NCBI GenBank assembly: GCA_022820025.1 | Contig: JAJEGF010000081.1 | Span: 48,608-112,607, forward strand | DNA length: 64,000 nucleotides | Source of the DNA: Chloroflexota bacterium | GTDB lineage: Bacteria; Chloroflexota; UBA11872 | Direction: 5' to 3' | Part shown: positions 1-64,000 of the stretch, in pieces | Numbering within the stretch: the first letter of the stretch is position 1 | Layout of the letters: each line of letters opens with the position of its first letter | Program-made: the position numbers and the translations under genes | The notes under the pieces: generated by a model | Databases searched by the model: none | What the model was told of the DNA's origin: nothing | Seen by the model: the letters and a program-made list of their open reading frames with translations, nothing else

Positions 1-7
1 TGAACGC

Positions 8-1558
8 GTGCGTGCCTCAGTAGCGAGTGGCCGCTTGGCGCCTCTTCGATCAGTGCTTCGTTCCCGCTGGCTACCCGGCCTCGGCATTGCTCTTGTCCTG
101 GCCGCGTTCTACTGGCCTAGTGCCGTCACTCGCGCAGGGGGCGGGGATTGGGGTCAATTCCAGACCTTCGGATACATGGGCGGAATCGCTCATCCACCTG
201 GCTATCCGCTCATCATCGGCAGCATCTATTTGGCAACGCGGATCTTCAGATTCGCCGAGCCGGCCCACGTGGCAAATGTCGTGGGTGCCACATACGCCGT
301 CGCATCCGGCGTTGCGCTGTTCTATGCCGGTTGGCTCATCACACGCTCGCGCCTCGCCGCCGTGGTAGCCACAGTGGTATTCGCCACGGGTTACAGCATC
401 TGGGCCGAAGCCTCGCAAGTCGGCTTCGTCAGTGTGCAGACGTTGCTGGTTTTTCTGATGGTCGCGACGCTGGCAGCGTACGAGGACAAGCCAACGGCAA
501 CGCGTCTCATCGCTGTCGCGTTCGCCACCGGCCTGTCGCTCACCAACCATGGCCTCAGCATCTTCATGCTCCCTGCAACCGTCGTGGTCGTGGCAAGCCG
601 CCGTTACCCAGGCACGGCACGCCCGCGCGTGCTGACGCAAGCCGCTGCGGCCTTGCTCCTTGGCCTCACGCCGTGGCTCCACGTTCTTCGTGGACTCGTG
701 GTGCCGGTCCCGATCGATCGCCCCGAGAACCTGACGCGGCTCAGCCTCAGTGACCTTCGACGCCAGGTTTTCGATAGGTCAATCGCAAAGGAGAGCCAGA
801 CCGGCGCGTCCGACCAACTGTTGGAGACCGGCCGGCAGAAGCTACTCGCCGAGTGGCCATCCTTTGCCCACGACACGCTTCGCGAATACGGCTGGGCCTG
901 GATCGCGCCCTCCCTCGTCGGCTGGTGTGTCCTGCTACGTCAGCGTCCGCGCCTGGCCGCCTGGCTTGCCTGGACCGGCGTTGCCACGTTGTGGTTTTCG
1001 CTGGTCACGCCCCCCCTCCTGGACAGCGATCGCTACTTTGCCGTCATCTATGCGCTACTTGCCGTCTGTTTGTCGGCGGGCATCGGATGGTTCATCAGCG
1101 CAGTCCCCCAGTTCGTTGGCGTCTACATCACCCAACGACGTCGGACCCTTTCAATAGTCGTAATGCTAGTGGTCCTGATCGCCGTCGGCCTCCGTATACA
1201 CCAACAGCTCACCGGACCGGCACGCATCAACGTCGTCCGGCTGCGCGAAAACGCGGAAGAACAGGCCGAAATCGGCCTGGGCATCGTGCGGCACATGGAA
1301 CCGGGCGGCGTCTACTTCACGAACTGGACGTCCTCCTGGTATCCGCGCTACGCCAGGCACGTCCTCGGCGTTGACCGCGATCTCAGCATTGAGACTGTGG
1401 ACTTCGGGAGCATGGGCTTCGAGCGCGCCGCCGATATCTTGGCGGGGGGCCGGCGCCTCTACCTCCAGCGTTCCACCCCGCAGTACGAAGAAGCATTCAG
1501 TCTCGTCAAGCGTTCCGGCGTCTTCTACGAAGTGTTCCCCAAAACCAAGCCGGCTTGA
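8..1558 (+). CDS. DUF2723 / TMEM260-like GT-C polytopic membrane protein (putative protein O-mannosyltransferase-like). Start is GTG at 8 and could extend upstream of the window.
   Basis: 516-aa ORF. Multiple TM segments. Conserved N-terminal block GGDWGQFQTFGYMGGIAHPPGYPL typical of DUF2723. Paralog of 1754..3280. Confidence 0.6.
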   Translation: MRASVASGRLAPLRSVLRSRWLPGLGIALVLAAFYWPSAVTRAGGGDWGQFQTFGYMGGIAHPPGYPLIIGSIYLATRIFRFAEPAHVANVVGATYAVASGVALFYAGWLITRSRLAAVVATVVFATGYSIWAEASQVGFVSVQTLLVFLMVATLAAYEDKPTATRLIAVAFATGLSLTNHGLSIFMLPATVVVVASRRYPGTARPRVLTQAAAALLLGLTPWLHVLRGLVVPVPIDRPENLTRLSLSDLRRQVFDRSIAKESQTGASDQLLETGRQKLLAEWPSFAHDTLREYGWAWIAPSLVGWCVLLRQRPRLAAWLAWTGVATLWFSLVTPPLLDSDRYFAVIYALLAVCLSAGIGWFISAVPQFVGVYITQRRRTLSIVVMLVVLIAVGLRIHQQLTGPARINVVRLRENAEEQAEIGLGIVRHMEPGGVYFTNWTSSWYPRYARHVLGVDRDLSIETVDFGSMGFERAADILAGGRRLYLQRSTPQYEEAFSLVKRSGVFYEVFPKTKPA

Positions 1559-1753
1559 CTGGTCACCTGCGATCAGCATTGGCTCGGTAGCCGATGGCGG
1601 TCTCGCCGCCCATCGGGATTCTTGGCAACATTGTCCGTGGAAGTCGAATCTCGCCCCGAGATGCCGGCGAAGGAAGTCGTTTGGGCAGATTGGCCTTAGG
1701 CCGCCTGGCTATCGATTCCCCCGTCGATCTCGCATTCCTGACTGCTTGATCTT

Positions 1754-3280
1754 GTGAAAACGACCCGATCCGCGCTTCAGCGTGCCCTCTGCTCCCGCTG
1801 GTTGCCGGGGGTGGTGGTTGGCATGACCCTGGGTCCGTTCTATTGGCTCAGTGCCGTAACCCGGGTCGGCGGCGGCGACTGGGGACAGTTTCAAACCTTC
1901 GGCTACATGGGCGGAGTCGCTCATGCACCCGGCTATCCGCTCATCATTGGCAGCATCAATCTGGCAACGCGCGTCATCCGCATCGGCGATCCGGCGCACC
2001 TCGCCAACATCGTGACGGCGTCATTCGCTACCGCGGCCGGCATTACGCTCTTCTATACCGCCTGGCTGATCACACGCTCACGCCTGGCCGCCTCCGTCGC
2101 CACCGTCGTTTTTGCGACCGGCTACAACATCTGGGCCCAGGCAACGCAGGCCGGCCACATCAGCGTGCAGACGCTGCTTCTGTTTCTTGTGGTCCTGACA
2201 CTTGCGGCCTACGACGAGCGCCCCAACCCGGCAAGGTTGGCCGCGGTTGCCTTTGCCACCGGGCTTTCGTTCACCAACCATGGCCTCAGCGCATTCATGC
2301 TTCCAGCGACGGCGCTCGTCATCGCCACCCGCCGCTTTGCCGGCATCACATCCCCGCGCACACTCTTAGCCGCCGCCGCGGCGGGACTTATAGGGCTGAC
2401 GCCCTGGCTGTACATTCTGCGTGGTCTGCTCGTGCCGGTTCCTGCCAATCGACCTGAGACCATCGAACGCCTCAGCCTCGGAGACGTTGGGCACCTTGTA
2501 TTCGGAAAGCCGCTCGAAGGCGTGGGCGAAAGCGGCGCCGTTGAGTCCCCGTTTGAGAATGGACGCTTGGCAATCCTGGCCGAATGGCCGGGCTTCGCGC
2601 ATGACGTGCTTCGAGAGTTCGGCTGGTTCTGGATCGCCCTCGTCATCATTGGCTGGCTCGTATTGGCGCGCCAGCGTCCGCGGCTGGCCGGCTGGACGGC
2701 CTGGACTGGACTTTCCACCCTGTGGTTCGCGCTGGCCACACCACCGTTTCTCGACAGCGATCGATACTTCTCAGTCGTGTTCGCGCTGATGGCAATCTGT
2801 CTCGCGGCGGGTATCGGCGCGGTGCTCCATCGAGCTCCAACGTTACGTGCGGCATGGGGGCCAACGCAGGCGCGGCACGTGGCAATTGCCGTTGGCCTGG
2901 TGTTTTTACTCGCCACTGGACTTCGCCTGCATCAGCAACTCACCGGGCCGCCCCGCATCAACGTGATGCGCCTACGGGAAAACGCCGCTGAGCAAGCCGA
3001 AATCGGCCTGCGAATCGTTACCAACATGGAGCCGGGAAGCGTGTACTTCACGAACTGGACATCCTCGTGGTATCCGCGCTACGCCCGACACGTCCTGGGC
3101 TTTGACCGAGACCTGCGCATCGAGACCGTGAACTTTTGGACAATGGGAATCGACCGAGCCGACACGGTCCTTGCCAGTGGCCGACGCCTCTACCTGCAGC
3201 GCTCAACGCCGGAGTACGAGCAAGCGTTCAATCTCGTCAAACGCGCCGGCGTCTTCTACGAAGTCTTCCCCAAGGCGTAG
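1754..3280 (+). CDS. DUF2723 / TMEM260-like GT-C membrane protein, tandem paralog
   Basis: 508 aa, GTG start. Same GGDWGQFQTFGYMGG..HAPGYPL block and colinear similarity to the ORF at 8..1558 over its full length. Confidence 0.6.
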   Translation: MKTTRSALQRALCSRWLPGVVVGMTLGPFYWLSAVTRVGGGDWGQFQTFGYMGGVAHAPGYPLIIGSINLATRVIRIGDPAHLANIVTASFATAAGITLFYTAWLITRSRLAASVATVVFATGYNIWAQATQAGHISVQTLLLFLVVLTLAAYDERPNPARLAAVAFATGLSFTNHGLSAFMLPATALVIATRRFAGITSPRTLLAAAAAGLIGLTPWLYILRGLLVPVPANRPETIERLSLGDVGHLVFGKPLEGVGESGAVESPFENGRLAILAEWPGFAHDVLREFGWFWIALVIIGWLVLARQRPRLAGWTAWTGLSTLWFALATPPFLDSDRYFSVVFALMAICLAAGIGAVLHRAPTLRAAWGPTQARHVAIAVGLVFLLATGLRLHQQLTGPPRINVMRLRENAAEQAEIGLRIVTNMEPGSVYFTNWTSSWYPRYARHVLGFDRDLRIETVNFWTMGIDRADTVLASGRRLYLQRSTPEYEQAFNLVKRAGVFYEVFPKA

Positions 3281-3375
3281 ATCTCGGGCCGCCGATCCGC
3301 GGCCTTCGTCGCGGCCTCACCAGATATCCTGCGCACGACAGCCGGCGGCGCCGGTCAGGGAAAAGGCACCACCGC

Positions 3376-4578
3376 ATGACTGACACGATCGACCGGATCA
3401 CGGTAGCGCCCATTCCCGCCCGCCATTGGACCGAACTGGGGCGCAACGCCTACACGCCGGAAGGCCTCGGCGAGACTCGCACCGAATGGCTCATCCGAGC
3501 CTGTACGACCTCCGGCGCGGAGGGCATCACCAACGCCCGACACACCGTGGCCGCCGAAGGCGGCAGCGTGACCCGCCTGGTCGCCGACCTGCGCGAGGTT
3601 TTTCTGGGCCGCCCGGTCAATTCCCTGCTTCGATTCTCCAACGGCCATGCGGTAGCCGCCGGCTCGGAAGTTCGCCAGGCGCTCTCGTCCTGGGGCTGGA
3701 TGGACATCCTGGCCGTGGACCTCGTATCCCGGAGTCGCGGTCAATCGATTGCCGCGTTGCTTGGCGAACGCCGCCGCGACCGCATTCCGGCCTACGAATC
3801 CACCACCTACTTTCAGGACCTCCTTCATCCCCAGCGCGGCCTGGCCGAGGTCATTGGGCACGCCCGCCGCGGATTCGCACACGGCTTCCGACAGTTCAAG
3901 ATCAAGGTCGGACGCGGCGGTCGAGCCATGACTCCGACGGCCGGACTCCGTCGCGACATCGACGTAGTCCTGGGCATTCGCGACGCGCTCGGCCCGGACG
4001 TCGACCTGATGGTCGACGCAAACTTCGGCTACGACCACCAGCCCGACAACCTTGCCGATTTCATCCGTGAAACAAGCCCGGCCCGCCTCACCTGGCTCGA
4101 AGAAATGATCACCGCCTCCGTCGAGGGCTACCGGACGCTTCGTGAGCTACAAGCCGCCCACTGCCCTGAAACTCTGCTGGTCGCTGGCGAAGTGGACGGC
4201 AATCCGCCCTCGGGCGCCTTCGTGGACCTCATCGAGCAGCAACTCATTGACGGCTATCAGCCCGACATCGTGCGTATTGGGCTCCTGCGCTGGACGCAGT
4301 TGGAAGGCCGATTGGCTGAAAAGTCAATCCTCCCGATCCCGCACAACTTCGGCAACGGCCGCTTCGGCCTGATCGCCGGGCTGGCCCTGGCGACAAGCCT
4401 CGACAGCTGGGTTTCCCTGGAGGACGAGCGCATTCGCCCGAATGTCTACGCCGACGACGAGCTAACGCTGGTCAACGGCGCCTATCGGGCTCCCGATGGC
4501 CCTGGTCTTGGAATCCGGGTCGATGACGACGCCTATGCACGCATCGGCGCTCCCAACGAGGTGGTCATCCGCACATGA
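3376..4578 (+). CDS. Enolase-superfamily enzyme (mandelate racemase/muconate lactonizing enzyme-like, possible sugar-acid dehydratase)
   Basis: ATG at 3376 follows the end of the upstream gene. The longer ORF-track start overlaps the previous CDS. KIKVGRGG...DVDLMVDANFGYD block is typical of the MR/MLE C-terminal barrel. Confidence 0.6.
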   Translation: MTDTIDRITVAPIPARHWTELGRNAYTPEGLGETRTEWLIRACTTSGAEGITNARHTVAAEGGSVTRLVADLREVFLGRPVNSLLRFSNGHAVAAGSEVRQALSSWGWMDILAVDLVSRSRGQSIAALLGERRRDRIPAYESTTYFQDLLHPQRGLAEVIGHARRGFAHGFRQFKIKVGRGGRAMTPTAGLRRDIDVVLGIRDALGPDVDLMVDANFGYDHQPDNLADFIRETSPARLTWLEEMITASVEGYRTLRELQAAHCPETLLVAGEVDGNPPSGAFVDLIEQQLIDGYQPDIVRIGLLRWTQLEGRLAEKSILPIPHNFGNGRFGLIAGLALATSLDSWVSLEDERIRPNVYADDELTLVNGAYRAPDGPGLGIRVDDDAYARIGAPNEVVIRT

Positions 4579-5612
4579 GAATCCTGCTGACTGGTGCAAC
4601 CGGACGCATCGGCGCCAACGTCGGCCGCCGCATGATCGATAACGGTCACAGCGTGCTTGGCTTCACGATGCCCAACGACCCGCAGGCTTCCAAGCTGGCC
4701 GCCATCGGGGCCCACGTCATCACAGGCCATCTTGAGTCCCTCGATGACGTCCGGCGCGCCATGGCCAACGTCGATGCCGTCTTTCACCTTGGCGCCGCAT
4801 TCCAGGCCGGGGGGCCCTTCTCCCCGGAGCAGTACATGCAAATCAACGTTCAGGGAACCTTCAATGTTTTCGAGGCCGCTCGCGAGCGCGCCGGCGCCAT
4901 TCGGCACCTGGTCTTTTCCAGCACGGACGCCACCCTCGACAAGTACCCGCCGCAAGGCAACCCCGAAGTCCTGAACGAGCAATCGCTAACGCAGACGCAG
5001 ACGGACTGGTATGGCTTCACCAAAATTCTTGGCGAGCGCCTGGCCGATCGCTACGTCCGCGCCGACGGCCTGCCCATTACCGTATTCCGCTTCCCCTGGG
5101 TCTGGGGCGCCGGCGAGTTCCTGGACTTCCCCCACTTCCGGCTGTCGTTCTTTCTCGAGTCCTTCCGCGGCCGCAACGATCCGACCGGGAAACAAACCCT
5201 CGCCGCCCTCAAGGCCCTCGATGCCGGCGACGATCCCCTCGTGATCGCGCTTGACGCTAACGGCCGAACCTGGAAAAAGCACACGCTCGACGTCCGCGAC
5301 ATCGTCCAGGCATTCGAGCGGGTCCTCGGCGTACAACAAGCGTTCGGTGGCGTCTACCAGCTTGGAGGGCCCGAACCCTTTACCTGGCGCGACGCCGTTC
5401 CGGTGGTTGCGGAGGCCCTGGACCGCCGCGTCGTCGAGGCGCGCATGGCGGGCATGCCGCCCACCTTTTATGAATTCGACCTCGGGGCGGCGCACCGGGA
5501 CTTTGGCTTCCAGCCCCGGCACCACTGGCGATCGACCCTGGCCGAAGCCGTTCGGTATCGAGAGTCCGGAAGCGACGCCATTATTCCAACGGCCGTTGAG
5601 GGAGATTCCTAG
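4575..5612 (+). CDS. NAD-dependent epimerase/dehydratase (extended SDR)
   Basis: N-terminal Rossmann motif MRILLTGATGRIGANV. ATGA overlap with the upstream gene. Confidence 0.7.
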   Translation: MRILLTGATGRIGANVGRRMIDNGHSVLGFTMPNDPQASKLAAIGAHVITGHLESLDDVRRAMANVDAVFHLGAAFQAGGPFSPEQYMQINVQGTFNVFEAARERAGAIRHLVFSSTDATLDKYPPQGNPEVLNEQSLTQTQTDWYGFTKILGERLADRYVRADGLPITVFRFPWVWGAGEFLDFPHFRLSFFLESFRGRNDPTGKQTLAALKALDAGDDPLVIALDANGRTWKKHTLDVRDIVQAFERVLGVQQAFGGVYQLGGPEPFTWRDAVPVVAEALDRRVVEARMAGMPPTFYEFDLGAAHRDFGFQPRHHWRSTLAEAVRYRESGSDAIIPTAVEGDS

Positions 5613-5619
5613 TCCGTCG

Positions 5620-6996
5620 TTAGGCAGCCACCAGAGCCGCCGCCTCGCGTCCCGCGATCCGCCCATACGCAATGCCCAGGCAGAGTCCGCCTGTGTATCC
5701 CCGCGTGTACAAGCCGCCCACGTCCGCCCCCGCCGCAAAGAGCCCGGGAATCGGCTGTCCCGCCAGGTCCAGGATCTGGGCGCGCTCGTTCGTGCGCGCG
5801 CCCCCGTACGTGAACGTGGCGCCAGGCAGACATCGGATCGCGCGGAATGGTGGGGAGTCCAAGGGCTGTAGCCCACCGCTCCTCGGCACGCTCAGCATCG
5901 ACAGATCGTTCGCCGCGGCTGCCGCGTTGTGTTCATGCAGGGTGTTGATCAGTGGCGCCTTGACCACGCCCCAGCGGCAGAACATCTGGTCCGCCAGCGA
6001 CTCAAGGTCCGGCGCCTCCAGTATTTCGCCGCCCGCATTTCGAATGTTCTCCATCCGGCGATCCACGGCGCCCGGACTCTCACCCATGCCAGTCGCCCGC
6101 AGCTTGCGAACGCGCTCGTCGAAGACTAGAAAGCACAAGGCCTCGGGCTGATGCACCACGGCATGGACCGTCACTTCGTCTCCCAGGAACTCATCGTCGA
6201 ATCGCTGACCGTGAAGATTCACGAACACCGAGAACTGGCTGAAGTCCGGCTTTACGCTCGCAAAATTGTGCACCCCCGTCTCCGCGGGCGGCGCCGGAAT
6301 CATGTGCCCGTAGAACCGACCGAAGGGTCCCGCCGTGCCCGCGCCCGCCTCCAGCGCCGCCAGGAATCCGTCGCCGGTGCTGTACGCGTTGCCGCGCACG
6401 ATCACGTGATGCGCCCAGCGGCCAAAGTACCGGGCGCGCAGGTCGGGGCTCGCCTGGAATCCCCCCGTCGCCAGCACCACCGCTCCGGCCGAAACCTCCA
6501 CCGTCCGCCCGCCGCCGCGCGCTTCCGCGCCGGACACACCGCCGTCTCGCCCGATGCGAAGCGACCGCAGCCCGGTACTCGTCAGAATCGTCCCGCCCGC
6601 GGCCTCCACACTCGCCGCCAGGTCATTCATGAACGTCCGCGAGTCAGGTCGGAACGCGTGTACGTACCGTGCGAACTTATACGGCGTCGGATCCAACTGT
6701 TCTTCGATCTGCAGACCCAACGACTCGTACCAGGCCACACCTTCCAGGTAGTTCTCAACCAGGGCCTGGCCCATGGCTGCATCGCCGCCGGGCTGCACGC
6801 TCAACCATGCGTCCACATTCGCCGCCGTCCAGGCCGCCCCACCGGAGACGGCCGCCGACCCGCCGATTTCAGGCGCCTTCTCGAGTACGAGCACCGATGC
6901 GCCTTGTTCCAACGCGGTCCGAGCTGCCGTTAATCCGCCGATGCCGGCGCCGGCCACCACCACGTCCGCTTGCAGGTGATCGAATGCTTCCTTCAT
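5620..6996 (-). CDS. FAD-dependent oxidoreductase (fumarate reductase / 3-ketosteroid dehydrogenase flavoprotein-like)
   Basis: N-terminal dinucleotide-binding motif VVVAGAGIGGLTAA...VLVLEK. 458 aa. Confidence 0.65.
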   Translation of the reverse strand: MKEAFDHLQADVVVAGAGIGGLTAARTALEQGASVLVLEKAPEIGGSAAVSGGAAWTAANVDAWLSVQPGGDAAMGQALVENYLEGVAWYESLGLQIEEQLDPTPYKFARYVHAFRPDSRTFMNDLAASVEAAGGTILTSTGLRSLRIGRDGGVSGAEARGGGRTVEVSAGAVVLATGGFQASPDLRARYFGRWAHHVIVRGNAYSTGDGFLAALEAGAGTAGPFGRFYGHMIPAPPAETGVHNFASVKPDFSQFSVFVNLHGQRFDDEFLGDEVTVHAVVHQPEALCFLVFDERVRKLRATGMGESPGAVDRRMENIRNAGGEILEAPDLESLADQMFCRWGVVKAPLINTLHEHNAAAAANDLSMLSVPRSGGLQPLDSPPFRAIRCLPGATFTYGGARTNERAQILDLAGQPIPGLFAAGADVGGLYTRGYTGGLCLGIAYGRIAGREAAALVAA

Positions 6997-7124
6997 TTGC
7001 CCAATCTCGCGAAGTCGCGCGCTGGCGCCAAGCCTACGGACGCTACGTCGCTGCCGTCACCTGGGCGACGGCCTTCGGCCGGGTATCGTGCTCCTGCGCC
7101 GAAAACCGCTTGCGGTGAATCGCA

Positions 7125-7505
7125 ATGACTGACTCAGCCGCCTCGCCGGCCGAACCGCGCATCGTCCACCTTGGCCAGGGCATCGCCGAGCGTTCCGACT
7201 GGGGAACCATCGAGTGGCTCGCCAACCGCCGCCTCACGCCCGGCTCCGAAATGACGTTCGGCCACGTGCGCCTCGAACCGGGTGCGTCCAACCCCCGCCA
7301 CCTCCACCCCAACTGTCATGAACTGCTATTCGTGGTCGAAGGCGCCATCGATCACGAACTCAGCGGCGTCACGGTCCGCCTCGAGGCAGGTGACCTTCTC
7401 CACATCCCGATCGGCGCGCCCCACCAGGCCCACAATAGCGACGACCGGCCCTGCGTGGTTGTCGTCACCTACTCAACGGAAGACCGTCAGACTCTGCCCG
7501 CCTGA
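7125..7505 (+). CDS. Cupin-domain protein
   Basis: 126 aa. His-containing cupin motifs (RHLHPNCHELLFVVEG ... HIPIGAPHQAHN). Confidence 0.55.
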   Translation: MTDSAASPAEPRIVHLGQGIAERSDWGTIEWLANRRLTPGSEMTFGHVRLEPGASNPRHLHPNCHELLFVVEGAIDHELSGVTVRLEAGDLLHIPIGAPHQAHNSDDRPCVVVVTYSTEDRQTLPA

Positions 7506-7532
7506 TTGCTCGACAAGTTTGGCGCCAGCCGT

Positions 7533-8519
7533 CTACGGCCAGATCCCGGTCTCCTGGTACCACGCCACCGAGTCAACCAGAGTCTCCTGCACCGGACGAA
7601 CGCGAAACCCAAGCTCGGCTACGGCCCGCGCGTTCGAGAAGTACAGGTATCGGGACCCAACGGCCACCTCGTCCGGCGTCGCCGGCGGCTTCCATCCCAG
7701 CCACAGCCCCGGAGGTTCCAGCAAGGCGGCCAGAACACGCAAGCCGCCCGACGGCAATCCAACCCGCGGCGCGCGCGACTCCAGAACCGCCGCCCCCAGA
7801 TCGGAAAGCTGGGCGTACGTAAGGTTATGCCCCGTCAACAGGTATCGACGCCCGCGCACGCCTCGCTTGGCCAGCCTCACCAGTCCCTCGGCCACGTCTC
7901 GCACATCGACGACGTTTACGCCGCCGGCCGGCGCACACCTGACCCGCCCCCTGATCAGCGGCCCCAGCATTTGCTCGGCGTGCCGACCGTGATCCCACGG
8001 ACCCAGCACCGTCCCCGGGCTGGCGATCGTCACCGGCAGTCCGCGATTCGCGGCCTCCAGGGCCAGCCGCTCGCCGGCCCGCTTGTGCTCGGCATACATC
8101 AAGCGCGCGGACGCCGGCTGCACGTCCGCGTCTTCATCCATCACGTCGTCCGGCCTGTCCGCCAGGCCAACCGCGGCGAGCGAACTCACGTGCACCACGC
8201 GGACCGTACCGGTACTTGCCGCCCAATCCACCAGGTGACGCACCCCATCCACGTTGACCGCACGCTGCGTCGCTTCGTCCCCGCGCCAGAACGACTGATC
8301 GGCCGCCAGGTGAAAAATCCAGTCAAAGCGTGCATCGGGAAACGTGGCGGCATCGGTCACATTGCCTGTGATCCGCGACACCGGCACGCCGTCGAAGGCG
8401 GCATCCGCCCACGGATCGCACGGCAACACCAGCGCTGTCACCGCATGTCCGTCCTCCGTCAGGCGCCGGATCAGTCCCGAACCGATCTGCCCCGACGCGC
8501 CCGTCACGAAGCAGCGCAC
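7533..8519 (-). CDS. NAD-dependent epimerase/dehydratase (SDR)
   Basis: N-terminus RCFVTGASGQIGSGLIRRL. GTG start. Confidence 0.65.
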   Translation of the reverse strand: MRCFVTGASGQIGSGLIRRLTEDGHAVTALVLPCDPWADAAFDGVPVSRITGNVTDAATFPDARFDWIFHLAADQSFWRGDEATQRAVNVDGVRHLVDWAASTGTVRVVHVSSLAAVGLADRPDDVMDEDADVQPASARLMYAEHKRAGERLALEAANRGLPVTIASPGTVLGPWDHGRHAEQMLGPLIRGRVRCAPAGGVNVVDVRDVAEGLVRLAKRGVRGRRYLLTGHNLTYAQLSDLGAAVLESRAPRVGLPSGGLRVLAALLEPPGLWLGWKPPATPDEVAVGSRYLYFSNARAVAELGFRVRPVQETLVDSVAWYQETGIWP

Positions 8520-8523
8520 CTGG

Positions 8524-8898
8524 CTAGTCGCTCGCCGGCGTGTCCTTCACGCTGAAAGAAAGTTCTCCCAGCCCTTGCACTTCAAAGCCTATCGTCACCT
8601 CAACCACGCCCTCCGGCAGGCTGACGCCCGTGCCCCCGAGCACCGATGTTCGGTTCAACGCCAGGCTGAACGGTGACTCCGGCGTGACGTCCGTAAAGGC
8701 ATGGCGCTCGCCGTCGACCTCGAAGAAGCACGAGTCCAGCGTGAGCACGCCACCATTGACCGCAAGCGGCAGTAGCCGCCGCGCGTAACCCGATCCAAGC
8801 GTGTTCTTCAGTTCCAGCTGAAATCCGTCATCGGTCCGCCGCAGGCTGCCCCGTACGTACAGCCGTCGCAGCAGAAACCCGGGAACCTGCAGTGGCAT
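8524..8898 (-). CDS. Hypothetical protein, translationally coupled to the upstream aldolase
   Basis: ATG at 8898-8896 overlaps the aldolase stop (ATGA). 124 aa. No recognisable motif. Confidence 0.4.
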   Translation of the reverse strand: MPLQVPGFLLRRLYVRGSLRRTDDGFQLELKNTLGSGYARRLLPLAVNGGVLTLDSCFFEVDGERHAFTDVTPESPFSLALNRTSVLGGTGVSLPEGVVEVTIGFEVQGLGELSFSVKDTPASD

Positions 8899-9548
8899 CA
8901 CACGCCCCCTTCACTCTGCATCATCCTATAGAGTTCGATTTCTGCGTCCACGAGGTCGCGTGGCAGGCGCTGCGCACCCGGACGACTCGAAGCCAGCAGC
9001 CAAATGTGTGCCAGCCGCTCAGTCAGTCGGGTCATTTCCAGCGCATCCACCGGGTCGCGTCCTACCGTTAAGGTGCCATGGTTTGCCAGGAGCACGGCCC
9101 GCCGTTCGCCTAGCGCGGCTACCGCGCGTTCAGCCAGGTCCTTCGACGCGGCCGGTGCGTAGCTACTTACCGCAACTTCACCCCCGAGGTAGACCACCTG
9201 TTCGTCAACGAACGCCGGAATCGACTCCCGCCGCACCGCCATCGCGCTCGCATGCACCGGATGTGCGTGCACCACCGCCTGGACATCCGGTCGGGCAGCG
9301 TAGATTGCCCCGTGCATGAGCGATTCTGACGATGGCAGGCCTTCGCCCTCGATCGGATCGCCCGCAAACGTCACGGTCACGACGTGCTCCGCCTGCAGAT
9401 CCGCATAGGGCACGCGAGTCGGCGTGATGTGCATCGTGCTCTCACCCTCGGCACGCGCGCTCACGTTTCCCGCGGACCCCACCACGAGTCCATCGCGATG
9501 CATCGTCCGCGCAACCTCGGCCACGGCCGCCTTGAGACCGAGCGCCAT
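8898..9548 (-). CDS. Class II aldolase/adducin-family protein (FucA/AraD-like)
   Basis: 216 aa. GSAGNVSAR ... HAHPVHA metal-binding His motifs typical of class II aldolases. Confidence 0.7.
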   Translation of the reverse strand: MALGLKAAVAEVARTMHRDGLVVGSAGNVSARAEGESTMHITPTRVPYADLQAEHVVTVTFAGDPIEGEGLPSSESLMHGAIYAARPDVQAVVHAHPVHASAMAVRRESIPAFVDEQVVYLGGEVAVSSYAPAASKDLAERAVAALGERRAVLLANHGTLTVGRDPVDALEMTRLTERLAHIWLLASSRPGAQRLPRDLVDAEIELYRMMQSEGGV

Positions 9549-10988
9549 CTAGAGCGCGTCCTGCACAAAAGTCTCTAGTCGCGCCCGTAAGGCAAGCCAA
9601 CGCTGGTAGTGATCCGCGTAGGCCGGGGCCTTCGTCATGTCCGGTTCGCGCCACACGCCGGGTGGCGCCAGTGCGTCAGCCGCCTCAACCTGACCACCAT
9701 AGTCCGGTGCCGCCGCAGCCAGCGCCGCGCCCCAGGCCGACGCGGCCACTCCCGGAAACGAACACACCGCACTGCCGGTCACGTTCGCCAGAATCTGTCC
9801 CGCTGCCGGCGCCCGTGCATACCCGCCGGTCAGACGGATCGGACCCGCCGCCGCCGCGCCGTCCAGCGCCAGCCGGTTCCCGTAAACCGCAAACCCCAAG
9901 TCCTCCAGCACGGCCGTACCCAGTACCTCGGCCGTCGGGGCGCCCGTCACGAATGGTGACGGACTCAACATGCCCGTCACGCTCAGGCCGGGAACACTCC
10001 AGTCCGTCACCCGCAATCCCGAGAGCGCGAACACGCCCGCCTCGGCGGCCGACGCCTCGCTCGCAGCCGCCATCGTGAGTTCACCCGACCGGTGCTGCGA
10101 CCGCAGCCATCCGTAGCCAGTGCCCCCATCCCCGGCGTTCGCTTCCGCCATCAGCCCGCCACCCATTCGCAGCCCGCGCCACACTCGCGAATCGCCAGTG
10201 TGAGTCTCGGCTGGCCGAAGACACGTAGTGCTCCATCCCGCCGCTACACAGTCGGCGTCTGAGGCCGCGCCTCTCGTAGCCAACTCTGCGGCATGGCTGT
10301 CCGGCCAGGCCGCCGAGACCAGGCAGTCGGCATCCAATGTACTGTCTGGGCGAACTCGTGCCGGGGCCGGCTCTCGTTCCACTACGGGAAGTACTGACCG
10401 AGCCCAGGTGGGAATCAGGCTCATGGCCCAGGCGTCGGCCTCAAGATCCCATGCTCCCGTCTCCATCGCCGAGATATCCGTGAGCACGGGTTCCGCCCCA
10501 AGGCGTTCGGCAACCCAGCCCTCAAGCGTTCTGAGCTTCGCGGCGGCCTCGCAAACTTCCGGTCGTTCCTCCGCCAGCCACCGCAACTTCCCGGGCCAGT
10601 GAATCATCGCCGGTGCGTGGCCAGTCACGGCCAGCACCGGCCGGTCACTCTCCGCCTCCACGCTCGCCCCGGCCAGCGCTGCGCGCACATCGTCATTGCC
10701 AGAGGCGAAGAGCACCTCGTCCTGTGCATCCACCACGATCAGACTGTGTCGGCACGCCGCCACGCCGATGGCCGCTACCCGCCGGCCTGCGCAGACCTTG
10801 TTCAGCACCTCCACGCAAGCAAGCCAGATTCCGTCCAGGTCCAGGTCGCGCTCGAAATCCACGAGCGACATCGGCGCTCTCGCGCGCTCGCATCGCGCCT
10901 GTCCCGCCTCCCGCCCCTCCGGAGAAACGGCCACCGCCCGAATCCCCGACGACCCGATGTCAAGACCGACATAGACCCGCTCACGCAT
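9549..10988 (-). CDS. FGGY-family carbohydrate kinase (divergent, Ala-rich)
   Basis: N-terminal YVGLDIGSSGIRAV and C-terminal GGYARAPAAGQILANVTG blocks of the FGGY fold. Confidence 0.5.
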   Translation of the reverse strand: MRERVYVGLDIGSSGIRAVAVSPEGREAGQARCERARAPMSLVDFERDLDLDGIWLACVEVLNKVCAGRRVAAIGVAACRHSLIVVDAQDEVLFASGNDDVRAALAGASVEAESDRPVLAVTGHAPAMIHWPGKLRWLAEERPEVCEAAAKLRTLEGWVAERLGAEPVLTDISAMETGAWDLEADAWAMSLIPTWARSVLPVVEREPAPARVRPDSTLDADCLVSAAWPDSHAAELATRGAASDADCVAAGWSTTCLRPAETHTGDSRVWRGLRMGGGLMAEANAGDGGTGYGWLRSQHRSGELTMAAASEASAAEAGVFALSGLRVTDWSVPGLSVTGMLSPSPFVTGAPTAEVLGTAVLEDLGFAVYGNRLALDGAAAAGPIRLTGGYARAPAAGQILANVTGSAVCSFPGVAASAWGAALAAAAPDYGGQVEAADALAPPGVWREPDMTKAPAYADHYQRWLALRARLETFVQDAL

Positions 10989-12000
10989 TTCGTCCCAGGA
11001 CTTCCGGATTCACGATCCGTGCAGGCCGCACGCCATCCAAAAACGCCAGGAAATCGTCCACCACCATGGCCGAGTAGCGCTGCACCGTGGCGTCCGTGGC
11101 GCCCCCGATGTGTGGAAGCAAAAGCACGTTCGGCGCATCCAGCAAGGGGTTGTCAGGCCGTATCGGATGCGTATCGAACACGTCGAACGCGGCTCCGGCC
11201 AGGCGTCCGTCGTGCAGCGCCGCGGCCACATCGTCCGCCTCCACCACACCTTCGCCCGTCGTCGCGACCAGGCGCGCGCCTCTTGGCATGCGGCGTATCG
11301 CCTTCGCGTCGATCAGTCCCCTCGTCGATTCAATCGACGGGCAATGCACCGCCAGCATCGTGGACATTGCCAGCAGGTCCTCCCAGGAATTCGGCTCGCA
11401 TCCGGCTGCCCGAATCTGTGCGTCATTCAATGCCGGATCTACGGCCAGCACGCGCGCGCCAAATGCCGAGGTCAGCCGCGCCGTCTGACGACCGATTCGC
11501 CCCAGGCCAACAATCCCCACGACCTGGCGACCAAGCTCCGAGCCCCGCATCTCCGCGTAGGCCGTCACGGGGTCATTCCAGCGGCGCTCTGCCACGTACG
11601 CGGCCGCCTCTGGTATGGCTCGCAGCAGCGTCAGCATCATGGCGATCGTCAGTTCCGCCACCGCTTTCGCGTTGCGGCCGGGCGCATGCGTCACCACCAC
11701 GCCGGCGCGCGTTGCCGTCTCGATGTCGACGTGCCCGGAATTTCCACGGCAAACCCCCACAAACCCGAGTTGTGGCGCCGCCTCGAATGTTTCGTCCATC
11801 ACGAAGTCAGCCTCCACGAACAGCCCCAGCACTCCGCGCGCGTCTAGCTCCTTGCCGAGCTCCTCCGGATCCGCCAGCTCCAGCGTCTCCGTCCACGGCC
11901 TCACAACCACCTCAGCCACTCGTTCCAGGCGCCTCAGCTCCACTGGATCGAGTTCAACCAGGCTCAACACGCGCGGCCGCGTGGCCGCCGCCGCCGTCAT
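10981..12000 (-). CDS. D-isomer-specific 2-hydroxyacid dehydrogenase
   Basis: NAD-binding GIVGLGRIGRQTAR motif plus catalytic-domain blocks. Confidence 0.7.
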   Translation of the reverse strand: MTAAAATRPRVLSLVELDPVELRRLERVAEVVVRPWTETLELADPEELGKELDARGVLGLFVEADFVMDETFEAAPQLGFVGVCRGNSGHVDIETATRAGVVVTHAPGRNAKAVAELTIAMMLTLLRAIPEAAAYVAERRWNDPVTAYAEMRGSELGRQVVGIVGLGRIGRQTARLTSAFGARVLAVDPALNDAQIRAAGCEPNSWEDLLAMSTMLAVHCPSIESTRGLIDAKAIRRMPRGARLVATTGEGVVEADDVAAALHDGRLAGAAFDVFDTHPIRPDNPLLDAPNVLLLPHIGGATDATVQRYSAMVVDDFLAFLDGVRPARIVNPEVLGRNA

Positions 12001-12027
12001 GCGCAGATGCGCCCGCGCGGACTTTCC

Positions 12028-12909
12028 CTAAGGCACATATCCCCAGCGGGCTTCGGCCTCGTCCGCGGCGTCAATAGCCTCGGCGAGCGCCTGCGCGCTA
12101 GCCAGCGCGGCGTCGGGCGACGCCGTGCCAAGCAACACATGCACCTCTGCCGCTTCAAGGCTCAAGTCCCGAATGCGCTGCACCCATGGCGCCAGGCTGC
12201 GCTCGTCGTATTCGTAGGTCACCGGCTCCACGGGTGACTGCAGCGTCCGCGTCCACCCCTCCGCGTTATGTCCATGCAGACGCACCACCGCCAGGTCATC
12301 CACTGTCGTCATGTCAAACGGGGGATACCAGTCGTCGCTCTCGGACGGGAAGTCTGCAATCACCGTGCCGACTTCAAGCTCAATCAGCGTCTCCAGCGTT
12401 GATTCCTGGTTCACCGGCACTTGCCAGGTTGGATGCCGGAATTCGACCGCCAACGGCAGTTCCGGCAACTCCTGGCGAACCCGACCCAGATACTCTCGCC
12501 CCGCGGTGCCGGCTTCGAACCACGGCGGAAACTGCAGAATGACCGCCCCCAGCCGCCCCGCGGTCCGCAACGGCTCCAGCGACGCCCGAAAATCCTCGAA
12601 CAGCACACCGGGGGGCTCCACCGCAACATCCGTCCAGGACTTCTTTCGGCGCGGATCCGCCCCCGGCCGACGCTGATAAAGCGTCAGTCCTCCAAAGGCC
12701 ACCACGTCGAACCTGAAACCGTCCGGCGACCGATCGACCCACTCCTGCACGCGCTCCGGCTTTGGAATCCCGCTGAACACATTCTCGGCTTCAACTACCG
12801 ACGCGTGTTGGGCGTAGACGCCCAGCATTTCATTCGGACGCGTGCGTGGCGGGTAAATCTCCTTCAGCCGTTGCCAGCCCCGCGTGCCGTACCGGCGGAC
12901 TGCGGTCAC
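12028..12909 (-). CDS. DUF72-family protein
   Basis: GTG start. N-terminal YGTRGW and later GFRF..V. pattern are typical of DUF72/UPF0759. Confidence 0.55.
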   Translation of the reverse strand: MTAVRRYGTRGWQRLKEIYPPRTRPNEMLGVYAQHASVVEAENVFSGIPKPERVQEWVDRSPDGFRFDVVAFGGLTLYQRRPGADPRRKKSWTDVAVEPPGVLFEDFRASLEPLRTAGRLGAVILQFPPWFEAGTAGREYLGRVRQELPELPLAVEFRHPTWQVPVNQESTLETLIELEVGTVIADFPSESDDWYPPFDMTTVDDLAVVRLHGHNAEGWTRTLQSPVEPVTYEYDERSLAPWVQRIRDLSLEAAEVHVLLGTASPDAALASAQALAEAIDAADEAEARWGYVP

Positions 12910-13238
12910 ACGGCCTTCCCGGCGTCGTCACTGCCGACGCCTCGCCGTGCTGACATTCGCTCAATCTCGCGCCGGTATTCGCGGTCCCGCCAGCCCTCGA
13001 TCGCCCGCATCCCGGGTCCAAACAGCACCGCCACGTGTGCGGCCAGCGCAATCAGCCAGAACAGCATTGGCCAGAAGAACCACAGGCTCTCCGGCGTCGT
13101 TGCCAGGTTCAACACCAGCAACAACAGCCCAATCGCCAGGAACACCCCCACGTGGGCCGCAAAACCAATCCGCGCGCGAATCCGCTCCGTGGCGCGACGA
13201 AAGGCGACGTCTTCGTCTGCCGTCGAGAGGTCGGCCAT
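12906..13238 (-). CDS. 2TM-domain small membrane protein
   Basis: Two hydrophobic helices in a 110-aa protein. Internal ATG chosen as start. Confidence 0.45.
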   Translation of the reverse strand: MADLSTADEDVAFRRATERIRARIGFAAHVGVFLAIGLLLLVLNLATTPESLWFFWPMLFWLIALAAHVAVLFGPGMRAIEGWRDREYRREIERMSARRGVGSDDAGKAV

Positions 13239-13293
13239 GTGCAAGAGCCCTTCTGCGCGCGCGCTGGGATTCTAGCCTTCAGCGCCTGGCGTG

Positions 13294-14679
13294 CTAGAGC
13301 GCCCGCAGCGCCGTCCGCAGCGCGTCTTCATCCCTGGGCAGCACCGTACGCATGTCCAGCCGCACGTGGCCCGAGTGGATTCGTCCGACGACAGGGGGCG
13401 AGCAGTTTCGAAGCCGCGCCGCCAATTCGTCAGCGCCCGTTCCCTCGTGCGCAATCTCGATCGCCACGCTCGGAAGCACCTGGCCCGGCAGCGACCCGCC
13501 GCCAACGGCCGCCGATGACGGCACCGGGCGCAACCCCGCCGTGCCATTCATCACCCGCTCGGCCCGCTCCCGCAGCTCGTCCAGTCCCGCCGCGATCATC
13601 CGCCAGACCGGGACTGTCGCCGGCGCCTCGTCCCGCAGGTAGTGCCCCAAGGTCGCTCGCAGCCCCGCAATCGTCATCTTGTCCGGCCGCAGCGCCCGCG
13701 CCAGCGGCCGCCGCGCAATCGGATCCACCACCTCGGCGGCGCCAACGATCACTCCAGCCTGCGGCCCTCCCAGCAACTTGTCGCCCGAGAACGTCACCAG
13801 ATCCGCCCCGGCATCCAGCGCCTCCCCGATCAGCGGCTCCCGCGCAAGCCCGTACGCCGTCGTGTCCAGCAGAGCGCCTGACCCCAGGTCGTTGATCAGC
13901 AGCAGGCCGCGCTCGCGCGCCAAGCCGGCCAGTTCGGCCGGGTCGGGCGACTCCGTAAACCCCATCTGGGCAAAGTTGCTGGGATGGACCCGCATGATCG
14001 CGGCCGTATCGTCATTCACCGCCCGTGCGTAGTCCTCCACCCGCGTCCGATTCGTCGTGCCCACATCTCGCAGTCGCGCCCCGCTCGCCTGCAGGATTTC
14101 GGGAATCCGAAACCCGCCCCCAATCTCGATTGACTCGCCCCGAGCCACCAGCACCTCGCGCCCCCGCGCGTGCGCCTCCAGCGTCAGGAACACCGCCGCC
14201 GCGTTGTTATTCAGCACCAGCGCCGCCGCGGCCCCCGTGACCTCGCGAACCACGTCCGAGATGTGATTCGACCGCGAGCCGCGCCGGCCCGTCCCAAGGT
14301 CATACTCCAGATCGCTGTATCCGCTCGCCGCCGCGTGAACGGCCGCCAGAGCCTGATCGCTCAGCGGCGCACGTCCCAGGTTGGTGTGAATGATTACGCC
14401 TGTGGCGTTGATAACGGGCTGCGGCGCCTCCTGAAGCACCAGCCGTGCTCGCAGCGCGCCCGCCTCCGCAATTGCGTCCGCGCATGACGCCTGATGCCCG
14501 CGCGCCACCGCGTTCCGTGCCAGCGCAATCTCGGCGCGAGCGGCCCGCACCGCCAACCGCGCCGGCACGTCCGGCGCCAGCCGCTCGATCGCCTGGGCCA
14601 CGACCTCCACCGAGGGGATCAGCCTGAAGTTCGCCCGCGCGTCGCTCACCTCACGCCCCAAACTTCTGCAGCCGCCCAC
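13294..14679 (-). CDS. selA: L-seryl-tRNA(Sec) selenium transferase
   Basis: Long colinear match to SelA blocks (VINATGVIIHTNLGRAPL, NNNAAAVFL, VARGESIEIGGGFRIPE, FSGDKLLGGPQAG). GTG start, exact start uncertain. Confidence 0.8.
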   Translation of the reverse strand: MGGCRSLGREVSDARANFRLIPSVEVVAQAIERLAPDVPARLAVRAARAEIALARNAVARGHQASCADAIAEAGALRARLVLQEAPQPVINATGVIIHTNLGRAPLSDQALAAVHAAASGYSDLEYDLGTGRRGSRSNHISDVVREVTGAAAALVLNNNAAAVFLTLEAHARGREVLVARGESIEIGGGFRIPEILQASGARLRDVGTTNRTRVEDYARAVNDDTAAIMRVHPSNFAQMGFTESPDPAELAGLARERGLLLINDLGSGALLDTTAYGLAREPLIGEALDAGADLVTFSGDKLLGGPQAGVIVGAAEVVDPIARRPLARALRPDKMTIAGLRATLGHYLRDEAPATVPVWRMIAAGLDELRERAERVMNGTAGLRPVPSSAAVGGGSLPGQVLPSVAIEIAHEGTGADELAARLRNCSPPVVGRIHSGHVRLDMRTVLPRDEDALRTALRAL

Positions 14680-15889
14680 CGTGCGCCAGCATCATCGCCA
14701 TGATCGACTGCGCCGGAAACACCCCCAGCGATCCCTGCCCACACGCCCGTTCGCCAAAAGACTGCACCGTGTCGGATAACACGTGCGCGCCCCGAATCAG
14801 GCAGGGCACCGGATGCCACGAGTGCTGCCGCATTCGCGACGGCGTGGAGTGATCTCCGGTCACCACCACCACGTCAGGCTCAAGCTCCATCAGCGTCGGC
14901 ACCATCCGGTCCATTGCCTCGAGAGCCCGCGCCTTCGCATCGAACTCGCCATCTTCGCCGCGGGCATCGGGCGACTTGTGATGAATGAAGAAATAGTCGT
15001 ACTCATCCCAGGCCGCCGCCAGCGCCGCCATCTGCTCGTCCACCGACTCCAACCCGTCAACCACCGCCATGCCCGCCACGCGCGCAAGGCCCTTGTACAT
15101 CGGGTAAGTCGCCAGGCAGACCGGCTGCAGCCCGTAAAGCGAGTGCAGGCTTTCCAGTTCCGGCAGCCCGGCATATCCCCGCATCAGCACAAAGTTCGCC
15201 GGGGACTCGCTCCCGATGCAATTGCGCACTGCCTCGCCAACCAGCCGCAGCACCGCGCTCGTATGTTGAGCTGTCGCGGTCAGCGGTTCCGGTTCGACCG
15301 GCGGTACGCCCACCGTCTGTGGGTCGGTCTCCTCGACCGCCGGGGAAAGATACGCGCCGCGAATAATCAGCACCGCCCGGTGTTGCGACTCCGTGGTGAA
15401 TTCCAGCTCCACTCCCGGAACTTCGATCTCATTCAGCCTCGAAACCAGCGTCTGATTGAGACTCGTATCTATACGTCCGGCCCTGCGGTCAACCACGATT
15501 CCCTGGTCATCCAGAGTGCAAAAGTTCAGCCGCACCCCGAGGTCGCCCGCGTCAAGTCGCAGGCCCAGTCCCAGCGCCGAGAGCGCGCCGCGTCCAATGT
15601 TCGAAGCGACCGGGTCGTAGCCGAACAAGGCCAAGTGACCTGGACCGCTCCCCGGCGTGATCCCCAGACCAACCGGCTGGCTCAGCCCGGTCTGGCCCTC
15701 CGCCGCCAGCCGATCGAGATTCGGCGTTGCGGCTGCCTCCAATTCGGTCGGCCCGCCGGCCTCGCGCGGCAAACCGCCCAGACCATCCAGGACCAGCAGC
15801 ACCAGCTTTGACCTCGCCGGTTGGGCCAGCGATTGAAGAAACGACGGATCAGCCAATGAACGACACGCCGAGGGGCACCGTCCCCACAT
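14651..15889 (-). CDS. Cofactor-independent phosphoglycerate mutase, archaeal type (ApgM family)
   Basis: LVLLVLDGLGG and VVVTGDHSTP metal-binding blocks. True start may be an internal TTG (about 15856). Confidence 0.6.
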   Translation of the reverse strand: MWGRCPSACRSLADPSFLQSLAQPARSKLVLLVLDGLGGLPREAGGPTELEAAATPNLDRLAAEGQTGLSQPVGLGITPGSGPGHLALFGYDPVASNIGRGALSALGLGLRLDAGDLGVRLNFCTLDDQGIVVDRRAGRIDTSLNQTLVSRLNEIEVPGVELEFTTESQHRAVLIIRGAYLSPAVEETDPQTVGVPPVEPEPLTATAQHTSAVLRLVGEAVRNCIGSESPANFVLMRGYAGLPELESLHSLYGLQPVCLATYPMYKGLARVAGMAVVDGLESVDEQMAALAAAWDEYDYFFIHHKSPDARGEDGEFDAKARALEAMDRMVPTLMELEPDVVVVTGDHSTPSRMRQHSWHPVPCLIRGAHVLSDTVQSFGERACGQGSLGVFPAQSIMAMMLAHGGRLQKFGA

Positions 15890-16004
15890 TATCTGGCCAC
15901 CCGTGTCCCGTCGCGACCGGTGCCGCGCTCACGCAAGAATCATCACGCCACGCCCCGCCCCTCGGTGCTAGCCTCAACCGAACCGATCCAACCCCTCGCC
16001 AGCC

Positions 16005-17087
16005 ATGCCTCCCAGGGTCCTTGTCGCCATGAGCGGCGGTGTCGACAGCTCCGTCGCCGCCGCCCTGCTCGCTAGCGACGGCTACGACGTCGTCGGCGTC
16101 ACCTTCAACCAGTGGCCGGCCGATCTCATGGCTCGCGCAACCGGCAACGGCTGCTGCACGCCGGACACCATTGACGACGCCCGCCGCGTCTGCGCCATCC
16201 TGGGCGTCCCCCACTACGTCGTCGATTACCGTCGCGAATTCGAAGCCGCAGTCATCGAACCTTGGATCAAGGCCTACCTCAACGGCCAGACCCCCAACCC
16301 CTGCGTCATGTGCAACCGCACCGTCCGCTTCGGATCCTTTCTCACCAAGGCCGACGAACTCGGCGCCGAGTTCATCGCCACCGGCCACTACGCACGCATC
16401 GAGACCGACCGATCCACCGGTCGTCGCCGACTCCTCACGGCCAGGCACCACGCAAAGGACCAGTCGTACGTTCTTCACGTCCTCGGCCAGCGCCAGCTGG
16501 CTCGCATCCTGTTTCCGCTCGGCGAACTGTCAAAGCCGGAGGTCCGCCGGCTCGCCACCGACGTTGGCCTGCCGGTCGCCCTGAAGGCCGATAGCCAGGA
16601 AATCTGCTTCGTACCCGACAACGACCATGCGGGCTATGTCCGCAACCACGGAACCACCGGCCCGGGCGAGATCGTCGATACCTCGGGAACAGTCCTCGGT
16701 CGCCACCATGGCCTCGAGGCCTTCACCCCCGGCCAGCGCCGCGGACTCAACCTCGGTGGCGGCGCCTCGCGCCGATATGTTGTGGATCTTGATGCCGGGG
16801 CCAATCGCGTCACCATCGGCGCCCAGGCCGAAGCCGCCGCCCGCCAGATCAACGTCGACAACGTGAACTGGGTAGCCAGCGCACCGCCGCAAGCGCCATG
16901 TCGCGTCGGGGTTCGCACCCGTTACCGCATGCCGTTGGCCGACGCCACGATCGTCATCGCCGCCAGCGGAGTCACCGTGGAGTTCCACGAACCGACATGG
17001 GCGCCGGCCCCTGGCCAGTCGGCCGTGTTCTATGACGGCGAAGAAGTGCTTGGCGGTGGAACAATCGCCGCCGTAACCGCTCGATGA
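16005..17087 (+). CDS. mnmA: tRNA-specific 2-thiouridylase
   Basis: PP-loop VAMSGGVDSSVAA and conserved Cys residues. 360 aa. Confidence 0.85.
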   Translation: MPPRVLVAMSGGVDSSVAAALLASDGYDVVGVTFNQWPADLMARATGNGCCTPDTIDDARRVCAILGVPHYVVDYRREFEAAVIEPWIKAYLNGQTPNPCVMCNRTVRFGSFLTKADELGAEFIATGHYARIETDRSTGRRRLLTARHHAKDQSYVLHVLGQRQLARILFPLGELSKPEVRRLATDVGLPVALKADSQEICFVPDNDHAGYVRNHGTTGPGEIVDTSGTVLGRHHGLEAFTPGQRRGLNLGGGASRRYVVDLDAGANRVTIGAQAEAAARQINVDNVNWVASAPPQAPCRVGVRTRYRMPLADATIVIAASGVTVEFHEPTWAPAPGQSAVFYDGEEVLGGGTIAAVTAR

Positions 17088-17419
17088 GCGCCAATCCGTT
17101 GGCCGGCCTGGACGCCTACTGCCCCCGCTGTTTCCGCCTGGTCTACAGCCAGGTCGTCTTTTGCCAGTTTTGCGGGCAGTTCATTCACCAAAACGCCCCG
17201 GCCGATTCTCGTCCGTGGGATTCACGTCCGCCGCAGGTACCGGTGGTCGCGCCCGTCGAGGCCCCCGCGGCTCCCAACATAGACCTGCCGGAGGATGCGC
17301 TGCCCTACGGAATCGCCGGTGGCGCCGCCGACGACGAGTCGCCTACCCAAGCCACCGACGCTCAGCCGTCCACGGCCTCCGACGTGCCTACCGGAAAAAC
17401 CGATACCGAATCAACTTGA
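17084..17419 (+). CDS. Zinc-ribbon domain protein with Pro-rich tail
   Basis: CPRC...CQFCG four-Cys ribbon. ATGA overlap with mnmA. Confidence 0.4.
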   Translation: MSANPLAGLDAYCPRCFRLVYSQVVFCQFCGQFIHQNAPADSRPWDSRPPQVPVVAPVEAPAAPNIDLPEDALPYGIAGGAADDESPTQATDAQPSTASDVPTGKTDTEST

Positions 17420-18068
17420 TCACAGCCTCCGGCCCGTCCACCCACCAGCGCAGCTTCTTCTTCTCCTCACGAGCCTCATAGCTGATCGGAACCTGGGCAA
17501 TCTGCTCACCGCGTGACACGAAGGCTGCGGTCAACTCCACTTCCAAATCGAAAGAGTTGGCCTGGAGGGTCACGCCCTCCAGCACCTCCCGCCGCCACAT
17601 CTTGTAGCAAGTCTCCATGTCGCGGATGGCTACGCCGTAGAGCAGATTCGTCAAGAGGGTGAGCGCCTGGTTCCCTGCCCGCAGCAGGAACCGTTGGCTG
17701 CTGAAATCGCGATATCCGTAAACCACGCGCGCCTCGCCGGCTTCAATAAGCTTGAGCATTGGCACGAAGTCCGTCGGGTCATACTCCAAATCCGCGTCCT
17801 GGATCACGATCACGTCCCCTTGCGCCTCCGCCAACCCCGTGCGCACGGCGGCGCCCTTGCCCTGGTTGACTGGATGCCTCACCACGTGAACCCCGGGCAC
17901 ATCGGCATCCGTAATCGCATCCAGCGTCCGGTCGGTTGAGCTGTCGTCCACCACGATGATCTCAATGTCCAGATCCAGCGCGGCGACCTGCTCCAGCACC
18001 AACGCGATGGTCTCCGCTTCGTTGAAAGCGGGAACGATCACACTCAGCCTGATTTGAGACCTCGCCAT
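17388..18068 (-). CDS. GT2 glycosyltransferase (polyprenyl-phosphate sugar synthase, Dpm1-like)
   Basis: N-terminal LSVIVPAFNEAETI, DD motif and IQDADL catalytic block. Confidence 0.7.
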   Translation of the reverse strand: MARSQIRLSVIVPAFNEAETIALVLEQVAALDLDIEIIVVDDSSTDRTLDAITDADVPGVHVVRHPVNQGKGAAVRTGLAEAQGDVIVIQDADLEYDPTDFVPMLKLIEAGEARVVYGYRDFSSQRFLLRAGNQALTLLTNLLYGVAIRDMETCYKMWRREVLEGVTLQANSFDLEVELTAAFVSRGEQIAQVPISYEAREEKKKLRWWVDGPEAVIKLIRYRFFR

Positions 18069-18769
18069 AGCTGAATTATGTCAAGAAATGAGTTTACGAT
18101 CACGCGCGGACTGTTGCCCGATTGCACGCCGGCCTGTCGCGGATAGTGCGTCACGCCAACCTGCGTGAAGCTGTGCCCGCCCCGCAGAGCGCGGGCGATC
18201 AGTTCTGCCGAGATCGCGGCGCCCCGTCCCGATATGAAATCGTCGACCGGCACGGCCTCGCGTCGGTAGAGCTTGAAGCCGCAGTCCAAATCCCGCACCC
18301 GGAATCCCAGGAGCAATCGCACCGAAAGACCCCAGAGCCAGGCGTTCAACCGCCGGTAGAACGGATCGGCTCGGTTGATCCGATATCCCAGCACGAATCC
18401 GTGCTCGTCCAGCGCGTCCACAACGGCCGGCAGATCCTCCAGCGAGAACTGCCCATCGCCGTCAGCACAGAAGATCAAGTCGCCTGTCGCGGATTCAAAC
18501 CCCGTCCGCAGCGCCCGTCCGTACCCCAAATTCGTGGGATGCGAAACTACCCGCACGCGCGGATCATTTTCCCCGATGGCGCCGGCAAGCGCCGCCGTGT
18601 CATCGGTCGACCCGTCATTGACGATGATGACCTCAAAGTCATCGGCAACACTCGGCAGGTATTCCAGCGCGTTGCCGATCACCCGCTCGACGTTCTCCGC
18701 CTCGTTGTGACACGGAAAGAAAACGCTGATCGAGGCCCATGGCGTGGGGCCGTCTGAAGCCTGCTGCAA
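18044..18769 (-). CDS. GT2 glycosyltransferase (Dpm1-like), tandem paralog
   Basis: ISVFFPCHNEAENV ... IVNDGSTDDT ... CADGDGQ motifs. The ORF-track N-terminal extension is Arg-rich and overlaps the + strand isomerase gene, so an in-frame TTG at 18769 was chosen as start (uncertain). Confidence 0.5.
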   Translation of the reverse strand: MQQASDGPTPWASISVFFPCHNEAENVERVIGNALEYLPSVADDFEVIIVNDGSTDDTAALAGAIGENDPRVRVVSHPTNLGYGRALRTGFESATGDLIFCADGDGQFSLEDLPAVVDALDEHGFVLGYRINRADPFYRRLNAWLWGLSVRLLLGFRVRDLDCGFKLYRREAVPVDDFISGRGAAISAELIARALRGGHSFTQVGVTHYPRQAGVQSGNSPRVIVNSFLDIIQLWRGLKSG

Positions 18770-18906
18770 GTCGGTCCCCCAGTCAGCTACCGGCTGGGCG
18801 CGAAACGATTGCCCGCCGACATTCGTCCGCCGGTGACTATGGCACACCACCCGCGCCCACTGGTACGCGGCATAATCCCAGGCCAAGTCCGCACGGGATC
18901 GGGCCG

Positions 18907-19734
18907 ATGCGCGTTTCCTACACCACCTACTCCGCGCCCGCCTGGCCGCTTGAACGACATCTCGCCGTCGCGGCCGAGTTGGGCTGTGACGGCCTGGAAC
19001 TCCGCAATCTCGACGGCCGGCCCATCGATCCCGCGATGCCCGAAGATCGCCGCGCCGCAATCTTTGACGCCGTCGCGGATGCCGGCCTCGAAATCTGTGT
19101 AGTCGGCAGCAGCTCGCGCTTCGCCTTCCCGTCCGCTGCCGACCGGCGACAGGCCGTGGAGCAAGCTGTGGCCTTCGTCGAACTCGCCGACGCATGGGAC
19201 GCCCCCATCGTCCGGGTCTTTGGCGGCAACTACGATCCCGGTCCCTCCGACGACGAAGTCAACGGCTGGGTGGCCGAGGCCTTGCGCGAAGTCGCCGTTG
19301 CGGCCGACGCCTATGGCATCCGGATTGCCCTCGAGACTCACGACGCCTTCTCGACCGGCCAACGCGCGCGGCGCGTCCTTGACCTTGCCGATCACACCGG
19401 CATCGGCGTCGTCTGGGACTTCGCCCATCCCGTCCGCCACGGCGAGACGGTTGATCAGACCTGGGATCTCATTCACCGCGAGGTCATCCACGCGCACTTC
19501 AAGGACATGAAGCTCACCGGCGGCGGTCGCGACGGTTGGGAATCGGTAGGCCCCGGTGAAGGCGACCTCCCATTGGCCGACATGGTCGGCCGGCTCGTTG
19601 AGGCCCGCTACGCTGGCTACATCTCCACCGAGTGGGAAGGCCGCGATCCCGACGGCGCCGACGACCCCACCGCCATGCTTCGCGCCCACACCGCCTCGAT
19701 TCGCGATCTGATCGCGCGAGCTCGCCCACGCTGA
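18907..19734 (+). CDS. Sugar phosphate isomerase/epimerase (xylose-isomerase-like TIM barrel)
   Basis: ATG at 18907 (MRVSYTTY). The ORF-track upstream extension is low-complexity. Confidence 0.6.
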   Translation: MRVSYTTYSAPAWPLERHLAVAAELGCDGLELRNLDGRPIDPAMPEDRRAAIFDAVADAGLEICVVGSSSRFAFPSAADRRQAVEQAVAFVELADAWDAPIVRVFGGNYDPGPSDDEVNGWVAEALREVAVAADAYGIRIALETHDAFSTGQRARRVLDLADHTGIGVVWDFAHPVRHGETVDQTWDLIHREVIHAHFKDMKLTGGGRDGWESVGPGEGDLPLADMVGRLVEARYAGYISTEWEGRDPDGADDPTAMLRAHTASIRDLIARARPR

Positions 19735-19857
19735 TAGCGCGGCCGTGCCGCCGCTTCGCCCGTATCCGCGTCGCCCGAAACAACCGTTGACTCGCCCGCC
19801 GGCCCCGCCTACGCTTGCCCTCGGAAAGGCGTCGATCGGGACGAGTACGCGCGACGT

Positions 19858-20101
19858 TCCACGCCAGAGAGTCGGGCCTCGTGCTGAAAGCCCGATCGTG
19901 GAAGCAGCGTCGAATGGCCCCGTGAGCCTCAGACCGAACGGCACCGCTCAGTAGGCTCTGACGGAGGCCCTCCGTAATCCGGGCAGGGTATCGAGTTACG
20001 GCTCCGTACCTGTGAGAAGCGCCCACGGCGCTTGAATTAGGGGTGGCACCGCGAAGGCCACGTACCTCTCGCCCCCTTGTGTGGCGAGAGGTTTTTGATT
20101 T
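19858..20101 (+). promoter_or_regulatory. T-box leader (putative Trp-specific) with intrinsic terminator upstream of trpE
   Basis: T-box consensus AATTAGGGTGGCACCGCG at 20035-20053. Terminator hairpin CCTCTCGCC/GGCGAGAGG at 20065-20091 followed by TTTTTGATTT. Upstream AGAGAG and UGGA candidate specifier (UGG=Trp). Strong SD AAAGGAGGGG before trpE. Confidence 0.65.
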
Positions 20102-20125
20102 AAGGCGCCAAAAGGAGGGGCCGAT

Positions 20126-21631
20126 ATGTTGTCCACTGCACCTTCACGCACGGACACATGCGCCTGGACGCTCCGGCAATTGCGGGCCGGGCGTGGCGTC
20201 CCCGTCTTTCGTGACATGCCGGCCGATCTCGACACCCCGGTCGCCGCCTACCTCAAGCTCCGCGGCGACGCCCCCTCATTCCTCCTTGAAAGCGTGGAGC
20301 GCGGCGAGGCCGTCGGCCGCTACTCCTTCGTCGGCGGATCCCCTCGCGCGGTCGTCCGACTTCGCGAAGGCCGGGCCACGGTCGCCAACCGGAGTGGACA
20401 GCCGGCGACCGGCGACTACGAAGACCCGCTGGAGTACATCGAGGGGCTACAGCACCCGTTCCCAATTGCCACGCATCCGGACCTTCCGCCCTTCCAGGGC
20501 GGCGCGGTCGGCTATCTCGGCTACGACGTCGCCGCCAACTTCGAACGGCTGCCCGTGCCCGAGCGGGACACACTCGGCGTTCCTGACGCCGTCTTCATGT
20601 ACTGCGACGACCTCGTCGTGTTCGACCACGTCACGCAGGTCCTGCGGCTCGTGACCCTCGCGCACCCGTCCGACGATGTCGACGCCGCGGTGGCTGCCGC
20701 TGAGGCCCGCCTCGATCACTTGGCCCAACGACTCGACGGTCCCTATGCCACGTCGCCGGCGCTTCCCAGTCCAAACGGTGAAGGCGCTTCCCAGAGCATG
20801 TCGCAGGCCGAATTCGAGGACTGCGTACGCCGAGCCAAGGAATACGTCGCCGCCGGCGACATCATCCAGGTCGTGCCCTCGATCCGGTTTAGCCGCCCGC
20901 TCAACGTCGATTCCTTCCAGGTCTACCGCTACCTGCGGCGCGTCAACCCCTCGCCATACATGTTCTTCCTGGACTGCGGCGATCTGCAGTTGGCCGGCGC
21001 CTCGCCCGAGATGCTGCTGCAGGCCGTCGAGGGACGCGTCCGCACGCGTCCGCTTGCCGGGACTCGGCCCCGTGGCGCAACGCCCCAGGAAGAAGCCGAA
21101 CTCGAGCGCGACCTCCTGGCCGACCCCAAGGAACTCGCCGAGCACGTCATGCTCGTCGATCTCGGACGCAACGATCTCGGTCGCGTCTCCAACCCCGGGA
21201 CGGTCAACGTCGACGACCTCATGTTCGTCGAGCGCTTCTCCCACGTCATGCACATCGTCAGCGATGTGAGTGGCCGGCTCAGTCCGAGCTACGGGGGCGT
21301 CGACGCGCTCCGCGCCTGCTTTCCGGCCGGCACCCTCACCGGCGCGCCCAAGATCCGCGCCATGGAAATCATCGCCGAACTCGAAGACCTGCGACGCGGA
21401 CCCTACGGTGGCGCCGTCGGCTACATCAGTCATTCCGGCGACATGGATACCGCCATCACCATCCGCACACTGCTTGCCCACAGCGGACGTGCCCACGTCC
21501 AGGCCGGCGCCGGGATTGTCGCGGACTCAGTCCCGGCGACCGAGTACCAGGAATGCGTCAACAAGGCTCGCGCGGTGCTGCAGGCCATCGAACTCGCGGA
21601 GGAGGCGGCACGTGCTGCTCGTCTTGGATAA
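20126..21631 (+). CDS. trpE: Anthranilate synthase component I
   Basis: 501 aa with chorismate-binding enzyme blocks. First gene after the T-box leader. Confidence 0.9.
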
Positions 21632-22196
21632 CTACGACTCCTTCACCTACAACCTGGTGCAATACCTTCAGGTCCTGCACGCCGACGTCGCCGTCTACCG
21701 CAACGACGCCGTGACGGTCGACGACATTGACGACATGTCGCCGGACGCCATCGTTGTCTCACCCGGACCCTGTACGCCACACGAGGCCGGGATATCCGTC
21801 GATCTGATTCGAGCCCTCGGCCCAACCGTGCCAACCCTGGGCGTCTGTCTCGGCCACCAGTCCATCGGCGAAGCCTTCGGGGGGCAGGTCGTTCGCGCGC
21901 CGGTCCTCATGCACGGCAAGACCTCGCCGATCGCCCACGACGGACGCCGCCTGTTCGCCGACCTGCCCAATCCGTTCGATGCCACCCGCTACCACTCCCT
22001 GATCGTGCAGCGCGAAGGCCTCCCGGATGAACTGGAGGTCACGGCCCAGAGCCCGGACGGGCTTATCATGGGAATGCAGCACCGTACGCACCCCATATAT
22101 GGCGTGCAGTTCCACCCGGAATCGATCTTGACAGCCGCCGGACCCGCGCTCCTGCGCAACTTCCTCATGCTGGCCGACGTGCCGGTGGCCGCATGA
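21612..22196 (+). CDS. trpG: Anthranilate synthase component II (glutamine amidotransferase)
   Basis: GTG start, [18 protein letters not shown] ... GVCLGHQ class I GATase motifs. Overlaps the trpE stop. Confidence 0.8.
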
Positions 22197-23218
22197 TCCC
22201 CGAGGCCATCCGTTCGGTCGTCGATGGTGATGATCTCGATCGCGGCACCGCCGGCGCCCTCATGGACGCGATTCTCCAAAACGAGATGACGCCCGCCCAG
22301 TTCGGGGCGCTCGTCACCGCCCTGCGTCTCAAGGGTGAAACCGCCGCCGAAATCGCCGGCTTCGCTGCCAGCATGATCCGCCATGCCCGGCGCATCGAAG
22401 TGGACGGTACGGCCCTCGTCGACACCTGCGGCACGGGGGGTGGGGTGACCCGCTGGGTCGGCGTGTCCACCGCCGCGGCCATCGTCGCTGCCGGTGCCGG
22501 CGCTGTCGTCGCCAAGCACGGCAACCGCGGCGTCACCCGGCCGGCCGGCAGCAGCGATGTGCTCGAAGCGCTGGGCGTAAACCTCATGGTCGGGCCCGAC
22601 CTGGTGGCCCAGGCGCTCGACGAAGCCCGCGTGGCGTTCATGTTTGCGCCGGCGTTTCATCCCGCCATGCGCTTTGCCGGTCCGCTCCGTCAGGAAATCG
22701 GCATCCGCACGGTCTTCAATGTCTTGGGGCCTCTCACCAATCCCGCTGGCGCACAGCGACGTCTGCTCGGCGTCGGCGATCCTGCGCTCGCTCCCACCAT
22801 CGCGGAAGCCGTGCGCCTGCTGGATATTGGTCGAGCGCTCGTGGTCCACGGCCACGGCGGGGTCGACGAAGTCTCCCTCACCGGCCCAACCCAGGTGCTC
22901 GATGTCAGGGATGGCATCGTCTCGGAATACGAGGTCAAGCCGGCTGACTTCGGATTGCCCGCCGTGGATCCGGCCGAGCTCGAAACCCACGATGCCCAGA
23001 CCGTAGCTGGCGCCACCCGTGCGCTGTTGGCCGATCAGCACGGTGGTCCTCGCCGCGATGTCGTGCTTGCCAACGCGTCCGCCGCACTCGTGGCGGCCGG
23101 GATCGTTTCGGACTGGCGCGATGGCGTCTCTCGTGCGGCCGACGCCATTGCCAACGGCTCGGCGCTGGCCTGCCTGAACCGTCTCGTTGAAGTCTCGAAC
23201 AGGAGCGACGGAGCCTAG
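22193..23218 (+). CDS. trpD: Anthranilate phosphoribosyltransferase
   Basis: ATGA overlap with trpG. TrpD blocks (GTGGD..., [10 protein letters not shown]). Confidence 0.85.
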
Positions 23219-23221
23219 GAC

Positions 23222-24001
23222 GTGATCCTCGACGAGATTGTCGCCCGTAAGCGCATCGACGTGGCGGCCCGCGTGGAGCGCGCCAATCTGTCCGAGATTC
23301 AGGCGCGACTCGCCCAACGTGGGCCCACGCGCTCGCTGTGGCACGCCCTTGACGAAGACGGCGTCGGCGTTATGGCCGAGATTAAGCGTCGCTCGCCCTC
23401 CGCCGGCGTATTTGCTGAAAACATCGATCCGTCCGCGTGGGCATCTCGCTATGAAGCCGGCGGTGCTGTCGCTATCTCTGTCCTCACCGACGAACCCTTC
23501 TTCGGTGGCTCGCACGCCGACCTGGTAGCGGCGCGTGCGGCAACTGAACTGCCGATCCTGCAGAAGGACTTCGTCATTACCGACTACCAGATCTTCGAGG
23601 CCGCGGCCTTCGGCGCGGACGCCGTCTTGCTCATCACCGGTCTCACGCTCGATCAGAACCTTCAGGCGCAGATTGAACTCGTCCATCGCTTGCAGATGGA
23701 AGCCCTCGTCGAGGTGCACACCGAGGAGGAACTCGACGAAGCCCTCCTCGCGGGCGCCCGCATCATCGGCATCAACAACCGCAACCTCCGCGAGTTCACG
23801 ACCGACCTGGCCGTCACGGAGGAACTGTGCAAGTTGATTCCCGAAGAAATAACCGTTGTCAGCGAAAGCGGCGTCCACGTGGCCCACGACGTGGAGCGGC
23901 TGGCCGCCGCCGGCGTCAGCGGCGTCCTGGTCGGCGAGTCCATCATGACCGCCGAGGATCCGCTGGCTCAACTCCGCATGCTGGTCGAGGCCGGCGAGTA
24001 A
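23222..24001 (+). CDS. trpC: Indole-3-glycerol phosphate synthase
   Basis: GTG start. IGINNRNL and EIKRRSPS motifs. Confidence 0.85.
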   Translation: MILDEIVARKRIDVAARVERANLSEIQARLAQRGPTRSLWHALDEDGVGVMAEIKRRSPSAGVFAENIDPSAWASRYEAGGAVAISVLTDEPFFGGSHADLVAARAATELPILQKDFVITDYQIFEAAAFGADAVLLITGLTLDQNLQAQIELVHRLQMEALVEVHTEEELDEALLAGARIIGINNRNLREFTTDLAVTEELCKLIPEEITVVSESGVHVAHDVERLAAAGVSGVLVGESIMTAEDPLAQLRMLVEAGE

Positions 24002-24008
24002 CCCGCGC

Positions 24009-24626
24009 ATGCTCATCAAGATCTGCGGCCTCCTGGAACCGGCCGATGGCCATGTCGCCGCGGCGGCTGGCGCCGATCTGCTGAGCGTGATCTTCGCGCC
24101 CGCCCGCCGCCGCCGCACGCTCGCCCAGGCCCGCGCAATCTTCGACGCCGCGCCGCCGCACGTGGAGCGCGTCGGCGTCTTTGTCGATGCCCCGCCCGCC
24201 GAAGTCAACGAAGTTATCGACGGCTGCCGCCTCGATCGCGTCCAGTTTTCCGGCGCCGAGACGCCCGACGACTGCCGCGCCTTCGGCGAGCGGGCCATCA
24301 AGACGCTCCGGCTGCCGCGTGACCTCGACAAGCTCCCGCGGTTTCCGGTCCCGCTATTCAACCTGGACGCGGACGTCGAAGGCCACGCAGGCGGAACCGG
24401 CGAGATCTGGGATTACGCGCTCGCACGCGAGACTTCCCACACCTACCGGGTACTCCTTGCCGGCGGCTTGACGCCCGACAACGTCGGAGCCGCCATTGCC
24501 GCCGTCCGGCCATACGGCGTGGACGTCAGTAGCGGCGTTGAGACCGACCGGCGCAAGGACCACGACAAGATCGAACGGTTCATCCGCAACGCGCGAGCCG
24601 CCTACGACACGGCGCTCGCGCCATGA
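24009..24626 (+). CDS. trpF: Phosphoribosylanthranilate isomerase
   Basis: MLIKICGL N-terminus, 205 aa. Confidence 0.8.
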   Translation: MLIKICGLLEPADGHVAAAAGADLLSVIFAPARRRRTLAQARAIFDAAPPHVERVGVFVDAPPAEVNEVIDGCRLDRVQFSGAETPDDCRAFGERAIKTLRLPRDLDKLPRFPVPLFNLDADVEGHAGGTGEIWDYALARETSHTYRVLLAGGLTPDNVGAAIAAVRPYGVDVSSGVETDRRKDHDKIERFIRNARAAYDTALAP

Positions 24627-25603
24627 CCCGCCTTCGCCTCGCCGCCGTGGGCTTCTCCCTGCTTGCGCTGGCCGCCTGCACGCACGGCCTGGAACTCGAG
24701 AACGGGCAACGACCGGTCCAGCCAATCACACGAGTCAGCTTTCTCTTTAACGAAGACCAGAGCGACATCGTTCTGACTGCGCCCACGAGCGTCGACCAAC
24801 AGGCCCCTGCCGCGGTCCCAGGCCCTGCGGTCGTCACGGCCTCTCCGCCGGCCGCAGCGCCGGCGCAGCCCACGGATGCCCCTGCGCCCCCAACTCCCTC
24901 GACCGCCGGGCAGGGCACGACGGCTGACCCGTCGCCAGCCGCCACTGCCGCGACTGGCAGCCCGACGCCAACGGCCGAGCCGACCCCGCTCCCCGACGTC
25001 GACGTCGCGGCCATTACCTCCGACGAGACAGCCAGGTCGCTCGTAATTCCAGCGACGGAAGTTGATCCAGGACTGGAAACCGTCGACGAGTCGTCCGACC
25101 CCACGGACTTCCTGTCCGAGGAACTTATGGCTCAGTCCGCCCTCTCAAGCTTCTACGTCAGTGGTAGCAGCCGCCAGCCCACCGGCGGCGGCCGCCCGGT
25201 CCAGCTTGTCCAGCGCCTGTTCGTTCATGCCAACACCGAGGGCGCGTCCCGGATGTTCGATGAGCTGGTCGACAGCGCCGCCCCAACATTCGCCATCGCC
25301 GCGCTGGGCTTCTTCCGCCAGTTCTATCCTGACCTTGAGCCCGGCACGCGTACATCTGATCAGTTCACGCTGGCGGATCAAAACCGCCTGATTGAAGTTC
25401 GAATCGACCCCAAGATCGCCCCCGAGGAACGCGAACTCGGCCCAGGCGACCCGCACATCTACTACTTGATTCTGCGCCAGGGTCGCGTGTCTGCCATATT
25501 CGAGCTTGTTTACCTGAGTGCCCAGGATCCGGGCGTCGTCACCGTCCTGGGTGAACGCCTGATCAACCGCATTCCGGGCGCGCTCGCCGGATCCCAGCCA
25601 TAG
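24623..25603 (+). CDS. Lipoprotein with Pro/Ala/Thr-rich linker inserted between trpF and trpB
   Basis: Signal peptide plus lipobox (LLALAACT). ATGA overlap with trpF and stop 2 nt before trpB. Low-complexity PAPT linker, then a globular C-terminal domain. Confidence 0.5.
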
Positions 25604-25605
25604 AG

Positions 25606-26808
25606 ATGCTGATTACGCGCGAGCTACCCGACGACGCCGGCTACTACGGCCCGTTCGGCGGCCGTTACGTGCCCGAGACGCTCGTCGCCGCGCTCGACGA
25701 ACTCGAAGCCTCGTTCCAGCGCCATCATCGCGATCCTGCCTTTGTGGACGAACTCGACAATCTGCTTCACTTCTACGCCGGTCGTCCCACCCCCACCTAC
25801 CACGCCACGAGCCTCAGCCAGGAGCTGGGTGGCGCTCAGATTTTCCTGAAGCGGGAAGACCTCGCCCACACCGGCGCCCATAAGATCAACAACGCGCTTG
25901 GGCAGGGCCTGCTCGCCCGCGTCAGCGGCAAGCGACGGGTCATTGCCGAAACCGGTGCTGGCCAGCACGGCGTGGCCTCCGCCACCGTCTGCGCCATGCT
26001 CGGCCTCGACTGCGTGGTCTACATGGGCGAGGAAGACGTCCACCGCCAGGCCCTCAACGTCGCCCGCATGCGCACCCTCGGCGCCGAAGTCATTTGCGTA
26101 ACGTCGGGCACCCGCACCCTTAAGGACGCCATCAACGAAGCCCTGCGCGACTGGGTCACCAACGTCGAAACCACCTTCTACCTCTTCGGCTCCGCCACCG
26201 GCCCGCACCCCTACCCCAAGATCGTCCGCGAATTTCAGCGTGTCATCGGCCGCGAAGCCCGCGCCCAGATCCAGGAACTCTCAGGCGCTCTGCCCGACAC
26301 CGTCGTCGCCTGCGTCAACGGCGGCAGCAACGCCATCGGAATCTTCTCCGCGTTCATCGAAGATCCCGACGTCAAGCTCATCGGCGTCGAAGCCGGCGGC
26401 CGCGGCGGTGACCAGGGCGAGCACGCGGCCACCGTGGAAAGCGGGACCCTCGGCATCCTTCACGGGTCACGCAGCCTGCTCCTGCAAGACGAAGGCGGGC
26501 AGATCATTGGAACGCACAGCATCGCGGCAGGTCTTGACTATCCGGGCGTGGGTCCGGAACTGGCCTACCTGCACCATGTCGGCAGGGCGGAGTTCCACAC
26601 GTTTGGCGATGACGCTGCAATGGATGCCCTTCAGTTGCTGGCTCGAACCGAGGGCATAATCCCCGCCCTCGAGAGCGCGCACGCCGTCGCCGGGGCAATC
26701 CGACTTGCGTCCGAGGCAAGCAGCGATCACGTCATCCTGGTCAATCTCTCCGGACGCGGCGACAAGGACATGGAGACCATCGCCGCCCAACTCGGCGAGC
26801 GCCCATGA
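25606..26808 (+). CDS. trpB: Tryptophan synthase beta chain
   Basis: PLP-lysine block [13 protein letters not shown]. 400 aa. Confidence 0.9.
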
Positions 26809-27593
26809 ACCGTATCGACTCGACCTTCAAGGCGGCCAACGCCGAATCGCGGCTGGTCCTGGCCCCCTACGTCACCGTTGGATATCCGACCCGTGAATCC
26901 GCCGTCGAATTGGCGCTCGCCTACGTTGAGGCCGGTGCCGACATGCTCGAAGTCGGCATGCCGTTCAGCGACCCCATCGCTGATGGCCCCACCGTGCAAT
27001 TGGCCTCGCAGATCGCGCTGGAAGGCGGCGTCTGGCTCGAGGACGCCTTCCAGATGATCGAGCGGATTCGTTCCCAGACCGAAATTCCGCTGGTCCCAAT
27101 GGGCTATGCCAACCCCTTCATGCACTACGGCTTCGGTGCGCTCGCGCGCGAGTTCGCGGCAGCCGGCGCTGATGGATTGATCGTGCCCGACGTTCTGCCC
27201 GAGCACGCCCACGACATCGAGGCCGCGAACGCCGAGCATGCCCTGCACCTCATCCGGTTTGCGGCCCCGACCACGCCGCTGCAGCGACTACGGCAAATCG
27301 GCGAGGGAGCCAGGGGCTTCATCTACTGCGTCAGCGTTACCGGCGTCACCGGCAGCCGCGCCGAACTTTCCGACAGTCTGCCTGCCTACCTGGCGCGCGT
27401 GGGCAAAGCCACAAGAATTCCCCGCGTCGTCGGCTTCGGAATCTCCAAACCCGAACACCTGCGTTCGCTCCACGGCCGCGCCGAGGGCGCCATCGTCGCC
27501 AGCGCCCTCATCGACATCGTGCAAGCCAGCCCGCCCGGCCGGGGCGTCGAAGCCGCCGCGGCCCACGTCCGCCGTCTCGCCGCCGCCGCATGA
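26805..27593 (+). CDS. trpA: Tryptophan synthase alpha chain
   Basis: YVTVGYP ... [14 protein letters not shown] motifs. ATGA overlap with trpB. Confidence 0.9.
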
Positions 27594-28594
27594 CACGCGT
27601 GATTCTCATCAGCCTCGGCCTGGCAGCCGCCGCCTACGTCCTCATCGTCCTGCGCACCGCCTGGCTCATCGTCCACCCCAATCGCCGGTGGCGTCCGCTC
27701 GACTGGGAGCCGCTGCCACTCAATCCGGCGCGCGTTTCATTCAGGTCGGCCGACGGCACCCGCCTCGCCGGCTGGATCAAGCCGCACGATAACCCCATCG
27801 CCACCGTCATCCTCGTCCACGGACTCGCTGTCAATCACACCGTGCTGGCCAATCGTGCCTACCGCCTCTGGCAACGGCGCTTCTCCGTCATGCTCTTCGA
27901 CTTCCGAGCCTGCGGCGAGTCCGAAGGCTCAACCAGCACCTGCGGCGTCCGCGAAGTCGCGGACCTTTCAGCCGCCGTCGATCTATGCCTGCACCAACCG
28001 GAGTTCGGCAACGCGCCCATCGTCGCCTTGGCCGACTCGCTTGGCGGCACCGTCACCCTCGCCGCCGCCGCGCAACGCCCGGAAATCAAGGCCGTGTTCA
28101 GCGACGCCGCCCCTATTTCGCTCCGGTCGGCAATCGACAAGGGATTCTCCGCCTACACCGGTCTCCCGGCGCTCCCGTTCAGGCGAGCCGTCGTCTGGGC
28201 CGCCGAACGCCTCACCCGCGAGAATGTCGACGATTTCTCTGTCGAAGACTCCATCGCCCGCATCGCGCCGCGCGCCATCTGCCTCGCGCACGGCCACCTC
28301 GATCCCCTGGTCGACGTGGCCGACGCACACCGGATGCACCAACGCGCTGGCGAGCCGTGCGAGCTCTGGCTCGAGCCAGCCGTCGGCCACGTCCTCGCCA
28401 GCGAAATCGACCCGGACGAATACGCCGACCGCGTGGCCGCCTTCTTCAAACGCGCGGTTTCGCCTCGGCACGCGCCCTCTCGACCCGAAGATCGGCGCAC
28501 CGCAAGGCAGTCGCTTGACCACTCCGGCGCACTTGGCCCGCAGACCAACGGCACCGACGAAACCGTGTCCGCGCAAACGTCCTCGAAGCCCTAA
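27590..28594 (+). CDS. Alpha/beta-hydrolase-fold protein with N-terminal TM anchor, coupled to trpA
   Basis: ATGA overlap with trpA. VILVHGL ... nucleophile elbow ALADSLGG. Confidence 0.55.
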   Translation: MTRVILISLGLAAAAYVLIVLRTAWLIVHPNRRWRPLDWEPLPLNPARVSFRSADGTRLAGWIKPHDNPIATVILVHGLAVNHTVLANRAYRLWQRRFSVMLFDFRACGESEGSTSTCGVREVADLSAAVDLCLHQPEFGNAPIVALADSLGGTVTLAAAAQRPEIKAVFSDAAPISLRSAIDKGFSAYTGLPALPFRRAVVWAAERLTRENVDDFSVEDSIARIAPRAICLAHGHLDPLVDVADAHRMHQRAGEPCELWLEPAVGHVLASEIDPDEYADRVAAFFKRAVSPRHAPSRPEDRRTARQSLDHSGALGPQTNGTDETVSAQTSSKP

Positions 28595-29103
28595 GCGCCG
28601 TCGTCCCATCGCGAGGCGCGCTCGTCGGTCTCGAACTCCGGCGTGCTGTACGCCTCCGCCTCCAGCAGTTCCTTCAGCTTCTCCAGCGAAACGGTCATCA
28701 CCAGGTCGGCGTCCCGTTTGGCCTTGCCGCCAATCCCAAAGAAACTCCGGCCCTCGTCATCCAGCTTCAGCACCCAGTCCACCTCGGTCCCTGTCAACGA
28801 GTGCTTGACCTGCACGCTGGCCCGATGCGGCTGAAACTCGGCGTAGCGCGTCGGCAGTCGATAGGTGAACACCCGGTGCTCGGCATCGAACTCCAGGATC
28901 TCAATCTCCGCGTCCGCCGCGCCGCTCACGGCCACCTTGCTCCCCACGCCCAACGGCTCGTCGCCGAGCTTCCGGACTTCGCTGACGCCGGGGAACCAGC
29001 GCACCAGCTCCGATCCGTCCGTCCACGCCCGCCACGCCGTGTCCGGGTCCGTATGGATGAACTGTTCGACCTTCTGGCCGATCACGATCCGCTGCGACTC
29101 CAT
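28591..29103 (-). CDS. SRPBCC (AHSA1/polyketide-cyclase-like) domain protein
   Basis: 170 aa. TDPDTAWRAWTDGSELVRWFPG N-terminal block typical of the family. Confidence 0.55.
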   Translation of the reverse strand: MESQRIVIGQKVEQFIHTDPDTAWRAWTDGSELVRWFPGVSEVRKLGDEPLGVGSKVAVSGAADAEIEILEFDAEHRVFTYRLPTRYAEFQPHRASVQVKHSLTGTEVDWVLKLDDEGRSFFGIGGKAKRDADLVMTVSLEKLKELLEAEAYSTPEFETDERASRWDDGA

Positions 29104-29196
29104 GCTGGCTCCTCACAGGCCGCCATTCGTGCGCCCGCCCCTATGGTACGCGCCACAAACGGTCTCGGCGCGTCCGTTCGGCGGTAAACTCGTCGC

Positions 29197-29286
29197 GGAG
29201 GGGTGCCCGAGTGGTTTAAGGGGCTCGTCTCGAAAACGAGTAGGCGTGATGAGCGCCACGTGGGTTCGAATCCCACCCTCTCCGCC
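29197..29286 (+). tRNA. tRNA-Ser (anticodon CGA)
   Basis: Acceptor GGAGGGG/CCTCTCC. Anticodon loop CUCGAAA. Long variable arm. T-loop GGTTCGAATCC. Confidence 0.8.
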
Positions 29287-29326
29287 GGACGCCGACGAAA
29301 GCCGCGCTTGCTAGCATTCGCCTTCA

Positions 29327-29414
29327 GGAGAGGTCGCCTAGAGGCTTAGGGCGCACGCCTGGAAAGCGTGTAGGGGGCAACCCCACGTGGGTTCGAATCC
29401 CACCCTCTCCGCCA
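29327..29414 (+). tRNA. tRNA-Ser (anticodon GGA)
   Basis: Acceptor GGAGAGG/CCTCTCC plus encoded CCA. Anticodon loop CUGGAAA. Long variable arm. Identical T-arm to the upstream tRNA. Confidence 0.8.
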
Positions 29415-29579
29415 CTCCGTCCAGCGCGTCACTACCGACACGGTGCCACCCGGCGCCCCCAATACCACCGCGCCAGAAAGACCCACGACTCCCGCAGAGA
29501 ATCCCTTGACGTAGCCAATACTAATACCTAGCCTTCGCCGTGGCCAAAGTTAGCCATAGCTAATGCAGAGTGTTAGCCA

Positions 29580-30680
29580 ATGCTTCACGGCGATTCGGTG
29601 TCTCTCGACAACACCGCATCCGGCGGTCGCCTCAGCCGGCGCCGCCTCCTGCGGATCGGCGCCGTCGGAGTCCTCGGCTCCACCGCCGCCGCCGCCCTCG
29701 CCGCCTGCGGCGAGTCCCAGGTCGTCACCGTCGAGAAGCTGCTGCCTCCCGAGCGGCAGACCGTCACCGTCTACTCCGGCCGCAGCGAATCCCTCGTCGC
29801 TCCCATCCTCGCCCGGTTCAGTGAAATCTCGGGTATCGACGTCCAGATCAAGTACGCCGGCACTCCGGCCCTCGCGGCCACCCTCCTCGAGGAAGGCTCG
29901 AACTCCCCCGCCGACCTCTTCTACGCCCAGGACCCCGGCGGCCTCGGCGCGGTCGAACCTCTCTTCGCCCCCCTGCCCCAGGACATCCTGGAGCGATCCC
30001 CCGACTGGGGTCGCCATGCCGATGGCCGTTGGACTGGTGTCACCGGACGCGCCCGCACGATCGTCTACAACAACCAGAAGTTCACCGAAGCCGACCTGCC
30101 CGACGACATGTTCGGCTTCCACGACTCCGCCTGGAAAGGCCGCATCGGCTGGGCGCCCACCAACGGGTCGTTCCAGGCCATGGTCACCGGCATGCGCGCC
30201 GTCTGGGGCGAAGACCGCACCGCCGAGTGGCTCCAGGGCATCAAGGCCAACGAGCCCATCGAGTTCCCCAAGAACACTCCGCAGGTCGCCGCCGCTGCCG
30301 CGGGCGAGATCGACGTCGGCTTCGTCAATCACTACTACCTGCATCGCTTCAAGTCCGAGCAGGGCGAGTCCTTCAACGCCGGCAACTACCACCCGCGCGG
30401 CGGGGGACCCGGAGCCCTTATCATGGTTTCCGGCGCCGGCGTCCTTGCCTCGGCGGCCAACCCCGAACCGGCGCACGCCCTCATCCGCTTCCTGCTCTCA
30501 GACGTGGGACAGAGTTACTTCGTGTCGAATACCTTCGAGTACCCCATGGCCCCCGGCGTCGTGACGCATCCCGGCGTCAAGCCGTTGGACACGATCAATC
30601 GCCCCGACATCACTCCCGCGCAATTGACCGACCTCGAGGGTACGCAGGCGCTCTTGCGCCAACTCGAAATCCTGCCCTAA
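29580..30680 (+). CDS. ABC transporter periplasmic substrate-binding protein (Fe3+/FbpA-AfuA-like family) with Tat signal/lipobox
   Basis: RRRLLRIGAVG twin-arginine signal and a Cys 9 residues further on (AALAAC). SBP family 1 fold. Followed by a fused-dimer permease. Confidence 0.6.
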   Translation: MLHGDSVSLDNTASGGRLSRRRLLRIGAVGVLGSTAAAALAACGESQVVTVEKLLPPERQTVTVYSGRSESLVAPILARFSEISGIDVQIKYAGTPALAATLLEEGSNSPADLFYAQDPGGLGAVEPLFAPLPQDILERSPDWGRHADGRWTGVTGRARTIVYNNQKFTEADLPDDMFGFHDSAWKGRIGWAPTNGSFQAMVTGMRAVWGEDRTAEWLQGIKANEPIEFPKNTPQVAAAAAGEIDVGFVNHYYLHRFKSEQGESFNAGNYHPRGGGPGALIMVSGAGVLASAANPEPAHALIRFLLSDVGQSYFVSNTFEYPMAPGVVTHPGVKPLDTINRPDITPAQLTDLEGTQALLRQLEILP

Positions 30681-30691
30681 CCCCGCGCCCA

Positions 30692-32326
30692 ATGGCCTCG
30701 GTCCCCGCAGTCGAACCCATCATCGGGTCATTCACTCCCCGCCGGTTCCCGCCCGTAGGGCTGACACTCCTCGCCCTGGCGGTCACCGCGCTCCTCGTGT
30801 TGCCGGTGATCTACCTGGGCATCAGGTCATTTGACTCGGGGATCGAGGCCTGGCAGTTGCTGGCGCGCCCCCGCATCGCGGCCGTCATTGGCCGAAGCCT
30901 TCTACTCGTCGTTTCAGTCACGGCGGTGGCCACCGCCCTGGCCCTACCCATCGCCTGGCTCCTCACGCGCACCGACCTTCCCGGCCGCCGCTGGTGGATG
31001 GTCGTCATGGTCCTGCCCCTCGTCATCCCCAGCTTCGTCTACGCCCTTGTCGCTGGCACCGCCCTCGGCCCCCGCGGCCTCGTCCAGCAAGGTCTCGAAG
31101 CCCTCATCGGCGTCCCCGAACTACCCTCCATCTACGGCTTTCCCGGCGCCCTGTTGGCCCTGGCGCTCCTCACCTATCCCTACGTCCTGCTGCCAACCAC
31201 GGCTGCATTTCGCCGCCTGGACCCTGCCCTGGAGGAAGTCAGTCGCTGCCTCGGCCGCGGTGCGCTGCGCACCTTCGCCACTGTCACCCTCCTGGCCCTC
31301 CGCCCAGCCATTGCGGCTGGCGCCCTGTTAGCCGCGCTCTACACCCTCTCCGACTTCGGCGCCGTCTCGCTCCTGCGCTACGAGACCTTCACCGCAGCCA
31401 TCTTCGTCCAGTACCAGTCCGCCTTCGACCGAGCCGCCGCCGCTGCCCTCTCGCTAGTCTTGGTGGCCGCCGCCATCGCCATCGTCGCTCTGGAGGCCCG
31501 CAGCCGCGGACGTTCCCGCTACCACGCCCTCGGCCCGGGCACGAGCCGCGAGTTCCGTCCCATCCCGCTGCGTCGCTGGCGCTGGCCCGCGCTGACCGGA
31601 CTAGGCCTGGTCGCGTTCTTCACCACCCTTGGCCCGGCCGCCGTGCTTGTCTACTGGCTGGTACGCGGCCTTGCCGCCGGCGAAAAGCTCCTCGAACTGG
31701 TCGAGCCCCTCGTCAACTCGGTCGGCATATCCGTCCTGGCCGCCGCGATCCTGCTGGTCGTGGCCGTCCCAATAGGCGTCCTTCTCGTGCGCTATCCCAG
31801 CCCGATCTCTCGCTTGGTCGAGCGCGGATCCTACGTTGGCTTCGCCCTGCCCGGTATCACCGTCGCCATCGCCTTTATCTTCTTCGGCATCAACGTGGCG
31901 CGGCCCATCTATCAGACCCTCGTACTCCTGCTGGCTGCCTACGTCGTCCTTTTCCTGCCCACCACCCTCGGCGCGGCCCGAGCCGGCCTTCTGCAAGTCG
32001 ATCCCCGCACCGAGGAAGCCGCCCGCACCCTCGGAAAAAATCCCCGCCAGGTTCTCTGGCGGGTCACCATCCCCGCCGTCCGCGGCAGCCTGGCCGCCGG
32101 CGCCGCCATGGCCTTCCTGCTCGTCATGAAAGAGCTCCCGGCGGCACTCCTGCTTGGCCCTATCGGCTTCCGCACCCTCGCCACCGTCACCTGGGCCGCC
32201 GCCCACGAAGCCTTCTTCGCCCAGGCCGCATCCTCGTCGCTCCTGTTGATCGTCGTCGCCTCGCTGCCCCTCGCCTTCATCCTGGTTCGGCGCGGCTCTG
32301 CTGGAATCCTGCGCGCCTCCGGCTAG
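30692..32326 (+). CDS. ABC transporter permease, fused two-domain (FbpB-like)
   Basis: ATG at 30692. About 545 aa with two repeated 6-TM permease halves. The ORF-track upstream extension overlaps the SBP gene. Confidence 0.6.
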   Translation: MASVPAVEPIIGSFTPRRFPPVGLTLLALAVTALLVLPVIYLGIRSFDSGIEAWQLLARPRIAAVIGRSLLLVVSVTAVATALALPIAWLLTRTDLPGRRWWMVVMVLPLVIPSFVYALVAGTALGPRGLVQQGLEALIGVPELPSIYGFPGALLALALLTYPYVLLPTTAAFRRLDPALEEVSRCLGRGALRTFATVTLLALRPAIAAGALLAALYTLSDFGAVSLLRYETFTAAIFVQYQSAFDRAAAAALSLVLVAAAIAIVALEARSRGRSRYHALGPGTSREFRPIPLRRWRWPALTGLGLVAFFTTLGPAAVLVYWLVRGLAAGEKLLELVEPLVNSVGISVLAAAILLVVAVPIGVLLVRYPSPISRLVERGSYVGFALPGITVAIAFIFFGINVARPIYQTLVLLLAAYVVLFLPTTLGAARAGLLQVDPRTEEAARTLGKNPRQVLWRVTIPAVRGSLAAGAAMAFLLVMKELPAALLLGPIGFRTLATVTWAAAHEAFFAQAASSSLLLIVVASLPLAFILVRRGSAGILRASG

Positions 32327-32372
32327 GCCACCCGCGTATCATGCGGGTCCCGGTCCCCTCGCAGGACGCGCC

Positions 32373-33734
32373 ATGTACAACCCGCACCTGCATCTTCTGA
32401 TCGACGACCACGAAGTCCTCTACCGCGCCGGCCTCACCCGCTTCGTCGAACAGCCCCAGCGTGTGTCCCTCGAACCGGTCCTCAAGCCGGAAATGCCCTG
32501 GGAACACGGCCACGTATCGCTCTGGGGCTCCGTCCTGCACGACGGCTCTGACTTCCAGATGTGGTACTTGGCCATACCCCCCGAACGCCGCCGGGGCTAC
32601 GACCGCATCTGCTACGCCACCTCGTCCGACGGCGTCAACTGGACGCGGGGCGACTTCGATCGCTACCCCCTCCCCGAAGCTCCCCGCAACAACCTCGTCT
32701 ACCGGGACGAGCAACTGCCCCGGATTCACCGCAGTCACCCGTTCACCGTCATCCGCGACCTCCTCGAACCCGACCCGCAACGCCGCTACAAGTTCGTCGG
32801 CTACATGAACGACGCCGACCACAACCGCGGCTATTCCGTCGGCTTCAGCCCCGACGGAATCGACTGGACCTGCGCCCCCCGCGTCCTCCTCCCCCGCGGC
32901 GACCGCACCGCCGTCGGCCAGGACTTCGTCAACGGCGGCTTCGTCATGACGTCGCGCGGCGACAACCGCGGCCGTGACCGGGAGGCCGGCCACATGACCC
33001 GGAGGGACATTGCCGTCTCTCGGTCACCTGACCTCCTGGACTGGACGCCCGGCGTCCGGGTCTTTGAGGGTGACGACGACGACCCGCCCGGAACCGAGTT
33101 CTACGGTATGCCCCTCTTCATGTGGGGCAATCAATGGATCGGATTCCTGGAGTACTACGACCCGCGCAACGAGGTCCTCAACGTCCAACTCACCACCAGC
33201 CGCGACGGCGACCGCTGGGAACGCGCCTGCTCGCGCCGAACCTACTTCGACGTTGGCTCCTCCGACTCCTGGGAAAGCACCTGGGTCGTCTTCCCGCCGT
33301 CCCCGCCAATCGTCGTCGGCGACGAGATGCTGCTCTGGTACACCGGCCGTCCCCTCGCCCACCGCCGGCTCCCGGAACTCACGTTCGCGTCCTCAATCGG
33401 CCTGGCCCGTGCCCCGCGCGACCGCTTCGCCGGCCTTCGCGCCGGTCCCGACGGCGGCGAACTCACCACCGACTGGGTTGAAGTCGGCGGCCCGCGCCTG
33501 CTGCTCAACATCGGAGCCGCCGCCGGCTCCCTCTCCGTCGCCGTCACCGGCGACGACGCCCAACCCATCGCGGGATTCGACCATTCGGACTGCGATCTCG
33601 GCATAGAGAACGGAGTCGACGTCGAAGCCACCTGGAATGGCCGCGACCTCGCCGCCCTTGTTGGACGCAGCGTCCGCCTCCACATTCGCATCACCTACGC
33701 CACCCTCTACGCCTACCGATTCGTCGACGCCTGA
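32373..33734 (+). CDS. Predicted beta-propeller glycoside-hydrolase-like protein (GH32/43/130-superfamily-like), paralog of 61633..63222
   Basis: Shares N-terminal blocks with 61633..63222 (LxxDDxxL/IE, xWY, SxDGxNW). Confidence 0.4.
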   Translation: MYNPHLHLLIDDHEVLYRAGLTRFVEQPQRVSLEPVLKPEMPWEHGHVSLWGSVLHDGSDFQMWYLAIPPERRRGYDRICYATSSDGVNWTRGDFDRYPLPEAPRNNLVYRDEQLPRIHRSHPFTVIRDLLEPDPQRRYKFVGYMNDADHNRGYSVGFSPDGIDWTCAPRVLLPRGDRTAVGQDFVNGGFVMTSRGDNRGRDREAGHMTRRDIAVSRSPDLLDWTPGVRVFEGDDDDPPGTEFYGMPLFMWGNQWIGFLEYYDPRNEVLNVQLTTSRDGDRWERACSRRTYFDVGSSDSWESTWVVFPPSPPIVVGDEMLLWYTGRPLAHRRLPELTFASSIGLARAPRDRFAGLRAGPDGGELTTDWVEVGGPRLLLNIGAAAGSLSVAVTGDDAQPIAGFDHSDCDLGIENGVDVEATWNGRDLAALVGRSVRLHIRITYATLYAYRFVDA

Positions 33735-33748
33735 AAGCAGAAGTAGCC

Positions 33749-35032
33749 ATGAGTGACCTCGCTCTCCTCGGCGGACAGCCCGTCCGTACCAAACCCTTCC
33801 CCCAATGGCCCATCGTCGAAGAGTCCGACGTCCAGGCCGTCGCCGATGTCGTTCGCAGCGGTGCCTGGGGGCGCCTCGGCGCCACCCAGGTCCACGAATT
33901 CGAGAAGGCCTTCGCCGCCTACCAGGGCGCCGCCTACGGCCTCAGCGTCAACAGCGGCGGCGTCGCCCTCGAACTCGCCCTGATGTGTCTGCACCTGCCG
34001 CGCGGCGCCGAAGTTCTCGTCCCCGCCTACACCTACATGGCCACCGCCACCTGCATCCTCCGCGCCGGCCTCACCCCCGTCTTCGTCGACATCCACCAGG
34101 ACACGTACAACATCGACCCAGCCCGGCTTGAGTCCGCCGTCACCGACCAGACCGGCGCCATCCTCCTCGTCCATTTCGGCGGCCTGGCCTGCGATATGGA
34201 CGCCGTCCTCGCAGTCGCTGAGAAACACGATCTCCGAGTGATTGAAGACTCCGCCCACGCCCACGGCGCCACCTGGAAAAATCGCGGCCTAGGCACCGTC
34301 GGCGACGTCGGTTGCTTCAGCTTCCAGGCCAGCAAGAACCTCAACGCCGGCGAAGGCGGCATGCTGCTCACCAACGACGCCCAGATCTACACCCGCGCCA
34401 TCGAGTACCACGACCTCTGGGCCGGCGGCATGCTCGAACGCGAGGGCCAGCTTGGCCAGGGCAGCATGCGTTCCGGCGCCACCTGGGACTACCCCGTCGC
34501 CGCCTCCAGCAACCGCATGCCCACCTACCAGGCCGTCCTGCTTCACCGCCAGCTCGAGCGCTTGGAGGAACAGACCGAGCTTCGCGCCGCCAACGGCGCC
34601 TACCTCGACGACCTGCTCGACGACCTCGAAGGCATCCAGCCCCGCCGCCAGGACGACTGGGTCACCCGCGATTCCCGGCACCTCTACATCTGCCGCTACG
34701 ACCCTGACGCCTTTGACGGCCTCCCCCGCGAAACCTTCATCAAGGCTCTTAATGCCGAAGGCATCCCCGCCGCCCCCGGCTACGGCCGAGCCCTCCATCG
34801 CACAGGCCTCTTCCAGGACCGCAACGGCGAACTCGCCCGTTTCTGGAATCGCAACGGCGGCGAGCCAGACATCGACTACCAGGCCGCCCCCTGCCCTGTT
34901 ACCGAGCGCCTCTGCGCCGGCGAAACCCTCTGGCTCAGCCAGAACGTCTTCCTCGACACCCCCGAAGGCATGACCCAGATCGCCACCGCCATCGAAAAAA
35001 TCCGCGCCTCCGCCTCAGACCTGATGTCGTAG
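33749..35032 (+). CDS. DegT/DnrJ/EryC1/StrS-family PLP-dependent sugar aminotransferase
   Basis: N-terminal LLGGQPVR..FPQWPIV and family-wide blocks. 427 aa. Confidence 0.75.
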   Translation: MSDLALLGGQPVRTKPFPQWPIVEESDVQAVADVVRSGAWGRLGATQVHEFEKAFAAYQGAAYGLSVNSGGVALELALMCLHLPRGAEVLVPAYTYMATATCILRAGLTPVFVDIHQDTYNIDPARLESAVTDQTGAILLVHFGGLACDMDAVLAVAEKHDLRVIEDSAHAHGATWKNRGLGTVGDVGCFSFQASKNLNAGEGGMLLTNDAQIYTRAIEYHDLWAGGMLEREGQLGQGSMRSGATWDYPVAASSNRMPTYQAVLLHRQLERLEEQTELRAANGAYLDDLLDDLEGIQPRRQDDWVTRDSRHLYICRYDPDAFDGLPRETFIKALNAEGIPAAPGYGRALHRTGLFQDRNGELARFWNRNGGEPDIDYQAAPCPVTERLCAGETLWLSQNVFLDTPEGMTQIATAIEKIRASASDLMS

Positions 35033-35096
35033 GGGCGCTTCGCGAAGCACCCCTCTCCCGCTCGAGGCGCCTCACCAACCGCTCGACCCTGCGTCC

Positions 35097-37286
35097 CTAC
35101 GCCCACTCCCCCTTAGGCTCCGGCCACGGCAATTCTTCCCGCGCCCCTCCGTTCGGCCCCCACCCAAAGTCCGCCCACCCGCGTGAGACATATAGCCGCG
35201 GTGCCGGAAAACCGTCATACAAATGCACGTGAAGCGGCGCGCCGTCTCGACCGTCACGACCCCGAAACAGCACGTAGCTTCCCCGGTAGTCCTCGAACCG
35301 ACCGATCTGCGCGCACTCCGCAAACCGCGCCGGGTCCTCGCCAAACACCCGCGCCGCATGCTCTAGCGCCACCCGTGCTTCCGGCCCCCGATCCGCTGGC
35401 GCCGGCGGCCAGATCACGTCACACCACAGCGGCAAATCGCCTGCGTCCGACTCGCCCTCGGCCGTCGTCACCCACGTCGGGGTCGACCACGCAAACCCGC
35501 CGTTCGCCTGCGTCACCCGCACGTAGTACCAGGTCTCCCTCGCCAGCGGCGCCGGATCCGCCCATTCCACGCTTGCATCCAGGCTGCCTGGCAGCTCCGT
35601 ATGCGCCAACCGGTTGCCTCGAATTATGTCAACACGATCGATCGGCGCGGTCCCATGCACCACAACGCGCAGTTCGACCGACCCATCGCTCGCCACCTCG
35701 GATCCCGCCGGCTCACCGTTCACCTGCACGTCCAGCAGAATCCGGTCTCCCGTCGTCGCGTACGTCCGACGCCCGAAGAACGCGTCGCGCACGCCCTGCC
35801 GCGTCAACTCCGGCGCGAACACCGCGGTCAGCGCGCTCCGCACCGAAAACGGACGCCGCGGCGTCTGGCCCTGGCCGAATCGCGGCCACACGTCATACCC
35901 CGGATGCCCTGCGTGCTCGTCCGCCATCCCCACGCTCGCGAACTTGTAGCCGCGCTGCAGTCCCTCGAACACGTACCACTCCGCGTGCTGGTGCATGGCC
36001 GAAATCTCGATTGTGGGCATCACGTCTTCCACACCGTCGCCGTACCGCTGCCAATCCGATCGCTGCGCCGCGTGCGACCCGATAAACACCTTCCCGTTGG
36101 TCGCTCGCACAGACTCGATCGTCCCGGCGATCGTGTCCTCAATCACCAGGTCCGCGTCGTCCTCCATGAACCACACCGTCAGGTCCCCGGCCGCCCGCCG
36201 CCGCTCCCACGGCGTGCGCTCGTACCCCAGGAACGTCACGAACCGCCCCGGCTCGTGCCACCTTCGCGCCGTCCGTTGCAGCTCCGCCCACATCTTCCGC
36301 ACGTCCAGCACCGGCGGACGGTTGAACGCCCCCGTCGCCCGCCCCGGCGTCGAGTAGATGTGGTCGGTCAGGCTGTAGAAATCCAGCCGCGCCTTGTTCC
36401 GCGCGTAGTCATGATTCCACTCCGCCGTCCCCGTCGCGTCGGCGTAGTCCGCATGACAGTGCATGTCGCCCCAATAGACCCGCTCGCTCGGCTCCACCTG
36501 GCAACGAATCGGGTTCGACGTTCCCGACACTGACCCGTCTGCGCCCGTCACCGTCAGCCGATGCACGCCTGGCCGCTCGAAGCGCAGCCCCTCGACTTCG
36601 ACAATCCCCCCGTCGTCTTCCGCAACCGAAGCGCTGGCAAGCTCAACCCCATCGACGCTCACCTGTAGTTCGCCCACGTACGCCGCCCCCGGATTCGAAC
36701 TCGCATCCTCGGCCCGCACGTGCAGCGCAAACGGCTCGTCCAGACCCACCACCGAGGGCGCGGTAACCCCCAGCTTCGCCGGCGGCCCCGGCACGATGGA
36801 GGCCGTCACGCAGTACGGCAGGTACGTCCAGGTCCCGTCCCCCGCGTGGTCCACCGCCACGTAGTAGTTGATCCGCTCGATGCTGTACGCCGGCGCCGCG
36901 GTCGGCTCGCCCGCCCCCACCCGCAGCACCACCTCGTCCCCATGCCGCAGCTCACCCCGAACCACCCGCACCTCGCAGAACCGGTTGTCCTTGTACGTCT
37001 GCGCCAGGTGAACCAGCTCCAACTCCGCGTCCCCATCCGTCTCCACCGTCACGTAATCCCAGCCGCTGGGATCCTCTGTCTGCGGCAAATACGCGCACGG
37101 CACATTGGTCTGGTCGTTCCAAAAACTGATCGCCCCGCCGTCCCGCACCGGCTGATCTCCGCACCGGTACGCAAACGTCCAGGTCCCTAAGCTCCCCGCC
37201 ACAATCTCGATCGCGTGCCCGGGTTCCTCATTGAATGCAACCGTCAAATCCTCCTGGTAGCAGTCATCCCTCGGCAGCTCACCCAC
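35097..37286 (-). CDS. Large hypothetical protein with PHP-like metal-binding motif (DUF3604-like)
   Basis: 729 aa. WGDMHCHADYADATG and DFYSLTDHIYS His-rich blocks. GTG start preceded by GGGAAAGGGAGGG. Confidence 0.4.
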   Translation of the reverse strand: MGELPRDDCYQEDLTVAFNEEPGHAIEIVAGSLGTWTFAYRCGDQPVRDGGAISFWNDQTNVPCAYLPQTEDPSGWDYVTVETDGDAELELVHLAQTYKDNRFCEVRVVRGELRHGDEVVLRVGAGEPTAAPAYSIERINYYVAVDHAGDGTWTYLPYCVTASIVPGPPAKLGVTAPSVVGLDEPFALHVRAEDASSNPGAAYVGELQVSVDGVELASASVAEDDGGIVEVEGLRFERPGVHRLTVTGADGSVSGTSNPIRCQVEPSERVYWGDMHCHADYADATGTAEWNHDYARNKARLDFYSLTDHIYSTPGRATGAFNRPPVLDVRKMWAELQRTARRWHEPGRFVTFLGYERTPWERRRAAGDLTVWFMEDDADLVIEDTIAGTIESVRATNGKVFIGSHAAQRSDWQRYGDGVEDVMPTIEISAMHQHAEWYVFEGLQRGYKFASVGMADEHAGHPGYDVWPRFGQGQTPRRPFSVRSALTAVFAPELTRQGVRDAFFGRRTYATTGDRILLDVQVNGEPAGSEVASDGSVELRVVVHGTAPIDRVDIIRGNRLAHTELPGSLDASVEWADPAPLARETWYYVRVTQANGGFAWSTPTWVTTAEGESDAGDLPLWCDVIWPPAPADRGPEARVALEHAARVFGEDPARFAECAQIGRFEDYRGSYVLFRGRDGRDGAPLHVHLYDGFPAPRLYVSRGWADFGWGPNGGAREELPWPEPKGEWA

Positions 37287-37489
37287 AACACCCTCCCTTT
37301 CCCTCGTCCGCTGGAACGAGGCTCACAACGCCGTCAGAAACCACGAACGCCTCCTACGCCGTTGCCTTTCGGAAGAGCGACTGTGTCTGGCAAACGGCGA
37401 AGCTACGGAACGACTCTCCATCTTTCTCCCGCGTCCAGGCAGAACGAGCGACTCCGCCAGGCGTCAAACTCGTCAGGGCCGCGCCGCTG

Positions 37490-37645
37490 TTTCCCTCTCC
37501 AAGGAGACCCTTCCGTAACCCGATGGACCGGTGTGTGGTGACAATCCCTTCGAGGAGCCGCCATTCTTTCCCCTCTCCAAGGGGAGAGACAGATTCGGGC
37601 GTCCTCGGCCGAAATCGGTGAGGGGTCTTCCGGTCGAGGCCCCTG
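37490..37645 (+). repeat. Conserved intergenic element, copy 1 (about 150 nt; 3' 80 nt about 90% identical to copy 2)
   Basis: GAGCCGCCATTCTTTCCCCTCTCCAAGGGGAGAGACAGATTCGGGCGTCCTCGGCCGAAATCGGTGAGGGGTCTTCCGG aligns with 41757-41837. Contains hairpin CTCTCC-NNGG-GGAGAG whose loop varies while the stem is preserved. Confidence 0.55.
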
Positions 37646-37740
37646 CGCCAACTCGGTCCCCTGTGACCCTTCCTTCTCCGGGGCCGCTTCGCTGCTCATG
37701 GCTCGAATGACCCTCTACCATCGCGCGAACACCAGTCCGT

Positions 37741-38091
37741 CTAACACGCCTCACTGTCGCCTCGATGCTCCCCCATCTCCTCCAGCATCGACCGAATCGT
37801 CGTCGCCGCCACGTCCAAACCTCGAAAGTAGACCTCCCGATACGTGTCGTCCGAAGCCCCGAAGTAAAAGTGAGTAGGCGCGTACTGAATGCCCGCGAAC
37901 GACCTGGCCTGTATCGATTCCGGACCAAAGACGTCGGCAATCACGGCGGTCGTGTCTTCTCGCCACCTCTGAAACTCCCGCGATCCAACCACCCGCTCCG
38001 GCGACCGCCACGCCAGTTCCTTGAGTCGTGGTACGGCTTCCAACGCCCTGGTCAACTGCTCGACTGCTTCCGCGTCAGCAGGCATTGTCAT
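37741..38091 (-). CDS. Hypothetical protein
   Basis: 116-aa ORF with normal amino-acid composition. No recognisable motif. Confidence 0.35.
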   Translation of the reverse strand: MTMPADAEAVEQLTRALEAVPRLKELAWRSPERVVGSREFQRWREDTTAVIADVFGPESIQARSFAGIQYAPTHFYFGASDDTYREVYFRGLDVAATTIRSMLEEMGEHRGDSEAC

Positions 38092-38155
38092 CCGACAACC
38101 TCACGAACCCGTCCCCGCCGCCACACACAGCCTGTCACCGGAGTCCCGGTAAGTC

Positions 38156-39268
38156 CTACAGCCAGGGATTCGTCGGATCCTCCAGCGGCAACGCAATCGG
38201 ACGTCCTTCCAGGTGCGACCGGTACGCCCCCACCAGCATCTCCACCCCGATCAGCGCGTCCTGGCCCGTACAGGTCGTCGGTCGGACCTCGCCGCCGTGA
38301 ATCAGCCTGACCAGTTCGCAGCCGTGCACGTGGTTGCTCCACGTCATGGTCTCCACGCCGTCGGGCGCCCAGCCATCGCTACCGTCGATCTCTTCCCATT
38401 CCAGGTCGCCCGCGGTGGGGAACACGTCCCCGCGCGGCAACACGTGAAACTGCCCGCGTGGCTGATTGCGCATGGTCACCAGCGCGTGCTGGTAGTAGCA
38501 GTCCGCCCCGAGCCGGTCCGAGCCGTACGATCCGTCGCCCACCGGCACTGATTCGAAGGTTCCAATCACGCCACCGGGAAAGAGATACGTGGCCGAAATA
38601 CGGTCGCCGGCAATCGGCCCGGCCCCATTCTCGGAGTGACCGACCGCATCGGCTCGCGTCGCGGGCCGCCCGTCCTGCAGCACCAGCCCCGACACCTGCA
38701 CGGGCGCCTCGCCCACCAGGTACAGCATCGCGTCGAACACGTGCGGCGCGTGGATCATCGACTCCTCAACGCCCACGCGGTGGTCGCCCTTGTCCATCGC
38801 ACGAATTCGCGTCAGCGGCCCCCACTCGCCGGCCTCGCCGCGCGCCCGGATCGTCTGCATTCCCGGGTGCTCGCGGCTGCGGTGCGCCAGGATCACGTGC
38901 GTCCCCGCCGCCTCGGCCGCGGCCATGACCTGCCGCGCTTGGTCCGCCCACGGCGCCAGCGGCTTCTCCACGTACAAGCCCTTGGCCCCGGCCTCGATCG
39001 CCGCCAGCGTTTCCTCGACCCGCCCGTCGTCGTACCAGTGCCGCGCGATCGCCACGATGTCCGGACGCTCTCGCTCCAGCATCTCGCGGTAGTCCGCGTA
39101 CGTCCGCTCCGCCCCGCAGGCCGCCGCCAGCTCGTCGCGCCCCGCGTCAACCGGGTCCGCCAGCGCCACCATCCGCACGTCCGGATTGGCCTGCCACGCC
39201 CGATGCAACCCATGCCCGGCCCCGCCCAGGTCGCTATTCGCAATCGTCACCGCACGCAACGCAGACAT
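38156..39268 (-). CDS. Gfo/Idh/MocA-family oxidoreductase
   Basis: N-terminal Rossmann fold and EKPLA motif. 370 aa. Confidence 0.7.
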   Translation of the reverse strand: MSALRAVTIANSDLGGAGHGLHRAWQANPDVRMVALADPVDAGRDELAAACGAERTYADYREMLERERPDIVAIARHWYDDGRVEETLAAIEAGAKGLYVEKPLAPWADQARQVMAAAEAAGTHVILAHRSREHPGMQTIRARGEAGEWGPLTRIRAMDKGDHRVGVEESMIHAPHVFDAMLYLVGEAPVQVSGLVLQDGRPATRADAVGHSENGAGPIAGDRISATYLFPGGVIGTFESVPVGDGSYGSDRLGADCYYQHALVTMRNQPRGQFHVLPRGDVFPTAGDLEWEEIDGSDGWAPDGVETMTWSNHVHGCELVRLIHGGEVRPTTCTGQDALIGVEMLVGAYRSHLEGRPIALPLEDPTNPWL

Positions 39269-39326
39269 CGGCAGCTACTTCCGGGTCCCGCAAGCCGACG
39301 GGAGTCTACTGGCTAGCGTGGACCGC

Positions 39327-40118
39327 CTACTGGATCGACCGGTACCGCCACACCGCCAGCGGCACGAACACCGCCATGATCCCCGCCATCCAGGCCAGCG
39401 CCCACACCAGCGGCTCCCAGAAGTCCGTGCCCAGCGCCAGCCCGCGCATCGCGTTGACCGTGTGCGTCACCGGGCTGTTCTCGGCGACGACCTTCAGCCA
39501 GTCGGGCATCGTCTCCACCGGTACGAACACCGAGCTCACGAACACCAGCGGAAACAACCACACGAACGACGCCACCTGCGCCGTCTCCGCCCGCCGCACG
39601 CTGGTGCCGATGGCCGCCGAGATCCAGCAAAACGTCTGACCGAACAGCACCGCCACGAAGGGCATCGCAATCGCCCCGGCCACCGTCCCGTGGTACCGGA
39701 ACCCGATCAGGAATCCCACGCCCAGCATCAACCCCACCACGAATACGTTCCGCGTGGTGTCCGCCAGGATCCGCCCCGCCACCACCGCCGACCGCGCCAT
39801 CGGCAGCGTGCGATAGCGATCGATCATCCCGCTCGTAACGTCCACCGCCAGCCCCACGCCCGTCTGGGTCGACCCGAACAACACCGACTGCGCCAGGATC
39901 CCAGGCAGCAGGAAGTCGATGTAGTCCACCGGCCCCGTCTGGATCGCCCCGCCGAACACATACGCGAACAGCAGCACGAACATCACCGGCTGGATCGTCG
40001 AAAACACCAGCAGGTCCGGCTGCCGCCGGTAGGCCAGCATGTTGCGCTTCCACAGTTGCAGGATGTCGCCCGGCGCATAACGCGCCTCCACCCGCAGCGC
40101 GTCCATTGAAACCACCAT
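39327..40118 (-). CDS. ABC-2 type transporter permease
   Basis: 263 aa, six TM helices. ATGA overlap with the upstream ATPase gene. Confidence 0.6.
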   Translation of the reverse strand: MVVSMDALRVEARYAPGDILQLWKRNMLAYRRQPDLLVFSTIQPVMFVLLFAYVFGGAIQTGPVDYIDFLLPGILAQSVLFGSTQTGVGLAVDVTSGMIDRYRTLPMARSAVVAGRILADTTRNVFVVGLMLGVGFLIGFRYHGTVAGAIAMPFVAVLFGQTFCWISAAIGTSVRRAETAQVASFVWLFPLVFVSSVFVPVETMPDWLKVVAENSPVTHTVNAMRGLALGTDFWEPLVWALAWMAGIMAVFVPLAVWRYRSIQ

Positions 40119-41113
40119 CAGACCGCTCCCGTGGGCGCCTCGGCCGGCTCGCTCTCGGCCCGATGCCCGGTCAATGACAGGAACACTTCATCCAGCGTCG
40201 GCTGCCGCAGCCCGATGTCAGCAATCGCTACCTCGGCCTCGTCCAGCCGCCGCACCACCCCGGCCAGCCGCGCCGGCCCGTTGGAGACCGCCACCGACAC
40301 CGTGCCCGTGGCATCGTCAACCGTCGGCGGCCCCTCGCCCTCGGCCTCCAGCACCTCCCGTACCTGGTCCAGCGCCGCCAGGTCGCTCACCCGCACGGTC
40401 AGGTGCTCGCCGCCCGACCGTGCCTTCAGGTCCGCCGCCGTGCCCTGGGCGATGATCCGCCCGTGGTCGATCACCACGATCTCGTCCGCCAGTTGATCGG
40501 CTTCTTCCAGGTACTGCGTCGTCAGCAGCACCGTCGTCCCGGTCGCCACCAGCTCGCGAATCACCGTCCACAGCTCGAGCCGCGCCTGCGGATCCAGCCC
40601 CGTCGTCGGCTCGTCCAGGAACAGCACCTCGGGATCTGCCACCAGGCTCGCCGCCAGGTCCAGCCGCCGCCGCATCCCGCCGGAGTAGGTCCTGGCCGCA
40701 CGGTCGGCCGCGTCCGTCAGATCGAATCGCGCCAGCAGTTCGCCAGTGCGTGTCGCGGCCCTCGCCCGTCCCATGTGGTACAGGTTCGCCACCATCTCCA
40801 GGTTCTCGCGGCCCGTCAGCGTGTCGTCGATCGCCGCCGACTGCCCCGCCAGCCCGATCAGCGGACGCACCCGCGTCCGCTCGCGCCGCACGTCGAACCC
40901 CGCCACCGTCGCCGAACCCTCGTCCGGATCCAGCAGCGTCGTCAGCACCCGCACCAGCGTGGTCTTGCCGGCCCCGTTGGGCCCCAGCAGGCCCAGCACC
41001 GTCCCCGTGTCGATCTCCAGGCTCACCCCGGCCAGCGCCTGCACGTCCCCAAAAGACTTGTGAACGTCGCGCACAACCACAATTGGGGCGCTGCCGTTAG
41101 AACGGTCGGCCAT
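40118..41113 (-). CDS. ABC transporter ATP-binding protein (DrrA-like exporter ATPase)
   Basis: Walker A GPNGAGKTTL, signature YSGGMRRR, Walker B LLFLDEPTTGLD. Internal ATG at 41113 preferred over the ORF-track start. Confidence 0.75.
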   Translation of the reverse strand: MADRSNGSAPIVVVRDVHKSFGDVQALAGVSLEIDTGTVLGLLGPNGAGKTTLVRVLTTLLDPDEGSATVAGFDVRRERTRVRPLIGLAGQSAAIDDTLTGRENLEMVANLYHMGRARAATRTGELLARFDLTDAADRAARTYSGGMRRRLDLAASLVADPEVLFLDEPTTGLDPQARLELWTVIRELVATGTTVLLTTQYLEEADQLADEIVVIDHGRIIAQGTAADLKARSGGEHLTVRVSDLAALDQVREVLEAEGEGPPTVDDATGTVSVAVSNGPARLAGVVRRLDEAEVAIADIGLRQPTLDEVFLSLTGHRAESEPAEAPTGAV

Positions 41114-41243
41114 TAGCTCCGCATCTCCAGTCCTGCCTGGCACGCCGGTCCCAAGACGCAACCCGGCAATTGTCGCACGCACCGAAGCGCCGGAAAGGTT
41201 GCTTTCTCACGGTCCGCGAAGGACGAGGATTCCTCCGACTGGG

Positions 41244-41681
41244 CTAACGCCGCCTCTTCCGCACCCGCACCACCACCTGCCCGTCCCGCACCTCCACCGG
41301 AAACGTCCGCGCCCGTACCCGTTCGTCGTACAGCGCCTGCCCTGTCGTTATGTCAAATTCCCAATTGTGGAACGGGCACCGCAGGATCTCGCCCTCCCGC
41401 TCGAACTCCCAGTACCCCACCTTGTCGGACACCGGATGCGGCCGAATCCGCCCCCGGCACAGCGGTCCGCCCCGATGCGGACAGTGATTCAGCATCGCGT
41501 ACAACTCGCCGCCCACATTGAAAACCGTCACCCCATACCCCAGCGCCCCCCTCACCTCCCGCCGCTCCCCCGCCGGCAACTCGGCCAACGGACAAACCAC
41601 AACCTCGTCAGACCCAGCCACCGTCACGTGCTCCGATGCCGCTGGGGAACCCAGCAAGACTCCTCGCTCCCCCCAAGCCAC
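41244..41681 (-). CDS. Rieske [2Fe-2S] domain protein
   Basis: CPHRGGPL and CPFHNWEF cluster-binding boxes. GTG start with a GGAGG SD. Confidence 0.7.
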   Translation of the reverse strand: MAWGERGVLLGSPAASEHVTVAGSDEVVVCPLAELPAGERREVRGALGYGVTVFNVGGELYAMLNHCPHRGGPLCRGRIRPHPVSDKVGYWEFEREGEILRCPFHNWEFDITTGQALYDERVRARTFPVEVRDGQVVVRVRKRRR

Positions 41682-41699
41682 GGCCGCTCTTCCTCCGTC

Positions 41700-41850
41700 T
41701 CCCCGTGGAAACCTTTGCGTAACCCGAGAGGCGAATGCGCGGTTTCAGTCCATTCGCGGAGCCGCCGTTCCTTCCCCTCTCCTGGGGGAGAGGCAGATTC
41801 GGCCGTCTTCGGCCGAAATCGGTGAGGGGTCTTCCGGGCAACCACCTGTC
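41700..41850 (+). repeat. Conserved intergenic element, copy 2
   Basis: See copy 1. Located between the Rieske gene start and the amidohydrolase gene end. Confidence 0.55.
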
Positions 41851-41942
41851 GGGTTTTGCAAAAGCCTCTTCGGGGAGTGAATTGGGATGAGGATCTTCCC
41901 CCGCCACTCCTCGCAGGACACGAAGGCATGCAGGGAGAACAG

Positions 41943-43052
41943 CTACAACCGGAACGCCGCCCGCGCCGTCTCGCCAAAAATGTTGTTGCGCATCTCGGCT
42001 GGAAAGTCCGGCGCCACCGACGTCGGCGAGTCCCAGTCCCAGTGCGGGAAATCGCTCGCGTACACCAGCGTCTCGTCCGCTCGAGCCTGCTCCAGGAACC
42101 AGTGCAGGTCCTCGCGCGATCCCGGCTGCTCCATCGGCTGCGTGCCCACCCGGATGTGATCGCGGAAATACTCACTCGGCAGCCGCTTCACCCACGGCGT
42201 GTAGTCCCGCACCGCCTTCCAGTCGGCGTCGAAGTGGTTCAGCAGTCCTGGAATCCACCACGTATCCACTTCCACGAACACCCACGTCAGCGTCGGAAAC
42301 TTCTCGAACACCCCTTCGCAGATCAGGCTGGCCGTATGCGCCTGCGCGATCTGCGGACGCGCCATCCGCATCTCCAGGTAATAGGTCGGGAAACCGGCCG
42401 CCGTCGGCGGATTTGTCTGACCCCGCCCCTCGCCCCCGAAGTGCGTCACGATCGTCAGCCCGTACCGCTCCGCCGCCTCATAAATCGAGTGATAGATCCG
42501 GTTCCCGTACGGATGACGTCCGCCCGCCGGCAGCATCACCCCCACCACCGCCGGGTGATCCCCCAGCCGCTCGATCTCCTCCACCGCCAGCACCGGATCG
42601 TTCGGCCCCACCGCCAGCGTCGCGCGGAACCGCGGGTCCTTCGCCACCCAGTGATCCATCGTCCAGTCGTTATGCGCCCGGCAGATCGCCGCCGCGTAAT
42701 CCAGGTTCGTCATCCCCACCGTCGGGTACACCATCTGCCCCGTCAGGATCGCCACGTCGAACCCGTACGGATCCAGGTGCTCCTTGACCGTGAACTCCGC
42801 GAAGTCCGTGTCCTCGTCCACGTCGTGGTCGGTCCGGTAGCCGTGCGAGTTCGGCATGTTCGTCCAGCCGCCGTTAGGAAACATGGACCCGAAGTCCTTG
42901 ATTTCCTGCACGTACTGCCGTGGCAGATAGGGAAAGATCTCGTCGATCTTGTGCCACAGGTGGTGACAATCGCAGTCCACCAGGTACGGCGCGACTTTGC
43001 GATACGTGGGCGCCCGCTCGGCGGGGCGGGGCAGGGAGTCAACGGCCGCCAT
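41943..43052 (-). CDS. Amidohydrolase-2 (ACMSD-like metal-dependent hydrolase) family protein
   Basis: N-terminal VDCDCHH metal-binding motif. Internal ATG at 43052 chosen. Confidence 0.6.
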   Translation of the reverse strand: MAAVDSLPRPAERAPTYRKVAPYLVDCDCHHLWHKIDEIFPYLPRQYVQEIKDFGSMFPNGGWTNMPNSHGYRTDHDVDEDTDFAEFTVKEHLDPYGFDVAILTGQMVYPTVGMTNLDYAAAICRAHNDWTMDHWVAKDPRFRATLAVGPNDPVLAVEEIERLGDHPAVVGVMLPAGGRHPYGNRIYHSIYEAAERYGLTIVTHFGGEGRGQTNPPTAAGFPTYYLEMRMARPQIAQAHTASLICEGVFEKFPTLTWVFVEVDTWWIPGLLNHFDADWKAVRDYTPWVKRLPSEYFRDHIRVGTQPMEQPGSREDLHWFLEQARADETLVYASDFPHWDWDSPTSVAPDFPAEMRNNIFGETARAAFRL

Positions 43053-43073
43053 GACTCGACTCCAGCGCAATCC

Positions 43074-44504
43074 TCAGCGCAACGCCGATGGTATCCCACC
43101 CACCCGCGGCCTGGGCCAGATGGCGGCAATGAGCAGAACGGGGACCAGCGTCACCGTCGTCAGCGCAACGGCCGCCGTGGCGACCGCAACCGGCCACGGC
43201 CAGTCGGATGTCACCAGCCGCCAGAGCGACTGCGCCTTGCTCCGCGTCGGCTCCGCCGCGCCGTGAGCGACAAACTCGAGATCCTGATCCGGCCATGTCA
43301 GCTCGCCGTTCACCCAGAGCCGCCCGTCCTTGAACCGATCCCCCTTCACCATCCCAACCCGCAGAGATGCCGTTGGCTCAACGTCAGCCACGACTTGCAG
43401 AAACACTTGACGCCCCTCGTCCGCGGTCAAGAGGGGAACGTCGATATCGATCCACGCCGGAAGATCGCCGGCGGGGACTTCGACCCGTCCCTCCCGGAGC
43501 ACGCGGCCCTGCCCCGAGTCAAAGCCCTCCAGCACCCGCCAGATCGCCTCGCCCGACCGCCGCTCGGGGTCACGATTCGCCAGCGGCACGCTCAGCCCTG
43601 AAACCGCACCCGCCGGCATGGGAAACCCCTGCGCCAACGACTGCTCAGTCTCAAGGCTCACCCAGTACGTCACGTGTCCCGCTGTCGCTCGTGAATCCAC
43701 CAGCGGCACGCGATACGCAAGCCCCGCGAAGAGAACGCCAACGGTCAAGACCGCGAGAGTCGACCCGATAGTCACCCGCTTGATTTGACGCTCGCTGAAC
43801 GTGTCTCCAAATGGATTTGACCGGGCCAACGCCGCAGCGGCGCTCAGGGCTATCAGGAGGGTCCCCCCAAACTCAAGGGTCTCCTCCATCACCACCATGA
43901 GATCACTTGCCCGGCCTCGGAACACCGCCAGGGTCACCGCTTCGCAGAGCAAAGCGAACAACCACACGGCCAGGCCCAGCGCGAACGGCGCCCGAACGCT
44001 TCGAGTCCGCAGCCCGCGTACCCAGAAGATCCCCATCAGAATCGCAAAGGCCGCGATCAGCGGGCTCACCAGCAGAACCCAGACATACGGGCCGGCGCTC
44101 GCTATCAGATCGACGCCCAGCAGCCGCGATCCGATAGCCGGCACGATCGTCGAATGAACCTCGGTCGTCTCTTCCCAGCCCAGTACGAGTGCTGTGCCCG
44201 ACAGCACAGCCCAGCCACCAACGGCAATCCGACCTTCACCTCGTCCACGACTCACAACAGCCGCCAGCATTGCGAGCACGCCCAAGACCAGCAGGGCTGC
44301 GGTTGAAGCCCGGTTCGCCAGCCTGCCCTCATAGTCGATGTCCGGGTTCAGATCTCGCGGAATCGACTCCGGCGCCAGCCACCCGGGAAACGCCAGGCTC
44401 ACCAGGTTCGGAACCACCACCCCACCCCACCAGAACAGCACCGCGCCCAGCAGCAGCAGCCGCCCGACCCAACCCGCCCGCGGCCTCGTCACCAGCGTCC
44501 GCAT
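43074..44504 (-). CDS. Polytopic integral membrane protein, hypothetical
   Basis: About 475 aa with many hydrophobic helices. No kinase or transporter motifs seen. Immediately downstream of the response regulator. Confidence 0.4.
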   Translation of the reverse strand: MRTLVTRPRAGWVGRLLLLGAVLFWWGGVVVPNLVSLAFPGWLAPESIPRDLNPDIDYEGRLANRASTAALLVLGVLAMLAAVVSRGRGEGRIAVGGWAVLSGTALVLGWEETTEVHSTIVPAIGSRLLGVDLIASAGPYVWVLLVSPLIAAFAILMGIFWVRGLRTRSVRAPFALGLAVWLFALLCEAVTLAVFRGRASDLMVVMEETLEFGGTLLIALSAAAALARSNPFGDTFSERQIKRVTIGSTLAVLTVGVLFAGLAYRVPLVDSRATAGHVTYWVSLETEQSLAQGFPMPAGAVSGLSVPLANRDPERRSGEAIWRVLEGFDSGQGRVLREGRVEVPAGDLPAWIDIDVPLLTADEGRQVFLQVVADVEPTASLRVGMVKGDRFKDGRLWVNGELTWPDQDLEFVAHGAAEPTRSKAQSLWRLVTSDWPWPVAVATAAVALTTVTLVPVLLIAAIWPRPRVGGIPSALR

Positions 44505-44522
44505 CCGCTCCACGTCGCGGCG

Positions 44523-45218
44523 TCAGCCATGCTTCCGCAGCACGTACCCCACCCCAGGCCTTGTCACCAGGTGCCGTGGATCCGCCGGATGTCGCTCGAT
44601 CTTCTCCCGCACCCGCCGCACATACACCCGCGCCAGGTGCCGGTCCCCCGCATACTCCGGCCCCCACACCTCGTCGACCAGTTGCGCCGGCCTGAACACC
44701 CGGTCGCGGTTCCTCGCCAGGAACCGCAACAGTCGAAACTCCGAGGCGCTCATCGCCACCGGCCGCCCCGCCACCCGCACCTCCGCCGCCGCAAAGTCCA
44801 CGGTCAGCCCGGCCGACGCAAACGGAGGCCACGCCCCCGCCGGCGCCCGCCACAGCACCGCCCGCAGTCGCGCCAGCAACTGATCCAGGTCAAACGGCTT
44901 CGCCAGGTAATCGTCCACCCCCGCCTCCAGCGCCCGCGCAATCCCCTCGTCATCCCCGGCCAGCGTCATGGCAACCACCGGCGCCTCACATACCTCGCGC
45001 AGCCGCGTCAACACGCACAGCGCCTCCACGTCCGGCAAGCCCAGATCAAGCAACACCACGTCGGGCGGGTCGGTTTGGGCCTCCGTCAGACCTCGCGAGC
45101 CAGTCCCGGCAAACACCGCCCGGAAATCGCCCACCGCCAGGTCCGCGCGCAGCTGCCGCACGTACCGCAGGTCATCCTCAACCACCAGCACCAGCGGGCG
45201 CTCGCGCCTGCCCCTCAT
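44523..45218 (-). CDS. Two-component response regulator, OmpR/PhoB family
   Basis: Receiver-domain DD...D (VVLLDLGLPD) and C-terminal winged-helix block (YVRRVREKIE). Confidence 0.75.
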   Translation of the reverse strand: MRGRRERPLVLVVEDDLRYVRQLRADLAVGDFRAVFAGTGSRGLTEAQTDPPDVVLLDLGLPDVEALCVLTRLREVCEAPVVAMTLAGDDEGIARALEAGVDDYLAKPFDLDQLLARLRAVLWRAPAGAWPPFASAGLTVDFAAAEVRVAGRPVAMSASEFRLLRFLARNRDRVFRPAQLVDEVWGPEYAGDRHLARVYVRRVREKIERHPADPRHLVTRPGVGYVLRKHG

Positions 45219-45342
45219 GCAGCGTCCCCTCGTCCGCGCGTAGCTCGTCTGCCCTCAACCGCGCATGGTGCGACACCCCGCGTGAGCCCGCACGCCCAAC
45301 CAACCACCCGCTCGCCAAACTACGAACCCGAAACATAAGATT

Positions 45343-46005
45343 ATGTCTATTCGCCGCCGCAAGGGTCCCCAGCCCATGGCCAGCAACCAGTCGGACTACC
45401 CCGTCCAGTTCTCCGTCGACTACCCCGACCGACCCCTCAACCGCCTCACCACCCTCGTCCGGCTCATCATGGTCATCCCCATCCTCATCGTCGCCGCCCT
45501 CATTCCGGGCTTCGTCAACAGCGGCCAGGCCGGCACGGACCAGGTGTCAATCTCCATCCCGCTCGTCTGGCTGCCCCTCGTCCTGATTCTGGTCTTCCGC
45601 CACAAGTACCCGCGCTGGTGGTTCGACTGGAACCTGGAACTCAGCCGCTTCGTCTACCGCATCGAGGTCTACGTCCTGGCCCTGCGCGACGAATACCCCT
45701 CCACCGACGACCACCAGGCCGTCCACCTCGACATCGACTACCCCGACGCCCAAACCGACCTCAACCGCTGGCTCCCCCTCGTCAAGTGGCTCCTCGCCAT
45801 CCCCCACTACATCGTCCTGGCCATCCTTGGCATCCTCGCCTTCGTCGCCGTGGTCCTGGGCTGGATCATGGTCGTCATCACCGCCCAGTACCCGCGCGCC
45901 CTCTTCGACTTCATCGTCGGCGTCATCCGCTACGGCGCCCGCGTCCAGGCCTACGCCTTCATGCTCACCACCGACCGCTACCCACCCTTCCGCCTCGACC
46001 CCTAA
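45343..46005 (+). CDS. DUF4389-family membrane protein
   Basis: VDYPDRPLNRLTTLVRLIMVIPILIV and a second repeat (DIDYPDAQTDLNRWLPLVKWLLAIPHYIV) typical of DUF4389. Confidence 0.5.
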   Translation: MSIRRRKGPQPMASNQSDYPVQFSVDYPDRPLNRLTTLVRLIMVIPILIVAALIPGFVNSGQAGTDQVSISIPLVWLPLVLILVFRHKYPRWWFDWNLELSRFVYRIEVYVLALRDEYPSTDDHQAVHLDIDYPDAQTDLNRWLPLVKWLLAIPHYIVLAILGILAFVAVVLGWIMVVITAQYPRALFDFIVGVIRYGARVQAYAFMLTTDRYPPFRLDP

Positions 46006-46312
46006 CCCCCCTCCAAGCGCCCCAGGCCAGCGCGTCTAGTCAACCGCAGTCCGGGGCGCACTAGCGGATGGTCAAGCCGCTCGTCCCAACGTGCATCGCC
46101 CCACCTGCCCGCACTACGAACCTACGCACCTACGCAACCCCAAGAAACCAAAACATCACCGCTACGGGCCATCGCGACGCCTCGTCATCCACATGGATAC
46201 AATCACGGCGATACTCGCCGCCGTGCACAAGTGACGGCGCGGTGTTCAAATCAGTCCGATGTGACGAGCTTCACAGAAGTCAGCTACGCGGCTTAGCCAA
46301 GAGGCGACATCA

Positions 46313-46519
46313 ATGAGCATTCGCCCAAGCCGCTTGCGCTTGGCCCCGGCGGCTGTCGTCTCCCTGCTGCTTCTTGCAATTGCGGCCGGCTGTCAACGGG
46401 TGACGGTACAGGAATCTCAGGAAGACCGCGTCGAGTGCCGCTCGCCGTTTCACGGGGATCCCATGCCCACCAAAGACAATCCCGTGCCGACCGCGATCAT
46501 GCGCTGCAATGACCCCTGA
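46313..46519 (+). CDS. Small putative lipoprotein (68 aa)
   Basis: Signal peptide plus lipobox LLAIAAGC. AGAGG SD. Immediately upstream of the PD40-LRR gene. Confidence 0.35.
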   Translation: MSIRPSRLRLAPAAVVSLLLLAIAAGCQRVTVQESQEDRVECRSPFHGDPMPTKDNPVPTAIMRCNDP

Positions 46520-46880
46520 GACCCGTTCGAGCCAAAGCTACATAGAGTCGCAGGCAGGAGGAGTCGGGATAGTGCCTCCGTCGGCATCCACCGGTACCAC
46601 GAGCTACAACAGGCGACTGCGGACGCCTCCGACCAGCAACGCCGGCGACCTTCCCGCACCAGTTGGACCCGAGGACGATCGATGCGCTAAACCAGCCGGA
46701 CTGACAAGGGTTATCACGGCGCCAGTCATGCGCTTGAGCCCGTCGCCGACCGCCGAAGAGTCTTTGACGAGCCAGAATGGGGCCTGTGAAGCTCTGCCGG
46801 CCTAACGCACATGATGTTTCGACAGGGCCCGAGTCATCTGGTTGAGGCAATACAACTACCCGACTTTGCGCAACCGACGC

Positions 46881-49205
46881 ATGAGTCGCTTTAAACGCAC
46901 CGCCTTGACCGCCAGCCGCGCGGTCGTGACTGTCCTCATCCTTGGAGCGTTCACCGGCTCGATTTCGCAGAACGCAGCGCTCAATGTTGGCGCGACGAAA
47001 GAGACTTTGGCGGCGTCCAAGAGCGGCAGTCGGCTAGCAGACCTTCGGCAGACTGCTGTGCAGGCCCCAGGATCTGCAACGATCCCCCCTTCCCGCAAAG
47101 CTCAATCTGCACTCTCAGAGACGCACCACTCCGCACTCGCCTCAATCTCAGACGACGAACCGCATTCGTTGCTGGCCGTTGCCGGTGGTGCTGCATCCGG
47201 GCAGAGCCAGTCCGAAGTTCAAGCAGAAAGGCGCGGTCTCGTTCCATCGTTATCACTTGCGCCCGGCACACCCGGGTCGTGCCAGGTCTATGGTTCGGCA
47301 GAGCGCTCGCACCGTCTCGACTACGGCCTCCACCGCAGCGGTTTCGACGCTGACCCTCTCTGGACCCGGGACATCAGCGGCTTCGAGACTCCTCCGCACT
47401 GGAGCACGGATGGCCGGTGGATCGTGTTCGGCGAGGGCGCCGAGGTGCACATGGTCTCGATGGATGGCAGGCAGTTCTTCCGGCTCGTTCGTGAATCCGA
47501 CGACTTCCATATCGGCTCGGCGCACTACGCCTTTAACCGACTGACGGGACTTGACGTATCCAGCGACGGAGCCGCGCTGGTGTACGCCGTGTGCTGGACG
47601 TATGTGAGTGGTGGAAGTCGGAATATGCAAACGATAAGGATTCCGCCGGAAGGTGGACGTCCGGGGCGTGCAATCTGCTTGGATTTCGACGCCTTGGCCG
47701 AACGTGTGGGGGAGTGCCCCACACGCAATCCGATGATTTCCGACACAAAAATTCTCACGTATCCGTCCGGCGACTCGACCTTTCGGGTCAAGGACGACTT
47801 CTACGAGGTCACGCTGGTTCGGCTCGATCAGGGAACGTTCACGCGTCTCCATCCAGGCAACTTTCCAGCGTTCTCGCCGGACGGCACACGGATTGCTTTC
47901 GTTGCCCAGGACGGGCGCGATGGACCCTCACGTCTCTACACCATGACAACGGACGGCACCGACGTGCGGAACCTGGGCGTCGCGCCGGTTAATCATCCGC
48001 CGCGTTGGTCGCCGGACGGCTCGCGCCTCGCATACGTCCTAGGGGACGAACACCCCTACGCGATTTACACGATCAACGCCGACGGGACTGAACGACAGTA
48101 CCTCTCGACTGCGATCAGCGGACCGGCGTGGTCGCCGGACGGCTCGCGGGTCGCGTTTGCCAAGGCCGACGGTCGCTCGACGGCGGTCTACACGATCGCT
48201 GCGGATGGAACGGACGCTCGGCCACTGACGACCCTACGTGTCGAGCCAGCCTGGGCATCAAGCATTGAGTGGTCGCCGGACGACTCGCGGCTCCTGGTTG
48301 CGTTTACTTCGTCCGTCTGGGTGGTGGCCCTTGACGGCGAATCCATGCACGAGCTGGTGAAGGTGCACGAGTCGCCGCACGTATACGAGGCGCGCTCCGT
48401 GCCCGCCTGGTCGCCCGATGGGACGCGGATCGCGCTGTACCAACCTTCGGAAGGTGGCAGCGGATTCCGTTACAGCGGCGGCGAGGTGGTGCTTGCCAGC
48501 CTGGCGTCGGATGGGTCGGACCCCCGGATGTTGGTCCGCGATCACGATGGTTTGATGGCGGAGCGTCAGGAAGATCTCGTGGTCAAGATCCCGGCGACGC
48601 CGGCGTCGTGTCGTGCCGGCGTGGTGGTATCGGCGCCCCTGCGCAACGCTGGCTTGGTCCGGGATTGCGAAACGCTGGTGGGACTACGGCACGACCTGTT
48701 TGGTACCGCCGCCACCAACTGGGGACGCGATGTTCCCGTAAACGACTGGGAGGGGGTGTCCGTTTCCGGCCCTCCTCCCCGAGTCAGGAAATTGGACTTC
48801 GGTGACGGGTCACTCGGTGAGTTCGCCCATGGCGGGGTCCTTCCGACGGCGTTGGCGGAGTTGGAATACCTTGACAGATTGGACCTCTCGGGTAATCGGT
48901 TCACCGGCCCGATTCCTGCCGAGTGGGGCCGGCTGACGAGGCTTCTCGTGCTGGACCTCTCCGACAACGATCTGACCGGCGAGATTCCAACTGAGCTGAG
49001 CGGCCTCGGCCGCTTAAGGGTCCTGGACCTCTCCAATAACGCGCTATCCGGTCCCATTCCGCCCGAGTTGGCCAAGATCGAGACTCTTCGAGAGTTACAA
49101 CTCGGCGGCAATTCACTGACGGGCTGTATCCCAGCCACGCTTTCGAATCTGCGGGGTATGGACACGTCGCTCTTGGGCCTTGAGCGGTGCGTGCCAGAGA
49201 CATGA
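46881..49205 (+). CDS. Secreted protein with TolB-like PD40 beta-propeller repeats and C-terminal plant-type leucine-rich repeats
   Basis: Signal peptide after ATG 46881. Repeated (A/P)WSPDGSR(I/V)AF motifs (PD40). C-terminal 24-residue LRRs LDLSxNxLTGxIPxELxxLxxLxx, four to five copies. Confidence 0.6.
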   Translation: MSRFKRTALTASRAVVTVLILGAFTGSISQNAALNVGATKETLAASKSGSRLADLRQTAVQAPGSATIPPSRKAQSALSETHHSALASISDDEPHSLLAVAGGAASGQSQSEVQAERRGLVPSLSLAPGTPGSCQVYGSAERSHRLDYGLHRSGFDADPLWTRDISGFETPPHWSTDGRWIVFGEGAEVHMVSMDGRQFFRLVRESDDFHIGSAHYAFNRLTGLDVSSDGAALVYAVCWTYVSGGSRNMQTIRIPPEGGRPGRAICLDFDALAERVGECPTRNPMISDTKILTYPSGDSTFRVKDDFYEVTLVRLDQGTFTRLHPGNFPAFSPDGTRIAFVAQDGRDGPSRLYTMTTDGTDVRNLGVAPVNHPPRWSPDGSRLAYVLGDEHPYAIYTINADGTERQYLSTAISGPAWSPDGSRVAFAKADGRSTAVYTIAADGTDARPLTTLRVEPAWASSIEWSPDDSRLLVAFTSSVWVVALDGESMHELVKVHESPHVYEARSVPAWSPDGTRIALYQPSEGGSGFRYSGGEVVLASLASDGSDPRMLVRDHDGLMAERQEDLVVKIPATPASCRAGVVVSAPLRNAGLVRDCETLVGLRHDLFGTAATNWGRDVPVNDWEGVSVSGPPPRVRKLDFGDGSLGEFAHGGVLPTALAELEYLDRLDLSGNRFTGPIPAEWGRLTRLLVLDLSDNDLTGEIPTELSGLGRLRVLDLSNNALSGPIPPELAKIETLRELQLGGNSLTGCIPATLSNLRGMDTSLLGLERCVPET

Positions 49206-49399
49206 GGACAACTCCTCAAAGTGACGTTCGTGAAGTCCTGCGGACAGCCGAGCGGTGAATGAAACGTCGCTCACCCACCCGCCCACGGATCAATCACCTC
49301 AACCCCACACCCCCAAAAACCCCTCCACATCCCGCGTCGCCACACCCATCCCCTTGGAGCGCGCGATTGCCGCAGTCTGGCAGTCCGCTTGACTGATCA

Positions 49400-49830
49400 C
49401 CCGACGCACATCGCGGCGGCCGGCCGCAACCTCGGCTTACGCCTGGACGGCCGCCGCGTCAAAGGCCAGCACCCGCCTGCCCAATACCTCGCCAAACAGT
49501 TGATCCACGGCCGTCGCTAACCCATCGCAACGCCATCCCCCCAGCAGCGGCCCGATCCCCGTGCGCATCTCAGATTCGGTCACCGCGGTCACGAACAACC
49601 CGCCAGTGTCCTGTCGGTCCGCTCAGGCCGGCAACGCGGGCGCCGGGCGTGCCCGCGTCAACTCCGAAGTAACGTTCGTGTCCAGGACGATCACCCGCCC
49701 TTACCTCAGTCGAACCGCGGCGCCTCCCGCATCGGCTCCCGCGGCGGAATCGCCAGATCCACGCCCCTAAGCGGCTTGAACAGCTCGTGAATCGCCGTAG
49801 CAAGATTGCGCACGGGCCGTTTCGAGCGCT
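49400..49830 (-). pseudogene. Decayed VapBC/FitAB-type toxin-antitoxin remnant
   Basis: Minus-strand 49706-49830 encodes PVRNLATAIHELFKPLRGVDLAIPPREPM, paralogous to the C-terminus of the intact RHH antitoxin at 53885..54130. DNA is about 80% identical for roughly 70 nt and then diverges. Minus-strand 49430-49560 encodes a 43-aa PIN/VapC-like fragment (…RRVLAFDAAAVQA*). Confidence 0.3.
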
Positions 49831-49962
49831 CCTCGCATGCGGCCTCGTCCGTCGAGAGCGAGGCTCTGTTTCGCCTGGGTGGCGGCCGCGGCGGCGGTGG
49901 ATTCGGTTTTGGTCGTGGAGCCGTACCGCTGCGCGGTGCCGAGTCGTCGTGGCTCTCGCGCG

Positions 49963-50460
49963 TCACCCAGCCGGCACGCTGTACTCCGCCCGTACGACTT
50001 CGATGGCCCGGTCGTGACATGCGTTGTTCAGCTTGTCGTCAATGGCCACGGGCACTTCCGGCCCTGACATCGTTCGCATTTCCAGCATTCGAGCCTTGAT
50101 CTCCACCTCGGGGTCGTACTGGTGCCACCACAGGAACTTCCACTCGTCGCTGATTGCCTTGAAATGCTGCTTCGCGCCTTCGGCTTTGGCCGACTTCATT
50201 GAGGGATCGACGGTTATCAGCGCCAGCGCAAGCAGCGATGCCAGCATGGCCAGCACCGCGCTCACCCACGGCGGCAACACATCGATCACAAAGCTTGAGC
50301 CGGCAAAGAACGACACGGCAGCCACGGCGGAAATCAGCCACTGGTGCTGCCGCCGATATCGATCGGTCAACGCCGCGAAATACAGGTAATTGCGCTCAGC
50401 GTCGAGCCGCCCATCCCACGCTATCTGCGCAATCCCCGCCTGGGAGATTGCCTCAGCCAC
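49963..50460 (-). CDS. 2-TM membrane protein, possible SLATT-like effector
   Basis: N-terminal amphipathic helix (YLYFAALTDRYRRQHQWL), two adjacent TM helices, then an about 75-aa helical C-terminal tail. GTG start. Confidence 0.4.
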   Translation of the reverse strand: MAEAISQAGIAQIAWDGRLDAERNYLYFAALTDRYRRQHQWLISAVAAVSFFAGSSFVIDVLPPWVSAVLAMLASLLALALITVDPSMKSAKAEGAKQHFKAISDEWKFLWWHQYDPEVEIKARMLEMRTMSGPEVPVAIDDKLNNACHDRAIEVVRAEYSVPAG

Positions 50461-50521
50461 CCAAGCACTTCTGGCTGGTTGGACTCGCCCATTTTGGCCC
50501 GCGTCATAGCCAGGTCAGGTG

Positions 50522-51043
50522 TCATTGGGGCCCGCTTGCATCAAGAAACTGCCGTAGCCGCTGGTTGACTTCCTGATGCGGCAAGAAAACCTCGGGATCG
50601 TCGATCCGGCGCTCCATCGCATCGGCCAACCGCGCGGCGCCACATAAGCCAGCCGCGTACAGCCGGTCGATAGTCCACAACACTCCGTGCACGCGCCGGC
50701 CCTCCGCTTCAGCCACCTGCCGTAGGCGCTTATCGGCAGTGAGCAGCAGGCTGTTCTCGTGATGTCGCGCTGCAACGAGGCAGGCGCAGTCCGCCAGCGA
50801 GAGTGCGGCGTGCTCGGTTCTCAGCGCGAACGACTCGCGGGTCTGGTCGAGTGAGAGTTCTACAGTCGCAAACCCGGCGCTTTGCAGATAGCGCCACTCC
50901 AGGTCTGTGAGATTCAGCAGTTCAGAGCGTCGGACGATCGCCGGAACAAGGAACTGATACGGCAGCTCCAAAGTGACCGCATGCAGCTGAACCTTGTGCA
51001 GGTCGATCAGGCAGCACGCGTCGATGACGATCCGACGGATCAC
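50522..51043 (-). CDS. PIN-like domain protein (DUF4411/DUF3368-like), putative toxin or nuclease of a two-gene module
   Basis: Acidic residues in VIDACCLIDL ... LADCACLVAA ... LLTADKRL. GTGA overlap with the upstream HTH gene. Confidence 0.5.
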   Translation of the reverse strand: MIRRIVIDACCLIDLHKVQLHAVTLELPYQFLVPAIVRRSELLNLTDLEWRYLQSAGFATVELSLDQTRESFALRTEHAALSLADCACLVAARHHENSLLLTADKRLRQVAEAEGRRVHGVLWTIDRLYAAGLCGAARLADAMERRIDDPEVFLPHQEVNQRLRQFLDASGPQ

Positions 51044-52428
51044 GCCGTACGACGGCTCGCTATTTCAGGGACCGGAATCTCGGCTTCCAGTGCCGCTCGT
51101 GATTTGGACGCTTCGCGGACATCAGGGGTGGCGTAGCTGGTACGAGCCTCGATCCGACCCTGCCGATCGTGGATAACCACCTCCGACCGGCTGCCGATCG
51201 CGATTTCTCGCGCGGCGGAAATCGCGTCCGCCTGCGTTGGGTGTGTCGATGTTGGCCTTCGAACGCCGATGCTCTTGACCGCCCACCGGCCCAGATACGG
51301 GACGACGTGCTGGGTCTTTCGAGACGCCTCGCGTCCTTCCTCAAACTCTGCAGCGCTCGGGCCTCGCAATTCATCCCCGACTTCACGCAGCGAGCGCCGC
51401 AACAGCTCAGCACCTCGGAAGGGTGCGAACAGCTGCTCGCCCAGCCCGCGCCAGACTAGGTCCTCAAACCGTTGCGGCTTCTCGAAGGCGCCCAGGCCCT
51501 CGTTTTGGGCGATCGGATCTGGCTCCCGCTCGCGCCATGCCCGCAAACAGCCGCGAAACGCACGATCGAGAGCTGCCGCCGAGACAACCCCGACCTCGCG
51601 CAACCGGGTAAGCATCACCGACGCCGAGACGCCATACATAAGTTTCAGGCGGACCAGTTCGCCATAAGTAAACCCATGCCGGTTGCTCCCCGCCTGCGCT
51701 CGCAGGTGCTCTTCGGGGACTAGAAAAGCCTGAGCGAATCGGTCAATCGTCTTGTCACGCCGAAGGTGCGAGTCGGCAACTGAATGGACTGCGCGCTCCG
51801 CCAGCTCGCGGGCCAGGGTCAGGCGACGGCTTTCGATCCGGGCCCTGCTGGAGACCACGATGGCTTCGGTATCTGGCCGAGATCCAGCCAGCTTGACGGT
51901 GCAGACGAGACCATCGAAACGTGCGGGCAGGTCGACTTCGATCAACTTAATGCCCTTGGATTCCAGCAGGCCGGTCATGCTGGGGATCGGACCCGAGCCG
52001 AGATTCCAGTCCCGGCGCAGTCGGTTCGCCAGCCCCTCGGCGTCCTCCAGGCTTCGGATATGAACGGGGCCCAGACTGCCGAACGGGTCAGGCGCCGGCT
52101 CTAGGTCCAGGATGTTCTCGATGGCCAGGTAGCTCTCAAGCTGCTCGGTGATCAGAACCTCGGCGCGGGCGCGGTCCTTGGCCGACGTACCTGGGTGCCG
52201 GCGGAACTCGACCGCCTCCAGCCCCTCCACCTGGCCTCCAAATAGGAAGTCCAACGACACGTCGAGCGCCTGGCCCAGACCGACCAGCACTCGCGAACTC
52301 GGCATCATCTTGCCGGCCTCGTACTTGCTGATCGCCTGCACCGAAACCGACGGCGACATGCGCATGGCAAGCTCGCGCATGGACAATCCCGCCTTCTTCC
52401 GCGCCAACCGCAGCCGCTGCCCGAACAC
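51040..52428 (-). CDS. Three-domain protein: XRE-family HTH, degenerate ImmA/IrrE-like (COG2856) domain lacking HEXXH, and C-terminal DUF2188
   Basis: HTH: RLRLARKKAGLSMRELA...SVQAISKYEAG. Middle: TLARELAERAVH aligns to the ImmA (F/L)TLAHELGH zinc site, but His-Glu are replaced. C-terminus: HVVPYLGRWAVKSIG...EVVIHDRQGRIEARTSY, a DUF2188 signature. Confidence 0.55.
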   Translation of the reverse strand: MFGQRLRLARKKAGLSMRELAMRMSPSVSVQAISKYEAGKMMPSSRVLVGLGQALDVSLDFLFGGQVEGLEAVEFRRHPGTSAKDRARAEVLITEQLESYLAIENILDLEPAPDPFGSLGPVHIRSLEDAEGLANRLRRDWNLGSGPIPSMTGLLESKGIKLIEVDLPARFDGLVCTVKLAGSRPDTEAIVVSSRARIESRRLTLARELAERAVHSVADSHLRRDKTIDRFAQAFLVPEEHLRAQAGSNRHGFTYGELVRLKLMYGVSASVMLTRLREVGVVSAAALDRAFRGCLRAWREREPDPIAQNEGLGAFEKPQRFEDLVWRGLGEQLFAPFRGAELLRRSLREVGDELRGPSAAEFEEGREASRKTQHVVPYLGRWAVKSIGVRRPTSTHPTQADAISAAREIAIGSRSEVVIHDRQGRIEARTSYATPDVREASKSRAALEAEIPVPEIASRRTA

Positions 52429-52458
52429 CCCGTCCTCCCCCCGCCCTCAGTGGTTGAC

Positions 52459-52474
52459 GATTACTCTTGTAATC
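52459..52474. promoter_or_regulatory. Perfect palindrome GATTACTCTTGTAATC upstream of the XRE-fusion gene (candidate operator)
   Basis: Lies 31 nt upstream of the GTG start at 52428, in a locally AT-richer stretch. Confidence 0.35.
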
Positions 52475-52931
52475 CGTGGAATTCTACCAAGGGTTGATAA
52501 CTGACCGCGTCCGGCTCGATCTGATCAGGCCAGCGTTGAGTCGTAGGCCTTGGCAGATCGCCACCGCTGACCAATCAGAGCGCGGTCGGCAACACAGGCA
52601 AGAGTGCGCTTGCATGCGCCTACTGCAACGCAATCACCCCGCCCCCTCCGGGTCGTATGAAAGCCGCTCCGCCGTCATCACCGCCCACCAGTCCGGCGAC
52701 TCGATAGCCATCGCCGGTCAGCTAGTCCAAGACTTCGACCAGGACTCAAGCGGCAGCTGATCGTCCGAGGCAGACGACGCGGCCAAATCGTGAATCTAGC
52801 CATCAGCCGCAGAGTCGTTCGATCGGCATCCCCAGCCGCGAAATCAAGCACTGTCTGGGGCGGCCGGGGTGAGCCGTGAGCCCAGTGGCGATAGGAGTAT
52901 CCTGAACAGGCGTGATCGGGGAGGCGCTCGA

Positions 52932-53165
52932 ATGCCAAAGGTGCTCCAACAGAAGACAACGGTGCTGCCAGGTGGCAGGGTTGAAATTGTCAGCCCGGAG
53001 TTGCAGGAGGGCCTGACCGTGGATGTGGTGGTGCTGCATGAGCCCAAAGCAAGCGACCGCTCCGTCATGGACATTCTCAACAGTGGGCCAGAGCGCCGTC
53101 TGTTCCAGACAGCGGAAGAGGTGCGGGCCTACTTGGCGCAAGAAAAGGCATCGTGGGACCGCTGA
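52932..53165 (+). CDS. Putative antitoxin of a VapBC pair
   Basis: 77-aa protein upstream of, and overlapping, the PIN gene. ATG at 52932. Confidence 0.45.
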   Translation: MPKVLQQKTTVLPGGRVEIVSPELQEGLTVDVVVLHEPKASDRSVMDILNSGPERRLFQTAEEVRAYLAQEKASWDR

Positions 53166-53608
53166 CCCTGCCTCTCAGTGGCTTGGTCTATCTCGATGCC
53201 AGCGGCCTCATCTATACCGTGGAGCGCATAGAGCCGTACCGCACGCTGCTGGAACCCATGTGGCAGCAAGCGCAGGACGGAAACCTCACCCTCGTGAGCA
53301 GCCCCGTCCTTCTGGTCGAGGTGCTTGTAAAGCCTTTGCAAGATGGCAACACCGAGATCGAAATGCAGTACCGCGAGCTATTTGGGTCCAATGTGGTGCG
53401 ACTGCTCGACGCCGCATACTCGGTGTTTGAGGACGCCGCCCATCTACGCGCCGAGACGGGCCTGAAGACCCCCGACGCCCTCCACGCCGCGACGGCTCTG
53501 CAAGCTGACAGCACCTGCTTTGTGACGAACGACACCGACTTCCGCCGCGTCCCAGGCTTGCCTGTCGTCGTATTGGACGACCTCCTCAAAGCGGAAAGCC
53601 AAGCATGA
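53153..53608 (+). CDS. PIN-domain ribonuclease toxin (VapC-like)
   Basis: LDASGLIY ... DALHAATA ... FVTNDTDF acidic-residue pattern of PIN. Start uncertain (GTG 53153 or TTG about 53186). Confidence 0.65.
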   Translation: MGPLTLPLSGLVYLDASGLIYTVERIEPYRTLLEPMWQQAQDGNLTLVSSPVLLVEVLVKPLQDGNTEIEMQYRELFGSNVVRLLDAAYSVFEDAAHLRAETGLKTPDALHAATALQADSTCFVTNDTDFRRVPGLPVVVLDDLLKAESQA

Positions 53609-53884
53609 GTCTGGCAATGGATGGCAGAGTTGCCCTTATCCGGAGGAGGGTGCCAACGGACCAGACTGAGGACATCGTCAGTGCCTGATGCAATCATCGC
53701 GGAGTTGTGGCGAATCAAGGACGCCATGGCGTGCGAGCACGGGTACGACGTCAGAGTGATGGCCGCCTACCTTCGCGACAAGGAACAATCGCGCCGGTCG
53801 AGCCAGGCCAGCACCCGCGGCTCCGGGTTCGTGTGCATCAGTTCCGAAACGACGCTGGTGTCGAGAACGATCATGGTCGAAGCC

Positions 53885-54130
53885 TCAATCAAACTTCATC
53901 GGGTCGCGCATCGGCTCATGTGGAGGAATGTCCAGGTCCACGCCGCCTAGCGGCTTGAACATTTCGTGAATGGTCGTTCCCAGGTTGCGCACCGGCGCCG
54001 CGTCCCGGCTCAGCGCTTCCCGCAGAATCTCGCGAGCCTCCTGCTCCATCGAACGGCCATGCTCGGCCGCCCGAATTCGCAGCCGCCGCTTTAAGTCCTC
54101 GTCCAGGTTGCGCACCGTAATGCTCGCCAT
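53885..54130 (-). CDS. Ribbon-helix-helix antitoxin (FitA/VapB 'plasmid stability protein' family), apparently orphan
   Basis: MASITVRNLDEDLKRRLRIRAAEHGRSMEQEAREILREAL is the canonical N-terminus of this family. GGAGG SD. No PIN gene downstream on the same strand. Confidence 0.65.
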   Translation of the reverse strand: MASITVRNLDEDLKRRLRIRAAEHGRSMEQEAREILREALSRDAAPVRNLGTTIHEMFKPLGGVDLDIPPHEPMRDPMKFD

Positions 54131-54159
54131 GTCTCAGCCTCCGTCGGCAGTGCCGCCTT

Positions 54160-54232
54160 GCACTGCATTGACCGCAATGCACGCAACGCTGCGTAACTCG
54201 GCAATGATCGCAATGCAATCATTGCTGCAAAT
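54160..54232. promoter_or_regulatory. Array of GCAATG/CATTGC palindromes upstream of the RHH antitoxin gene (candidate operator)
   Basis: TGCATTG-accg-CAATGCA (54164-54181) and GCAATGAT-cgcaatgca-ATCATTGC (54204-54228). Confidence 0.4.
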
Positions 54233-54258
54233 CCCAGCGACCCCACAGCCTCCGACCG

Positions 54259-56217
54259 CTACGCGGCCGCCTCCGGATCGTGATAGAACCGCTCCGCCGT
54301 CAATACCGCCTCCCAGTCCGGCGGCCTGAACGCTTCTTCACCCGTTCGCCGCGCCGCCTGCACCAATTCGCCGACGTGGTGCAGCGCCGCCAGCTTGCGG
54401 TCGTGGTTGCGGTCGCGGTCCGCTCGTAGCTCGTCCAGTTCTCGGCTTGTCGCCATGTCCAGTCCTTTCAAAATCCAATCGGCGTATCGGTAGCCCTCGG
54501 CCCGGAACTTCCCGCGCGAGGCCCGCCCCGTGTTGTAATCCGCCAGCGCCTCGCGGTAGTCCCCGCCCCGATGGGCGATGTGCGACGCCATCAGGTTCGC
54601 CGCGTACTCCAGCGAGGCGAACGGGTCGAACGTCCGCCCCCGCATCGACGGATGCCAGCGCGGGATGATCTGCGCAATCCCCTCCGCCCCCGCCCGGCTC
54701 ACCGCCGTCGGGTTCCAGCCCGACTCCATCACGATCTGCCGCCGGAACACCTGCGTGTCGTAGCCCACCGCCCGCGCATATCCATCCGCGAACAGCTCCA
54801 GCGGGTTCACCCGCTCGCCCGAAACCCGAAACGTCTCCGGATCGATCCGCCCGCCCGGCGTCGCGTCCAGGTGCAGGTGATGCCCCGTGCTATTCCCCGT
54901 CGAGTCGCACAACCCCAGCGTCTCCCCCGGTTCGACGGCATCGCCCACCGCCAGGCTCGGAGGTTCGTCAAAGTGCAGGAACCGCCACAGCACCCCCTCC
55001 GCATCTCGCAACGCCACCGCGTTCCCATACGGAAACCCATCCCGCACCCCCGGATCCCGCGTACTCGGCCGCTCCGTCGACCACACCGCCGCCACCACCC
55101 CCGCCCCCGGCGCCCTCACCGGCCGCCGATACACCGACCCCACCGCCACCGCCAAATCCAGCCCCCCATGCCGGTAGCTGCCGCGGTCCACGCCGAAGAC
55201 CGAGGTGACCCGGATCGTGCCGTCCAGCGGCGACGCCAGCGCTTGCGGCACGGGCGCAGGCTCGGGTGTCGGCGTCGGCGTCGCACGCCCCATCGGCAAC
55301 GCCATCGCCGTCGTCAGGTCGCGCTCGAGCTCAGAGTGGGCCGCCGGCGCGAAGTCATGCCAGTGGCCGCCGCGCTCCTGGCCCACGAACCAGCACAGCG
55401 CCTGTGCTTGAGGAAGGGCCTCGGCCACCACGGAAGCCGCGTCCTGCAGCCAGCCCGCGTGATAGTTGACCGCGGGCCGGTGCGGCGGGTCCGTACCTCG
55501 CGCCGCCGTGTTGAATTCGGTAATCCAGACGGGCAGATGATCCAGGCCGAGCGCGGCGTGATTTTCGGCCCAGGTCTCCGCTACGTTCAGCCCGAAACGC
55601 CAGCCCCTCTCGTGGCGGGTCTGCAGGTCGTCGGCCACCGAGAGGCGCGGATTGCCGTACACGTGCACGCTCAGCACATCGGGCGGCCCCGCGATGCGCT
55701 TCCACGCATCCAGGAGCGCGTAGTCGAGATCGGCCCAGGGCGAGCCTTCCGGCGATTGCCCGGCCCTGGCGTGCAATCGGCTGGGGTGGAACGTCGCCAC
55801 CGGAATGCTGGCCAGCCGCGCGTCGGGCAGCGCCTGCTGGCACTGCGCGATGAAGGCCCGCAACGCGCCCTCGACCAGGCGCCAGCCACGCGCGCCCTCC
55901 AGCTGCGGCTCATTGCCCGGTTGCAGAATCAGCCGCCCGCCCAGGTGACGCAGCCGGCTCAACTCCCGGAGAGCGGCGTCATAGGCCGTGCGCTCAGTGT
56001 CCGTGCGTGCATACGCCTGCCCCTGCCGCCAGTCCACCCGCAGCAGGACCTCGCTCGCCGGATGCCGGGTCGCGAGCGCCTCGATCCGCGGCATGGCCTG
56101 GCTCGGGTGGTGCGGATCATCGGGGGCTACGCCCTCCAGGTAGACCAGCTCCACGAACGGGGTGCCGTCGGGATACTGCCGCTCCGGGTCCGGCCAATGC
56201 AGCCCAACGCGCATCAT
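54259..56217 (-). CDS. Three-domain cell-wall hydrolase: N-terminal glycoside-hydrolase-like domain, M23 (LytM) peptidase, C-terminal lytic transglycosylase (SLT)
   Basis: M23: GGLDLAVAVGSV...GHHLHLD. SLT: ESGWNPTAVSRAGAEGIAQIIP. N-terminal domain with WITEFN. Confidence 0.65.
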   Translation of the reverse strand: MMRVGLHWPDPERQYPDGTPFVELVYLEGVAPDDPHHPSQAMPRIEALATRHPASEVLLRVDWRQGQAYARTDTERTAYDAALRELSRLRHLGGRLILQPGNEPQLEGARGWRLVEGALRAFIAQCQQALPDARLASIPVATFHPSRLHARAGQSPEGSPWADLDYALLDAWKRIAGPPDVLSVHVYGNPRLSVADDLQTRHERGWRFGLNVAETWAENHAALGLDHLPVWITEFNTAARGTDPPHRPAVNYHAGWLQDAASVVAEALPQAQALCWFVGQERGGHWHDFAPAAHSELERDLTTAMALPMGRATPTPTPEPAPVPQALASPLDGTIRVTSVFGVDRGSYRHGGLDLAVAVGSVYRRPVRAPGAGVVAAVWSTERPSTRDPGVRDGFPYGNAVALRDAEGVLWRFLHFDEPPSLAVGDAVEPGETLGLCDSTGNSTGHHLHLDATPGGRIDPETFRVSGERVNPLELFADGYARAVGYDTQVFRRQIVMESGWNPTAVSRAGAEGIAQIIPRWHPSMRGRTFDPFASLEYAANLMASHIAHRGGDYREALADYNTGRASRGKFRAEGYRYADWILKGLDMATSRELDELRADRDRNHDRKLAALHHVGELVQAARRTGEEAFRPPDWEAVLTAERFYHDPEAAA

Positions 56218-56474
56218 CGCGGCCCCACCCCCAACGCCGCGCCCACCACCCCGGACAGCGCGGTGCCGCCTACCGTCCGGATCGGCCGCAACTCCGCGAG
56301 AAACTGCGCCTTGGTGAAATTCGACCCACCGACGTGGGCTTCGGGCGCCTTCAGGTCCTCGTGCGGTCGCCCAAGGTCAATCCCGCTGTAGCCGGAGCCG
56401 GAGCCGGAACCGCCGAGGTCGGCGCCAATAACGCTTGGGACGTGAACAGTCCCGCCAAGCAATGGAACGAGCAT
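56214..56474 (-). CDS. Small Gly-rich hypothetical protein coupled to the lysin gene
   Basis: ATG at 56474 preceded by AAAGGAG. Stop overlaps the lysin start (ATGA). Confidence 0.4.
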   Translation of the reverse strand: MLVPLLGGTVHVPSVIGADLGGSGSGSGYSGIDLGRPHEDLKAPEAHVGGSNFTKAQFLAELRPIRTVGGTALSGVVGAALGVGPR

Positions 56475-56816
56475 GTGGTCTCCTTTGGCCTCGTCGGATT
56501 CCAGCCCCCGCCGCCCTGCCGAAGACCCGAGTGTTGCCTTCCTGTGTACACCCACTGTACACTCATCGTAGACGGTTCGCAAACCTTCGGATACTCCACA
56601 TGCCCAGCCTCGCCCGCCGCCCGCTGCGTCCAGCCCGACTCGCCGCCCGCAGACCCTCGCGTCACGCGTTGGGCGTGGCCGCTCATGGCGCCCCGGAAGC
56701 CTGCCCTCAAGCGCCCAAAAGCACCCCGCCGCGCCTCAAGAGTTTTTTGGAAACGGAATTAGTCACTCCTGGCTTAGCGTGCTACAATAGGGCAGTTGAG
56801 CAGACAGGGGCGACAC

Positions 56817-57695
56817 ATGGATCTCATCCGAATCTTCCAGCGATTCCCGAGCAACGAAGCGTGCATCGCGCACCTGGAATCGGTTCGCTGGGGCGATGAG
56901 CCCGCGTGCCCGCACTGCGGCTCGAAGCACATTGGCCGCAAGTCGGACGGCATCGGCCGCTGGAATTGCCACGACTGCCACGCCAGTTTCACGGTCCTCT
57001 CGGGAACCATTTTCAGTAACACGCGAACCGATCTCCCGAAGTGGTTCTTGGCGATCTCCCTCGTATTGAACGCGAAGAAGTCCATATCGAGTCCGCAGTT
57101 GGGGCGCGACCTGGACATCCCGCAGAAGACCGCCTACCGGATGCTCATGAAAATCCGGTCGGCGATGGTGGCGGACCTGGACCTGTTCACCGGCATCGTG
57201 GAAGCCGATGAATGCTACGTCGGCGGCAAGCCGCGCAAGCGCAACCGGCGCGACGATGACGACAACTACCCGCAGGCGCCGCGTGGCCGCGCGACGCGCA
57301 AGCTCCCAATCGTGGGAGTTGTCGAGCGGGGCGGGAAGGTGGCCGCCGAACCATCCCCGCGCGTCACCACGGCGAATCTGTCGGCATTCCTGAGCCGCCA
57401 CGTGGACCGTGACGCGGCACTGCTGATTACGGACCAGTTCCCCGCCTACCGGCGCATCGGCCACACCATGCGCCACGCGACGGTTGACCACGCGGCCCGC
57501 TACGTGGACGGCGAAGTCCACGTCAACACGCTCGAAGGATTCTGGGCACTGTTGAAGCGAGCATGGTGGGGCGCGCATCACCACTACTCGAAGCGCCACG
57601 CGCACGCCTACGTGACGGAAGCCTGCTACAAGTACAACGTGCGCGAGTCCGCCAACCCGTTCAGCGCGTTCCTGCGGGATGCGGTCGCCGCCTAG
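56817..57695 (+). CDS. IS1595-family (ISXO2-like) transposase
   Basis: N-terminal FPSNEACIAHLESVRWGDEPACPHCGS zinc-ribbon and the DDE-like body typical of the family. Confidence 0.75.
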   Translation: MDLIRIFQRFPSNEACIAHLESVRWGDEPACPHCGSKHIGRKSDGIGRWNCHDCHASFTVLSGTIFSNTRTDLPKWFLAISLVLNAKKSISSPQLGRDLDIPQKTAYRMLMKIRSAMVADLDLFTGIVEADECYVGGKPRKRNRRDDDDNYPQAPRGRATRKLPIVGVVERGGKVAAEPSPRVTTANLSAFLSRHVDRDAALLITDQFPAYRRIGHTMRHATVDHAARYVDGEVHVNTLEGFWALLKRAWWGAHHHYSKRHAHAYVTEACYKYNVRESANPFSAFLRDAVAA

Positions 57696-57734
57696 CCGTA
57701 TGATGCGCGGGCGCGCCCGCAGCGAGCGTTGCCC

Positions 57735-59243
57735 ATGCCCTGGCTCAACAAGCTCTACTTTGGCGATTGCTTCACCATCACGCGCGAGCACCTACGCAAT
57801 GCCAGCGTGGACCTGATCTACCTGGACCCGCCGTTCAACTCGCAGCGCCAGTACAACTCGATCTACAAAGACGAAACCGGCCGGCCGCTCCCGGACCAGA
57901 CGGACGCCTTCTGCGATATGTGGGAACTGGACCCCGAGACTGAGCGCAGCATCCGCGCCGCGCCTATCCTGATGCGCGACCACGGGCTCGACGATGCAAC
58001 GGTCCAGCTTTGGCAACAGTGGATGCGCGCGCTGCGCCATACAAACCCGCGCCTGCTCGCGTACCTGGCCTATATGTCGCTGAGGCTCCTGGACTTTCAC
58101 CGCGTGCTCAAGCCGACCGGCTCGCTCTACTTGCACTGTGACCCGACCGCTAGCCACTACATCAAAGTGCTCTTGGACGCGATATTCGGCCACGCCAGCT
58201 TTAGGAACGAGATTGTCTGGTGCTACACCGGCCCATCGAATACGCGCCGCTGGTTCCCGCGCAAGCATGACGTTGTGCTCTTCTACGCTCGCACGCAACA
58301 GGCGTACTTCAATCGTGACGCGGTGCGAATCCCCTACAGCGACGAAACGCTCGCGCGCCGCGGCCGCATTGAAGGCAAGCGCAGCTATATCGCGCCTTCA
58401 GTCGAAACGCAGGAACGGCGAACAGACGTTCAGGTCGATAAGCGATTCGGGCAGGGCAAAGTACCGGAGGATTGGTGGTCTGACATCCCGATCCTGACGA
58501 ATCAGCGTGAGCGCCTGGGCTACGCGACACAGAAGCCGCTGGCGCTGCTGGACCGGATTATCGAAGCTTCCTGCCCGCCGGACGGCGTGGTCTTGGATCC
58601 GTTCTGCGGTTGCGCGACCACGCTGGAAGCCGCGCACAACCTGGGCCGCCGTTGGATCGGCATAGACATCGCCATCCACGCTATCCGGCGCGTGGCCAGC
58701 GTGCGGCTCAAAGACCGCTGCGGACTGGTTGAAGGGGAGGATTACACCATCCAGGGCGTGCCCAGCACGCTTGAAGGGGCGCAGCTCCTCCACGAACAAG
58801 ACCCGTACCAATTCCAGCGATGGGCGGTCGCCGAAGTCGAGGGCTTTGTCACGTCGAAGCAAACGGCGGACGGCGGGATTGACGGACGGCTCTACTTCGA
58901 CGTGCCTAGCGAGCCGGACTTGCAAAGCATGGTGCTGGAAGTGAAGGGCGGGGCGCACGTGCGGATTACGGACCTACGCGCACTGCGAGCGGTCCTAGAC
59001 GACGACCTGGCCCTGATGGCCGGACTCATCATCATGGAGCCGCGCAGTCCGCACCAAACGCGCAACTTCGAGCGGTACATGGCGCAGGCGGGCGTGCTGG
59101 AAGTGCTGGGGCGGGAATACCCGCGGATGCAAATGCTCACGGTGCCCGAGATCCTGGACGGGAAGCGGTTCGACACGCCAACGGTGGCGGGCGTGCATAT
59201 CCCACAGCCGGTCCTCCCAGGCATTCAACGCGCCGAAGCCTAG
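57735..59243 (+). CDS. DNA methyltransferase (N6-adenine/N4-cytosine class, DPPFN motif) fused to a C-terminal Mrr-cat/PD-(D/E)xK nuclease-like domain
   Basis: DLIYLDPPFNSQRQYN (motif IV). C-terminal DGGIDGRLY ... EVKGG resembling the Mrr catalytic core. Stop codon lies inside the right IR. Confidence 0.6.
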   Translation: MPWLNKLYFGDCFTITREHLRNASVDLIYLDPPFNSQRQYNSIYKDETGRPLPDQTDAFCDMWELDPETERSIRAAPILMRDHGLDDATVQLWQQWMRALRHTNPRLLAYLAYMSLRLLDFHRVLKPTGSLYLHCDPTASHYIKVLLDAIFGHASFRNEIVWCYTGPSNTRRWFPRKHDVVLFYARTQQAYFNRDAVRIPYSDETLARRGRIEGKRSYIAPSVETQERRTDVQVDKRFGQGKVPEDWWSDIPILTNQRERLGYATQKPLALLDRIIEASCPPDGVVLDPFCGCATTLEAAHNLGRRWIGIDIAIHAIRRVASVRLKDRCGLVEGEDYTIQGVPSTLEGAQLLHEQDPYQFQRWAVAEVEGFVTSKQTADGGIDGRLYFDVPSEPDLQSMVLEVKGGAHVRITDLRALRAVLDDDLALMAGLIIMEPRSPHQTRNFERYMAQAGVLEVLGREYPRMQMLTVPEILDGKRFDTPTVAGVHIPQPVLPGIQRAEA

Positions 59244-59380
59244 CACGCTAAGCCAGGAGTGACTAATTCCGTTTGGAAAAAACTCTTATCGCGCACGCGA
59301 GGCCCCAATTCCCCCCGCCTCAGCGCCTACACTCACACCCCAGGCAACGTCCCGATTCGCCGCCTGGAGGCCTCGGCCAC

Positions 59381-61636
59381 ATGAACCTCGTCGGCTACAC
59401 CGACCGCCTCACCGCCGCCCCCGGCGACACCGTCCGCTTCATGGTCAGCAGCCACTACCCGCGCTACCGCGCCGACCTCGTTCGCCTCATCCACGGCGAC
59501 GAGTCCCCCGCCGGCCCCGGCTTCAAGGAGCGCCACGTCCCCTCCCCCATCAACGCCCACTACCCCGGCCGCTCCAAGCCCATCCACAGCGGCTCCTACG
59601 TCCACATCCCCGCCCACCCCGCCCTCGACACCCTCACCAGCTTCACCCTCACCGCCTGGACCTACCCCACGACCCCCGCCAACGGCCTCCAGGGCCTCAT
59701 CACCCGCTGGACCGGCGACCAGGGCTTCGCCCTCGTCATCGGACCCGATGGCGACCTCTCCCTCCACCTCGCCGACGGCCGCAACCCACCCGTTCACGCC
59801 GCCACCGGCGCCCCCCTCACCGAGCGTGTCTGGACTTTCGTCGGCGCCAGCTACCACGCCCCCACCGGCCGCGTCACCCTAATCCAGCAACCCCTCCGCC
59901 GCTGGCCCATCGCCCCCGACCAAGCCCTCGTCACCCACGACACCCCCGCCGCCAACATCCAGCCAGCCGCGGACACCCCGCTCCTCTTCGCCGCCCTCAC
60001 CGCCGGCCCACCCCAACGCACCGGCCCCATCGCCGCCCCCTACAACGGCAAGCTCGACTCCCCCCACCTCCACGACCGCGCCCTCTCCCCCGTCGAATTG
60101 ACGGCTCTGGCCGACCCCACCACCGACGAACCTTCAGGTGACCCGCTGGCCGCCTGGGACTTCAGCCTCGACATCGGCAGCTACCGCGCCACCGACACCG
60201 GTCCCCACGGCCTCCACGGCCAGGCAGTCAACATGCCCACCCGCGGCGTCACCGGCCGCAACTTCACTGGCGCCGAAACCAACTTCAACCGCGCCCCCCA
60301 CGAATACGGCGCCATCCACTTCCACGACGACGACGTGGAGGACGTGGCCTGGGAGTCCGACTTCCAGCTCACCATCCCGCCCGACCTACCCAGCGGCGTC
60401 TACGCCGCCCGCCTGCGCGCCGGCGACGACGAGGACTACCTTCCCTTCTGCGTCCGCCCACCGCGCGGCACCGCCACCTCTCGCATCGCCGTCCTCATGC
60501 CCACCCTCACCTACGTCGTCTACGCCAACTTCCGCGACATCGACGGCGGCTTCTGGGACAAGGAACGCGTTCCCAACGCCGACCCCACCCTGCACGAACC
60601 CGAGTTCGCCTACATCCGCGCCAACGGACTCCCCGGCCTCTATGAGCGTCACTCCGACGGTTCCGGCACCACCCACGTCTCCCACTTGCGCCCCATCCTC
60701 AACATGCGGCCCAAGTTCCGCTACCGGGTCTGGGCCGCCCCCTCCCGTTTCCCTGCGGACCTCTACCTCATCGACTGGCTTGAAGCCACCGACCAACAGT
60801 TCGACGTCATCACCGACCACGATCTGCACGCCGAAGGCGCCAACCTGCTGGACCCCTACAACGTCATCCTCACCGGCTCCCACCCCGAGTACTGGACCTC
60901 CGAAATGCTGGCCGGCATGCGTACCTACCTCGGCCAGGGCGGGCGCCTGATGTATCTCGGCGGCAACGGCTTCTTCGGCGTCACCACCATCGACCCCGAG
61001 CGCCCCCACATCGCCGAGGTCCGCCGCTGGGGCACCAGCTGGCCCTTCGAGATGCCGCCCGCCGAACGCATCCACAGCACCACCGGCGAGCCCGGCGGCA
61101 CCTGGCGCAACCGCGGCGCCCCGCCAAACGGCCTCGTAGGCATCGGCTCCTGCGCGGCCGGCTTTGACCAGGGAGCACCCTATGCCCTTCAGCCCGACAG
61201 CTTCGCTCCCCGCGCCGCCTTCGTTTTCAAGGACATCGGCGACGACGAGCTCATCGGCGACTGCCCCTCCCTCGTCGTCCGCCACGGCGCCGCCGGCTAC
61301 GAGATGGATCGCCTCGACTTCAGCCTCGGCACCCCGCCCCACGCTCTGTTGCTGGCCTCATCCGTCGGCCATTCCGAGCGCTACGCGACGTTCGCCGACG
61401 AACGCCTTGAATTCACCCAGGGCAAGGACGGCATGGCGACCGACGCCCCGCCCCCGGCAGATGGCCCCCACGCCTTTGTCCGCGCCGACATGGTCTACTT
61501 CGAAACCCCAAACAACGGCGCTGTCTTCTCCGTCGGCTCCATCGCCTGGCGCGGCTGCCTCTCTCACAACAACTACGACAACACCGTCTCCCGCGTCACC
61601 GCCAACGTCCTCCGTCGCTTCGCCGCCGACCAATGA
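59381..61636 (+). CDS. N,N-dimethylformamidase large-subunit-like protein (DmfA2 family)
   Basis: N-terminus MNLVGYTDRLTAAPGDTVRFMVSS...LVRLIHGDESPAGPGFKE typical of the family. ATG at 59381, downstream of the IS right end. Confidence 0.5.
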   Translation: MNLVGYTDRLTAAPGDTVRFMVSSHYPRYRADLVRLIHGDESPAGPGFKERHVPSPINAHYPGRSKPIHSGSYVHIPAHPALDTLTSFTLTAWTYPTTPANGLQGLITRWTGDQGFALVIGPDGDLSLHLADGRNPPVHAATGAPLTERVWTFVGASYHAPTGRVTLIQQPLRRWPIAPDQALVTHDTPAANIQPAADTPLLFAALTAGPPQRTGPIAAPYNGKLDSPHLHDRALSPVELTALADPTTDEPSGDPLAAWDFSLDIGSYRATDTGPHGLHGQAVNMPTRGVTGRNFTGAETNFNRAPHEYGAIHFHDDDVEDVAWESDFQLTIPPDLPSGVYAARLRAGDDEDYLPFCVRPPRGTATSRIAVLMPTLTYVVYANFRDIDGGFWDKERVPNADPTLHEPEFAYIRANGLPGLYERHSDGSGTTHVSHLRPILNMRPKFRYRVWAAPSRFPADLYLIDWLEATDQQFDVITDHDLHAEGANLLDPYNVILTGSHPEYWTSEMLAGMRTYLGQGGRLMYLGGNGFFGVTTIDPERPHIAEVRRWGTSWPFEMPPAERIHSTTGEPGGTWRNRGAPPNGLVGIGSCAAGFDQGAPYALQPDSFAPRAAFVFKDIGDDELIGDCPSLVVRHGAAGYEMDRLDFSLGTPPHALLLASSVGHSERYATFADERLEFTQGKDGMATDAPPPADGPHAFVRADMVYFETPNNGAVFSVGSIAWRGCLSHNNYDNTVSRVTANVLRRFAADQ

Positions 61637-63222
61637 CCCGGTCAACCCCCTACAACGGCATCCAACACCCCGCCGAGTGGCCGCCCCGCACCATCGAACC
61701 CGGCGGCGATCCCCTGCCGGTTCCCTACCTCGCCAACCCGCCGTGCGTCATCCCCATCGACGTTGGCCGCCAGCTATTCGTCGACGACTTCCTGATTGAA
61801 CACACCACGCTCCGCCGCGTCTTTCACGCCGCCAAAGTCCACGAAGCCGCGCCGGTCCTATCCCCCGAGACCGACCTCGAACTCAACCGCGGCCACTGCC
61901 CGGTCGCGGCCCCGTTCAACGATGGCGCCTGGTACGACCCGGCCGACCAGACCTTCAAGCTCTGGTACCACGCCGGCTGGTTCGACGGCACCGCCCTGGC
62001 AACCAGCCGCGACGGTATCAATTGGGAACGCCCCTCGCTGGACGTGGTTCCCGGCACCAACGCCGTCATCGCGCACCCGCCCGACTGGCGACGCGACGGC
62101 GCGCTGGTCTGGCTCGACGCCGACGCCGAACTGGCCGAGCGCTTCAAGATGTTCATCTTCTGGCGCCATCCAGAGCGCCACGAAGGCCTCATCTACACCT
62201 CGCCCGACGGCATCCACTGGAACGAACGCGGCCCCACCTCCCAATGCGGCGACAACTCCAGCTTCTTCTATAACCCCTTCCGCCAGCGGTTCGTCTTCAG
62301 CATCCGCCAGAGTTGGAACCGCCGTGCGCGCTTGTATTTCGAACACCCGGACTTCTTGCAGGCCGCTCGCTGGAGCACCGACCAGCCGGTTCGTTGGGCG
62401 CGCGCCGACCGGTTGGACCGCCCCGATCCATTCCTGGGACTGCGTCCCCAGCTATACGACGTAACCGCCGTCGCCTACGAGAGCATCATGCTCGGCGCGT
62501 TCGCAATCTTCCACGGACCCGAGAACCCCGACGCCGCCAGCATCAGCCGCCCCAAGATCAACGACCTGCAACTCGCCTACAGCCGCGACGGCTTTCACTG
62601 GCACCGCCCGCACCGCCAGGCCTTCATCGGCGCCAGCCGCCGCTGGGGCGATTGGAACTACGGCTACATTCACGCCGGCGGCGGCCTCTGCCTGGTGGTT
62701 GGCGACGAACTCTGGTTCTACTTCGGCGCCTTCTCCGGCCACGGCTCCGTTCTCAAGCCCGGAGAGTTCGGCGGCGACTACGAGCAGGACAACGCCATGT
62801 ACGCCGGCGGCCACACCGGCCTGGCCACGCTCCGTCGCGATGGCTTCGCCTCCATGCACGCCGACGGCCACGGTGGCGTACTGGCCACCCGGCTGGTCAC
62901 CTTCAGCGGCTCGCATCTCTTCGTCAACCTGGACGCCCCGCAGGGCGAGCTTCGAGTGGAAATCCTCGACGAGCGCGGCGACGTCATTCACCCGTTCTCA
63001 CGCGCCAACTGCCGGCCGCTCACCTTCGACACCACGTGTACCCGTGTGAAGTGGAACGGCGTCGACGAACTGTCGTCGTTGGCCGGCCGCCCAGTGCAGT
63101 TCCGCTTCCGCCTGCGTGATGGCGACCTCTACGCCTTCTGGGTCAGCGCAACCAACTGCGCCGCCAGCAACGGCTACCTCGCCGCCGGCGGCCCCGGACT
63201 CTCCGGACCTGTCGATGTCTAG
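61633..63222 (+). CDS. Predicted beta-propeller glycoside-hydrolase-like protein, paralog of 32373..33734
   Basis: Shared blocks with 32373..33734 (IDVGRQLFVDDFLIE, KLWYHAG, SRDGINWERP). ATGA overlap with the DmfA2-like gene. Confidence 0.4.
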   Translation: MTRSTPYNGIQHPAEWPPRTIEPGGDPLPVPYLANPPCVIPIDVGRQLFVDDFLIEHTTLRRVFHAAKVHEAAPVLSPETDLELNRGHCPVAAPFNDGAWYDPADQTFKLWYHAGWFDGTALATSRDGINWERPSLDVVPGTNAVIAHPPDWRRDGALVWLDADAELAERFKMFIFWRHPERHEGLIYTSPDGIHWNERGPTSQCGDNSSFFYNPFRQRFVFSIRQSWNRRARLYFEHPDFLQAARWSTDQPVRWARADRLDRPDPFLGLRPQLYDVTAVAYESIMLGAFAIFHGPENPDAASISRPKINDLQLAYSRDGFHWHRPHRQAFIGASRRWGDWNYGYIHAGGGLCLVVGDELWFYFGAFSGHGSVLKPGEFGGDYEQDNAMYAGGHTGLATLRRDGFASMHADGHGGVLATRLVTFSGSHLFVNLDAPQGELRVEILDERGDVIHPFSRANCRPLTFDTTCTRVKWNGVDELSSLAGRPVQFRFRLRDGDLYAFWVSATNCAASNGYLAAGGPGLSGPVDV

Positions 63223-63336
63223 CCGGCCGCCGACCGACGGCGCGTCGCGTCGGTCCACCGCCTGCCTTAAGTTAAGCGTCGCCGCCCCGGTTGCCATCTA
63301 CGGTCGCCGGTCCGCCCGAGACGAAGGGATCGACTA

Positions 63337-64000
63337 GTGGCCCGAGAGTTCGACCGAACCGAGGAACGACACGCGGTTCCGATGCCGCCGCCGCTGGACT
63401 TTCCTGAGAACGGCAGCCCTGAAGCTGACGTGCTGGCGGAGGTCGAGGCGCGAATGTCGAAGGACCCCTACCCCGTCGAACGAAACTTCGGTGTCAGCTA
63501 CGTCGGCCCGCCCCACGACATAACGGAGAGCATTCGCCCCCTGACCGCCGGGTCCTTCTTTGTCGAGTGGGCACGCGACATGAACCCCGGCGCGGATCTC
63601 TTCGAGAAGGAAGCCGTGCGCATGCTCGGCTCCCTGCTTGGCCATCGCGACGCCGTCGGCTTCATCACCAGCGGCGGCACCGAGTCGAACCTTCTCGCAC
63701 TCCGCCTCGCACGCAACCTGGGATCCAAGTCCGAGCCCGAAGTCGTCCTGCCAACCACCGCCCACTACAGCTTTCGCCTTGGCGCCGAGCTCCTCGGCCT
63801 CCGCCTCCGCGAAGTCGACGTGGACGAGACCATGCGCCCCGACCTGCGACACGTCGAGCGGCTGCTGAACCGCAACACCGTGGCTCTGGTCTGTTCGGCG
63901 CCCGAGGGCAACTACGGCCAGCTTGATCCCGTCGAGGAGTTCGCCGACCTGGCCCAACGCAAAGGTCTGTACCTGCACGTGGACGCCGCCTTCGGCGGAT
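63337..64000 (+). CDS. Group II PLP-dependent decarboxylase (partial, runs off the window end)
   Basis: TSGGTESNLLA and HVDAAFGG blocks. Open frame from GTG 63337 to the window end. Absent from the ORF track only because it is truncated. Confidence 0.6.
   Translation, partial: MAREFDRTEERHAVPMPPPLDFPENGSPEADVLAEVEARMSKDPYPVERNFGVSYVGPPHDITESIRPLTAGSFFVEWARDMNPGADLFEKEAVRMLGSLLGHRDAVGFITSGGTESNLLALRLARNLGSKSEPEVVLPTTAHYSFRLGAELLGLRLREVDVDETMRPDLRHVERLLNRNTVALVCSAPEGNYGQLDPVEEFADLAQRKGLYLHVDAAFGG

Follow-up and report, generated by a model that had tools for sequence, protein, structure and literature searches.

The window (the whole 64,000-nucleotide stretch of DNA that was analyzed) carries on its forward strand a compact operon, positions 20126 to 28594, that holds the complete tryptophan pathway plus two extra genes. 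The genes trpE (20126-21631), trpG (21612-22196), trpD (22193-23218), trpC (23222-24001), and trpF (24009-24626) are followed by orfX (24623-25603), which encodes a lipoprotein of no known family, then by trpB (25606-26808), trpA (26805-27593), and a gene for an alpha/beta hydrolase (27590-28594; Hydrolase_4 / Abhydrolase_1). All are identified by Pfam except orfX, which has no Pfam match. The most likely start of trpG is the GTG at 21612, behind GGAGGAGG. Every junction between genes is an overlap or a gap of at most 7 nt, and relatives L081-L083 have the same gene order. Searches with TrpE assign the window to an uncultured lineage of the Chloroflexota, with metagenome-assembled genomes at 85-94% TrpE identity.

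Of the side observations at this locus, the most unusual is that the operon includes a conserved lipoprotein gene. The start of orfX overlaps the stop of trpF, and its product of 326 amino acids, encoded between trpF and trpB, consists of a signal peptide with the lipobox LALAAC, a variable linker rich in Pro, Ala, and Thr, and a conserved C-terminal domain of about 190 residues. It has 44 homologs, and the few that are named are hypothetical proteins of Chloroflexi or Chloroflexota metagenome-assembled genomes. The position of the gene in the trp operon is kept even where OrfX identity is 50%. An AlphaFold model of OrfX has a mean pLDDT of 60.8, with values of 70-90 in the C-terminal domain; its best fold matches in the PDB are the extracellular sensor domain of PknH (4esq, E = 3.8e-4, TM 0.54) and the mycobacterial TiME and MTC28 proteins. 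The second extra gene, for the alpha/beta hydrolase, is the last of the operon, is translationally coupled to trpA, and is conserved in that place in L081-L083; we know of no role for such a protein in tryptophan synthesis. Just 3' of the operon region, and on the same strand, are two tRNA-Ser genes (29197-29286, anticodon CGA, and 29327-29414, anticodon GGA), a pair that is also conserved in L081-L083.

The upstream gene, for a xylose-isomerase-like TIM-barrel protein, stops at 19734, which leaves a spacer of 391 nt before trpE. Within this spacer, on the forward strand, a leader RNA at 19823-20079 matches the Rfam T-box family RF00230 over the full length of the model (positions 1-219) with a score of 82.5 bits. 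The E-value is 1.9e-18 when 501 nt are searched and 2.4e-16 for the whole window, far beyond chance, and this is the sole T-box found within the window by Rfam in E-value mode. The same window searched in gathering mode yields no T-box, only the two tRNA-Ser genes, because the score of the element, present as it is, lies below the gathering cut-off for RF00230 of 93 bits. The first-pass annotation, which had proposed a tRNA-Trp T-box with an intrinsic terminator at this site, named the lack of an RF00230 hit above threshold as grounds for giving the proposal up, and taken literally the score is such a result. We do not accept it as a refutation, since a gathering cut-off is a curation threshold and not a limit of significance, and we file the element as a T-box on the strength of its structural features, its full-length match, its E-value, its relatives, its compensatory changes, and the scores above 93 bits of distant leaders. 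An RF00230 match occurs at the same place before trpE in all nine relatives scanned (L001-L009), at 75-87 bits and so always below 93, and the aligned leader is kept in four further relatives, for 13 orthologous leaders from uncultured Chloroflexota. Four more distant Chloroflexota (Anaerolineales, Ardenticatenaceae, Promineifilum, and Dehalococcoidales) have trpE-associated T-boxes that score 94-107 bits.

The element begins at 19823, which is 35 nt upstream of the start at 19858 that had been assigned to it; an interval that starts at 19858 loses the K-turn strand together with the specifier loop's 5' side. Immediately upstream is a putative sigma-70-type promoter (19787-19815, forward strand), with a -35 hexamer TTGACT at 19787-19792, a spacer of 17 nt, and a -10 hexamer TACGCT at 19810-19815. 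Both hexamers are conserved in 10 relatives, and the spacer between them varies. A consensus scan of the leader called no promoter or terminator; the promoter goes uncalled because its -10 hexamer matches the consensus at only three of six bases. From its sequence, this promoter would be expected to start the transcript at about 19822-19823, where the Rfam match begins.

Stem I spans 19829-19927 by covariance-model alignment and is recovered independently by RNAalifold. Its basal helix contains a K-turn, with the GA motif at 19834-19835 and 19924-19925. The motif AGAGAG (19866-19871), which the first-pass annotation took for the GA motif of Stem I, is instead the distal AG bulge, and the distal loop follows at 19877-19890. 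AGAGAG and, in the loop, GCUGAAA align to AGAGA and GGUGAAA of the model, which identifies the distal platform motifs at the level of sequence. Between these two ends lies the specifier loop, with ACGAGUA on the 5' side (AGUA at 19844-19847), GAAUGGC on the 3' side (19912-19918), and the S-turn elements AGUA and GAA. By the rule of the TBDB preprint, the specifier comprises bases 2-4 of its loop when counting starts at the 3' end, and UGG at 19915-19917, the codon for tryptophan, occupies exactly this position. A Trp specifier had been anticipated, and the covariance-model alignment does present UGG in the loop rather than a codon for another amino acid; the UGGA first pointed to, at 19899-19902, belongs to a helix strand of Stem I (U19899 pairs with A19861, and G19900 with C19860). 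The stretch GAAUGGCCCC is invariant in 11 aligned leaders and in L081-L083. One feature departs from the class: a conserved purine is expected 3' of a T-box specifier (review), but the window has C19918, and this C does not vary among the 11 aligned leaders or L081-L083 either. Elsewhere in the Chloroflexota the base after UGG is C in the Thermoflexus leader L043 and A or G in others; six more distant trpE T-boxes of the phylum read GAA-UGG-N (-A, -G or -C), with UGGC in the bulge.

Downstream of Stem I, the covariance-model alignment gives Stem II at 19930-19960 with its S-turn elements (GAAC ... AGUAGG), followed by the Stem IIA/B pseudoknot at 19962-19984. The Stem IIA hairpin (19962-19974) includes an F-box-like CCGUAA, and in the IIB pseudoknot, as proposed by RNAalifold, GCCC (19967-19970) pairs with GGGC (19981-19984). 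Next comes an extra hairpin at 19986-20011, detected by RNAalifold, which lies outside the Rfam consensus and inside an insertion of 24 nt, and whose base has the motif GGGUAUCG...CCGUACCU. This base motif, in the form GGGYAUCG...CCGURCCU, recurs in the trpE leaders L013, L015, L016, L033, and L078. It is common to leaders from Dehalococcoidales, Dehalococcoidia, and Anaerolineales, in which the apical stem differs in sequence and stays complementary. Judged from these sequences, the extra hairpin may be a phylum-typical T-box module in Chloroflexota. Stem III (AAGCGCC / GGCGCUU, 20017-20033, by covariance-model alignment) is flanked by the purine-rich GAGAAG on its 5' side and by AA (20035-20036) on its 3' side.

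Stem III leads into the T-box sequence and antiterminator (20035-20076), which are placed by covariance-model alignment and form a block that is invariant in 11 leaders. The T-box consensus block itself, at 20035-20053, is AATTAGGGGTGGCACCGCG. Its presence bears out the first-pass annotation, whose quoted 18-mer AATTAGGGTGGCACCGCG nonetheless has three Gs where the sequence has four; a search for the literal 18-mer finds no match at up to two mismatches because that transcription drops one G. The antiterminator is made of helix A1 (GGGG 20040-43 with CCCC 20073-76) and helix A2 (GCGA 20051-54 with UCGC 20069-72), on either side of a 7-nt bulge, UGGCACC (20044-20050). According to a review, all known T-boxes have UGGN at the 5' edge of a 7-nt bulge. 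[quoted passage not shown]

An intrinsic terminator, composed of a hairpin and a U-tract, occupies 20065-20101, as described from the start, and is identified by fold energy and conservation. Its 9-bp stem pairs CCTCTCGCC (20065-20073) with GGCGAGAGG (20083-20091), contains 7 G-C pairs, and closes a loop of 9 nt; a simple terminator scan missed it because that scan allows loops of at most 8 nt. The stretch directly 3' of the stem, 20092-20101, reads TTTTTGATTT as DNA and supplies the U-tract UUUUUGAUUU. The 5' arm of the terminator overlaps the 3' strand of the antiterminator at 20069-20073 (to 20074 in the extended fold), so the two structures are mutually exclusive. The alternative called for by the earlier annotation can thus be folded both ways: the terminator at -18.5 kcal/mol, and the antiterminator at -8.1 kcal/mol with canonical pairs or -13.2 kcal/mol in the extended form. 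With the terminator the more stable of the two, the arrangement is the expected default-off one, in which bound uncharged tRNA must stabilize the weaker helix; this dependence on uncharged tRNA is expected from established knowledge of T-boxes. When the whole leader is folded to minimum energy, the terminator is present. That single-sequence fold misfolds Stem I and is not significantly more stable than those of shuffled sequences (z = -0.8), for which reason the anatomy given here is taken from the covariance-model alignment and the consensus fold. Also as first described, a Shine-Dalgarno (SD) sequence directly precedes trpE: GGAGG at 20114-20118, 7 nt before the ATG at 20126 (20114-20128 in all). 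It is outside the terminator hairpin and 22 nt beyond it, and trpE starts 25 nt after the U-tract.

Covariation was assessed in an alignment of 11 leader sequences with 46 pairs derived from Rfam. Standard pairs fill 93.5% of cells, compared to 35-47% when the partners are slid by 1-3 columns, and ten pairs have changed on both sides; none of 500 shuffles reaches the observed values. In Stem I, helices 1-5 are maintained, and 7 pairs among them have compensatory changes; the window itself has two non-canonical pairs in Stem I. Stem II (helix 6) is paired in all cells and has 2 compensatory pairs, while Stem III (helix 8) is 98.7% paired with one compensatory change. RNAalifold recovers Stems I, II, and III independently and adds the IIB pairing (97.7% paired, one compensatory change) and the extra hairpin (98% paired, 2 compensatory pairs); for the two combined, pairing is 97.9% and compensatory pairs number three. 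Because neither the antiterminator stem nor the terminator stem varies, no covariation can be drawn from either. Identity to relatives is 87-90% in the T-box core, 77-86% in the first 300 nt of trpE, and 55-63% in the 52 nt upstream of the -35 hexamer; conservation is higher in the leader than in the coding DNA of trpE. Even in L081-L083, where OrfX protein identity has fallen to 50-61%, the leader is still about 89-90% identical.

The terminator stem is conserved in 11 of the 13 relatives, with a loop of 3 to 9 nt and, in L010, an insertion of about 120 nt. The exceptions, L008 (2862-2937) and L009 (2907-2991), more distant members of the lineage at 68-70% TrpE identity, keep the T-box core without the terminator 3' arm and U-tract. 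From its sequence, L008 has apparently exchanged the terminator for a helix that would sequester the SD (GGGAGAGG), a switch to translational control within one clade. L009 lacks a U-tract, and its SD can pair only weakly, over 5 bp (CCUCU/GGAGG). The insertion in L010 (2834-2954) is an element of about 120 nt that sits inside the T-box terminator loop and has inverted-repeat ends (GGAGACCTTTGC...GCAAAGGTCTCC). A homologous copy is found in the window at about 41707-41865, the two having the exact 23-mer GGTGAGGGGTCTTCCGGGCAACC in common, and the window copy overlaps a sub-threshold Rfam match to whalefall-1 (41773-41831; 29.5 bits against a threshold of 37, E = 0.0012). The element resembles a small repeat, mobile or structured.

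Taken together, the RF00230 match, the covariation, the UGG specifier, and the relatives argue that the spacer before trpE very probably contains one transcriptional T-box riboswitch, typical of its class and with specificity for tRNA-Trp, and that it immediately precedes a compact trp operon, as originally suggested. Transcription would start near 19822 from the TTGACT-17-TACGCT promoter, and folding of the nascent leader would produce Stems I and II, the IIA/B pseudoknot, the lineage-typical extra hairpin, and Stem III. Codon-anticodon pairing would join the UGG specifier of the Stem I loop to CCA in tRNA-Trp. An uncharged tRNA-Trp would also pair through its 3' end GCCA with UGGC of the bulge and so stabilize the antiterminator (20040-20076), and RNA polymerase would continue into trpEGDCF-orfX-trpBA-hydrolase. 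With a charged tRNA, the terminator (20065-20091 plus the U-tract), which is the more stable structure, would form instead and stop transcription 25-30 nt before trpE. Gene packing makes it plausible that the T-box controls the whole nine-gene operon in this way, presumably through one regulated transcript. A consensus scan across 9.7 kb found no promoter-like sites and two weak terminator-like sites, against 5.2 expected from shuffles; at the G+C content of this genome, such a scan may overlook an internal promoter within the operon.

Four other explanations for the leader were weighed. In a translational T-box, an established class according to a review, an alternative helix hides the ribosome-binding site, as in the actinobacterial ileS T-boxes. 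The 70%-identical relative L008 resembles this arrangement, with CCUCUC and its partner GGGAGAGG 4-5 nt before a GTG start and no U-tract. In the window, however, the terminator 3' arm is directly followed by the U-tract and the SD stands free of the hairpin. The hairpin plus U-tract arrangement is kept in 11 of 13 relatives and apparent SD sequestration is seen in L008 only, which leaves a translational switch very unlikely here. That the element might be a decayed, non-functional T-box remnant, or that its terminator might merely end the upstream gene, would explain a score below 93 bits in the window and in nine of nine relatives scanned with Rfam, and the two non-canonical pairs in Stem I would fit as well. 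Against this, the leader is more conserved than neighboring coding DNA and far more so than the spacer 5' of the promoter, its helices are maintained by compensatory changes, every named T-box motif is present, and a conserved putative promoter lies between the upstream gene and the T-box. We consider this account highly improbable. Leader-peptide attenuation and TRAP-like control are both established for trp operons of other bacteria, and either a leader peptide or a TRAP-like RNA-binding protein could in principle act through a terminator/antiterminator pair such as the one present. Yet short open reading frames of the leader contain a single Trp codon only and have no SD, so that no tandem-Trp leader peptide is seen, the leader lacks a TRAP-like array of (G/U)AG triplets with 2-3 nt between them, and the T-box match already explains the structure. 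The chance that either replaces tRNA sensing here seems close to negligible.

The identity of the tRNA depends on the reading frame of the specifier. GAAUGGC holds AUG, UGG, and GGC, so that a shift by one base would give Met (AUG, -1) or Gly (GGC, +1), and UGG is followed by a pyrimidine where a purine is usual; according to the TBDB authors, more than a single frame is possible in many T-boxes. A bulge that reads UGGC, on the other hand, needs a G discriminator, which is the base reported for tRNA-Trp in the TBDB preprint, where Trp T-boxes carry C or U at the matching bulge base; C20047 of the window fits. UGG was chosen among the three because the covariance-model alignment, the position rule, C20047, and the downstream genes, which are trpEGDCFBA, all agree. 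In bacteria, the discriminator base is U73 in tRNA-Gly and A73 in elongator tRNA-Met. Other Chloroflexota trpE T-boxes with UGGA or UGGG lose the GGC reading, which removes it for most of them. A frame that recruits a different tRNA is therefore extremely improbable. Neither the window nor any of the 83 loci contains a tRNA-Trp gene, so the anticodon and discriminator of the host tRNA-Trp are assumed here.

Its probable specificity for tRNA-Trp puts the element in known company. A Trp T-box at the head of a trp operon is a textbook example in TBDB, Chloroflexi are among the T-box-bearing groups of Sun et al. 2013, and Wels et al. 2008 (PMC2494555) reported T-boxes related to trpE and to a trpB-like gene in two Dehalococcoides genomes (CBDB1 and 195). 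The window shares with those the phylum, the regulated gene trpE, and the RNA family. With the Dehalococcoidales-type leaders L013 and L016 it also shares GAA-UGG, a UGGC or UGGU bulge, and the hairpin base GGGUAUCG...CCGUACCU. It differs from these relatives in belonging to another, uncultured lineage, with TrpE only about 50-53% identical, in having C rather than A after the codon, in scoring below 93 bits where L013 scores above, and in the two extra genes of its operon. Measured against the canonical tyrS / glyQS type of Bacillus subtilis, the leader has the same K-turn, S-turn specifier loop, AG bulge, distal loop, Stem II, IIA/B, Stem III, 7-nt bulge with UGGN at its 5' edge, and competing terminator with U-tract, but it is G+C-rich, inserts a hairpin of 26 nt between IIA/B and Stem III, and has a pyrimidine 3' of the specifier. 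Tandem T-boxes have been reported before trpE in some bacilli, whereas the window has one. The actinobacterial ileS translational T-boxes follow the same sensing logic; what sets the window apart is a U-tract terminator, an SD left free, and a Stem I that is long and bears distal platform motifs.

The regulatory principle is not new, T-box control of Chloroflexi trpE having been published in 2008. The main value is one of annotation: a functional-looking Trp T-box is missed at default Rfam thresholds, as are those of the nine relatives scanned. Such misses imply that riboswitch censuses of Chloroflexota metagenome-assembled genomes that use gathering scores may under-count T-boxes. The locus also offers modest leads, namely the conserved extra hairpin, the C tolerated at a purine position, and the apparent switch from terminator to sequestrator in L008. 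A bolder proposal, which we rate as unlikely, is that Chloroflexota trp T-boxes form a distinct subclass, marked by the extra hairpin and in this lineage by a pyrimidine under the codon-anticodon helix, which together would lower the score below 93 bits, and that the switch co-regulates OrfX, a lineage-restricted lipoprotein with a PknH-like extracytoplasmic sensor fold, and the hydrolase in a possible role in the acquisition of tryptophan or indole. Apart from any such role, the T-box flags orfX, an uncharacterized lipoprotein gene, as part of a putative tryptophan-starvation regulon.

Follow-up and report, generated by a model that had tools for sequence, protein, structure and literature searches.

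Paired intergenic elements in a Chloroflexota genome are probably members of a large MITE family with IS5-type ends and a conserved, strand-polar foldable core

The window analysed here, a 64,000-nt stretch of Chloroflexota DNA, contains two look-alike intergenic elements (copies A and B), which raise the question of whether such a pair represents a regulatory RNA, the borders of a gene cassette or a mobile repeat. The initial annotation had described the pair as about 90% identical and had placed it between named minus-strand genes, and both points were confirmed: BLASTN gave 90.6% identity over 85 nt (37549-37633 versus 41753-41837; cores at 37553-37636 and 41757-41840) and 80% over a longer alignment of 155 nt (37483-37633 versus 41683-41837), and minus-strand ORFs lie around the copies at 35097-37286, 37741-38091, 41244-41681 and 41943-43070. 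A 64-nt degenerate core pattern matched the window at A and B only and had no match in 100 shuffles; chance alone would not give a match of this type within the window. The copies are co-oriented, have five genes between them and are both antisense to the surrounding minus-strand operon, and the only ORFs over them are short, overlapping and high in GC. Copy B with its flanking repeat debris spans approximately 41683-41907, so that the elements are longer than first described (Table 1). The hairpin said to keep its stem while varying its loop (CTCTCC-AAGG/TGGG-GGAGAG) was found in both copies, and the GGGCG/GGCCG difference in a second stem is real, but it is a G.G mismatch in copy A against perfect pairing in copy B and is not compensatory within the pair.

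Table 1. Features of copies A and B, with positions in the window
Feature	Position	Strand	Evidence
Copy A left flank, apparent half of older unit (GCCGCTGTTT + CCCTCTCC + loop AA)	37483-37502	+	sequence; four-genome orthologous-site alignment
Copy A left TIR, GGAGACCCTTCCGTAACCC	37503-37521	+	fuzzy match to family TIR
Copy A 5' module, "type I" (...GGTGTGTGGTGACAATCCCTTCGAGGAGCCGCC)	37522-37563	+	kept in 20 copies in other genomes
Copy A core	37564-37625	+	model R1, 89.6 bits; pair counts; Rfam whalefall-1, 20.8 bits
Copy A core parts P1; H1; H2	37564-37571 with 37618-37625; 37572-37589; 37592-37616	+	pair counts
Assembly or recombination junction, 29-nt stretch identical between two copies	37605-37633	.	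scaffold comparison; Logan contig ends
Copy B left half of older unit (GGCCGCTCTTCCTCC + GTCTCC + CCGT)	41683-41706	+	sequence; alignment with orthologue L019
Copy B left TIR, GGAAACCTTTGCGTAACCC	41707-41725	+	family TIR match; 13/19 versus inverse of 41851-41869
Copy B 5' module (type I)	41726-41767	+	family alignment
Copy B core	41768-41829	+	model R1, 97 bits; Rfam whalefall-1, 29.5 bits, E 7.5e-6; pair counts
Copy B core parts P1; H1; H2	41768-41775 with 41822-41829; 41776-41793; 41796-41820	+	pair counts
Copy B subterminal stretch (TCTTCCGGGCAACCACCTGTC) and right TIR GGGTTTTGCAAAAGCCTCT (41851-41869)	41830-41869	+	sequence; family alignment
Degenerate right half of older short unit (TCGG GGAGTG AATTGGGATGAGGATCTTCC CCCGCCAC)	41870-41907	+	L019 alignment; tail-motif match at 41884

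An exact-pattern scan of species-representative genomes returned at least 113 stretches, nearly all of them in Chloroflexota MAGs (about 19), and among the matches listed there were 192 full-length cores in about 110 loci; the hosts are marine and sponge-associated Chloroflexota, in many genomes. At least three more copies are present in the window organism, at L002:11633-11716, at L004:3821-3904 and, in degenerate form, at L004:4050-4127, and about 83 kb of its sequence contains 4-5 copies. The elements run in a set order from a terminal inverted repeat (TIR) of about 19 nt (GGAGACCTTTGCGTAACCC) through a variable 5' module, the core and a subterminal stretch to the inverse TIR, and the core is composed of a closing helix P1, a 7-bp hairpin H1 (CCTCTCC-NNGG-GGAGAGG; its apparent invariance results from the search pattern) and a 10-bp hairpin H2 which covaries. 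Lengths from TIR to TIR fall into classes of 144, 162, 185, 207 nt and longer (range 144-356). Of 160 cores examined for TIRs, 56 had one on the left, 52 one on the right and 37 one on both sides, about two thirds of cores being without one or both in recognisable form. Copies occur singly, in tandem arrays (including arrays without ORFs) or spaced from 100 nt to many kb apart, beside unrelated genes in about 19 genomes, and within a locus all copies point the same way, whatever genes it contains (40/40 loci).

Evidence of mobility comes from the ends of the elements and from filled and empty sites. Perfect direct repeats of 3-4 nt were found just outside the TIRs of 10 of 34 distinct elements, compared to about 1.2 expected by permutation; a 233-nt TIR-bounded insertion occupies a hairpin loop in L088 while the same hairpin is intact in the orthologous L081; and at the site of copy A the element is present in L004, L082 and L083 and absent from L030, with the loop sequence TGGC duplicated in L083. 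Insertion sequences of 1.17-1.19 kb with MITE-like ends were also found (L036, L084, L096 and L119-L125). Their ORFs of 322-327 amino acids contain Pfam DUF772 and DDE_Tnp_1 and score 282 bits against the NCBIfam model "IS5 family transposase" (cut-off 140 bits), and the IS left end GGAGACCTTTGCAAAACCC agrees with the MITE TIR at 17 of 19 positions. The IS inserts into H1 (CTCT|CCNN|GGGGAGAG) with duplications of 3-4 bp. Of eight IS copies inspected, six occupied H1-type hairpins and had perfect duplications, five in cores (CCGA, CCTG, CCAA, CCTG and CCAA) and one in a short unit (GTC); relative to the core, the IS occurs in either orientation (3:2). An IS110-family element was inserted in the core tail, at GGTGAG|GGGTC. 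The IS5-type IS was not found in the approximately 83 kb of sequence from the window organism. The REP/MITE-like identity, one of those first proposed, is thus supported on its MITE side by the copy number, TIRs, TSDs, filled and empty sites and an IS5-family partner with the same ends, and this outcome comes close to the many copies with TIRs that had been named beforehand as telling against the RNA ideas.

We consider it likely that A and B are 162-nt-class members of a large Chloroflexota MITE family with IS5-type IS ends. The IS and the MITE have only their ends of about 19 nt in common, and not their interiors; we infer that the MITEs may be moved in trans by the transposase of this IS or by a close relative. 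With a hairpin on the MITE itself as the preferred target, elements would nest and give rise to co-oriented tandem arrays between genes, with the termini GGAGAC.../...GTCTCC rebuilding a hairpin at each junction. In the window, A and B are passive occupants of spacers in minus-strand operons and would be transcribed only as antisense passengers. The TIRs of the window copies are eroded and the TSD has been lost in both (CCGT versus TCGG for copy B). The TIR pair of copy A matches at 16 of 19 positions in scaffold_2 (L004), where the partner GGATTATGCAAGGGTCTCC of its left TIR lies 162 nt away; in the window its right TIR has been replaced at the junction. The left flank of copy A appears to be a half-hairpin into which the TIR-bounded element inserted, and the degenerate unit at 41870-41907 completes the hairpin interrupted by copy B. 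The orthologous site of copy B is already filled in another species (L019), and so A and B are old copies which are probably no longer mobile.

Against the MITE reading stand several points given above (ends alone shared with the IS, no IS in the sequence of the window organism, TIRs lacking on one or both sides of about two thirds of cores, and eroded TIRs and lost TSDs in the old window copies) and two properties of the core. The core lies on the C-rich strand at 108 of 109 loci from about 19 species, regardless of gene direction, and the tail motif of the short unit shows the same preference (47:0); ordinary DDE cut-and-paste transposition into a palindromic target should not produce this polarity, which is the one surprising feature of the family. 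The host genomes themselves have a very strong GC skew, which is independent of gene strand. The second property is structural: pair counts across the family show compensatory changes in 6 of the 10 pairs of H2, with 94.7% of cells paired overall compared to 42-64% when partners are slid, P1 contains two U.G pairs which are almost fixed and can form on the plus strand only, and 165 of 192 copies fold better as the plus strand than as the minus strand. The H2 covariation and the P1 U.G pairs suggest that a folded single strand is under selection, which is not required by transposition alone. The initial proposal of selection on structure holds for H2 across the family, but it would apply equally to RNA and to single-stranded DNA. 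The element is ordinary in kind, and its conserved foldable core and near-constant chromosomal orientation set it apart.

The core (P1 + H1 + H2 + GGTGAGGGG tail) might then be more than MITE cargo, namely a replication-polar, structure-selected chromosomal element which owes its polarity to single-strand, fork-coupled propagation or to orientation selection by the host, for example to avoid having the more foldable strand as lagging-strand template, or for a role in chromosome organisation. With this would go the idea that whalefall-1, an Rfam motif considered below, is the Balneolaceae version of the same DNA-level repeat and not a small RNA. We regard this extension as unlikely.

Strand polarity of this kind has been reported for IS200/IS605/IS607 and attributed to their use of the lagging-strand template (PMC3971601), and it speaks for an improbable alternative, that the core is a REP-like element whose single-stranded form is the substrate of an HUH/Y1 transposase (RAYT or "TIRYT") or of some other fork-coupled process, the IS5-type ends being secondary insertions. 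The hairpins are, in keeping with this, imperfect, and their irregularities are conserved, namely a bulged A and, in 41 of 90 copies, a G.G mismatch, and the core is targeted by two IS families, as REPs are (PMC3971601). The 3' arm of H1, GGGGAGAG, also fits the GGGGWSAS motif of the TIRs that flank RAYT-like genes (PMC3733652), although this likeness is of an 8-mer only. REPs, however, are defined as 20-40-nt palindromes tagged with GTAG (or CGTC) at one foot (PMC3733652), and assignment to REP/REPIN is disfavoured, there being no GTAG at either hairpin foot and CGTC only within the top part of H2. A search of about 0.8 Mb of loci and of the window for ORFs with an HUH...Y motif returned none, a weak negative because such genes are usually single-copy. 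Whole TIR-bounded units, core included, have been gained or lost between orthologous sites with TSDs, whereas Y1 transposition makes none.

The same structural evidence (the H2 compensation, the plus-strand U.G pairs and the better plus-strand folding) would also suit a functional RNA, either a whalefall-1-like sRNA or a cis-acting UTR element affecting message stability or translation, for which the MITE spread would be incidental or an exaptation; palindrome compensation is, however, typical also of DNA repeats such as REPs, and we find this reading very improbable. Rfam, which had been suggested as a check, returned whalefall-1 (RF01762), a candidate sRNA, as the only family match, on the plus strand of both copies, but 29.5 bits for B and 20.8 bits (E 0.0064) for A fall below the gathering score of 37, so that membership is not supported. 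Genuine whalefall-1 was found in a Balneolaceae MAG (L062; 65.6 and 65.1 bits), while a scan at the gathering threshold reached whalefall-1 in none of 15 non-Balneolaceae loci (13 of them Chloroflexota). The left end of copy B lies directly against the predicted GTG start codon of the Rieske gene (41681), which would favour a functional RNA, but orientation relative to the flanking genes is mixed across the family (opposite/opposite 38, same/opposite 23, same/same 16, opposite/same 13), the window copies are antisense to their operon and the genes adjacent to copies at different sites are unrelated. A cis-regulatory RNA or riboswitch is not supported on these grounds, with no constant sense position upstream of related genes, and the sRNA proposal likewise found no backing, as a sequence search detected no sigma-70-like promoter or intrinsic terminator adjoining copy A or B.

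The description of the elements as bracketing a 4-kb cassette found no support, as the spacing of copies varies between sites and copy A is at an assembly or recombination junction. To the left of 37605-37633 the window is 100% identical to scaffold_2 while the right side follows scaffold_17, and Logan contigs end at 37605 and 37629; because the window switches scaffold inside copy A, the exact bracketing arrangement is absent from other assemblies, which have a different copy at the same place. To the view that A and B form a local segmental feature in which recombination sites enclose a mobile 4-kb gene cassette of the integron or composite transposon type, we give next to no credence: the copies are co-oriented around five genes, the TIR (GCGTAAC...GTTACGC) agrees with the attC R''/R' boxes (RYYYAAC/GTTRRRY) at 6 of 7 positions and scaffold identity changes exactly at copy A, but the family-wide distribution of single, tandem and widely spaced copies, co-oriented whatever genes are present, already contradicts it, and the five genes have a different downstream neighbourhood in two other assemblies and form an ordinary-looking operon, unlike promoterless single-ORF cassettes. 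No integrase was seen among the neighbouring genes inspected near the pair, and an integron attC was rejected, given the R-box likeness of 6/7 only, the multi-gene intervals and the arrays of elements without ORFs.

Under the MITE reading, spacers such as these should be annotated as repeat or MITE debris and not as regulatory RNAs, and the family would offer a clear case of an IS/MITE system in which the preferred target is a hairpin on the MITE itself, with a core into which an IS110-family element with an RNA-guided transposase also inserts. Assemblies of these abundant Chloroflexota, most of them uncultured, are broken or wrongly joined at the element, and copy A in the window is an example. 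The strand polarity could bear on how replication constrains repeats, and whalefall-1, an environmental-only motif, gains a taxonomic home in the Balneolaceae MAG together with a structured Chloroflexota relative.

The Chloroflexota element shares with the whalefall-1 RNA motif (Weinberg et al. 2010, PMC2864571), on the same strand and in the same order, a CUCUCC-NNGG-GGAGAG hairpin, an (A/G)CAGA linker, a variable second hairpin and a G-rich GGUGAGG tail. Set against the whalefall-1 model (ACAGA linker, GGUGAGGAC tail), the stem, linker and GGUGAGG are common to both, whereas the rest of the tail differs, as does the second hairpin, which is GC-rich and longer with a UCUU/UCCU loop in the Chloroflexota element and has a CUUG loop in whalefall-1; the Chloroflexota element has a closing helix, TIRs and TSDs in addition. 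With REPs and BIMEs it has in common abundant intergenic palindromic units, mosaic arrays, compensatory stem changes and specific IS landing sites. IS1397 and ISKpn1 insert in REP loops and IS110-family elements in REPs, and the IS5-family insertions in H1 and IS110-family insertion in the tail are analogous. REPs are, however, 20-40 nt long, bear the GTAG/CGTC tag and go together with Y1 (RAYT) transposases, whereas the Chloroflexota element is larger, has TIRs and TSDs and lacks the tag, and no RAYT was found with it. The TIR repeats flanking RAYT-like "TIRYT" genes are moderately abundant inverted-repeat families, often in dimers or clusters, that share GGGGWSAS (Di Nocera et al. 2013, PMC3733652). 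Beyond that 8-mer the likeness ends, as a tyrosine transposase was seen near no copy and the partner here is a DDE enzyme. Bacterial MITEs include Correia/NEMIS in Neisseria and RUP in S. pneumoniae, and some are derived from or mobilised by IS5-family elements. The Chloroflexota element is like IS5-derived MITEs in being small (144-270 nt), non-coding, multi-copy and intergenic, with TIRs of about 19 nt, TSDs of 3-4 bp as in the IS5 group and a full-length IS with matching ends that encodes a DDE transposase. Unlike known IS5-type MITEs, it shares only its termini with the IS, carries a strongly conserved foldable core with its own hairpin as the preferred target, and keeps a near-constant orientation relative to GC skew.

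Inspection of the sequence confirmed the positions at which the initial annotation had placed two look-alike intergenic elements, copies A and B, and pairwise alignment agreed with its description, the copies being almost identical in their 3' portion and less alike in their 5' portion, with BLASTN giving 90.6% identity over 85 nt (37549-37633 against 41753-41837) and 80% over 155 nt. The CTCTCC-AAGG/TGGG-GGAGAG hairpin was found in both copies, and minus-strand genes flank both as had been described (see table). The GGGCG/GGCCG difference between the copies, earlier read as a sign of selection on structure, is real but is not compensatory within the pair, as copy A has a G.G mismatch where copy B has a perfect stem. 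A degenerate 64-nt core pattern matched only twice in the window (0 matches in 100 shuffles) and no third copy was found there by BLASTN or by a filter-free covariance-model search; model matches at 54550-54641 (24.9 bits) and 31486-31563 (14.8 bits) were rejected as coding sequence without visible resemblance. Beside copy B, the called GTG start of the Rieske gene and its GGAGG Shine-Dalgarno lie inside repeat-derived sequence (41679-41700; GGCCGCTCTTCCTCC, opposite strand), and as the orthologue from another species (locus L019) does not conserve this start, the true start may be further downstream.

Positions of the elements, their neighbours and related features; L-numbers are loci in other assemblies, mostly Chloroflexota
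Feature	Sequence	Position	Strand
Copy A core	window	37553-37636	+
Copy B core	window	41757-41840	+
DUF3604-like gene	window	35097-37286	-
116-aa ORF, GFO/IDH/MocA, ABC-2 permease, ABC-2 ATPase	window	between copies A and B	-
Rieske gene	window	41244-41681	-
Amidohydro_2 gene	window	41943-43070	-
tRNA gene	window	29197-29284	+
tRNA gene	window	29327-29411	+
IS5-family IS	L036	362-1555	
IS5-family IS	L084	1001-2179	
IS5-family IS	L096	3514-4707	
IS5-family IS	L119-L125		
IS110-family insertion	L039	~2900-4100	
IS110-family insertion	L115	~5740-6900	
whalefall-1 (65.1 bits)	L062	4398-4453	-
whalefall-1 (65.6 bits)	L062	4645-4701	+

A scan of species representatives (one genome per species) for the pattern CTCTCCNNGGGGAGAGNCAGA matched at least 113 stretches. 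Among the matches listed nearly all were Chloroflexota MAGs, many from sponges and several being complete chromosomes, and many of the listed stretches held 2-4 matches within 1 kb; the few listed outside Chloroflexota were a Balneolaceae MAG with genuine whalefall-1 (L062), a full core in a MAG labelled only 'bacterium' (L093), and hairpin-only matches. A core profile gave 192 full-length copies in about 110 loci, again among the matches listed, and the covariance model gave 114 matches in the first 56 loci. In about 20 kb of additional sequence, at least 3 further copies were found for the population from which the window derives. Where copy B sits, the other species (L019, flanks 91-95% identical) has the same element with an extra 56-nt module and so, from this shared occupancy, the insertion of copy B is old. 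We found no description of this repeat family in the literature.

The structure of the core, taken from 100 distinct copies (alignment A4), is a compact three-way junction in which CUCUUCACC pairs with GGUGAGGG to form the closing helix P1, with two U.G pairs nearly fixed, and which carries two hairpins, H1 and H2. H1 is invariant among the copies as a consequence of the search pattern. In H2, compensatory changes occur at 6 of the 10 pairs; this hairpin also has a bulged A and a frequent G.G mismatch, and occurs in lengths of 17, 23 and 47 nt, the longest having an extra inserted hairpin. Paired cells amounted to 94.7% overall, compared to 89.8% in shuffles and 42-64% with slid partners, and the plus strand folded better than the minus in 165 of the 192 copies (median -37.0 compared to -32.1 kcal/mol). 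This shows selection for a single-strand hairpin, evidence which does not tell RNA and DNA apart.

The core is flanked by terminal inverted repeats (TIRs), with GGAGACCTTTGCGTAACCC upstream and its inverse downstream; among the 160 cores with room to test, a left TIR was present in 56, a right one in 52 and both in 37. TIR-to-TIR lengths fall into classes of 144, 162, 185, 207 nt and longer, the 162-nt class including copy B and copy A (the latter as found in scaffold_2 of another assembly). Perfect direct repeats of 3 or 4 nt lie directly outside the TIRs in 10 of 34 distinct TIR-bounded elements, against a permutation expectation of about 1.2 (CGT three times, TTT, TCT, ACA twice, CTAG, ACGG, TTGA and CCTC when read by eye; 6 three-nt and 4 four-nt by the automated count). 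Orthologous sites were found to differ by entire elements. In locus L088 a 233-nt TIR-bounded insertion occupies the loop of a CCCTCTCCC-NNN-GGGAGAGGG hairpin which is intact in L081. At the copy A site only short units (older hairpin units into which full elements appear to insert) are present in L030, and one or two full elements are present in L004 (scaffold_2), L082 and L083, with the loop TGGC duplicated on either side in L083. Array size also varies between orthologous sites (3 units compared to 1 in L081 and L088, and 5 compared to 1 in L077 and L042), and the L010 and L046 pair, considered as a further empty site, has diverged too far in this region for the ends to be placed.

Between paired copies of these termini spaced 1.17-1.19 kb apart lies an ORF of 322-327 aa with Pfam DUF772 and DDE_Tnp_1 domains and an NCBIfam 'IS5 family transposase' score of 282 bits (cut-off 140), close relatives of which (78-98% identity) are numerous in public assemblies. 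The ends of eight of these IS copies were examined, and five were inside core H1, always at one position, CTCT|CCNN|GGGGAGAG, and with a perfect duplication of 4 bp (L036, L084, L096, L123 and L125). A further copy was in the loop of a short unit and had a 3-bp duplication (L124), another was in the hairpin of a short unit, where the duplication is imperfect (L119), and the last was nested among other ends (L122). As the termini of the IS (GGAGAC.../...GTCTCC) are similar to the H1 arms, each insertion would rebuild a hairpin at both junctions, which would explain the nested and tandem arrays. Between the MITE TIR and the left end of the IS, 17 of 19 positions match, and the interiors are unrelated; from the shared ends, we infer that the IS5-family transposase may mobilise the MITE.

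A second kind of element carries the gene for an RNA-guided transposase of the IS110 family (NCBIfam NF033542, 208 bits; cut-off 140). Its insertions in L039 and L115 are at the same point of the core tail, GGTGAG|GGGTCTTCC, with no obvious duplication, and the junctions suggest programmed targeting of the core repeat by this element. Similar junction sequence occurs in L080, L029 and L099, and more distant homologues (62-67% identity) are found near cores in L032, L102 and L099.

The best explanation of A and B is that both are old members of a family of IS5-type MITEs whose structured core is conserved. The initial annotation had them bracketing a cassette, and a look-up of the exact window proteins in public assemblies placed the "cassette" genes on ENA scaffold_17 or scaffold_399 (L002 and L001), where SnoaL and MMPL genes come next, and the DUF3604-like gene on scaffold_2, after a different GFO/IDH/MocA gene. 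Scaffold_2 is 100% identical to window 25097-37633 and scaffold_17 is 99.89% identical to 37546-49268, the only differences from the latter outside the element being at 46335 and 46361 and the last element-internal difference at 37604, which places the switch within a 29-nt stretch (37605-37633) which two copies have in common. Two Logan contigs end at 37605 and 37629, and in other assemblies (L001/L002 and L004/L005) the two loci are on separate long scaffolds. At 37605-37633 the window is either a recombinant haplotype, formed as copies recombined homologously, or a chimera of assembly. The same place is filled in scaffold_17 by a different copy, whose 5' part is its own, and the spacer carries an element whichever arrangement holds.

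Where a locus held several copies (40 loci), these were without exception on one strand. Local GC skew, calculated in the orientation of the element with elements masked, was negative in 108 of 109 loci (mean -0.145; minus-strand elements with positive skew 59, plus with negative 49, minus with negative 1 and plus with positive 0), and all 47 occurrences of the short-unit tail motif were on the C-rich strand, with 0 on the G-rich one. Only 54% of genes were on the G-rich strand, and the plus-strand skew of the window ran from -0.05 to -0.225 along all 64 kb. The sole exception, L029, is an inverted duplicate of L099 on the same chromosome (OZ242271.1, 840-848 and 984-992 kb), the same four-copy array and flanks being inverted relative to each other, and its skew disagreement is as expected from a recent inversion, duplication or misassembly. 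The skew itself is very strong (mean magnitude 0.145 in loci L006-L118) and independent of gene strand, coding-strand skew being only +0.025, and its sign is constant in the sampled loci of complete MAG chromosomes (CBDHGI010000006 5/5, OZ244802.1 5/5, OZ242271.1 7/7 negative). One sign over most of the chromosome length, with sampling conditioned on element presence, is not as two equal replichores would give; we found no report of unusual skew in these Chloroflexota in the literature.

Orientation bias of IS families relative to replication has been documented, and is strongest in single-strand transposons and weaker in some DDE families (PMC3971601). The IS5-family IS lies in both orientations relative to the core (3:2), and the 99% orientation bias of the core is not explained by an IS5-type MITE model; a mechanism of the single-strand or RAYT-like sort, or selection by the host for orientation, may therefore lie behind this polarity. 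TIRs adjoining RAYT-like genes share GGGGWSAS (PMC3733652), a motif which the H1 stretch GGGGAGAG fits, but no Y1 gene was found when all loci, translated in six frames, were scanned with a regex. Should replication coupling or some function for the host underlie the polarity, the finding would be of far greater interest.

The initial annotation had also offered a cis-regulatory RNA or an sRNA beside a REP/MITE-like element. Using a codon-usage gene caller, which reproduced known calls on L002 and L004, element clusters were found to be intergenic, with 13 'inside' cases, most of which fall in ORFs that are weak or probably spurious. Compared with the gene upstream and the gene downstream, elements were oriented in a mixed way (opposite/opposite 38, same/opposite 23, same/same 16, opposite/same 13), with only a mild excess of elements whose 3' side faced a gene 3' end (61/90). 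In the window A and B are both antisense to the surrounding operon, and a promoter and terminator scan found no sigma-70-like promoter or intrinsic terminator near either. Given this mixed orientation and the result of the scan, neither a cis-regulatory role of a fixed kind nor a separate sRNA gene is supported. The REP/MITE-like option, as an IS5-type MITE, is the one that best explains the copies. A hammerhead-like ribozyme with a three-way junction was dropped on reading the sequence (linkers of 0, 2 and 1 nt, catalytic core motifs absent). An integron attC reading was dropped as well: GCGTAAC/GTTACGC resembles the R boxes at only 6 of 7 positions, no integrase is nearby, the intervals hold several genes, and arrays of the element occur that lack ORFs.

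At gathering thresholds an Rfam search of the window returned only two adjacent tRNA genes with a long variable arm (Rfam tRNA, 56 and 57 bits). In E-value mode both cores matched one family on the plus strand, RF01762 whalefall-1, at 29.5 bits (E 7.5e-6) and 20.8 bits (E 0.0064), below its gathering score of 37 bits, and no Chloroflexota copy reached that threshold in a scan that covered 13 Chloroflexota loci; by that family's own criterion the element is therefore similar to whalefall-1 without belonging to it. The 2010 description of whalefall-1, as a probable non-coding RNA, drew solely on whale-fall metagenome DNA (PMC2864571). The two genuine examples in the Balneolaceae MAG (L062) are divergently oriented with 190 nt between them, and the intergenic region of 1.7 kb that holds them also has a partial third repeat (about 4550-4590). 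Whalefall-1 and the element share the CUCUCC-NNGG-GGAGAG hairpin, a CAGA linker, the presence of a second hairpin and a GGUGAGG tail; the second hairpins themselves and the remainder of the tails are different. This structural kinship with whalefall-1, together with the self-targeted hairpin and the near-absolute strand polarity, sets the element beyond an ordinary MITE.

Follow-up and report, generated by a model that had tools for sequence, protein, structure and literature searches.

Genes at the locus

The window, i.e. the whole stretch of 64,000 nucleotides of Chloroflexota DNA that was analysed, includes on its forward strand a gene (positions 46881 to 49205) for a protein of 774 aa (plus stop codon) that combines a PD40 beta-propeller with leucine-rich repeats (LRRs) and is identical (100 %) to a database protein, P0001. 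A longer ORF on the same strand, 46842 to 49205, is an option if the upstream TTG at 46842 is used; the ATG at 46881 is the conserved start, used by the databases and kept, together with the codons that follow it, in alignments with the related genomes L002 and L003. No Shine-Dalgarno-like sequence was seen before this ATG. The GC content of the gene is 63 % and its GC3 is 0.72, compared to 0.81–0.86 in core genes. No paralog lies elsewhere in the window, and another ORF of 787 aa (59273 to 61636) encodes an unrelated Laminin_G_3/DMFA2_C protein.

Though the first-pass annotation was right about the presence of a 68 aa lipoprotein ORF (46313 to 46519, + strand), with AAGAGG 8 nt before its ATG, this ORF is not directly upstream of the PD40-LRR gene but separated from it by 361 bp. 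Its product (MSIRPSRLRLAPAAVVSLLLLAIAAGC) has a signal sequence in which a positively charged N-terminus is followed by a hydrophobic stretch and a lipobox (LAIAAGC; pattern used, [LVI][ASTVI][GAS]C), and lipidation is predicted. The mature peptide of approximately 42 aa contains the conserved motif ECR..HGD..PTKDNP.P.....C.DP. Homologues sharing 46–54 % identity by tblastn and 53–59 % in the alignment were found in L002 (two copies) and in L087; all keep the motif, and the L087 copy and copy 1 of L002 have the same lipoprotein pattern. With a dN/dS of 0.3–0.4 at a dS of approximately 1, the ORF is, on sequence comparison, evidently a real gene under purifying selection. Its product matched no Pfam, NCBIfam or PADLOC family, and none of the 513 matches to a pattern for it in JGI metagenome contigs was confirmed. 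Occurrences of the small gene were confined to close relatives and, there, to the syntenic locus, in one case without an adjacent PD40-LRR gene, and the gene is missing beside non-syntenic PD40-LRR paralogs. It tracks the chromosomal locus and not the PD40-LRR family, and its product is not a partner of that family.

The spacer between the two genes (46520 to 46880, + strand), which forms the 5′ region of the PD40-LRR gene and lies inside a block of high similarity shared with L002, contains no promoter-like or terminator-like site, and there was no Rfam match in or near the locus. The sole terminator-like site (48286 to 48302) is inside the coding region and within chance expectation.

Neighbouring genes in the window encode a response regulator and DUF4389, PIN, HTH-M78 and M23/SLT proteins, with the PIN, RmrA-like HTH-M78, FitA-like and 2TM genes adjoining the PD40-LRR gene. 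This context is regulatory, toxin–antitoxin or defence-like, rather than one of adhesins. PADLOC matches were confined to downstream genes (RmrA-like, PDC-S70 and 2TM models); neither the PD40-LRR protein nor the small ORF matched, and membership of the former in a defence system was rejected on this ground.

Organization of the PD40-LRR protein

Five parts can be distinguished in the protein, namely a signal peptide or signal anchor, a disordered stalk, the propeller, a Cys-capped LRR module and a C-terminal cap. Pfam matches were to PD40 (E 3e-16), DPPIV_N (1e-11), LRR_1 (1e-16), LRR_8 (7e-12) and LRR_4 (6e-9), and the scan against Pfam and NCBIfam detected no further domain and no catalytic or signalling domain. 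These matches, seven WSPDG-type motifs and an N-terminal hydrophobic segment bear out the original reading of a PD40 propeller-LRR fusion with an export signal, and the predicted structure consists of a disordered stalk followed by confidently modelled propeller and LRR parts, the latter with a fold like that of plant ectodomains. Of the eight Cys residues, five (C134, C238, C577, C596 and C770) vary little or not at all across the aligned family, the TGC of the last repeat is conserved as well, and this set fits an extracytoplasmic protein with predicted disulfide bonds.

The putative signal peptide or signal anchor (MSRFKRTALTASRAVVTVLILGAFTGSISQNAA; 46881 to 46979, + strand) includes the top hydrophobic peak of the protein (residues 14–28). 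Many family members have a lipobox at the equivalent position (e.g. LVGC, LAGC, VAGC or AIGC); unlike these relatives, the protein in the window has no lipobox Cys, and its signal-peptide cleavage site is ambiguous. The stalk that follows (46980 to 47375, + strand) is approximately 130 aa long and Ser/Ala-rich (15 % S, 15 % A), and residues 1–167 have pLDDT values <50 in the full-length model. It is the most variable part of the protein, in which both dN/dS (0.60) and column entropy reach their maximum. In the folded domains dN/dS is 0.25–0.28, and selection on the gene is purifying.

The PD40/TolB-like propeller (47376 to 48575, + strand; residues ~166–565) was recognized by the Pfam models PD40 and DPPIV_N and contains WSPDG-type motifs at residues 174, 226, 331, 376, 417, 464 and 510 and a clade-specific, Cys-containing insert at residues ~245–290. 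Its pLDDT is mostly 85–95 in the full-length AF2 model. When the PDB was searched with Foldseek, the best match was to TolB (E 2.5e-15), followed by the propellers of DPP-IV and prolyl tripeptidyl peptidase (PTP).

The LRR module

Five LRRs (48777 to 49148, + strand), one irregular repeat of 28 residues and four canonical repeats of 24 residues that begin at residues 661, 685, 709 and 733, follow the propeller and an N-terminal cap. Among 25 family members, the spacing of repeats is exactly 24 in 110 of 119 cases, and the family consensus, LxxLrxLdLSxNxLTGpIPpELGq, conforms to that of the plant-specific subtype (LxxLxLxxNxL(S/T)GxIPxxLGx, 24 residues). A search of PDB sequences with the C-terminal 204 aa placed ectodomains of plant receptor kinases (GSO1, FLS2, MIK2, BRI1 and PEPR1) on top, and the repeats share 30–49 % identity with plant LRRs. 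The module was modelled with a pLDDT of 92 and a pTM of 0.89, and the top 50 matches in a fold search were all to plant ectodomains. By period, consensus, PDB sequence matches and fold, the repeats belong to the plant-specific subtype, as first proposed, and not to the short bacterial type.

The best fold matches were to the five-repeat ectodomains of SERK1/2, BAK1, BIR2/3 and SOBIR1 (PDB 4z64_C, 6g3w_C, 8wec_E, 6fg7 and 6r1h), with TM scores of 0.70–0.79 over approximately 190 columns and 31–35 % identity. These ectodomains resemble the module in having about five 24-residue LxxLxLxxNxLxGxIPxxLxx repeats between a helical N-cap and a Cys-containing C-cap. However, the PD40-LRR protein differs from the plant co-receptors in its bacterial host, in the 63 % GC of its gene, in the position of the LRRs C-terminal to a propeller, and in having neither a transmembrane helix nor a kinase. 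It ends 18 residues past the last repeat, with no Pfam kinase match and no transmembrane helix after the LRRs. The C-terminal cap (49149 to 49205, + strand) contains the invariant C770 (in LERCVPET, then the stop). The putative partner of C770 is the Cys of the TGC in the final repeat, which precedes the cap, and the PD40-LRR family keeps the pattern N.LTGCIP....L.LP.CE.

The N-cap (48588 to 48776, + strand) is of a bacterial type (C.AGVVV.P..N.GLVRDCETL..LR..L.G...NW....P...WEGV.V). Its two Cys residues, C577 and C596, are invariant in 25 family sequences and in 22 sequences of the module, and it is modelled, with a pLDDT of approximately 90, as an 18-residue helix followed by a beta-hairpin. 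The segment alone had no Pfam match at E<=10, including to the plant cap LRRNT_2 (PF08263), and a phmmer search of the PDB with it gave no match outside the LRR part. By sequence, no link to LRRNT_2 could be made, the Cys residues lying in C.AGVVV and DCETL and not in the CxWxGVxC of the plant cap; in the model, the helix and hairpin appear to be a structural analogue only.

Among orthologs, no part of the protein is better conserved than the LRRs and the N-cap, and this suggests that the ligand is conserved too. A test for diversifying selection on the concave face of the LRRs was negative, mean entropy being 0.50 at exposed concave positions versus 0.76 at convex ones. The concave face thus has no excess variability and no arms-race signature such as many host-interaction proteins show.

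Distribution of the family and of the module

PD40 and LRR domains occur together in approximately 64 of the best 120 database clusters, and those clusters that bear names are from Chloroflexota or Dehalococcoidia. Full-length matches in a genome collection, searched with generic PD40 motifs, were likewise from Chloroflexota/Dehalococcoidia in four of four cases among the matches listed. In three related genomes the gene sits at the same chromosomal position. Paralogs are arranged in tandem, or have giant fn3/cadherin/Calx-beta proteins and further PD40 proteins as neighbours, and the family as a whole includes multiple paralogs with varying numbers of LRRs in non-conserved contexts. The architecture is thus common in relatives, which is half of what the first-pass annotation had named as refuting it; the repeats themselves are not ordinary bacterial LRRs. 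Dozens of related proteins have the same design, which makes the protein representative of the uncharacterised 'eukaryote-like' surface binding proteins rather than a one-off, though no description of a PD40 propeller combined with capped plant-type LRRs was found in the literature searched.

The capped LRR module alone was found in approximately 18,000 protein clusters at E<=1e-30, with up to ten copies in one giant protein. A large metagenomic family of modules, giant multi-module proteins included, carries the same non-plant N-cap motif (DC..L). The first-pass view that this LRR subtype is uncommon in bacteria was not supported, the capped module being very abundant in metagenomic proteins, and this abundance bears on the origin of plant-type LRR ectodomains. 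One idea, which we regard as doubtful, is that the C-terminal unit is a single instance of an extracellular cassette of prokaryotes, very large as a group and essentially undescribed, which would combine a bacterial-specific N-cap not covered by Pfam, a short series of plant-type LRRs and a Cys-containing C-cap. The cassette would occur alone, fused to PD40, Big_2 or T9SS-tail domains, or in tandem arrays of up to ten in giant proteins, and it might be an evolutionary sister or source, rather than a derivative, of the short SERK/BIR-type plant ectodomains.

Proposed role and alternatives

We consider it reasonably likely that the PD40-LRR gene product is an exported, envelope-tethered, non-enzymatic binding protein of an uncultured Chloroflexota bacterium, with a possible part in host interaction. 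The Sec-type signal peptide or anchor would take the protein across the membrane, and the disordered stalk would keep the folded part off the membrane. The folded part would offer two ligand-binding scaffolds, the PD40/TolB-like propeller and the compact, disulfide-capped solenoid of five LRRs. Its most likely function would be that of an adhesin or a receptor-like 'eukaryotic-like protein' with an extracellular protein or peptide as its partner, and this partner may be a surface component of a host (sponge) or of a neighbouring cell. A surface adhesin or receptor, as the first-pass annotation had it, is plausible, with export and display predicted. We propose that the PD40-LRR gene, together with the spacer before it, makes up a block of approximately 3.3 kb that has moved between related genomes later than the genes on either side, and that sits beside the variable, toxin–antitoxin/defence-like stretch. 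By blastn, a block from 46465 to 49817 shares 83.5 % identity with L002, whereas the left flank shares 71 %.

LRR-containing 'eukaryotic-like proteins' have been reported from sponge-associated Chloroflexi, with a proposed role in interaction with the host (Bayer et al. 2018, PMC6306507). The PD40-LRR protein resembles these eukaryotic-like proteins of sponge symbionts (ANK, TPR, LRR, fn3 and cadherin) in being a Chloroflexota protein with eukaryotic-type LRRs and in having paralogs that adjoin the fn3/cadherin/Calx-beta giants. The metagenome-assembled genome (MAG) sets with the same isolate-naming schemes from which full-length relatives come also hold Poribacteria and Candidatus Poriferisodalis, and a sponge origin of the window genome is putative; literature searches on SRR16351681, SAMN17524325 and Poriferisodalis gave no match. 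Among the 'eukaryotic-like' surface proteins of uncultured Chloroflexota, which are poorly characterised, the protein is a concrete, well-modelled new example, and its ligand, if found, could reveal how such bacteria recognise hosts or neighbours.

Alternatively, the propeller and LRRs could bind peptides or proteins out of dissolved organic matter for delivery to separate peptidases or transporters, as an accessory to extracellular or periplasmic turnover. The DPPIV_N match (PF00930) scores above the gathering threshold (44 vs 22 bits), the fold matches include the propellers of DPP-IV and prolyl tripeptidyl peptidase (PDB 2eep and 5yp4), and sponge Chloroflexi have been described as degrading dissolved organic matter (PMC6306507). 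However, in place of the catalytic alpha/beta-hydrolase domain of DPP-IV-type S9 peptidases the protein has the LRR module at its C-terminus, and S9 peptidase identity was rejected as Pfam detected no Peptidase_S9 domain after the propeller. The protein has no other catalytic domain, and no peptidase or transporter gene was consistently adjacent across five contexts. We regard substrate capture as rather unlikely.

The TolB propeller has six blades. The propeller of the PD40-LRR protein, with its seven PD40 motifs, has TolB (PDB 2ivz, 2hqs and 1crz) as its best structural match, and it matched TIGR02800 (NCBIfam) with an E value of 3e-25; the syntenic loci also share a conserved M23/SLT peptidoglycan hydrolase gene several kb downstream. 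This could point to a TolB-like scaffold for envelope maintenance that connects peptidoglycan or cell-wall enzymes with the membrane. Yet the TIGR02800 score, 89 bits, falls far short of the family cut-off (343), and the match is confined to profile positions 157–297 in the propeller, the TolB N-terminal domain (Pfam TolB_N) is missing, there are no tol-pal genes nearby, and LRRs are fused to the propeller. With neither a full-length TIGR02800 match nor a tol-pal cluster, TolB orthology was rejected. The multiple paralogs, varying LRR numbers and non-conserved contexts are also unlike a housekeeping envelope component, and we give such a scaffold a low probability.

A role in phage or cell–cell recognition, as a variable surface determinant maintained at a mobile or defence hotspot and swapped between strains, seems no less improbable. 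The low GC3, a dS against L002 of 0.26 for the PD40-LRR gene versus 0.49–0.50 for the flanking genes, the PIN, RmrA-like HTH-M78, FitA-like and 2TM neighbours, a DUF4276/AAA ATPase insertion just upstream in L002, and the syntenic gene in L085, which is only 41 % identical when its neighbours share 61–93 %, are in keeping with swapping. Against this role are the lack of a PADLOC match for the protein itself, the absence of phage genes nearby, the purifying selection and the conservation of the LRR face among orthologs. An exported binding protein remains the reading that we prefer.

Recent acquisition of the LRRs from a plant or alga, to give a secreted effector mimicking a plant receptor, is highly improbable: the identity of the repeats to plant LRRs and the weak NCBIfam matches to the Xanthomonas type III effectors XopAC/AvrAC, XopAE and XopL, also bacterial and with plant-like LRRs, are outweighed by scores of only 43, 36 and 21 bits against cut-offs of 450, 600 and 500, confined to the LRR region (residues ~666–772), on which Xop identity was rejected, by the absence of an E3-ligase or Fic domain and of a type III secretion context, by the 63 % GC of the gene, and by an N-cap with no LRRNT_2 match and a Cys pattern unlike that of plants. 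The Sec-type N-terminus and the predicted disulfide caps would make the protein extracytoplasmic rather than injected. As to the horizontal acquisition raised earlier as a possibility, nothing indicates a recent transfer from plants. The locus is neither a unique fusion nor evidence of plant-to-bacterium transfer but a typical representative of a family that recurs and is already deposited but unstudied, its module belonging to the very large metagenomic family with the non-plant N-cap motif.

Architecture and fold of the PD40-LRR protein

An ORF scan gave a TTG-opened reading frame of 787 codons at 46842–49205 (+). The ATG at 46881 is the public gene-call start and is kept in relatives, and the gene at 46881–49205 (+) encodes a 774 aa protein identical to the database protein P0001. 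Pfam matches were to PD40 (E 3e-16), DPPIV_N (1e-11) and LRR_1 (1e-16), with LRR_8 and LRR_4 also found; seven WSPDG-type motifs can be read directly off the sequence, and four 24-residue repeats are exact (LEYLDRLDLSGNRFTGPIPAEWGR, LTRLLVLDLSDNDLTGEIPTELSG, LGRLRVLDLSNNALSGPIPPELAK and IETLRELQLGGNSLTGCIPATLSN). This is no chance pattern, and the fusion of a PD40 propeller to LRRs proposed in the first-pass annotation is borne out.

In an AlphaFold2 model using an alignment of 25 family members, the N-terminal 167 residues, comprising a hydrophobic signal segment followed by a Ser/Ala-rich stalk, are disordered, and the beta-propeller (residues ~168–560) and the LRR module (residues ~570–774) are both modelled with confidence. 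In the family alignment, cysteines C134, C238, C577, C596 and C770 vary little or not at all, and conservation extends to the TGC of the last repeat; this would fit an extracytoplasmic, disulfide-bonded protein. The best-supported reading, which we consider moderately probable, is a bipartite binding protein without enzymatic activity that is tethered to the cell surface and would act as an adhesin or receptor-like 'eukaryotic-like protein'. It may plausibly take part in host interaction: LRR eukaryotic-like proteins have been reported from sponge-associated Chloroflexi (PMC6306507), and relatives of the protein come from MAG sets that also hold Poribacteria and Poriferisodalis.

When modelled by itself, the LRR module (pLDDT 92, pTM 0.89) retrieved plant ectodomains as all 50 of its best 50 PDB fold matches, the closest being the short five-repeat co-receptors SERK1/2, BAK1, BIR2/3 and SOBIR1 (TM-score 0.70–0.79 over ~190 columns, 31–35 % identity). 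A PDB sequence search concurred, with GSO1, FLS2, MIK2, BRI1 and PEPR1 leading. Across the family, which has 4 to 12 canonical LRR units per member, 110 of 119 repeat intervals are exactly 24 residues long and the consensus LxxLrxLdLSxNxLTGpIPpELGq is the plant-specific signature; hence, the earlier assignment to the plant-specific LRR class was correct. A peptide-capture accessory is an alternative role that is less well supported than a surface binding protein or fails on its defining features. The same applies to a TolB-like envelope scaffold. TolB was the first PDB match of the propeller in Foldseek (E 2.5e-15), followed by DPP-IV-type propellers, and the NCBIfam search of the protein returned only sub-threshold matches, to TolB (89 bits vs a cut-off of 343) and to the LRR regions of XopAC, XopAE and XopL.

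Every family member retains an N-cap, C.AGVVV.P..NPGLVRDCETL..LR..L.G...NW....P...WEGV.V.G.P.RV, that has no Pfam family and, in Pfam and PDB searches, no sequence match to plant caps. The likeness to plant proteins therefore concerns the kind of repeat and the fold as a whole, and the module is not a member of the plant LRRNT_2-capped family. Any recent transfer from plants is unsupported, and a plant-derived effector is a poor candidate.

Distribution of the fusion and of the LRR module

With the full-length protein as query, both PD40 and LRR Pfam domains were present in ~64 of the best 120 clusters (90 % identity clusters; 31–84 % identity). Named clusters are Chloroflexi/Chloroflexota MAG proteins labelled only 'DPP IV N-terminal domain-containing' or 'hypothetical'; the TrpE encoded in the window, with 86 % identity to a named protein from Chloroflexota, puts the source genome in this phylum too. 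In a one-genome-per-species collection, four loci among the matches listed matched both halves, all of them in Chloroflexota/Dehalococcoidia MAGs. The architecture is common, not rare as had been implied, and the protein, itself uncharacterised, belongs to a family that recurs in Chloroflexota and combines known kinds of domain.

The capped LRR module by itself is very widespread, matching 120 292 cluster representatives (50 % identity, eukaryotic LRR proteins included) at E≤1e-3 and 18 280 at E≤1e-30. The top matches are giant proteins in which the whole module, with its DC..L-type N-cap, is repeated up to ten times; P0134 has ten DC..LL...D.LAG...LNW....P...W.GV N-caps. Metagenomic giants among P0134–P0283 are 1.2–7.8 kaa long and carry many copies of the whole module. 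Shorter matches include stand-alone modules, fusions to Big_2 or T9SS tails, and plant, chytrid and green-algal LRR proteins. There is also a small chance that this capped mini-LRR cassette is an ancient, massively expanded prokaryotic module related to how SERK-type plant ectodomains arose.

Genomic context and divergence

Three related genomes (loci L002, L087 and L085) carry the gene at an equivalent position, in the order membrane protein, OmpR-type response regulator, DUF4389, PD40-LRR gene, then HTH-M78, PIN and M23/SLT. Divergence of the locus is mosaic. Compared to L085, the PD40-LRR gene is the most diverged (41 % identity vs 61–93 % for its neighbours), whereas compared to L002 it is closer than its flanks (84 % vs 58–75 %). 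A block at 46465–49817, which holds the gene, its upstream spacer and ~600 bp downstream, shares 83.5 % nucleotide identity with L002:5584–8937, and because the left flank shares only 71 % and dS is 0.26 for the gene but 0.49–0.50 for flanking genes, a recent exchange between related genomes is suggested. GC3 is 0.72 for the gene and 0.73–0.74 for the small ORF upstream of it and for PIN and HTH-M78 downstream, against 0.81–0.86 for core genes. Together with the mosaic divergence, this places the gene in a variable, recombining stretch adjoining toxin-antitoxin/defence-like genes. Such a setting might favour a strain-variable recognition determinant. This reading is also less well supported or fails on defining features; the gene is under purifying selection (dN/dS 0.25–0.28 in the folded domains, 0.60 in the stalk) and hypervariability of the concave LRR face was not seen among the orthologs.

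Non-syntenic close homologs lie beside giant fn3/cadherin/Calx-beta and other PD40 proteins, or in tandem pairs. Those at L088:764–11539, L089, L084 and L090 are 52–80 % identical to the PD40-LRR protein, and their flanks include fn3/cadherin/Calx-beta giants (1289 and 1520 aa), PD40 propellers and an IS1595 transposase.

The small lipoprotein

The 68 aa ORF at 46313–46519 (+) has a signal sequence, a lipobox (LAIAAGC) and a mature part of ~42 aa with the conserved motif ECR..HGD..PTKDNP.P.....C.DP. Copies are present in L087 and L002 (46–54 % identity by tblastn, 53–59 % in alignment A3) and dN/dS is 0.3–0.4 at dS ~1; hence, it is a genuine gene. The lipoprotein reported to lie directly upstream of the PD40-LRR gene is therefore real, but it is not immediately adjacent, ending 361 bp before the ATG. 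It follows the locus, downstream of DUF4389, and not the PD40-LRR family. It was not found in L085 or in any non-syntenic paralog locus examined, leaving the implied functional link between the two unsupported, and it lies mostly outside the block of high similarity to L002, with only its last 55 bp inside. L002 has a first copy straight after DUF4389 and a second, which has lost its start codon, beside the PD40-LRR gene. In this region (L002:2693–5650), a DUF4276 and AAA_15/AAA_21 ATPase gene pair is inserted between the two copies, and short repeated stretches of the small-ORF segment and of the 3′ end of DUF4389 border the insert.

Neighbouring genes in the window

The toxin-antitoxin/defence-like stretch just downstream of the PD40-LRR gene (49963–54130, minus strand) encodes a 2TM protein (165 aa; weak PADLOC '2TM effector' match), a PIN-like protein (173 aa; PDC-S70), an HTH_3, Peptidase_M78 and DUF2188 protein (462 aa; PADLOC RmrA, 1e-34) and, at 53885–54130, a FitA-like RHH antitoxin. 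A 479 aa multi-pass membrane protein that matches no Pfam family (43074–44513, −), directly downstream of the OmpR-type response regulator (44523–45218) and syntenic in L002 and L085 (58–61 % identity), could be an unrecognised sensor partner. At 59273–61636 (+) lies a Laminin_G_3 and DMFA2_C (N,N-dimethylformamidase beta-like) gene that L002 and L087 also have downstream of M23/SLT; the 787 aa product matches the TTG-started PD40-LRR ORF in length only by coincidence. The window also includes a tandem paralog pair with TMEM260-like protein O-mannosyltransferase domains (PF11028; 8–1558 and 1754–3280, +) and two adjacent tRNA genes (29197–29411, +), its sole Rfam matches.

Follow-up and report, generated by a model that had tools for sequence, protein, structure and literature searches.

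An orphan, divergent SLATT-superfamily protein beside an apparent site of defence-cassette turnover in Chloroflexota

Introduction

SLATT proteins are among the commonest predicted effectors of bacterial immune systems, and the superfamily was reportedly defined by Burroughs and colleagues in 2015. The SLATT_4 and SLATT_1 families (NCBIfam NF033632 and NF033634; Pfam PF18186 and PF18181) have in common with the protein described here a core of about 100 residues, in which a helix, a transmembrane (TM) helix, a short loop, a second TM helix and a further helix follow one another, and they are of similar size (about 150-190 aa). A weak but specific HMM likeness over the TM hairpin and its flanks also extends to the '2TM' effectors of CBASS (PADLOC PDLC00710, PDLC00712 and PDLC00706), with which the protein would share a presumed action in membrane disruption. 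CBASS effectors are encoded beside a CD-NTase, and its cyclic nucleotide is the signal to which they respond, whereas the present locus and its relatives contain no cyclase and the protein has no recognisable nucleotide-binding domain.

A third point of comparison is the SLATT-5 effector of DRT10/UG17, in which a small SLATT protein is the toxic component and is served in some architectures by its own promoter (bioRxiv 10.64898/2026.04.29.721553; PMC9226505). DRT10 toxicity requires the SLATT component, and how SLATT proteins are activated is described in the same preprint as a central open question (bioRxiv 10.64898/2026.04.29.721553). More generally, SLATT proteins are described as mobile, predicted pore-forming effectors that pass from one defence system to another (PMC9226505). 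DRT10 depends on an adjacent reverse transcriptase (RT) and ncRNA; the gene described here has no RT and no Rfam match, conservation upstream of it extends over only some 45 nt, and SLATT_5 models are touched by only 1 of 122 members of its family. The 2TM-beta effector of Panoptes was considered as a further comparison and rejected, being Cap15-like with a beta-barrel and not a SLATT protein (PMC12657230).

Here we analyse a 64,000-nt stretch of a Chloroflexota contig (the window), in which a sequence-only reading had drawn attention to a stand-alone protein with two TM helices (2TM) and SLATT-like architecture, lying between a decayed VapBC remnant and an XRE/PIN module. The features of the locus are collected in Table 1. 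We find that the 2TM protein is an orphan, divergent SLATT-superfamily protein, and propose for it a role as a membrane-perturbing effector.

Results

Table 1. Features in and around the 2TM gene, in coordinates of the window.
Feature	Coordinates	Strand	Basis and remarks
vapC (PIN) pseudogene	49274-49700	-	Follows VapB-prime; internal stop and frameshift
VapB-prime ORF, 86 codons	49706-49966	-	GTG overlaps the 2TM stop codon (GTGA); translation, frame-specific dN/dS
2TM (SLATT-like) gene, 165 aa	49963-50460	-	GTG start; ORF list, hydropathy, dN/dS, AF2, HMM and fold matches
Short leader with small hairpin	50461-50490	-	Directly 5' of the start; weakly supported
-10-like hexamer CAAAAT	50491-50496	-	Comparative conservation; ends 30 nt before the GTG, 25 nt past the PIN stop codon
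PIN-domain gene, 173 aa	50522-51043	-	Pfam PIN, E=1.3e-6; PADLOC PDC-S70; neighbour, outside the unit
XRE HTH + M78 (ImmA/IrrE) peptidase + DUF2188 gene, 462 aa	51040-52428	-	Pfam HTH_3, Peptidase_M78, DUF2188; neighbour, outside the unit

The 2TM ORF is a real, functional gene and not a chance ORF in GC-rich DNA, because it has kept exactly 165 codons, free of indels, in 15 orthologous coding sequences and the window, with a median pairwise dN/dS of 0.12 across this set. Its GTG start is also conserved. It is the sole start available after an in-frame TGA 54 nt upstream, and it is found in the same place in 16 of 17 orthologues, the other having ATG. Close homologues (n=19, 75-95% identity) all come from Chloroflexota MAGs.

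Hydropathy places TM1 at about residues 40-58 (peak at 41-59) and TM2 at about 64-84 (Kyte-Doolittle 19-mer peaks of 1.9 and 2.55), separated by a loop of 5 residues, DVLPP. AlphaFold2 (AF2), run on a 122-sequence alignment, returned a confident helical hairpin (pLDDT 95.5, pTM 0.86) with helices at residues 7-58, where the N-terminal helix is continuous with TM1, and at 64-84 (TM2), 86-112, 119-131 and 142-160; TM2 runs on into the helix at 86-112. This run superseded a first model built from 17 close orthologues, which reached a pLDDT of 45 and was discarded. The two closely spaced TM helices and the helical C-terminal tail of the sequence-only reading are thus borne out. Its N-terminal amphipathic helix held as a helix, but its amphipathicity is weak (the hydrophobic moment does not exceed 0.36); it resembles a component of a soluble helical bundle more than a helix on the membrane surface, and it probably packs with the C-terminal helices instead of lying on the membrane. 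Basic residues flank the TM pair (R34, R36 and R37 ahead of TM1; K89, K92 and K97 past TM2), while the loop between has D60 as its one charged residue and no basic residue, which indicates an N-in/C-in orientation with both termini in the cytoplasm. The cytoplasmic helices are accordingly those at residues 7-38, 86-112, 119-131 and 142-160. Fold searches of the PDB gave no solved structure similar beyond generic helical hairpins, and no solved SLATT structure was found among them.

HMMER, run exhaustively over 1.84 billion representatives (E<=0.001), gathered a family of 220 clusters, nearly all of them single-domain proteins of 150-190 aa that align end to end. A Pfam search with the window protein alone was empty (no match at E<=1), and it took family-wide scans to expose the SLATT signal. 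The NCBIfam SLATT_4 model matched residues 33-107 of the window protein (E=2.8e-6, 27.3 bits against a cutoff of 55), and the PADLOC models of CBASS '2TM' effectors matched residues 36-106 (E=3.1e-5). When 122 members were scanned against 18,950 NCBIfam and 24,736 Pfam models, NCBIfam SLATT_4 was matched by 90 members (best E 8.7e-11) and NCBIfam SLATT_1 by 84 (best E 6e-9), both at sub-threshold scores. SLATT_1 (31 of 122, best E 3.2e-8), DUF4231 (11 of 122, best E 1e-4) and SLATT_4 (7 of 122, best E 9.9e-5) were the top Pfam families, and unrelated TM families were each matched by at most 6 of the 122. NCBIfam TIGR04402, the 'mobilome CxxCx(11)CxxC protein', which is associated with mobile elements by name, was matched below threshold by 25 members (best E 7.6e-7) over profile positions of about 18-126; however, the window protein has neither a match to it nor the CxxC...CxxC motif, and the scores fall far under its cutoff of 70 bits.

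None of the members checked, namely the window protein and ten diverse relatives, reached the curated cutoff of any SLATT model; the ten relatives scored 17-34 bits against cutoffs of 41 (SLATT_1) and 55 (SLATT_4). Since the scores stay below the cutoffs throughout, the 2TM protein is a relative at the level of the superfamily and lies outside the curated SLATT_1-6 families. The SLATT-like architecture proposed from the sequence is in that sense supported, by the SLATT_4 and SLATT_1 matches, the PADLOC 2TM models and the predicted folds described below. The SLATT_4 and SLATT_1 matches are sub-threshold, none reaches a SLATT_1-6 cutoff and Pfam alone is empty; the outcome that would have spoken against a SLATT relationship, no SLATT match together with a confident match to a housekeeping family, did not occur.

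SLATT_4 alignments in several members covered profile positions 20-132 of 154. The predicted fold likewise matched SLATT-annotated proteins. Foldseek against BFVD placed 10 of them in the top 32 matches, at a probability of 0.98-1.00 and with TM values of 0.54-0.71 except for one at 0.40, and many of the best matches were SLATT-annotated giant-virus proteins (TM 0.6-0.7). Across the family, W15, D20, R23, R26 (Leu in the clade of the window), Y27 and Y28 are conserved in the N-terminal helix, K89, A93, W107, L110 and W111 after TM2, and L126 as well as L144, N145 and C148, the last three in the final helix, towards the C-terminus. The cytoplasmic helices contain all of these residues, and in the TM segments only hydrophobicity is conserved. 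The resulting motifs, WxGxLDAERxxRYY at the N-terminus and LNxxCxxEA at the C-terminus, are reached by neither end of the SLATT_4 match in the window protein (residues 33-107). We conclude that the 2TM family forms a separate branch of the SLATT superfamily, one that no curated model captures and that has N- and C-terminal motifs of its own.

Immediately upstream of the gene, a -10-like box is the sole block shared by all 15 orthologous loci in the alignment, irrespective of the upstream gene. It reads TAGAAT in most orthologues, TACAAT in L008 and CAAAAT in the window, and the conserved upstream sequence begins at this box and spans about 40-45 nt before the start. A strict sigma-70 consensus scan called no promoter there, so that the support for the box is comparative; on that footing the 2TM gene appears to have a conserved promoter element of its own. 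The leader between the box and the start contains no obvious Shine-Dalgarno sequence. A 4-bp stem found in it by RNAalifold (-4.5 kcal/mol), with a single covarying pair that swaps G-C for C-G in 3 sequences, is too weak to claim as a structure. An Rfam scan of positions 49000-51200 gave only a chance match to isrG (19 bits against a cutoff of 100), and a terminator scan returned one terminator, at chance level.

Upstream of this element in the window, the XRE and PIN genes are, judged by their Pfam domains, as the sequence-only reading described them. The XRE-M78 protein resembles the RosmerTA antitoxin RmrA (PADLOC RmrA, E=1e-34), its gene overlaps the downstream PIN gene by 4 nt, and the PIN gene is separated by 61 nt from the 2TM gene, all three being on the same strand. 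Among the orthologous loci, at least 8 different neighbours lie upstream of the 2TM gene. The XRE/PIN pair occupies this position in the window, L008 and L028. Elsewhere it is taken by a candidate defence pair, HEC-01 (AAA_15 ATPase and DUF4276; L001/L013 and L003/L017), a type I restriction R subunit (HsdR; L011), a PLD-nuclease/SNF2 helicase (L012), an SF1 helicase with a GIY-YIG protein (L007), a GIY-YIG protein with XRE/PIN further upstream (L016), a FUR/cobW cluster on the other strand (L004, L005 and L010), a sulfatase (L015 and L018) or an acetyltransferase (L002). The PIN and XRE genes also travel together in L003/L017, L008, L016 and L028, but the window, L008 and L028 are the only loci where they adjoin the 2TM gene; in L003/L017 the pair stands 2.6 kb away, behind HEC-01. 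In L001, L002, L004, L005, L007, L009-L012, L014, L015 and L018 the pair is absent and the 2TM gene is kept.

The wider region is syntenic, with an M23/SLT gene on one side and DUF4389/response-regulator genes on the other. The retention of the 2TM gene and of this synteny while the upstream genes have been exchanged argues that the gene is a fixed resident at the edge of a hotspot of cassette turnover. The same comparison argues that it is not the third gene of an XRE-M78/PIN module, and that the pair is one of many cassettes to have landed upstream of its promoter. The description of the 2TM gene as stand-alone is borne out by this variety of neighbours.

Downstream, the 2TM gene is translationally coupled in this clade to VapB-prime, which is open in 10 orthologous loci with an identical overlapping GTG. 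Its own frame gives a dN/dS of 0.24 and the two alternative frames 1.47 and 2.05; in its own frame the value remains at 0.16-0.63 among lineages in which vapC is dead and at 0.33-0.51 for pairs that contain the window. The N-terminal half is proline-rich, and over its C-terminal 40 residues the protein shares about 70% identity with the toxin-binding tail of a FitA-like antitoxin encoded at 53885-54130. As with FitA/VapB antitoxin genes, a vapC gene or pseudogene comes next, but the ORF differs from them in having no ribbon-helix-helix domain (no FitA-like_RHH and no Pfam match at all), a proline-rich N-terminal half in its place, and a start inside the 2TM stop codon. It is cut to about 30 codons in L002, L015, L016 and L018, where the 2TM gene is intact, and is absent from the distant family members. 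The vapC gene of the window is dead: tblastn with the intact PIN protein of L003 aligned to it in two pieces in different frames, with an in-frame stop (QA*AE). L010 carries this lesion too, and vapC is intact in L003/L017 and L007. The VapBC remnant had been called decayed, which holds for vapC, with its stop and frameshift, but not simply for the VapB-like ORF, which is under constraint. VapB-prime is probably a leftover of an old vapBC operon, now expressed through its coupling to the 2TM gene. It may still act as a PIN-binding peptide, and a direct role towards the 2TM protein is possible but less likely.

The context of distant family members was drawn from 10 loci, because the contig scans, which used a degenerate pattern and so need a highly conserved motif, recovered almost only the close Chloroflexota clade. 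In all 10 the gene is monocistronic. Beside it lie a type II methyltransferase on the opposite strand (L022 and L024), a 902-aa N6_Mtase/type IIG-like protein (L025), an Mrr_N protein (L026), an integrase with an MTase-HNH/IS1595 unit (L020), IS1595 (L023), an AAA_15 ATPase, a sulfatase and an Mrr nuclease (L029), or metabolic genes only (L032). Two identical copies lie at the edge of a recombinase-bearing element at two insertion sites in one genome (L030 and L031). Mobile-element genes of the IS1595/rve kind are also present among the neighbours. Across 16 orthologous and 10 distant loci, no SMODS, TIR, SLOG, RT or cyclase gene was found within 6-8 kb. No family member was found by tblastn in phage and plasmid collections, or by a motif scan of IMG/VR.

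Discussion

With a probability of roughly 60%, we propose that the 2TM protein is a small inner-membrane protein of a divergent, unmodelled branch of the SLATT superfamily that serves as a membrane-perturbing effector. The effector role is drawn by analogy with published SLATT proteins. In such a scheme the protein would sit inert in the membrane, with its cytoplasmic helices, which are probably packed together, acting as a gate. A cue that is not encoded adjacent to the gene, whether a ligand, a partner protein or a phage product, would then bring about oligomerisation through the TM hairpins, and the oligomer would leak or depolarise the membrane and so lead to arrest or death of the cell. 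The activation step in particular is pure inference, since no SMODS, TIR, SLOG or RT partner was present in about 25 loci. A bolder version, which we think distinctly unlikely, would make the protein a self-contained, single-gene abortive-infection effector whose own cytoplasmic helices, with their conserved WxGxLDAERxxRYY and LNxxCxxEA motifs, detect infection or a diffusible signal that another part of the genome produces. As a variant of this, it could be a shared effector for whichever cassette lands upstream, with the VapB-like peptide as a brake in this clade.

Several other explanations bear on parts of this proposal. The likeness to SLATT proteins could in principle be a product of chance, arising from the hydrophobic composition of a generic 2-TM hairpin in a protein unrelated to SLATT, and it is true that all matches lie under the curated thresholds and that the PDB searches give generic helical hairpins only. 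However, among all the NCBIfam and Pfam models scanned the matches are specific to the SLATT clan, they recur in 70-75% of members while other TM families do so in at most 6 of 122, their alignments reach into the soluble flanks, and an independent search with the structure finds SLATT-annotated proteins at TM values of up to 0.71, which together make a chance resemblance scarcely credible. Hardly better placed is the idea of a three-gene operon in which the 2TM protein supplies the XRE-M78/PIN module with its membrane effector. The common strand and the 61-nt gap after the PIN gene would suit it, the arrangement recurs in L008 and L028, and the degenerate form of the -10-like box in the window (CAAAAT) makes read-through from the PIN gene plausible. 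Yet HEC-01 (2.6 kb) stands between the pair and the 2TM gene in L003/L017, as does the GIY-YIG gene in L016, the pair is missing from the many loci listed above, and distant members never have XRE or PIN neighbours. We therefore reject the three-gene operon as most improbable, the comparison of orthologous loci having largely refuted it. A functional pair of the 2TM protein with VapB-prime, in which the small protein restrains a membrane toxin or ties it to PIN toxins, has more to recommend it, as the overlap of start and stop is kept in 10 loci, constraint is specific to the frame (0.24 against 1.5-2.0) and it persists in relaxed form (0.16-0.63) where vapC is dead. We nevertheless hold it to be very unlikely. 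The ORF is truncated in four loci with an intact 2TM gene (L002, L015, L016 and L018), distant members have no co-directional downstream gene, and the low pairwise dN/dS may partly reflect ancestry before the loss of vapC; a leftover vapBC function is also the simpler explanation, given that a typical PIN-binding tail makes up the C-terminal half, with about 70% identity to that of FitA.

The main rival explanation concerns function rather than ancestry. The 2TM protein could be a housekeeping protein of the inner membrane that is conserved in the lineage, for instance in envelope stress or scaffolding, and that merely flanks the hotspot, its SLATT fold reflecting common ancestry and no function in conflict. 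Vertical inheritance at a syntenic site, flanked in many genomes by the M23/SLT and DUF4389/response-regulator genes, the strong purifying selection on it (dN/dS 0.12), a promoter of its own with no partner, the purely metabolic neighbourhood of L032 and the absence of the family from the phage, plasmid and IMG/VR collections are all in keeping with such a role. However, the family is patchy (about 220 clusters among the 1.84 billion representatives), one genome has identical copies bordering a duplicated mobile element (L030/L031), members recur beside restriction-modification genes and IS elements in unrelated lineages, and the nearest relatives are effectors of conflict systems. A housekeeping role is thus unlikely on balance, though it deserves to be taken seriously. 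Should it prove right, a SLATT-like fold and an address in a defence island would be seen not to prove an immune role by themselves.

If the 2TM protein is instead the membrane-perturbing effector that we propose, its compact family of about 160 aa, SLATT-like and free of an attached sensor gene, would offer a simple model for the gating of the SLATT hairpin, given the lack of a sensor gene, the confidently predicted fold and the confinement of the conserved residues to the cytoplasmic helices. For the Chloroflexota, at least 5 different defence or toxin-antitoxin modules, as well as non-defence neighbours, are found at one site directly upstream of a fixed gene. The locus is a clear case of defence-cassette turnover, and one that helps to map defence hotspots in uncultivated members of this phylum.

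Results

The site immediately 5' of the promoter of the two-transmembrane (2TM), SLATT-like gene is a hotspot of cassette turnover at the loci that carry the gene or its close orthologues (L001-L018 and L028; window 50461-52428 and beyond). Depending on the genome, its occupant is an XRE-M78/PIN module, HEC-01, a type I HsdR, a PLD-SNF2 helicase, SF1 helicase/GIY-YIG genes, FUR/cobW genes, a sulfatase or an acetyltransferase. In the window it is taken up by the XRE-M78-DUF2188 and PIN genes, which overlap by 4 nt; they form a RosmerTA-like module whose toxin is a PIN protein, and the two are kept together in L003, L008, L016, L017 and L028. Between this site and the 2TM gene, no Shine-Dalgarno sequence is evident in the short leader (50461-50490); one pair of the leader hairpin changes from G-C to C-G in three orthologues, and the structure, at -4.5 kcal/mol, is too weak to claim.

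On the other side of the 2TM gene, the stretch that the sequence-only reading took for a VapB remnant is better described as an 86-codon open reading frame, VapB-prime, with a frame-specific dN/dS of 0.24. It occupies the same position in L004, L007-L013 and L017, and combines a proline-rich N-terminal half with a FitA-like tail of the toxin-binding type; an RHH domain is absent from its 86 codons.

Features of the window and of related loci
Feature	Position	Strand	Remark
Two adjacent tRNA-Ser genes, anticodons CGA and GGA	29197-29414	+	~20 kb from 2TM gene
787-aa protein, PD40/beta-propeller and C-terminal leucine-rich repeats	46842-49205	+	
VapB-prime, 86 codons	49706-49966	-	GTG start overlaps SLATT stop (GTGA)
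Leader of 2TM gene	50461-50490	-	Small hairpin abutting GTG
PIN protein	50522-51043	-	Matches candidate system PDC-S70
XRE HTH + M78 peptidase + C-terminal DUF2188 protein	51040-52428	-	PADLOC RmrA, E=1e-34
Intact antitoxin/PIN pair	52869-53165 + 53153-53608	+	Beside FitA-like antitoxin locus, other strand
PIN N-terminal fragment, 41 aa	53767-53892	-	All that comes after FitA-like antitoxin
FitA-like RHH antitoxin	53885-54130	-	
N6_N4 DNA methyltransferase	57729-59243	+	~7 kb from 2TM gene
N6_N4 DNA methyltransferase	L004:1-1227		~7 kb from 2TM gene
N6_N4 DNA methyltransferase	L022/L024:4147-5634		Divergent, directly adjoining family member
2TM N-terminal fragment, 41 aa	L018:7100-7222		Additional; 0.6 kb downstream
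2TM N-terminal remnant, 43 aa	L019:6001-6129		Sole 2TM trace
P0045, distant member	L030:6001-6480; L031:6001-6480		Identical copies

A 5-kb part of the window holds at least four PIN-type modules, and its intact antitoxin/PIN pair is 92-99% identical to one in L004. The 787-aa gene, flanked by the vapC pseudogene and DUF4389, has a 98% identical counterpart in L010; the copies in L003/L017 and L009 are diverged, at 28-35% identity. N6_N4 DNA methyltransferase genes are repeatedly found near 2TM family members, and no partner endonuclease was identified for those in the window, L004, L022 and L024.

Discussion

Truncated N-terminal traces of the 2TM gene occur at two loci (L018 and L019). MAG jk18x40bins.16 has three diverged copies on separate contigs (L007, L010 and L015), which share 92%, 95% and 85% identity with the window protein; they reflect either paralogy or a mixed bin.

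The distant family member P0045 is present at two sites of one genome (L030 and L031), duplicated together with ~1.2 kb downstream, a Zn_ribbon_recom gene and one that encodes 208 aa, and the genes upstream of the two copies differ. Duplication of P0045 and its downstream segment behind different upstream genes thus means that in this genome the SLATT-like gene is carried at a mobile element's edge.
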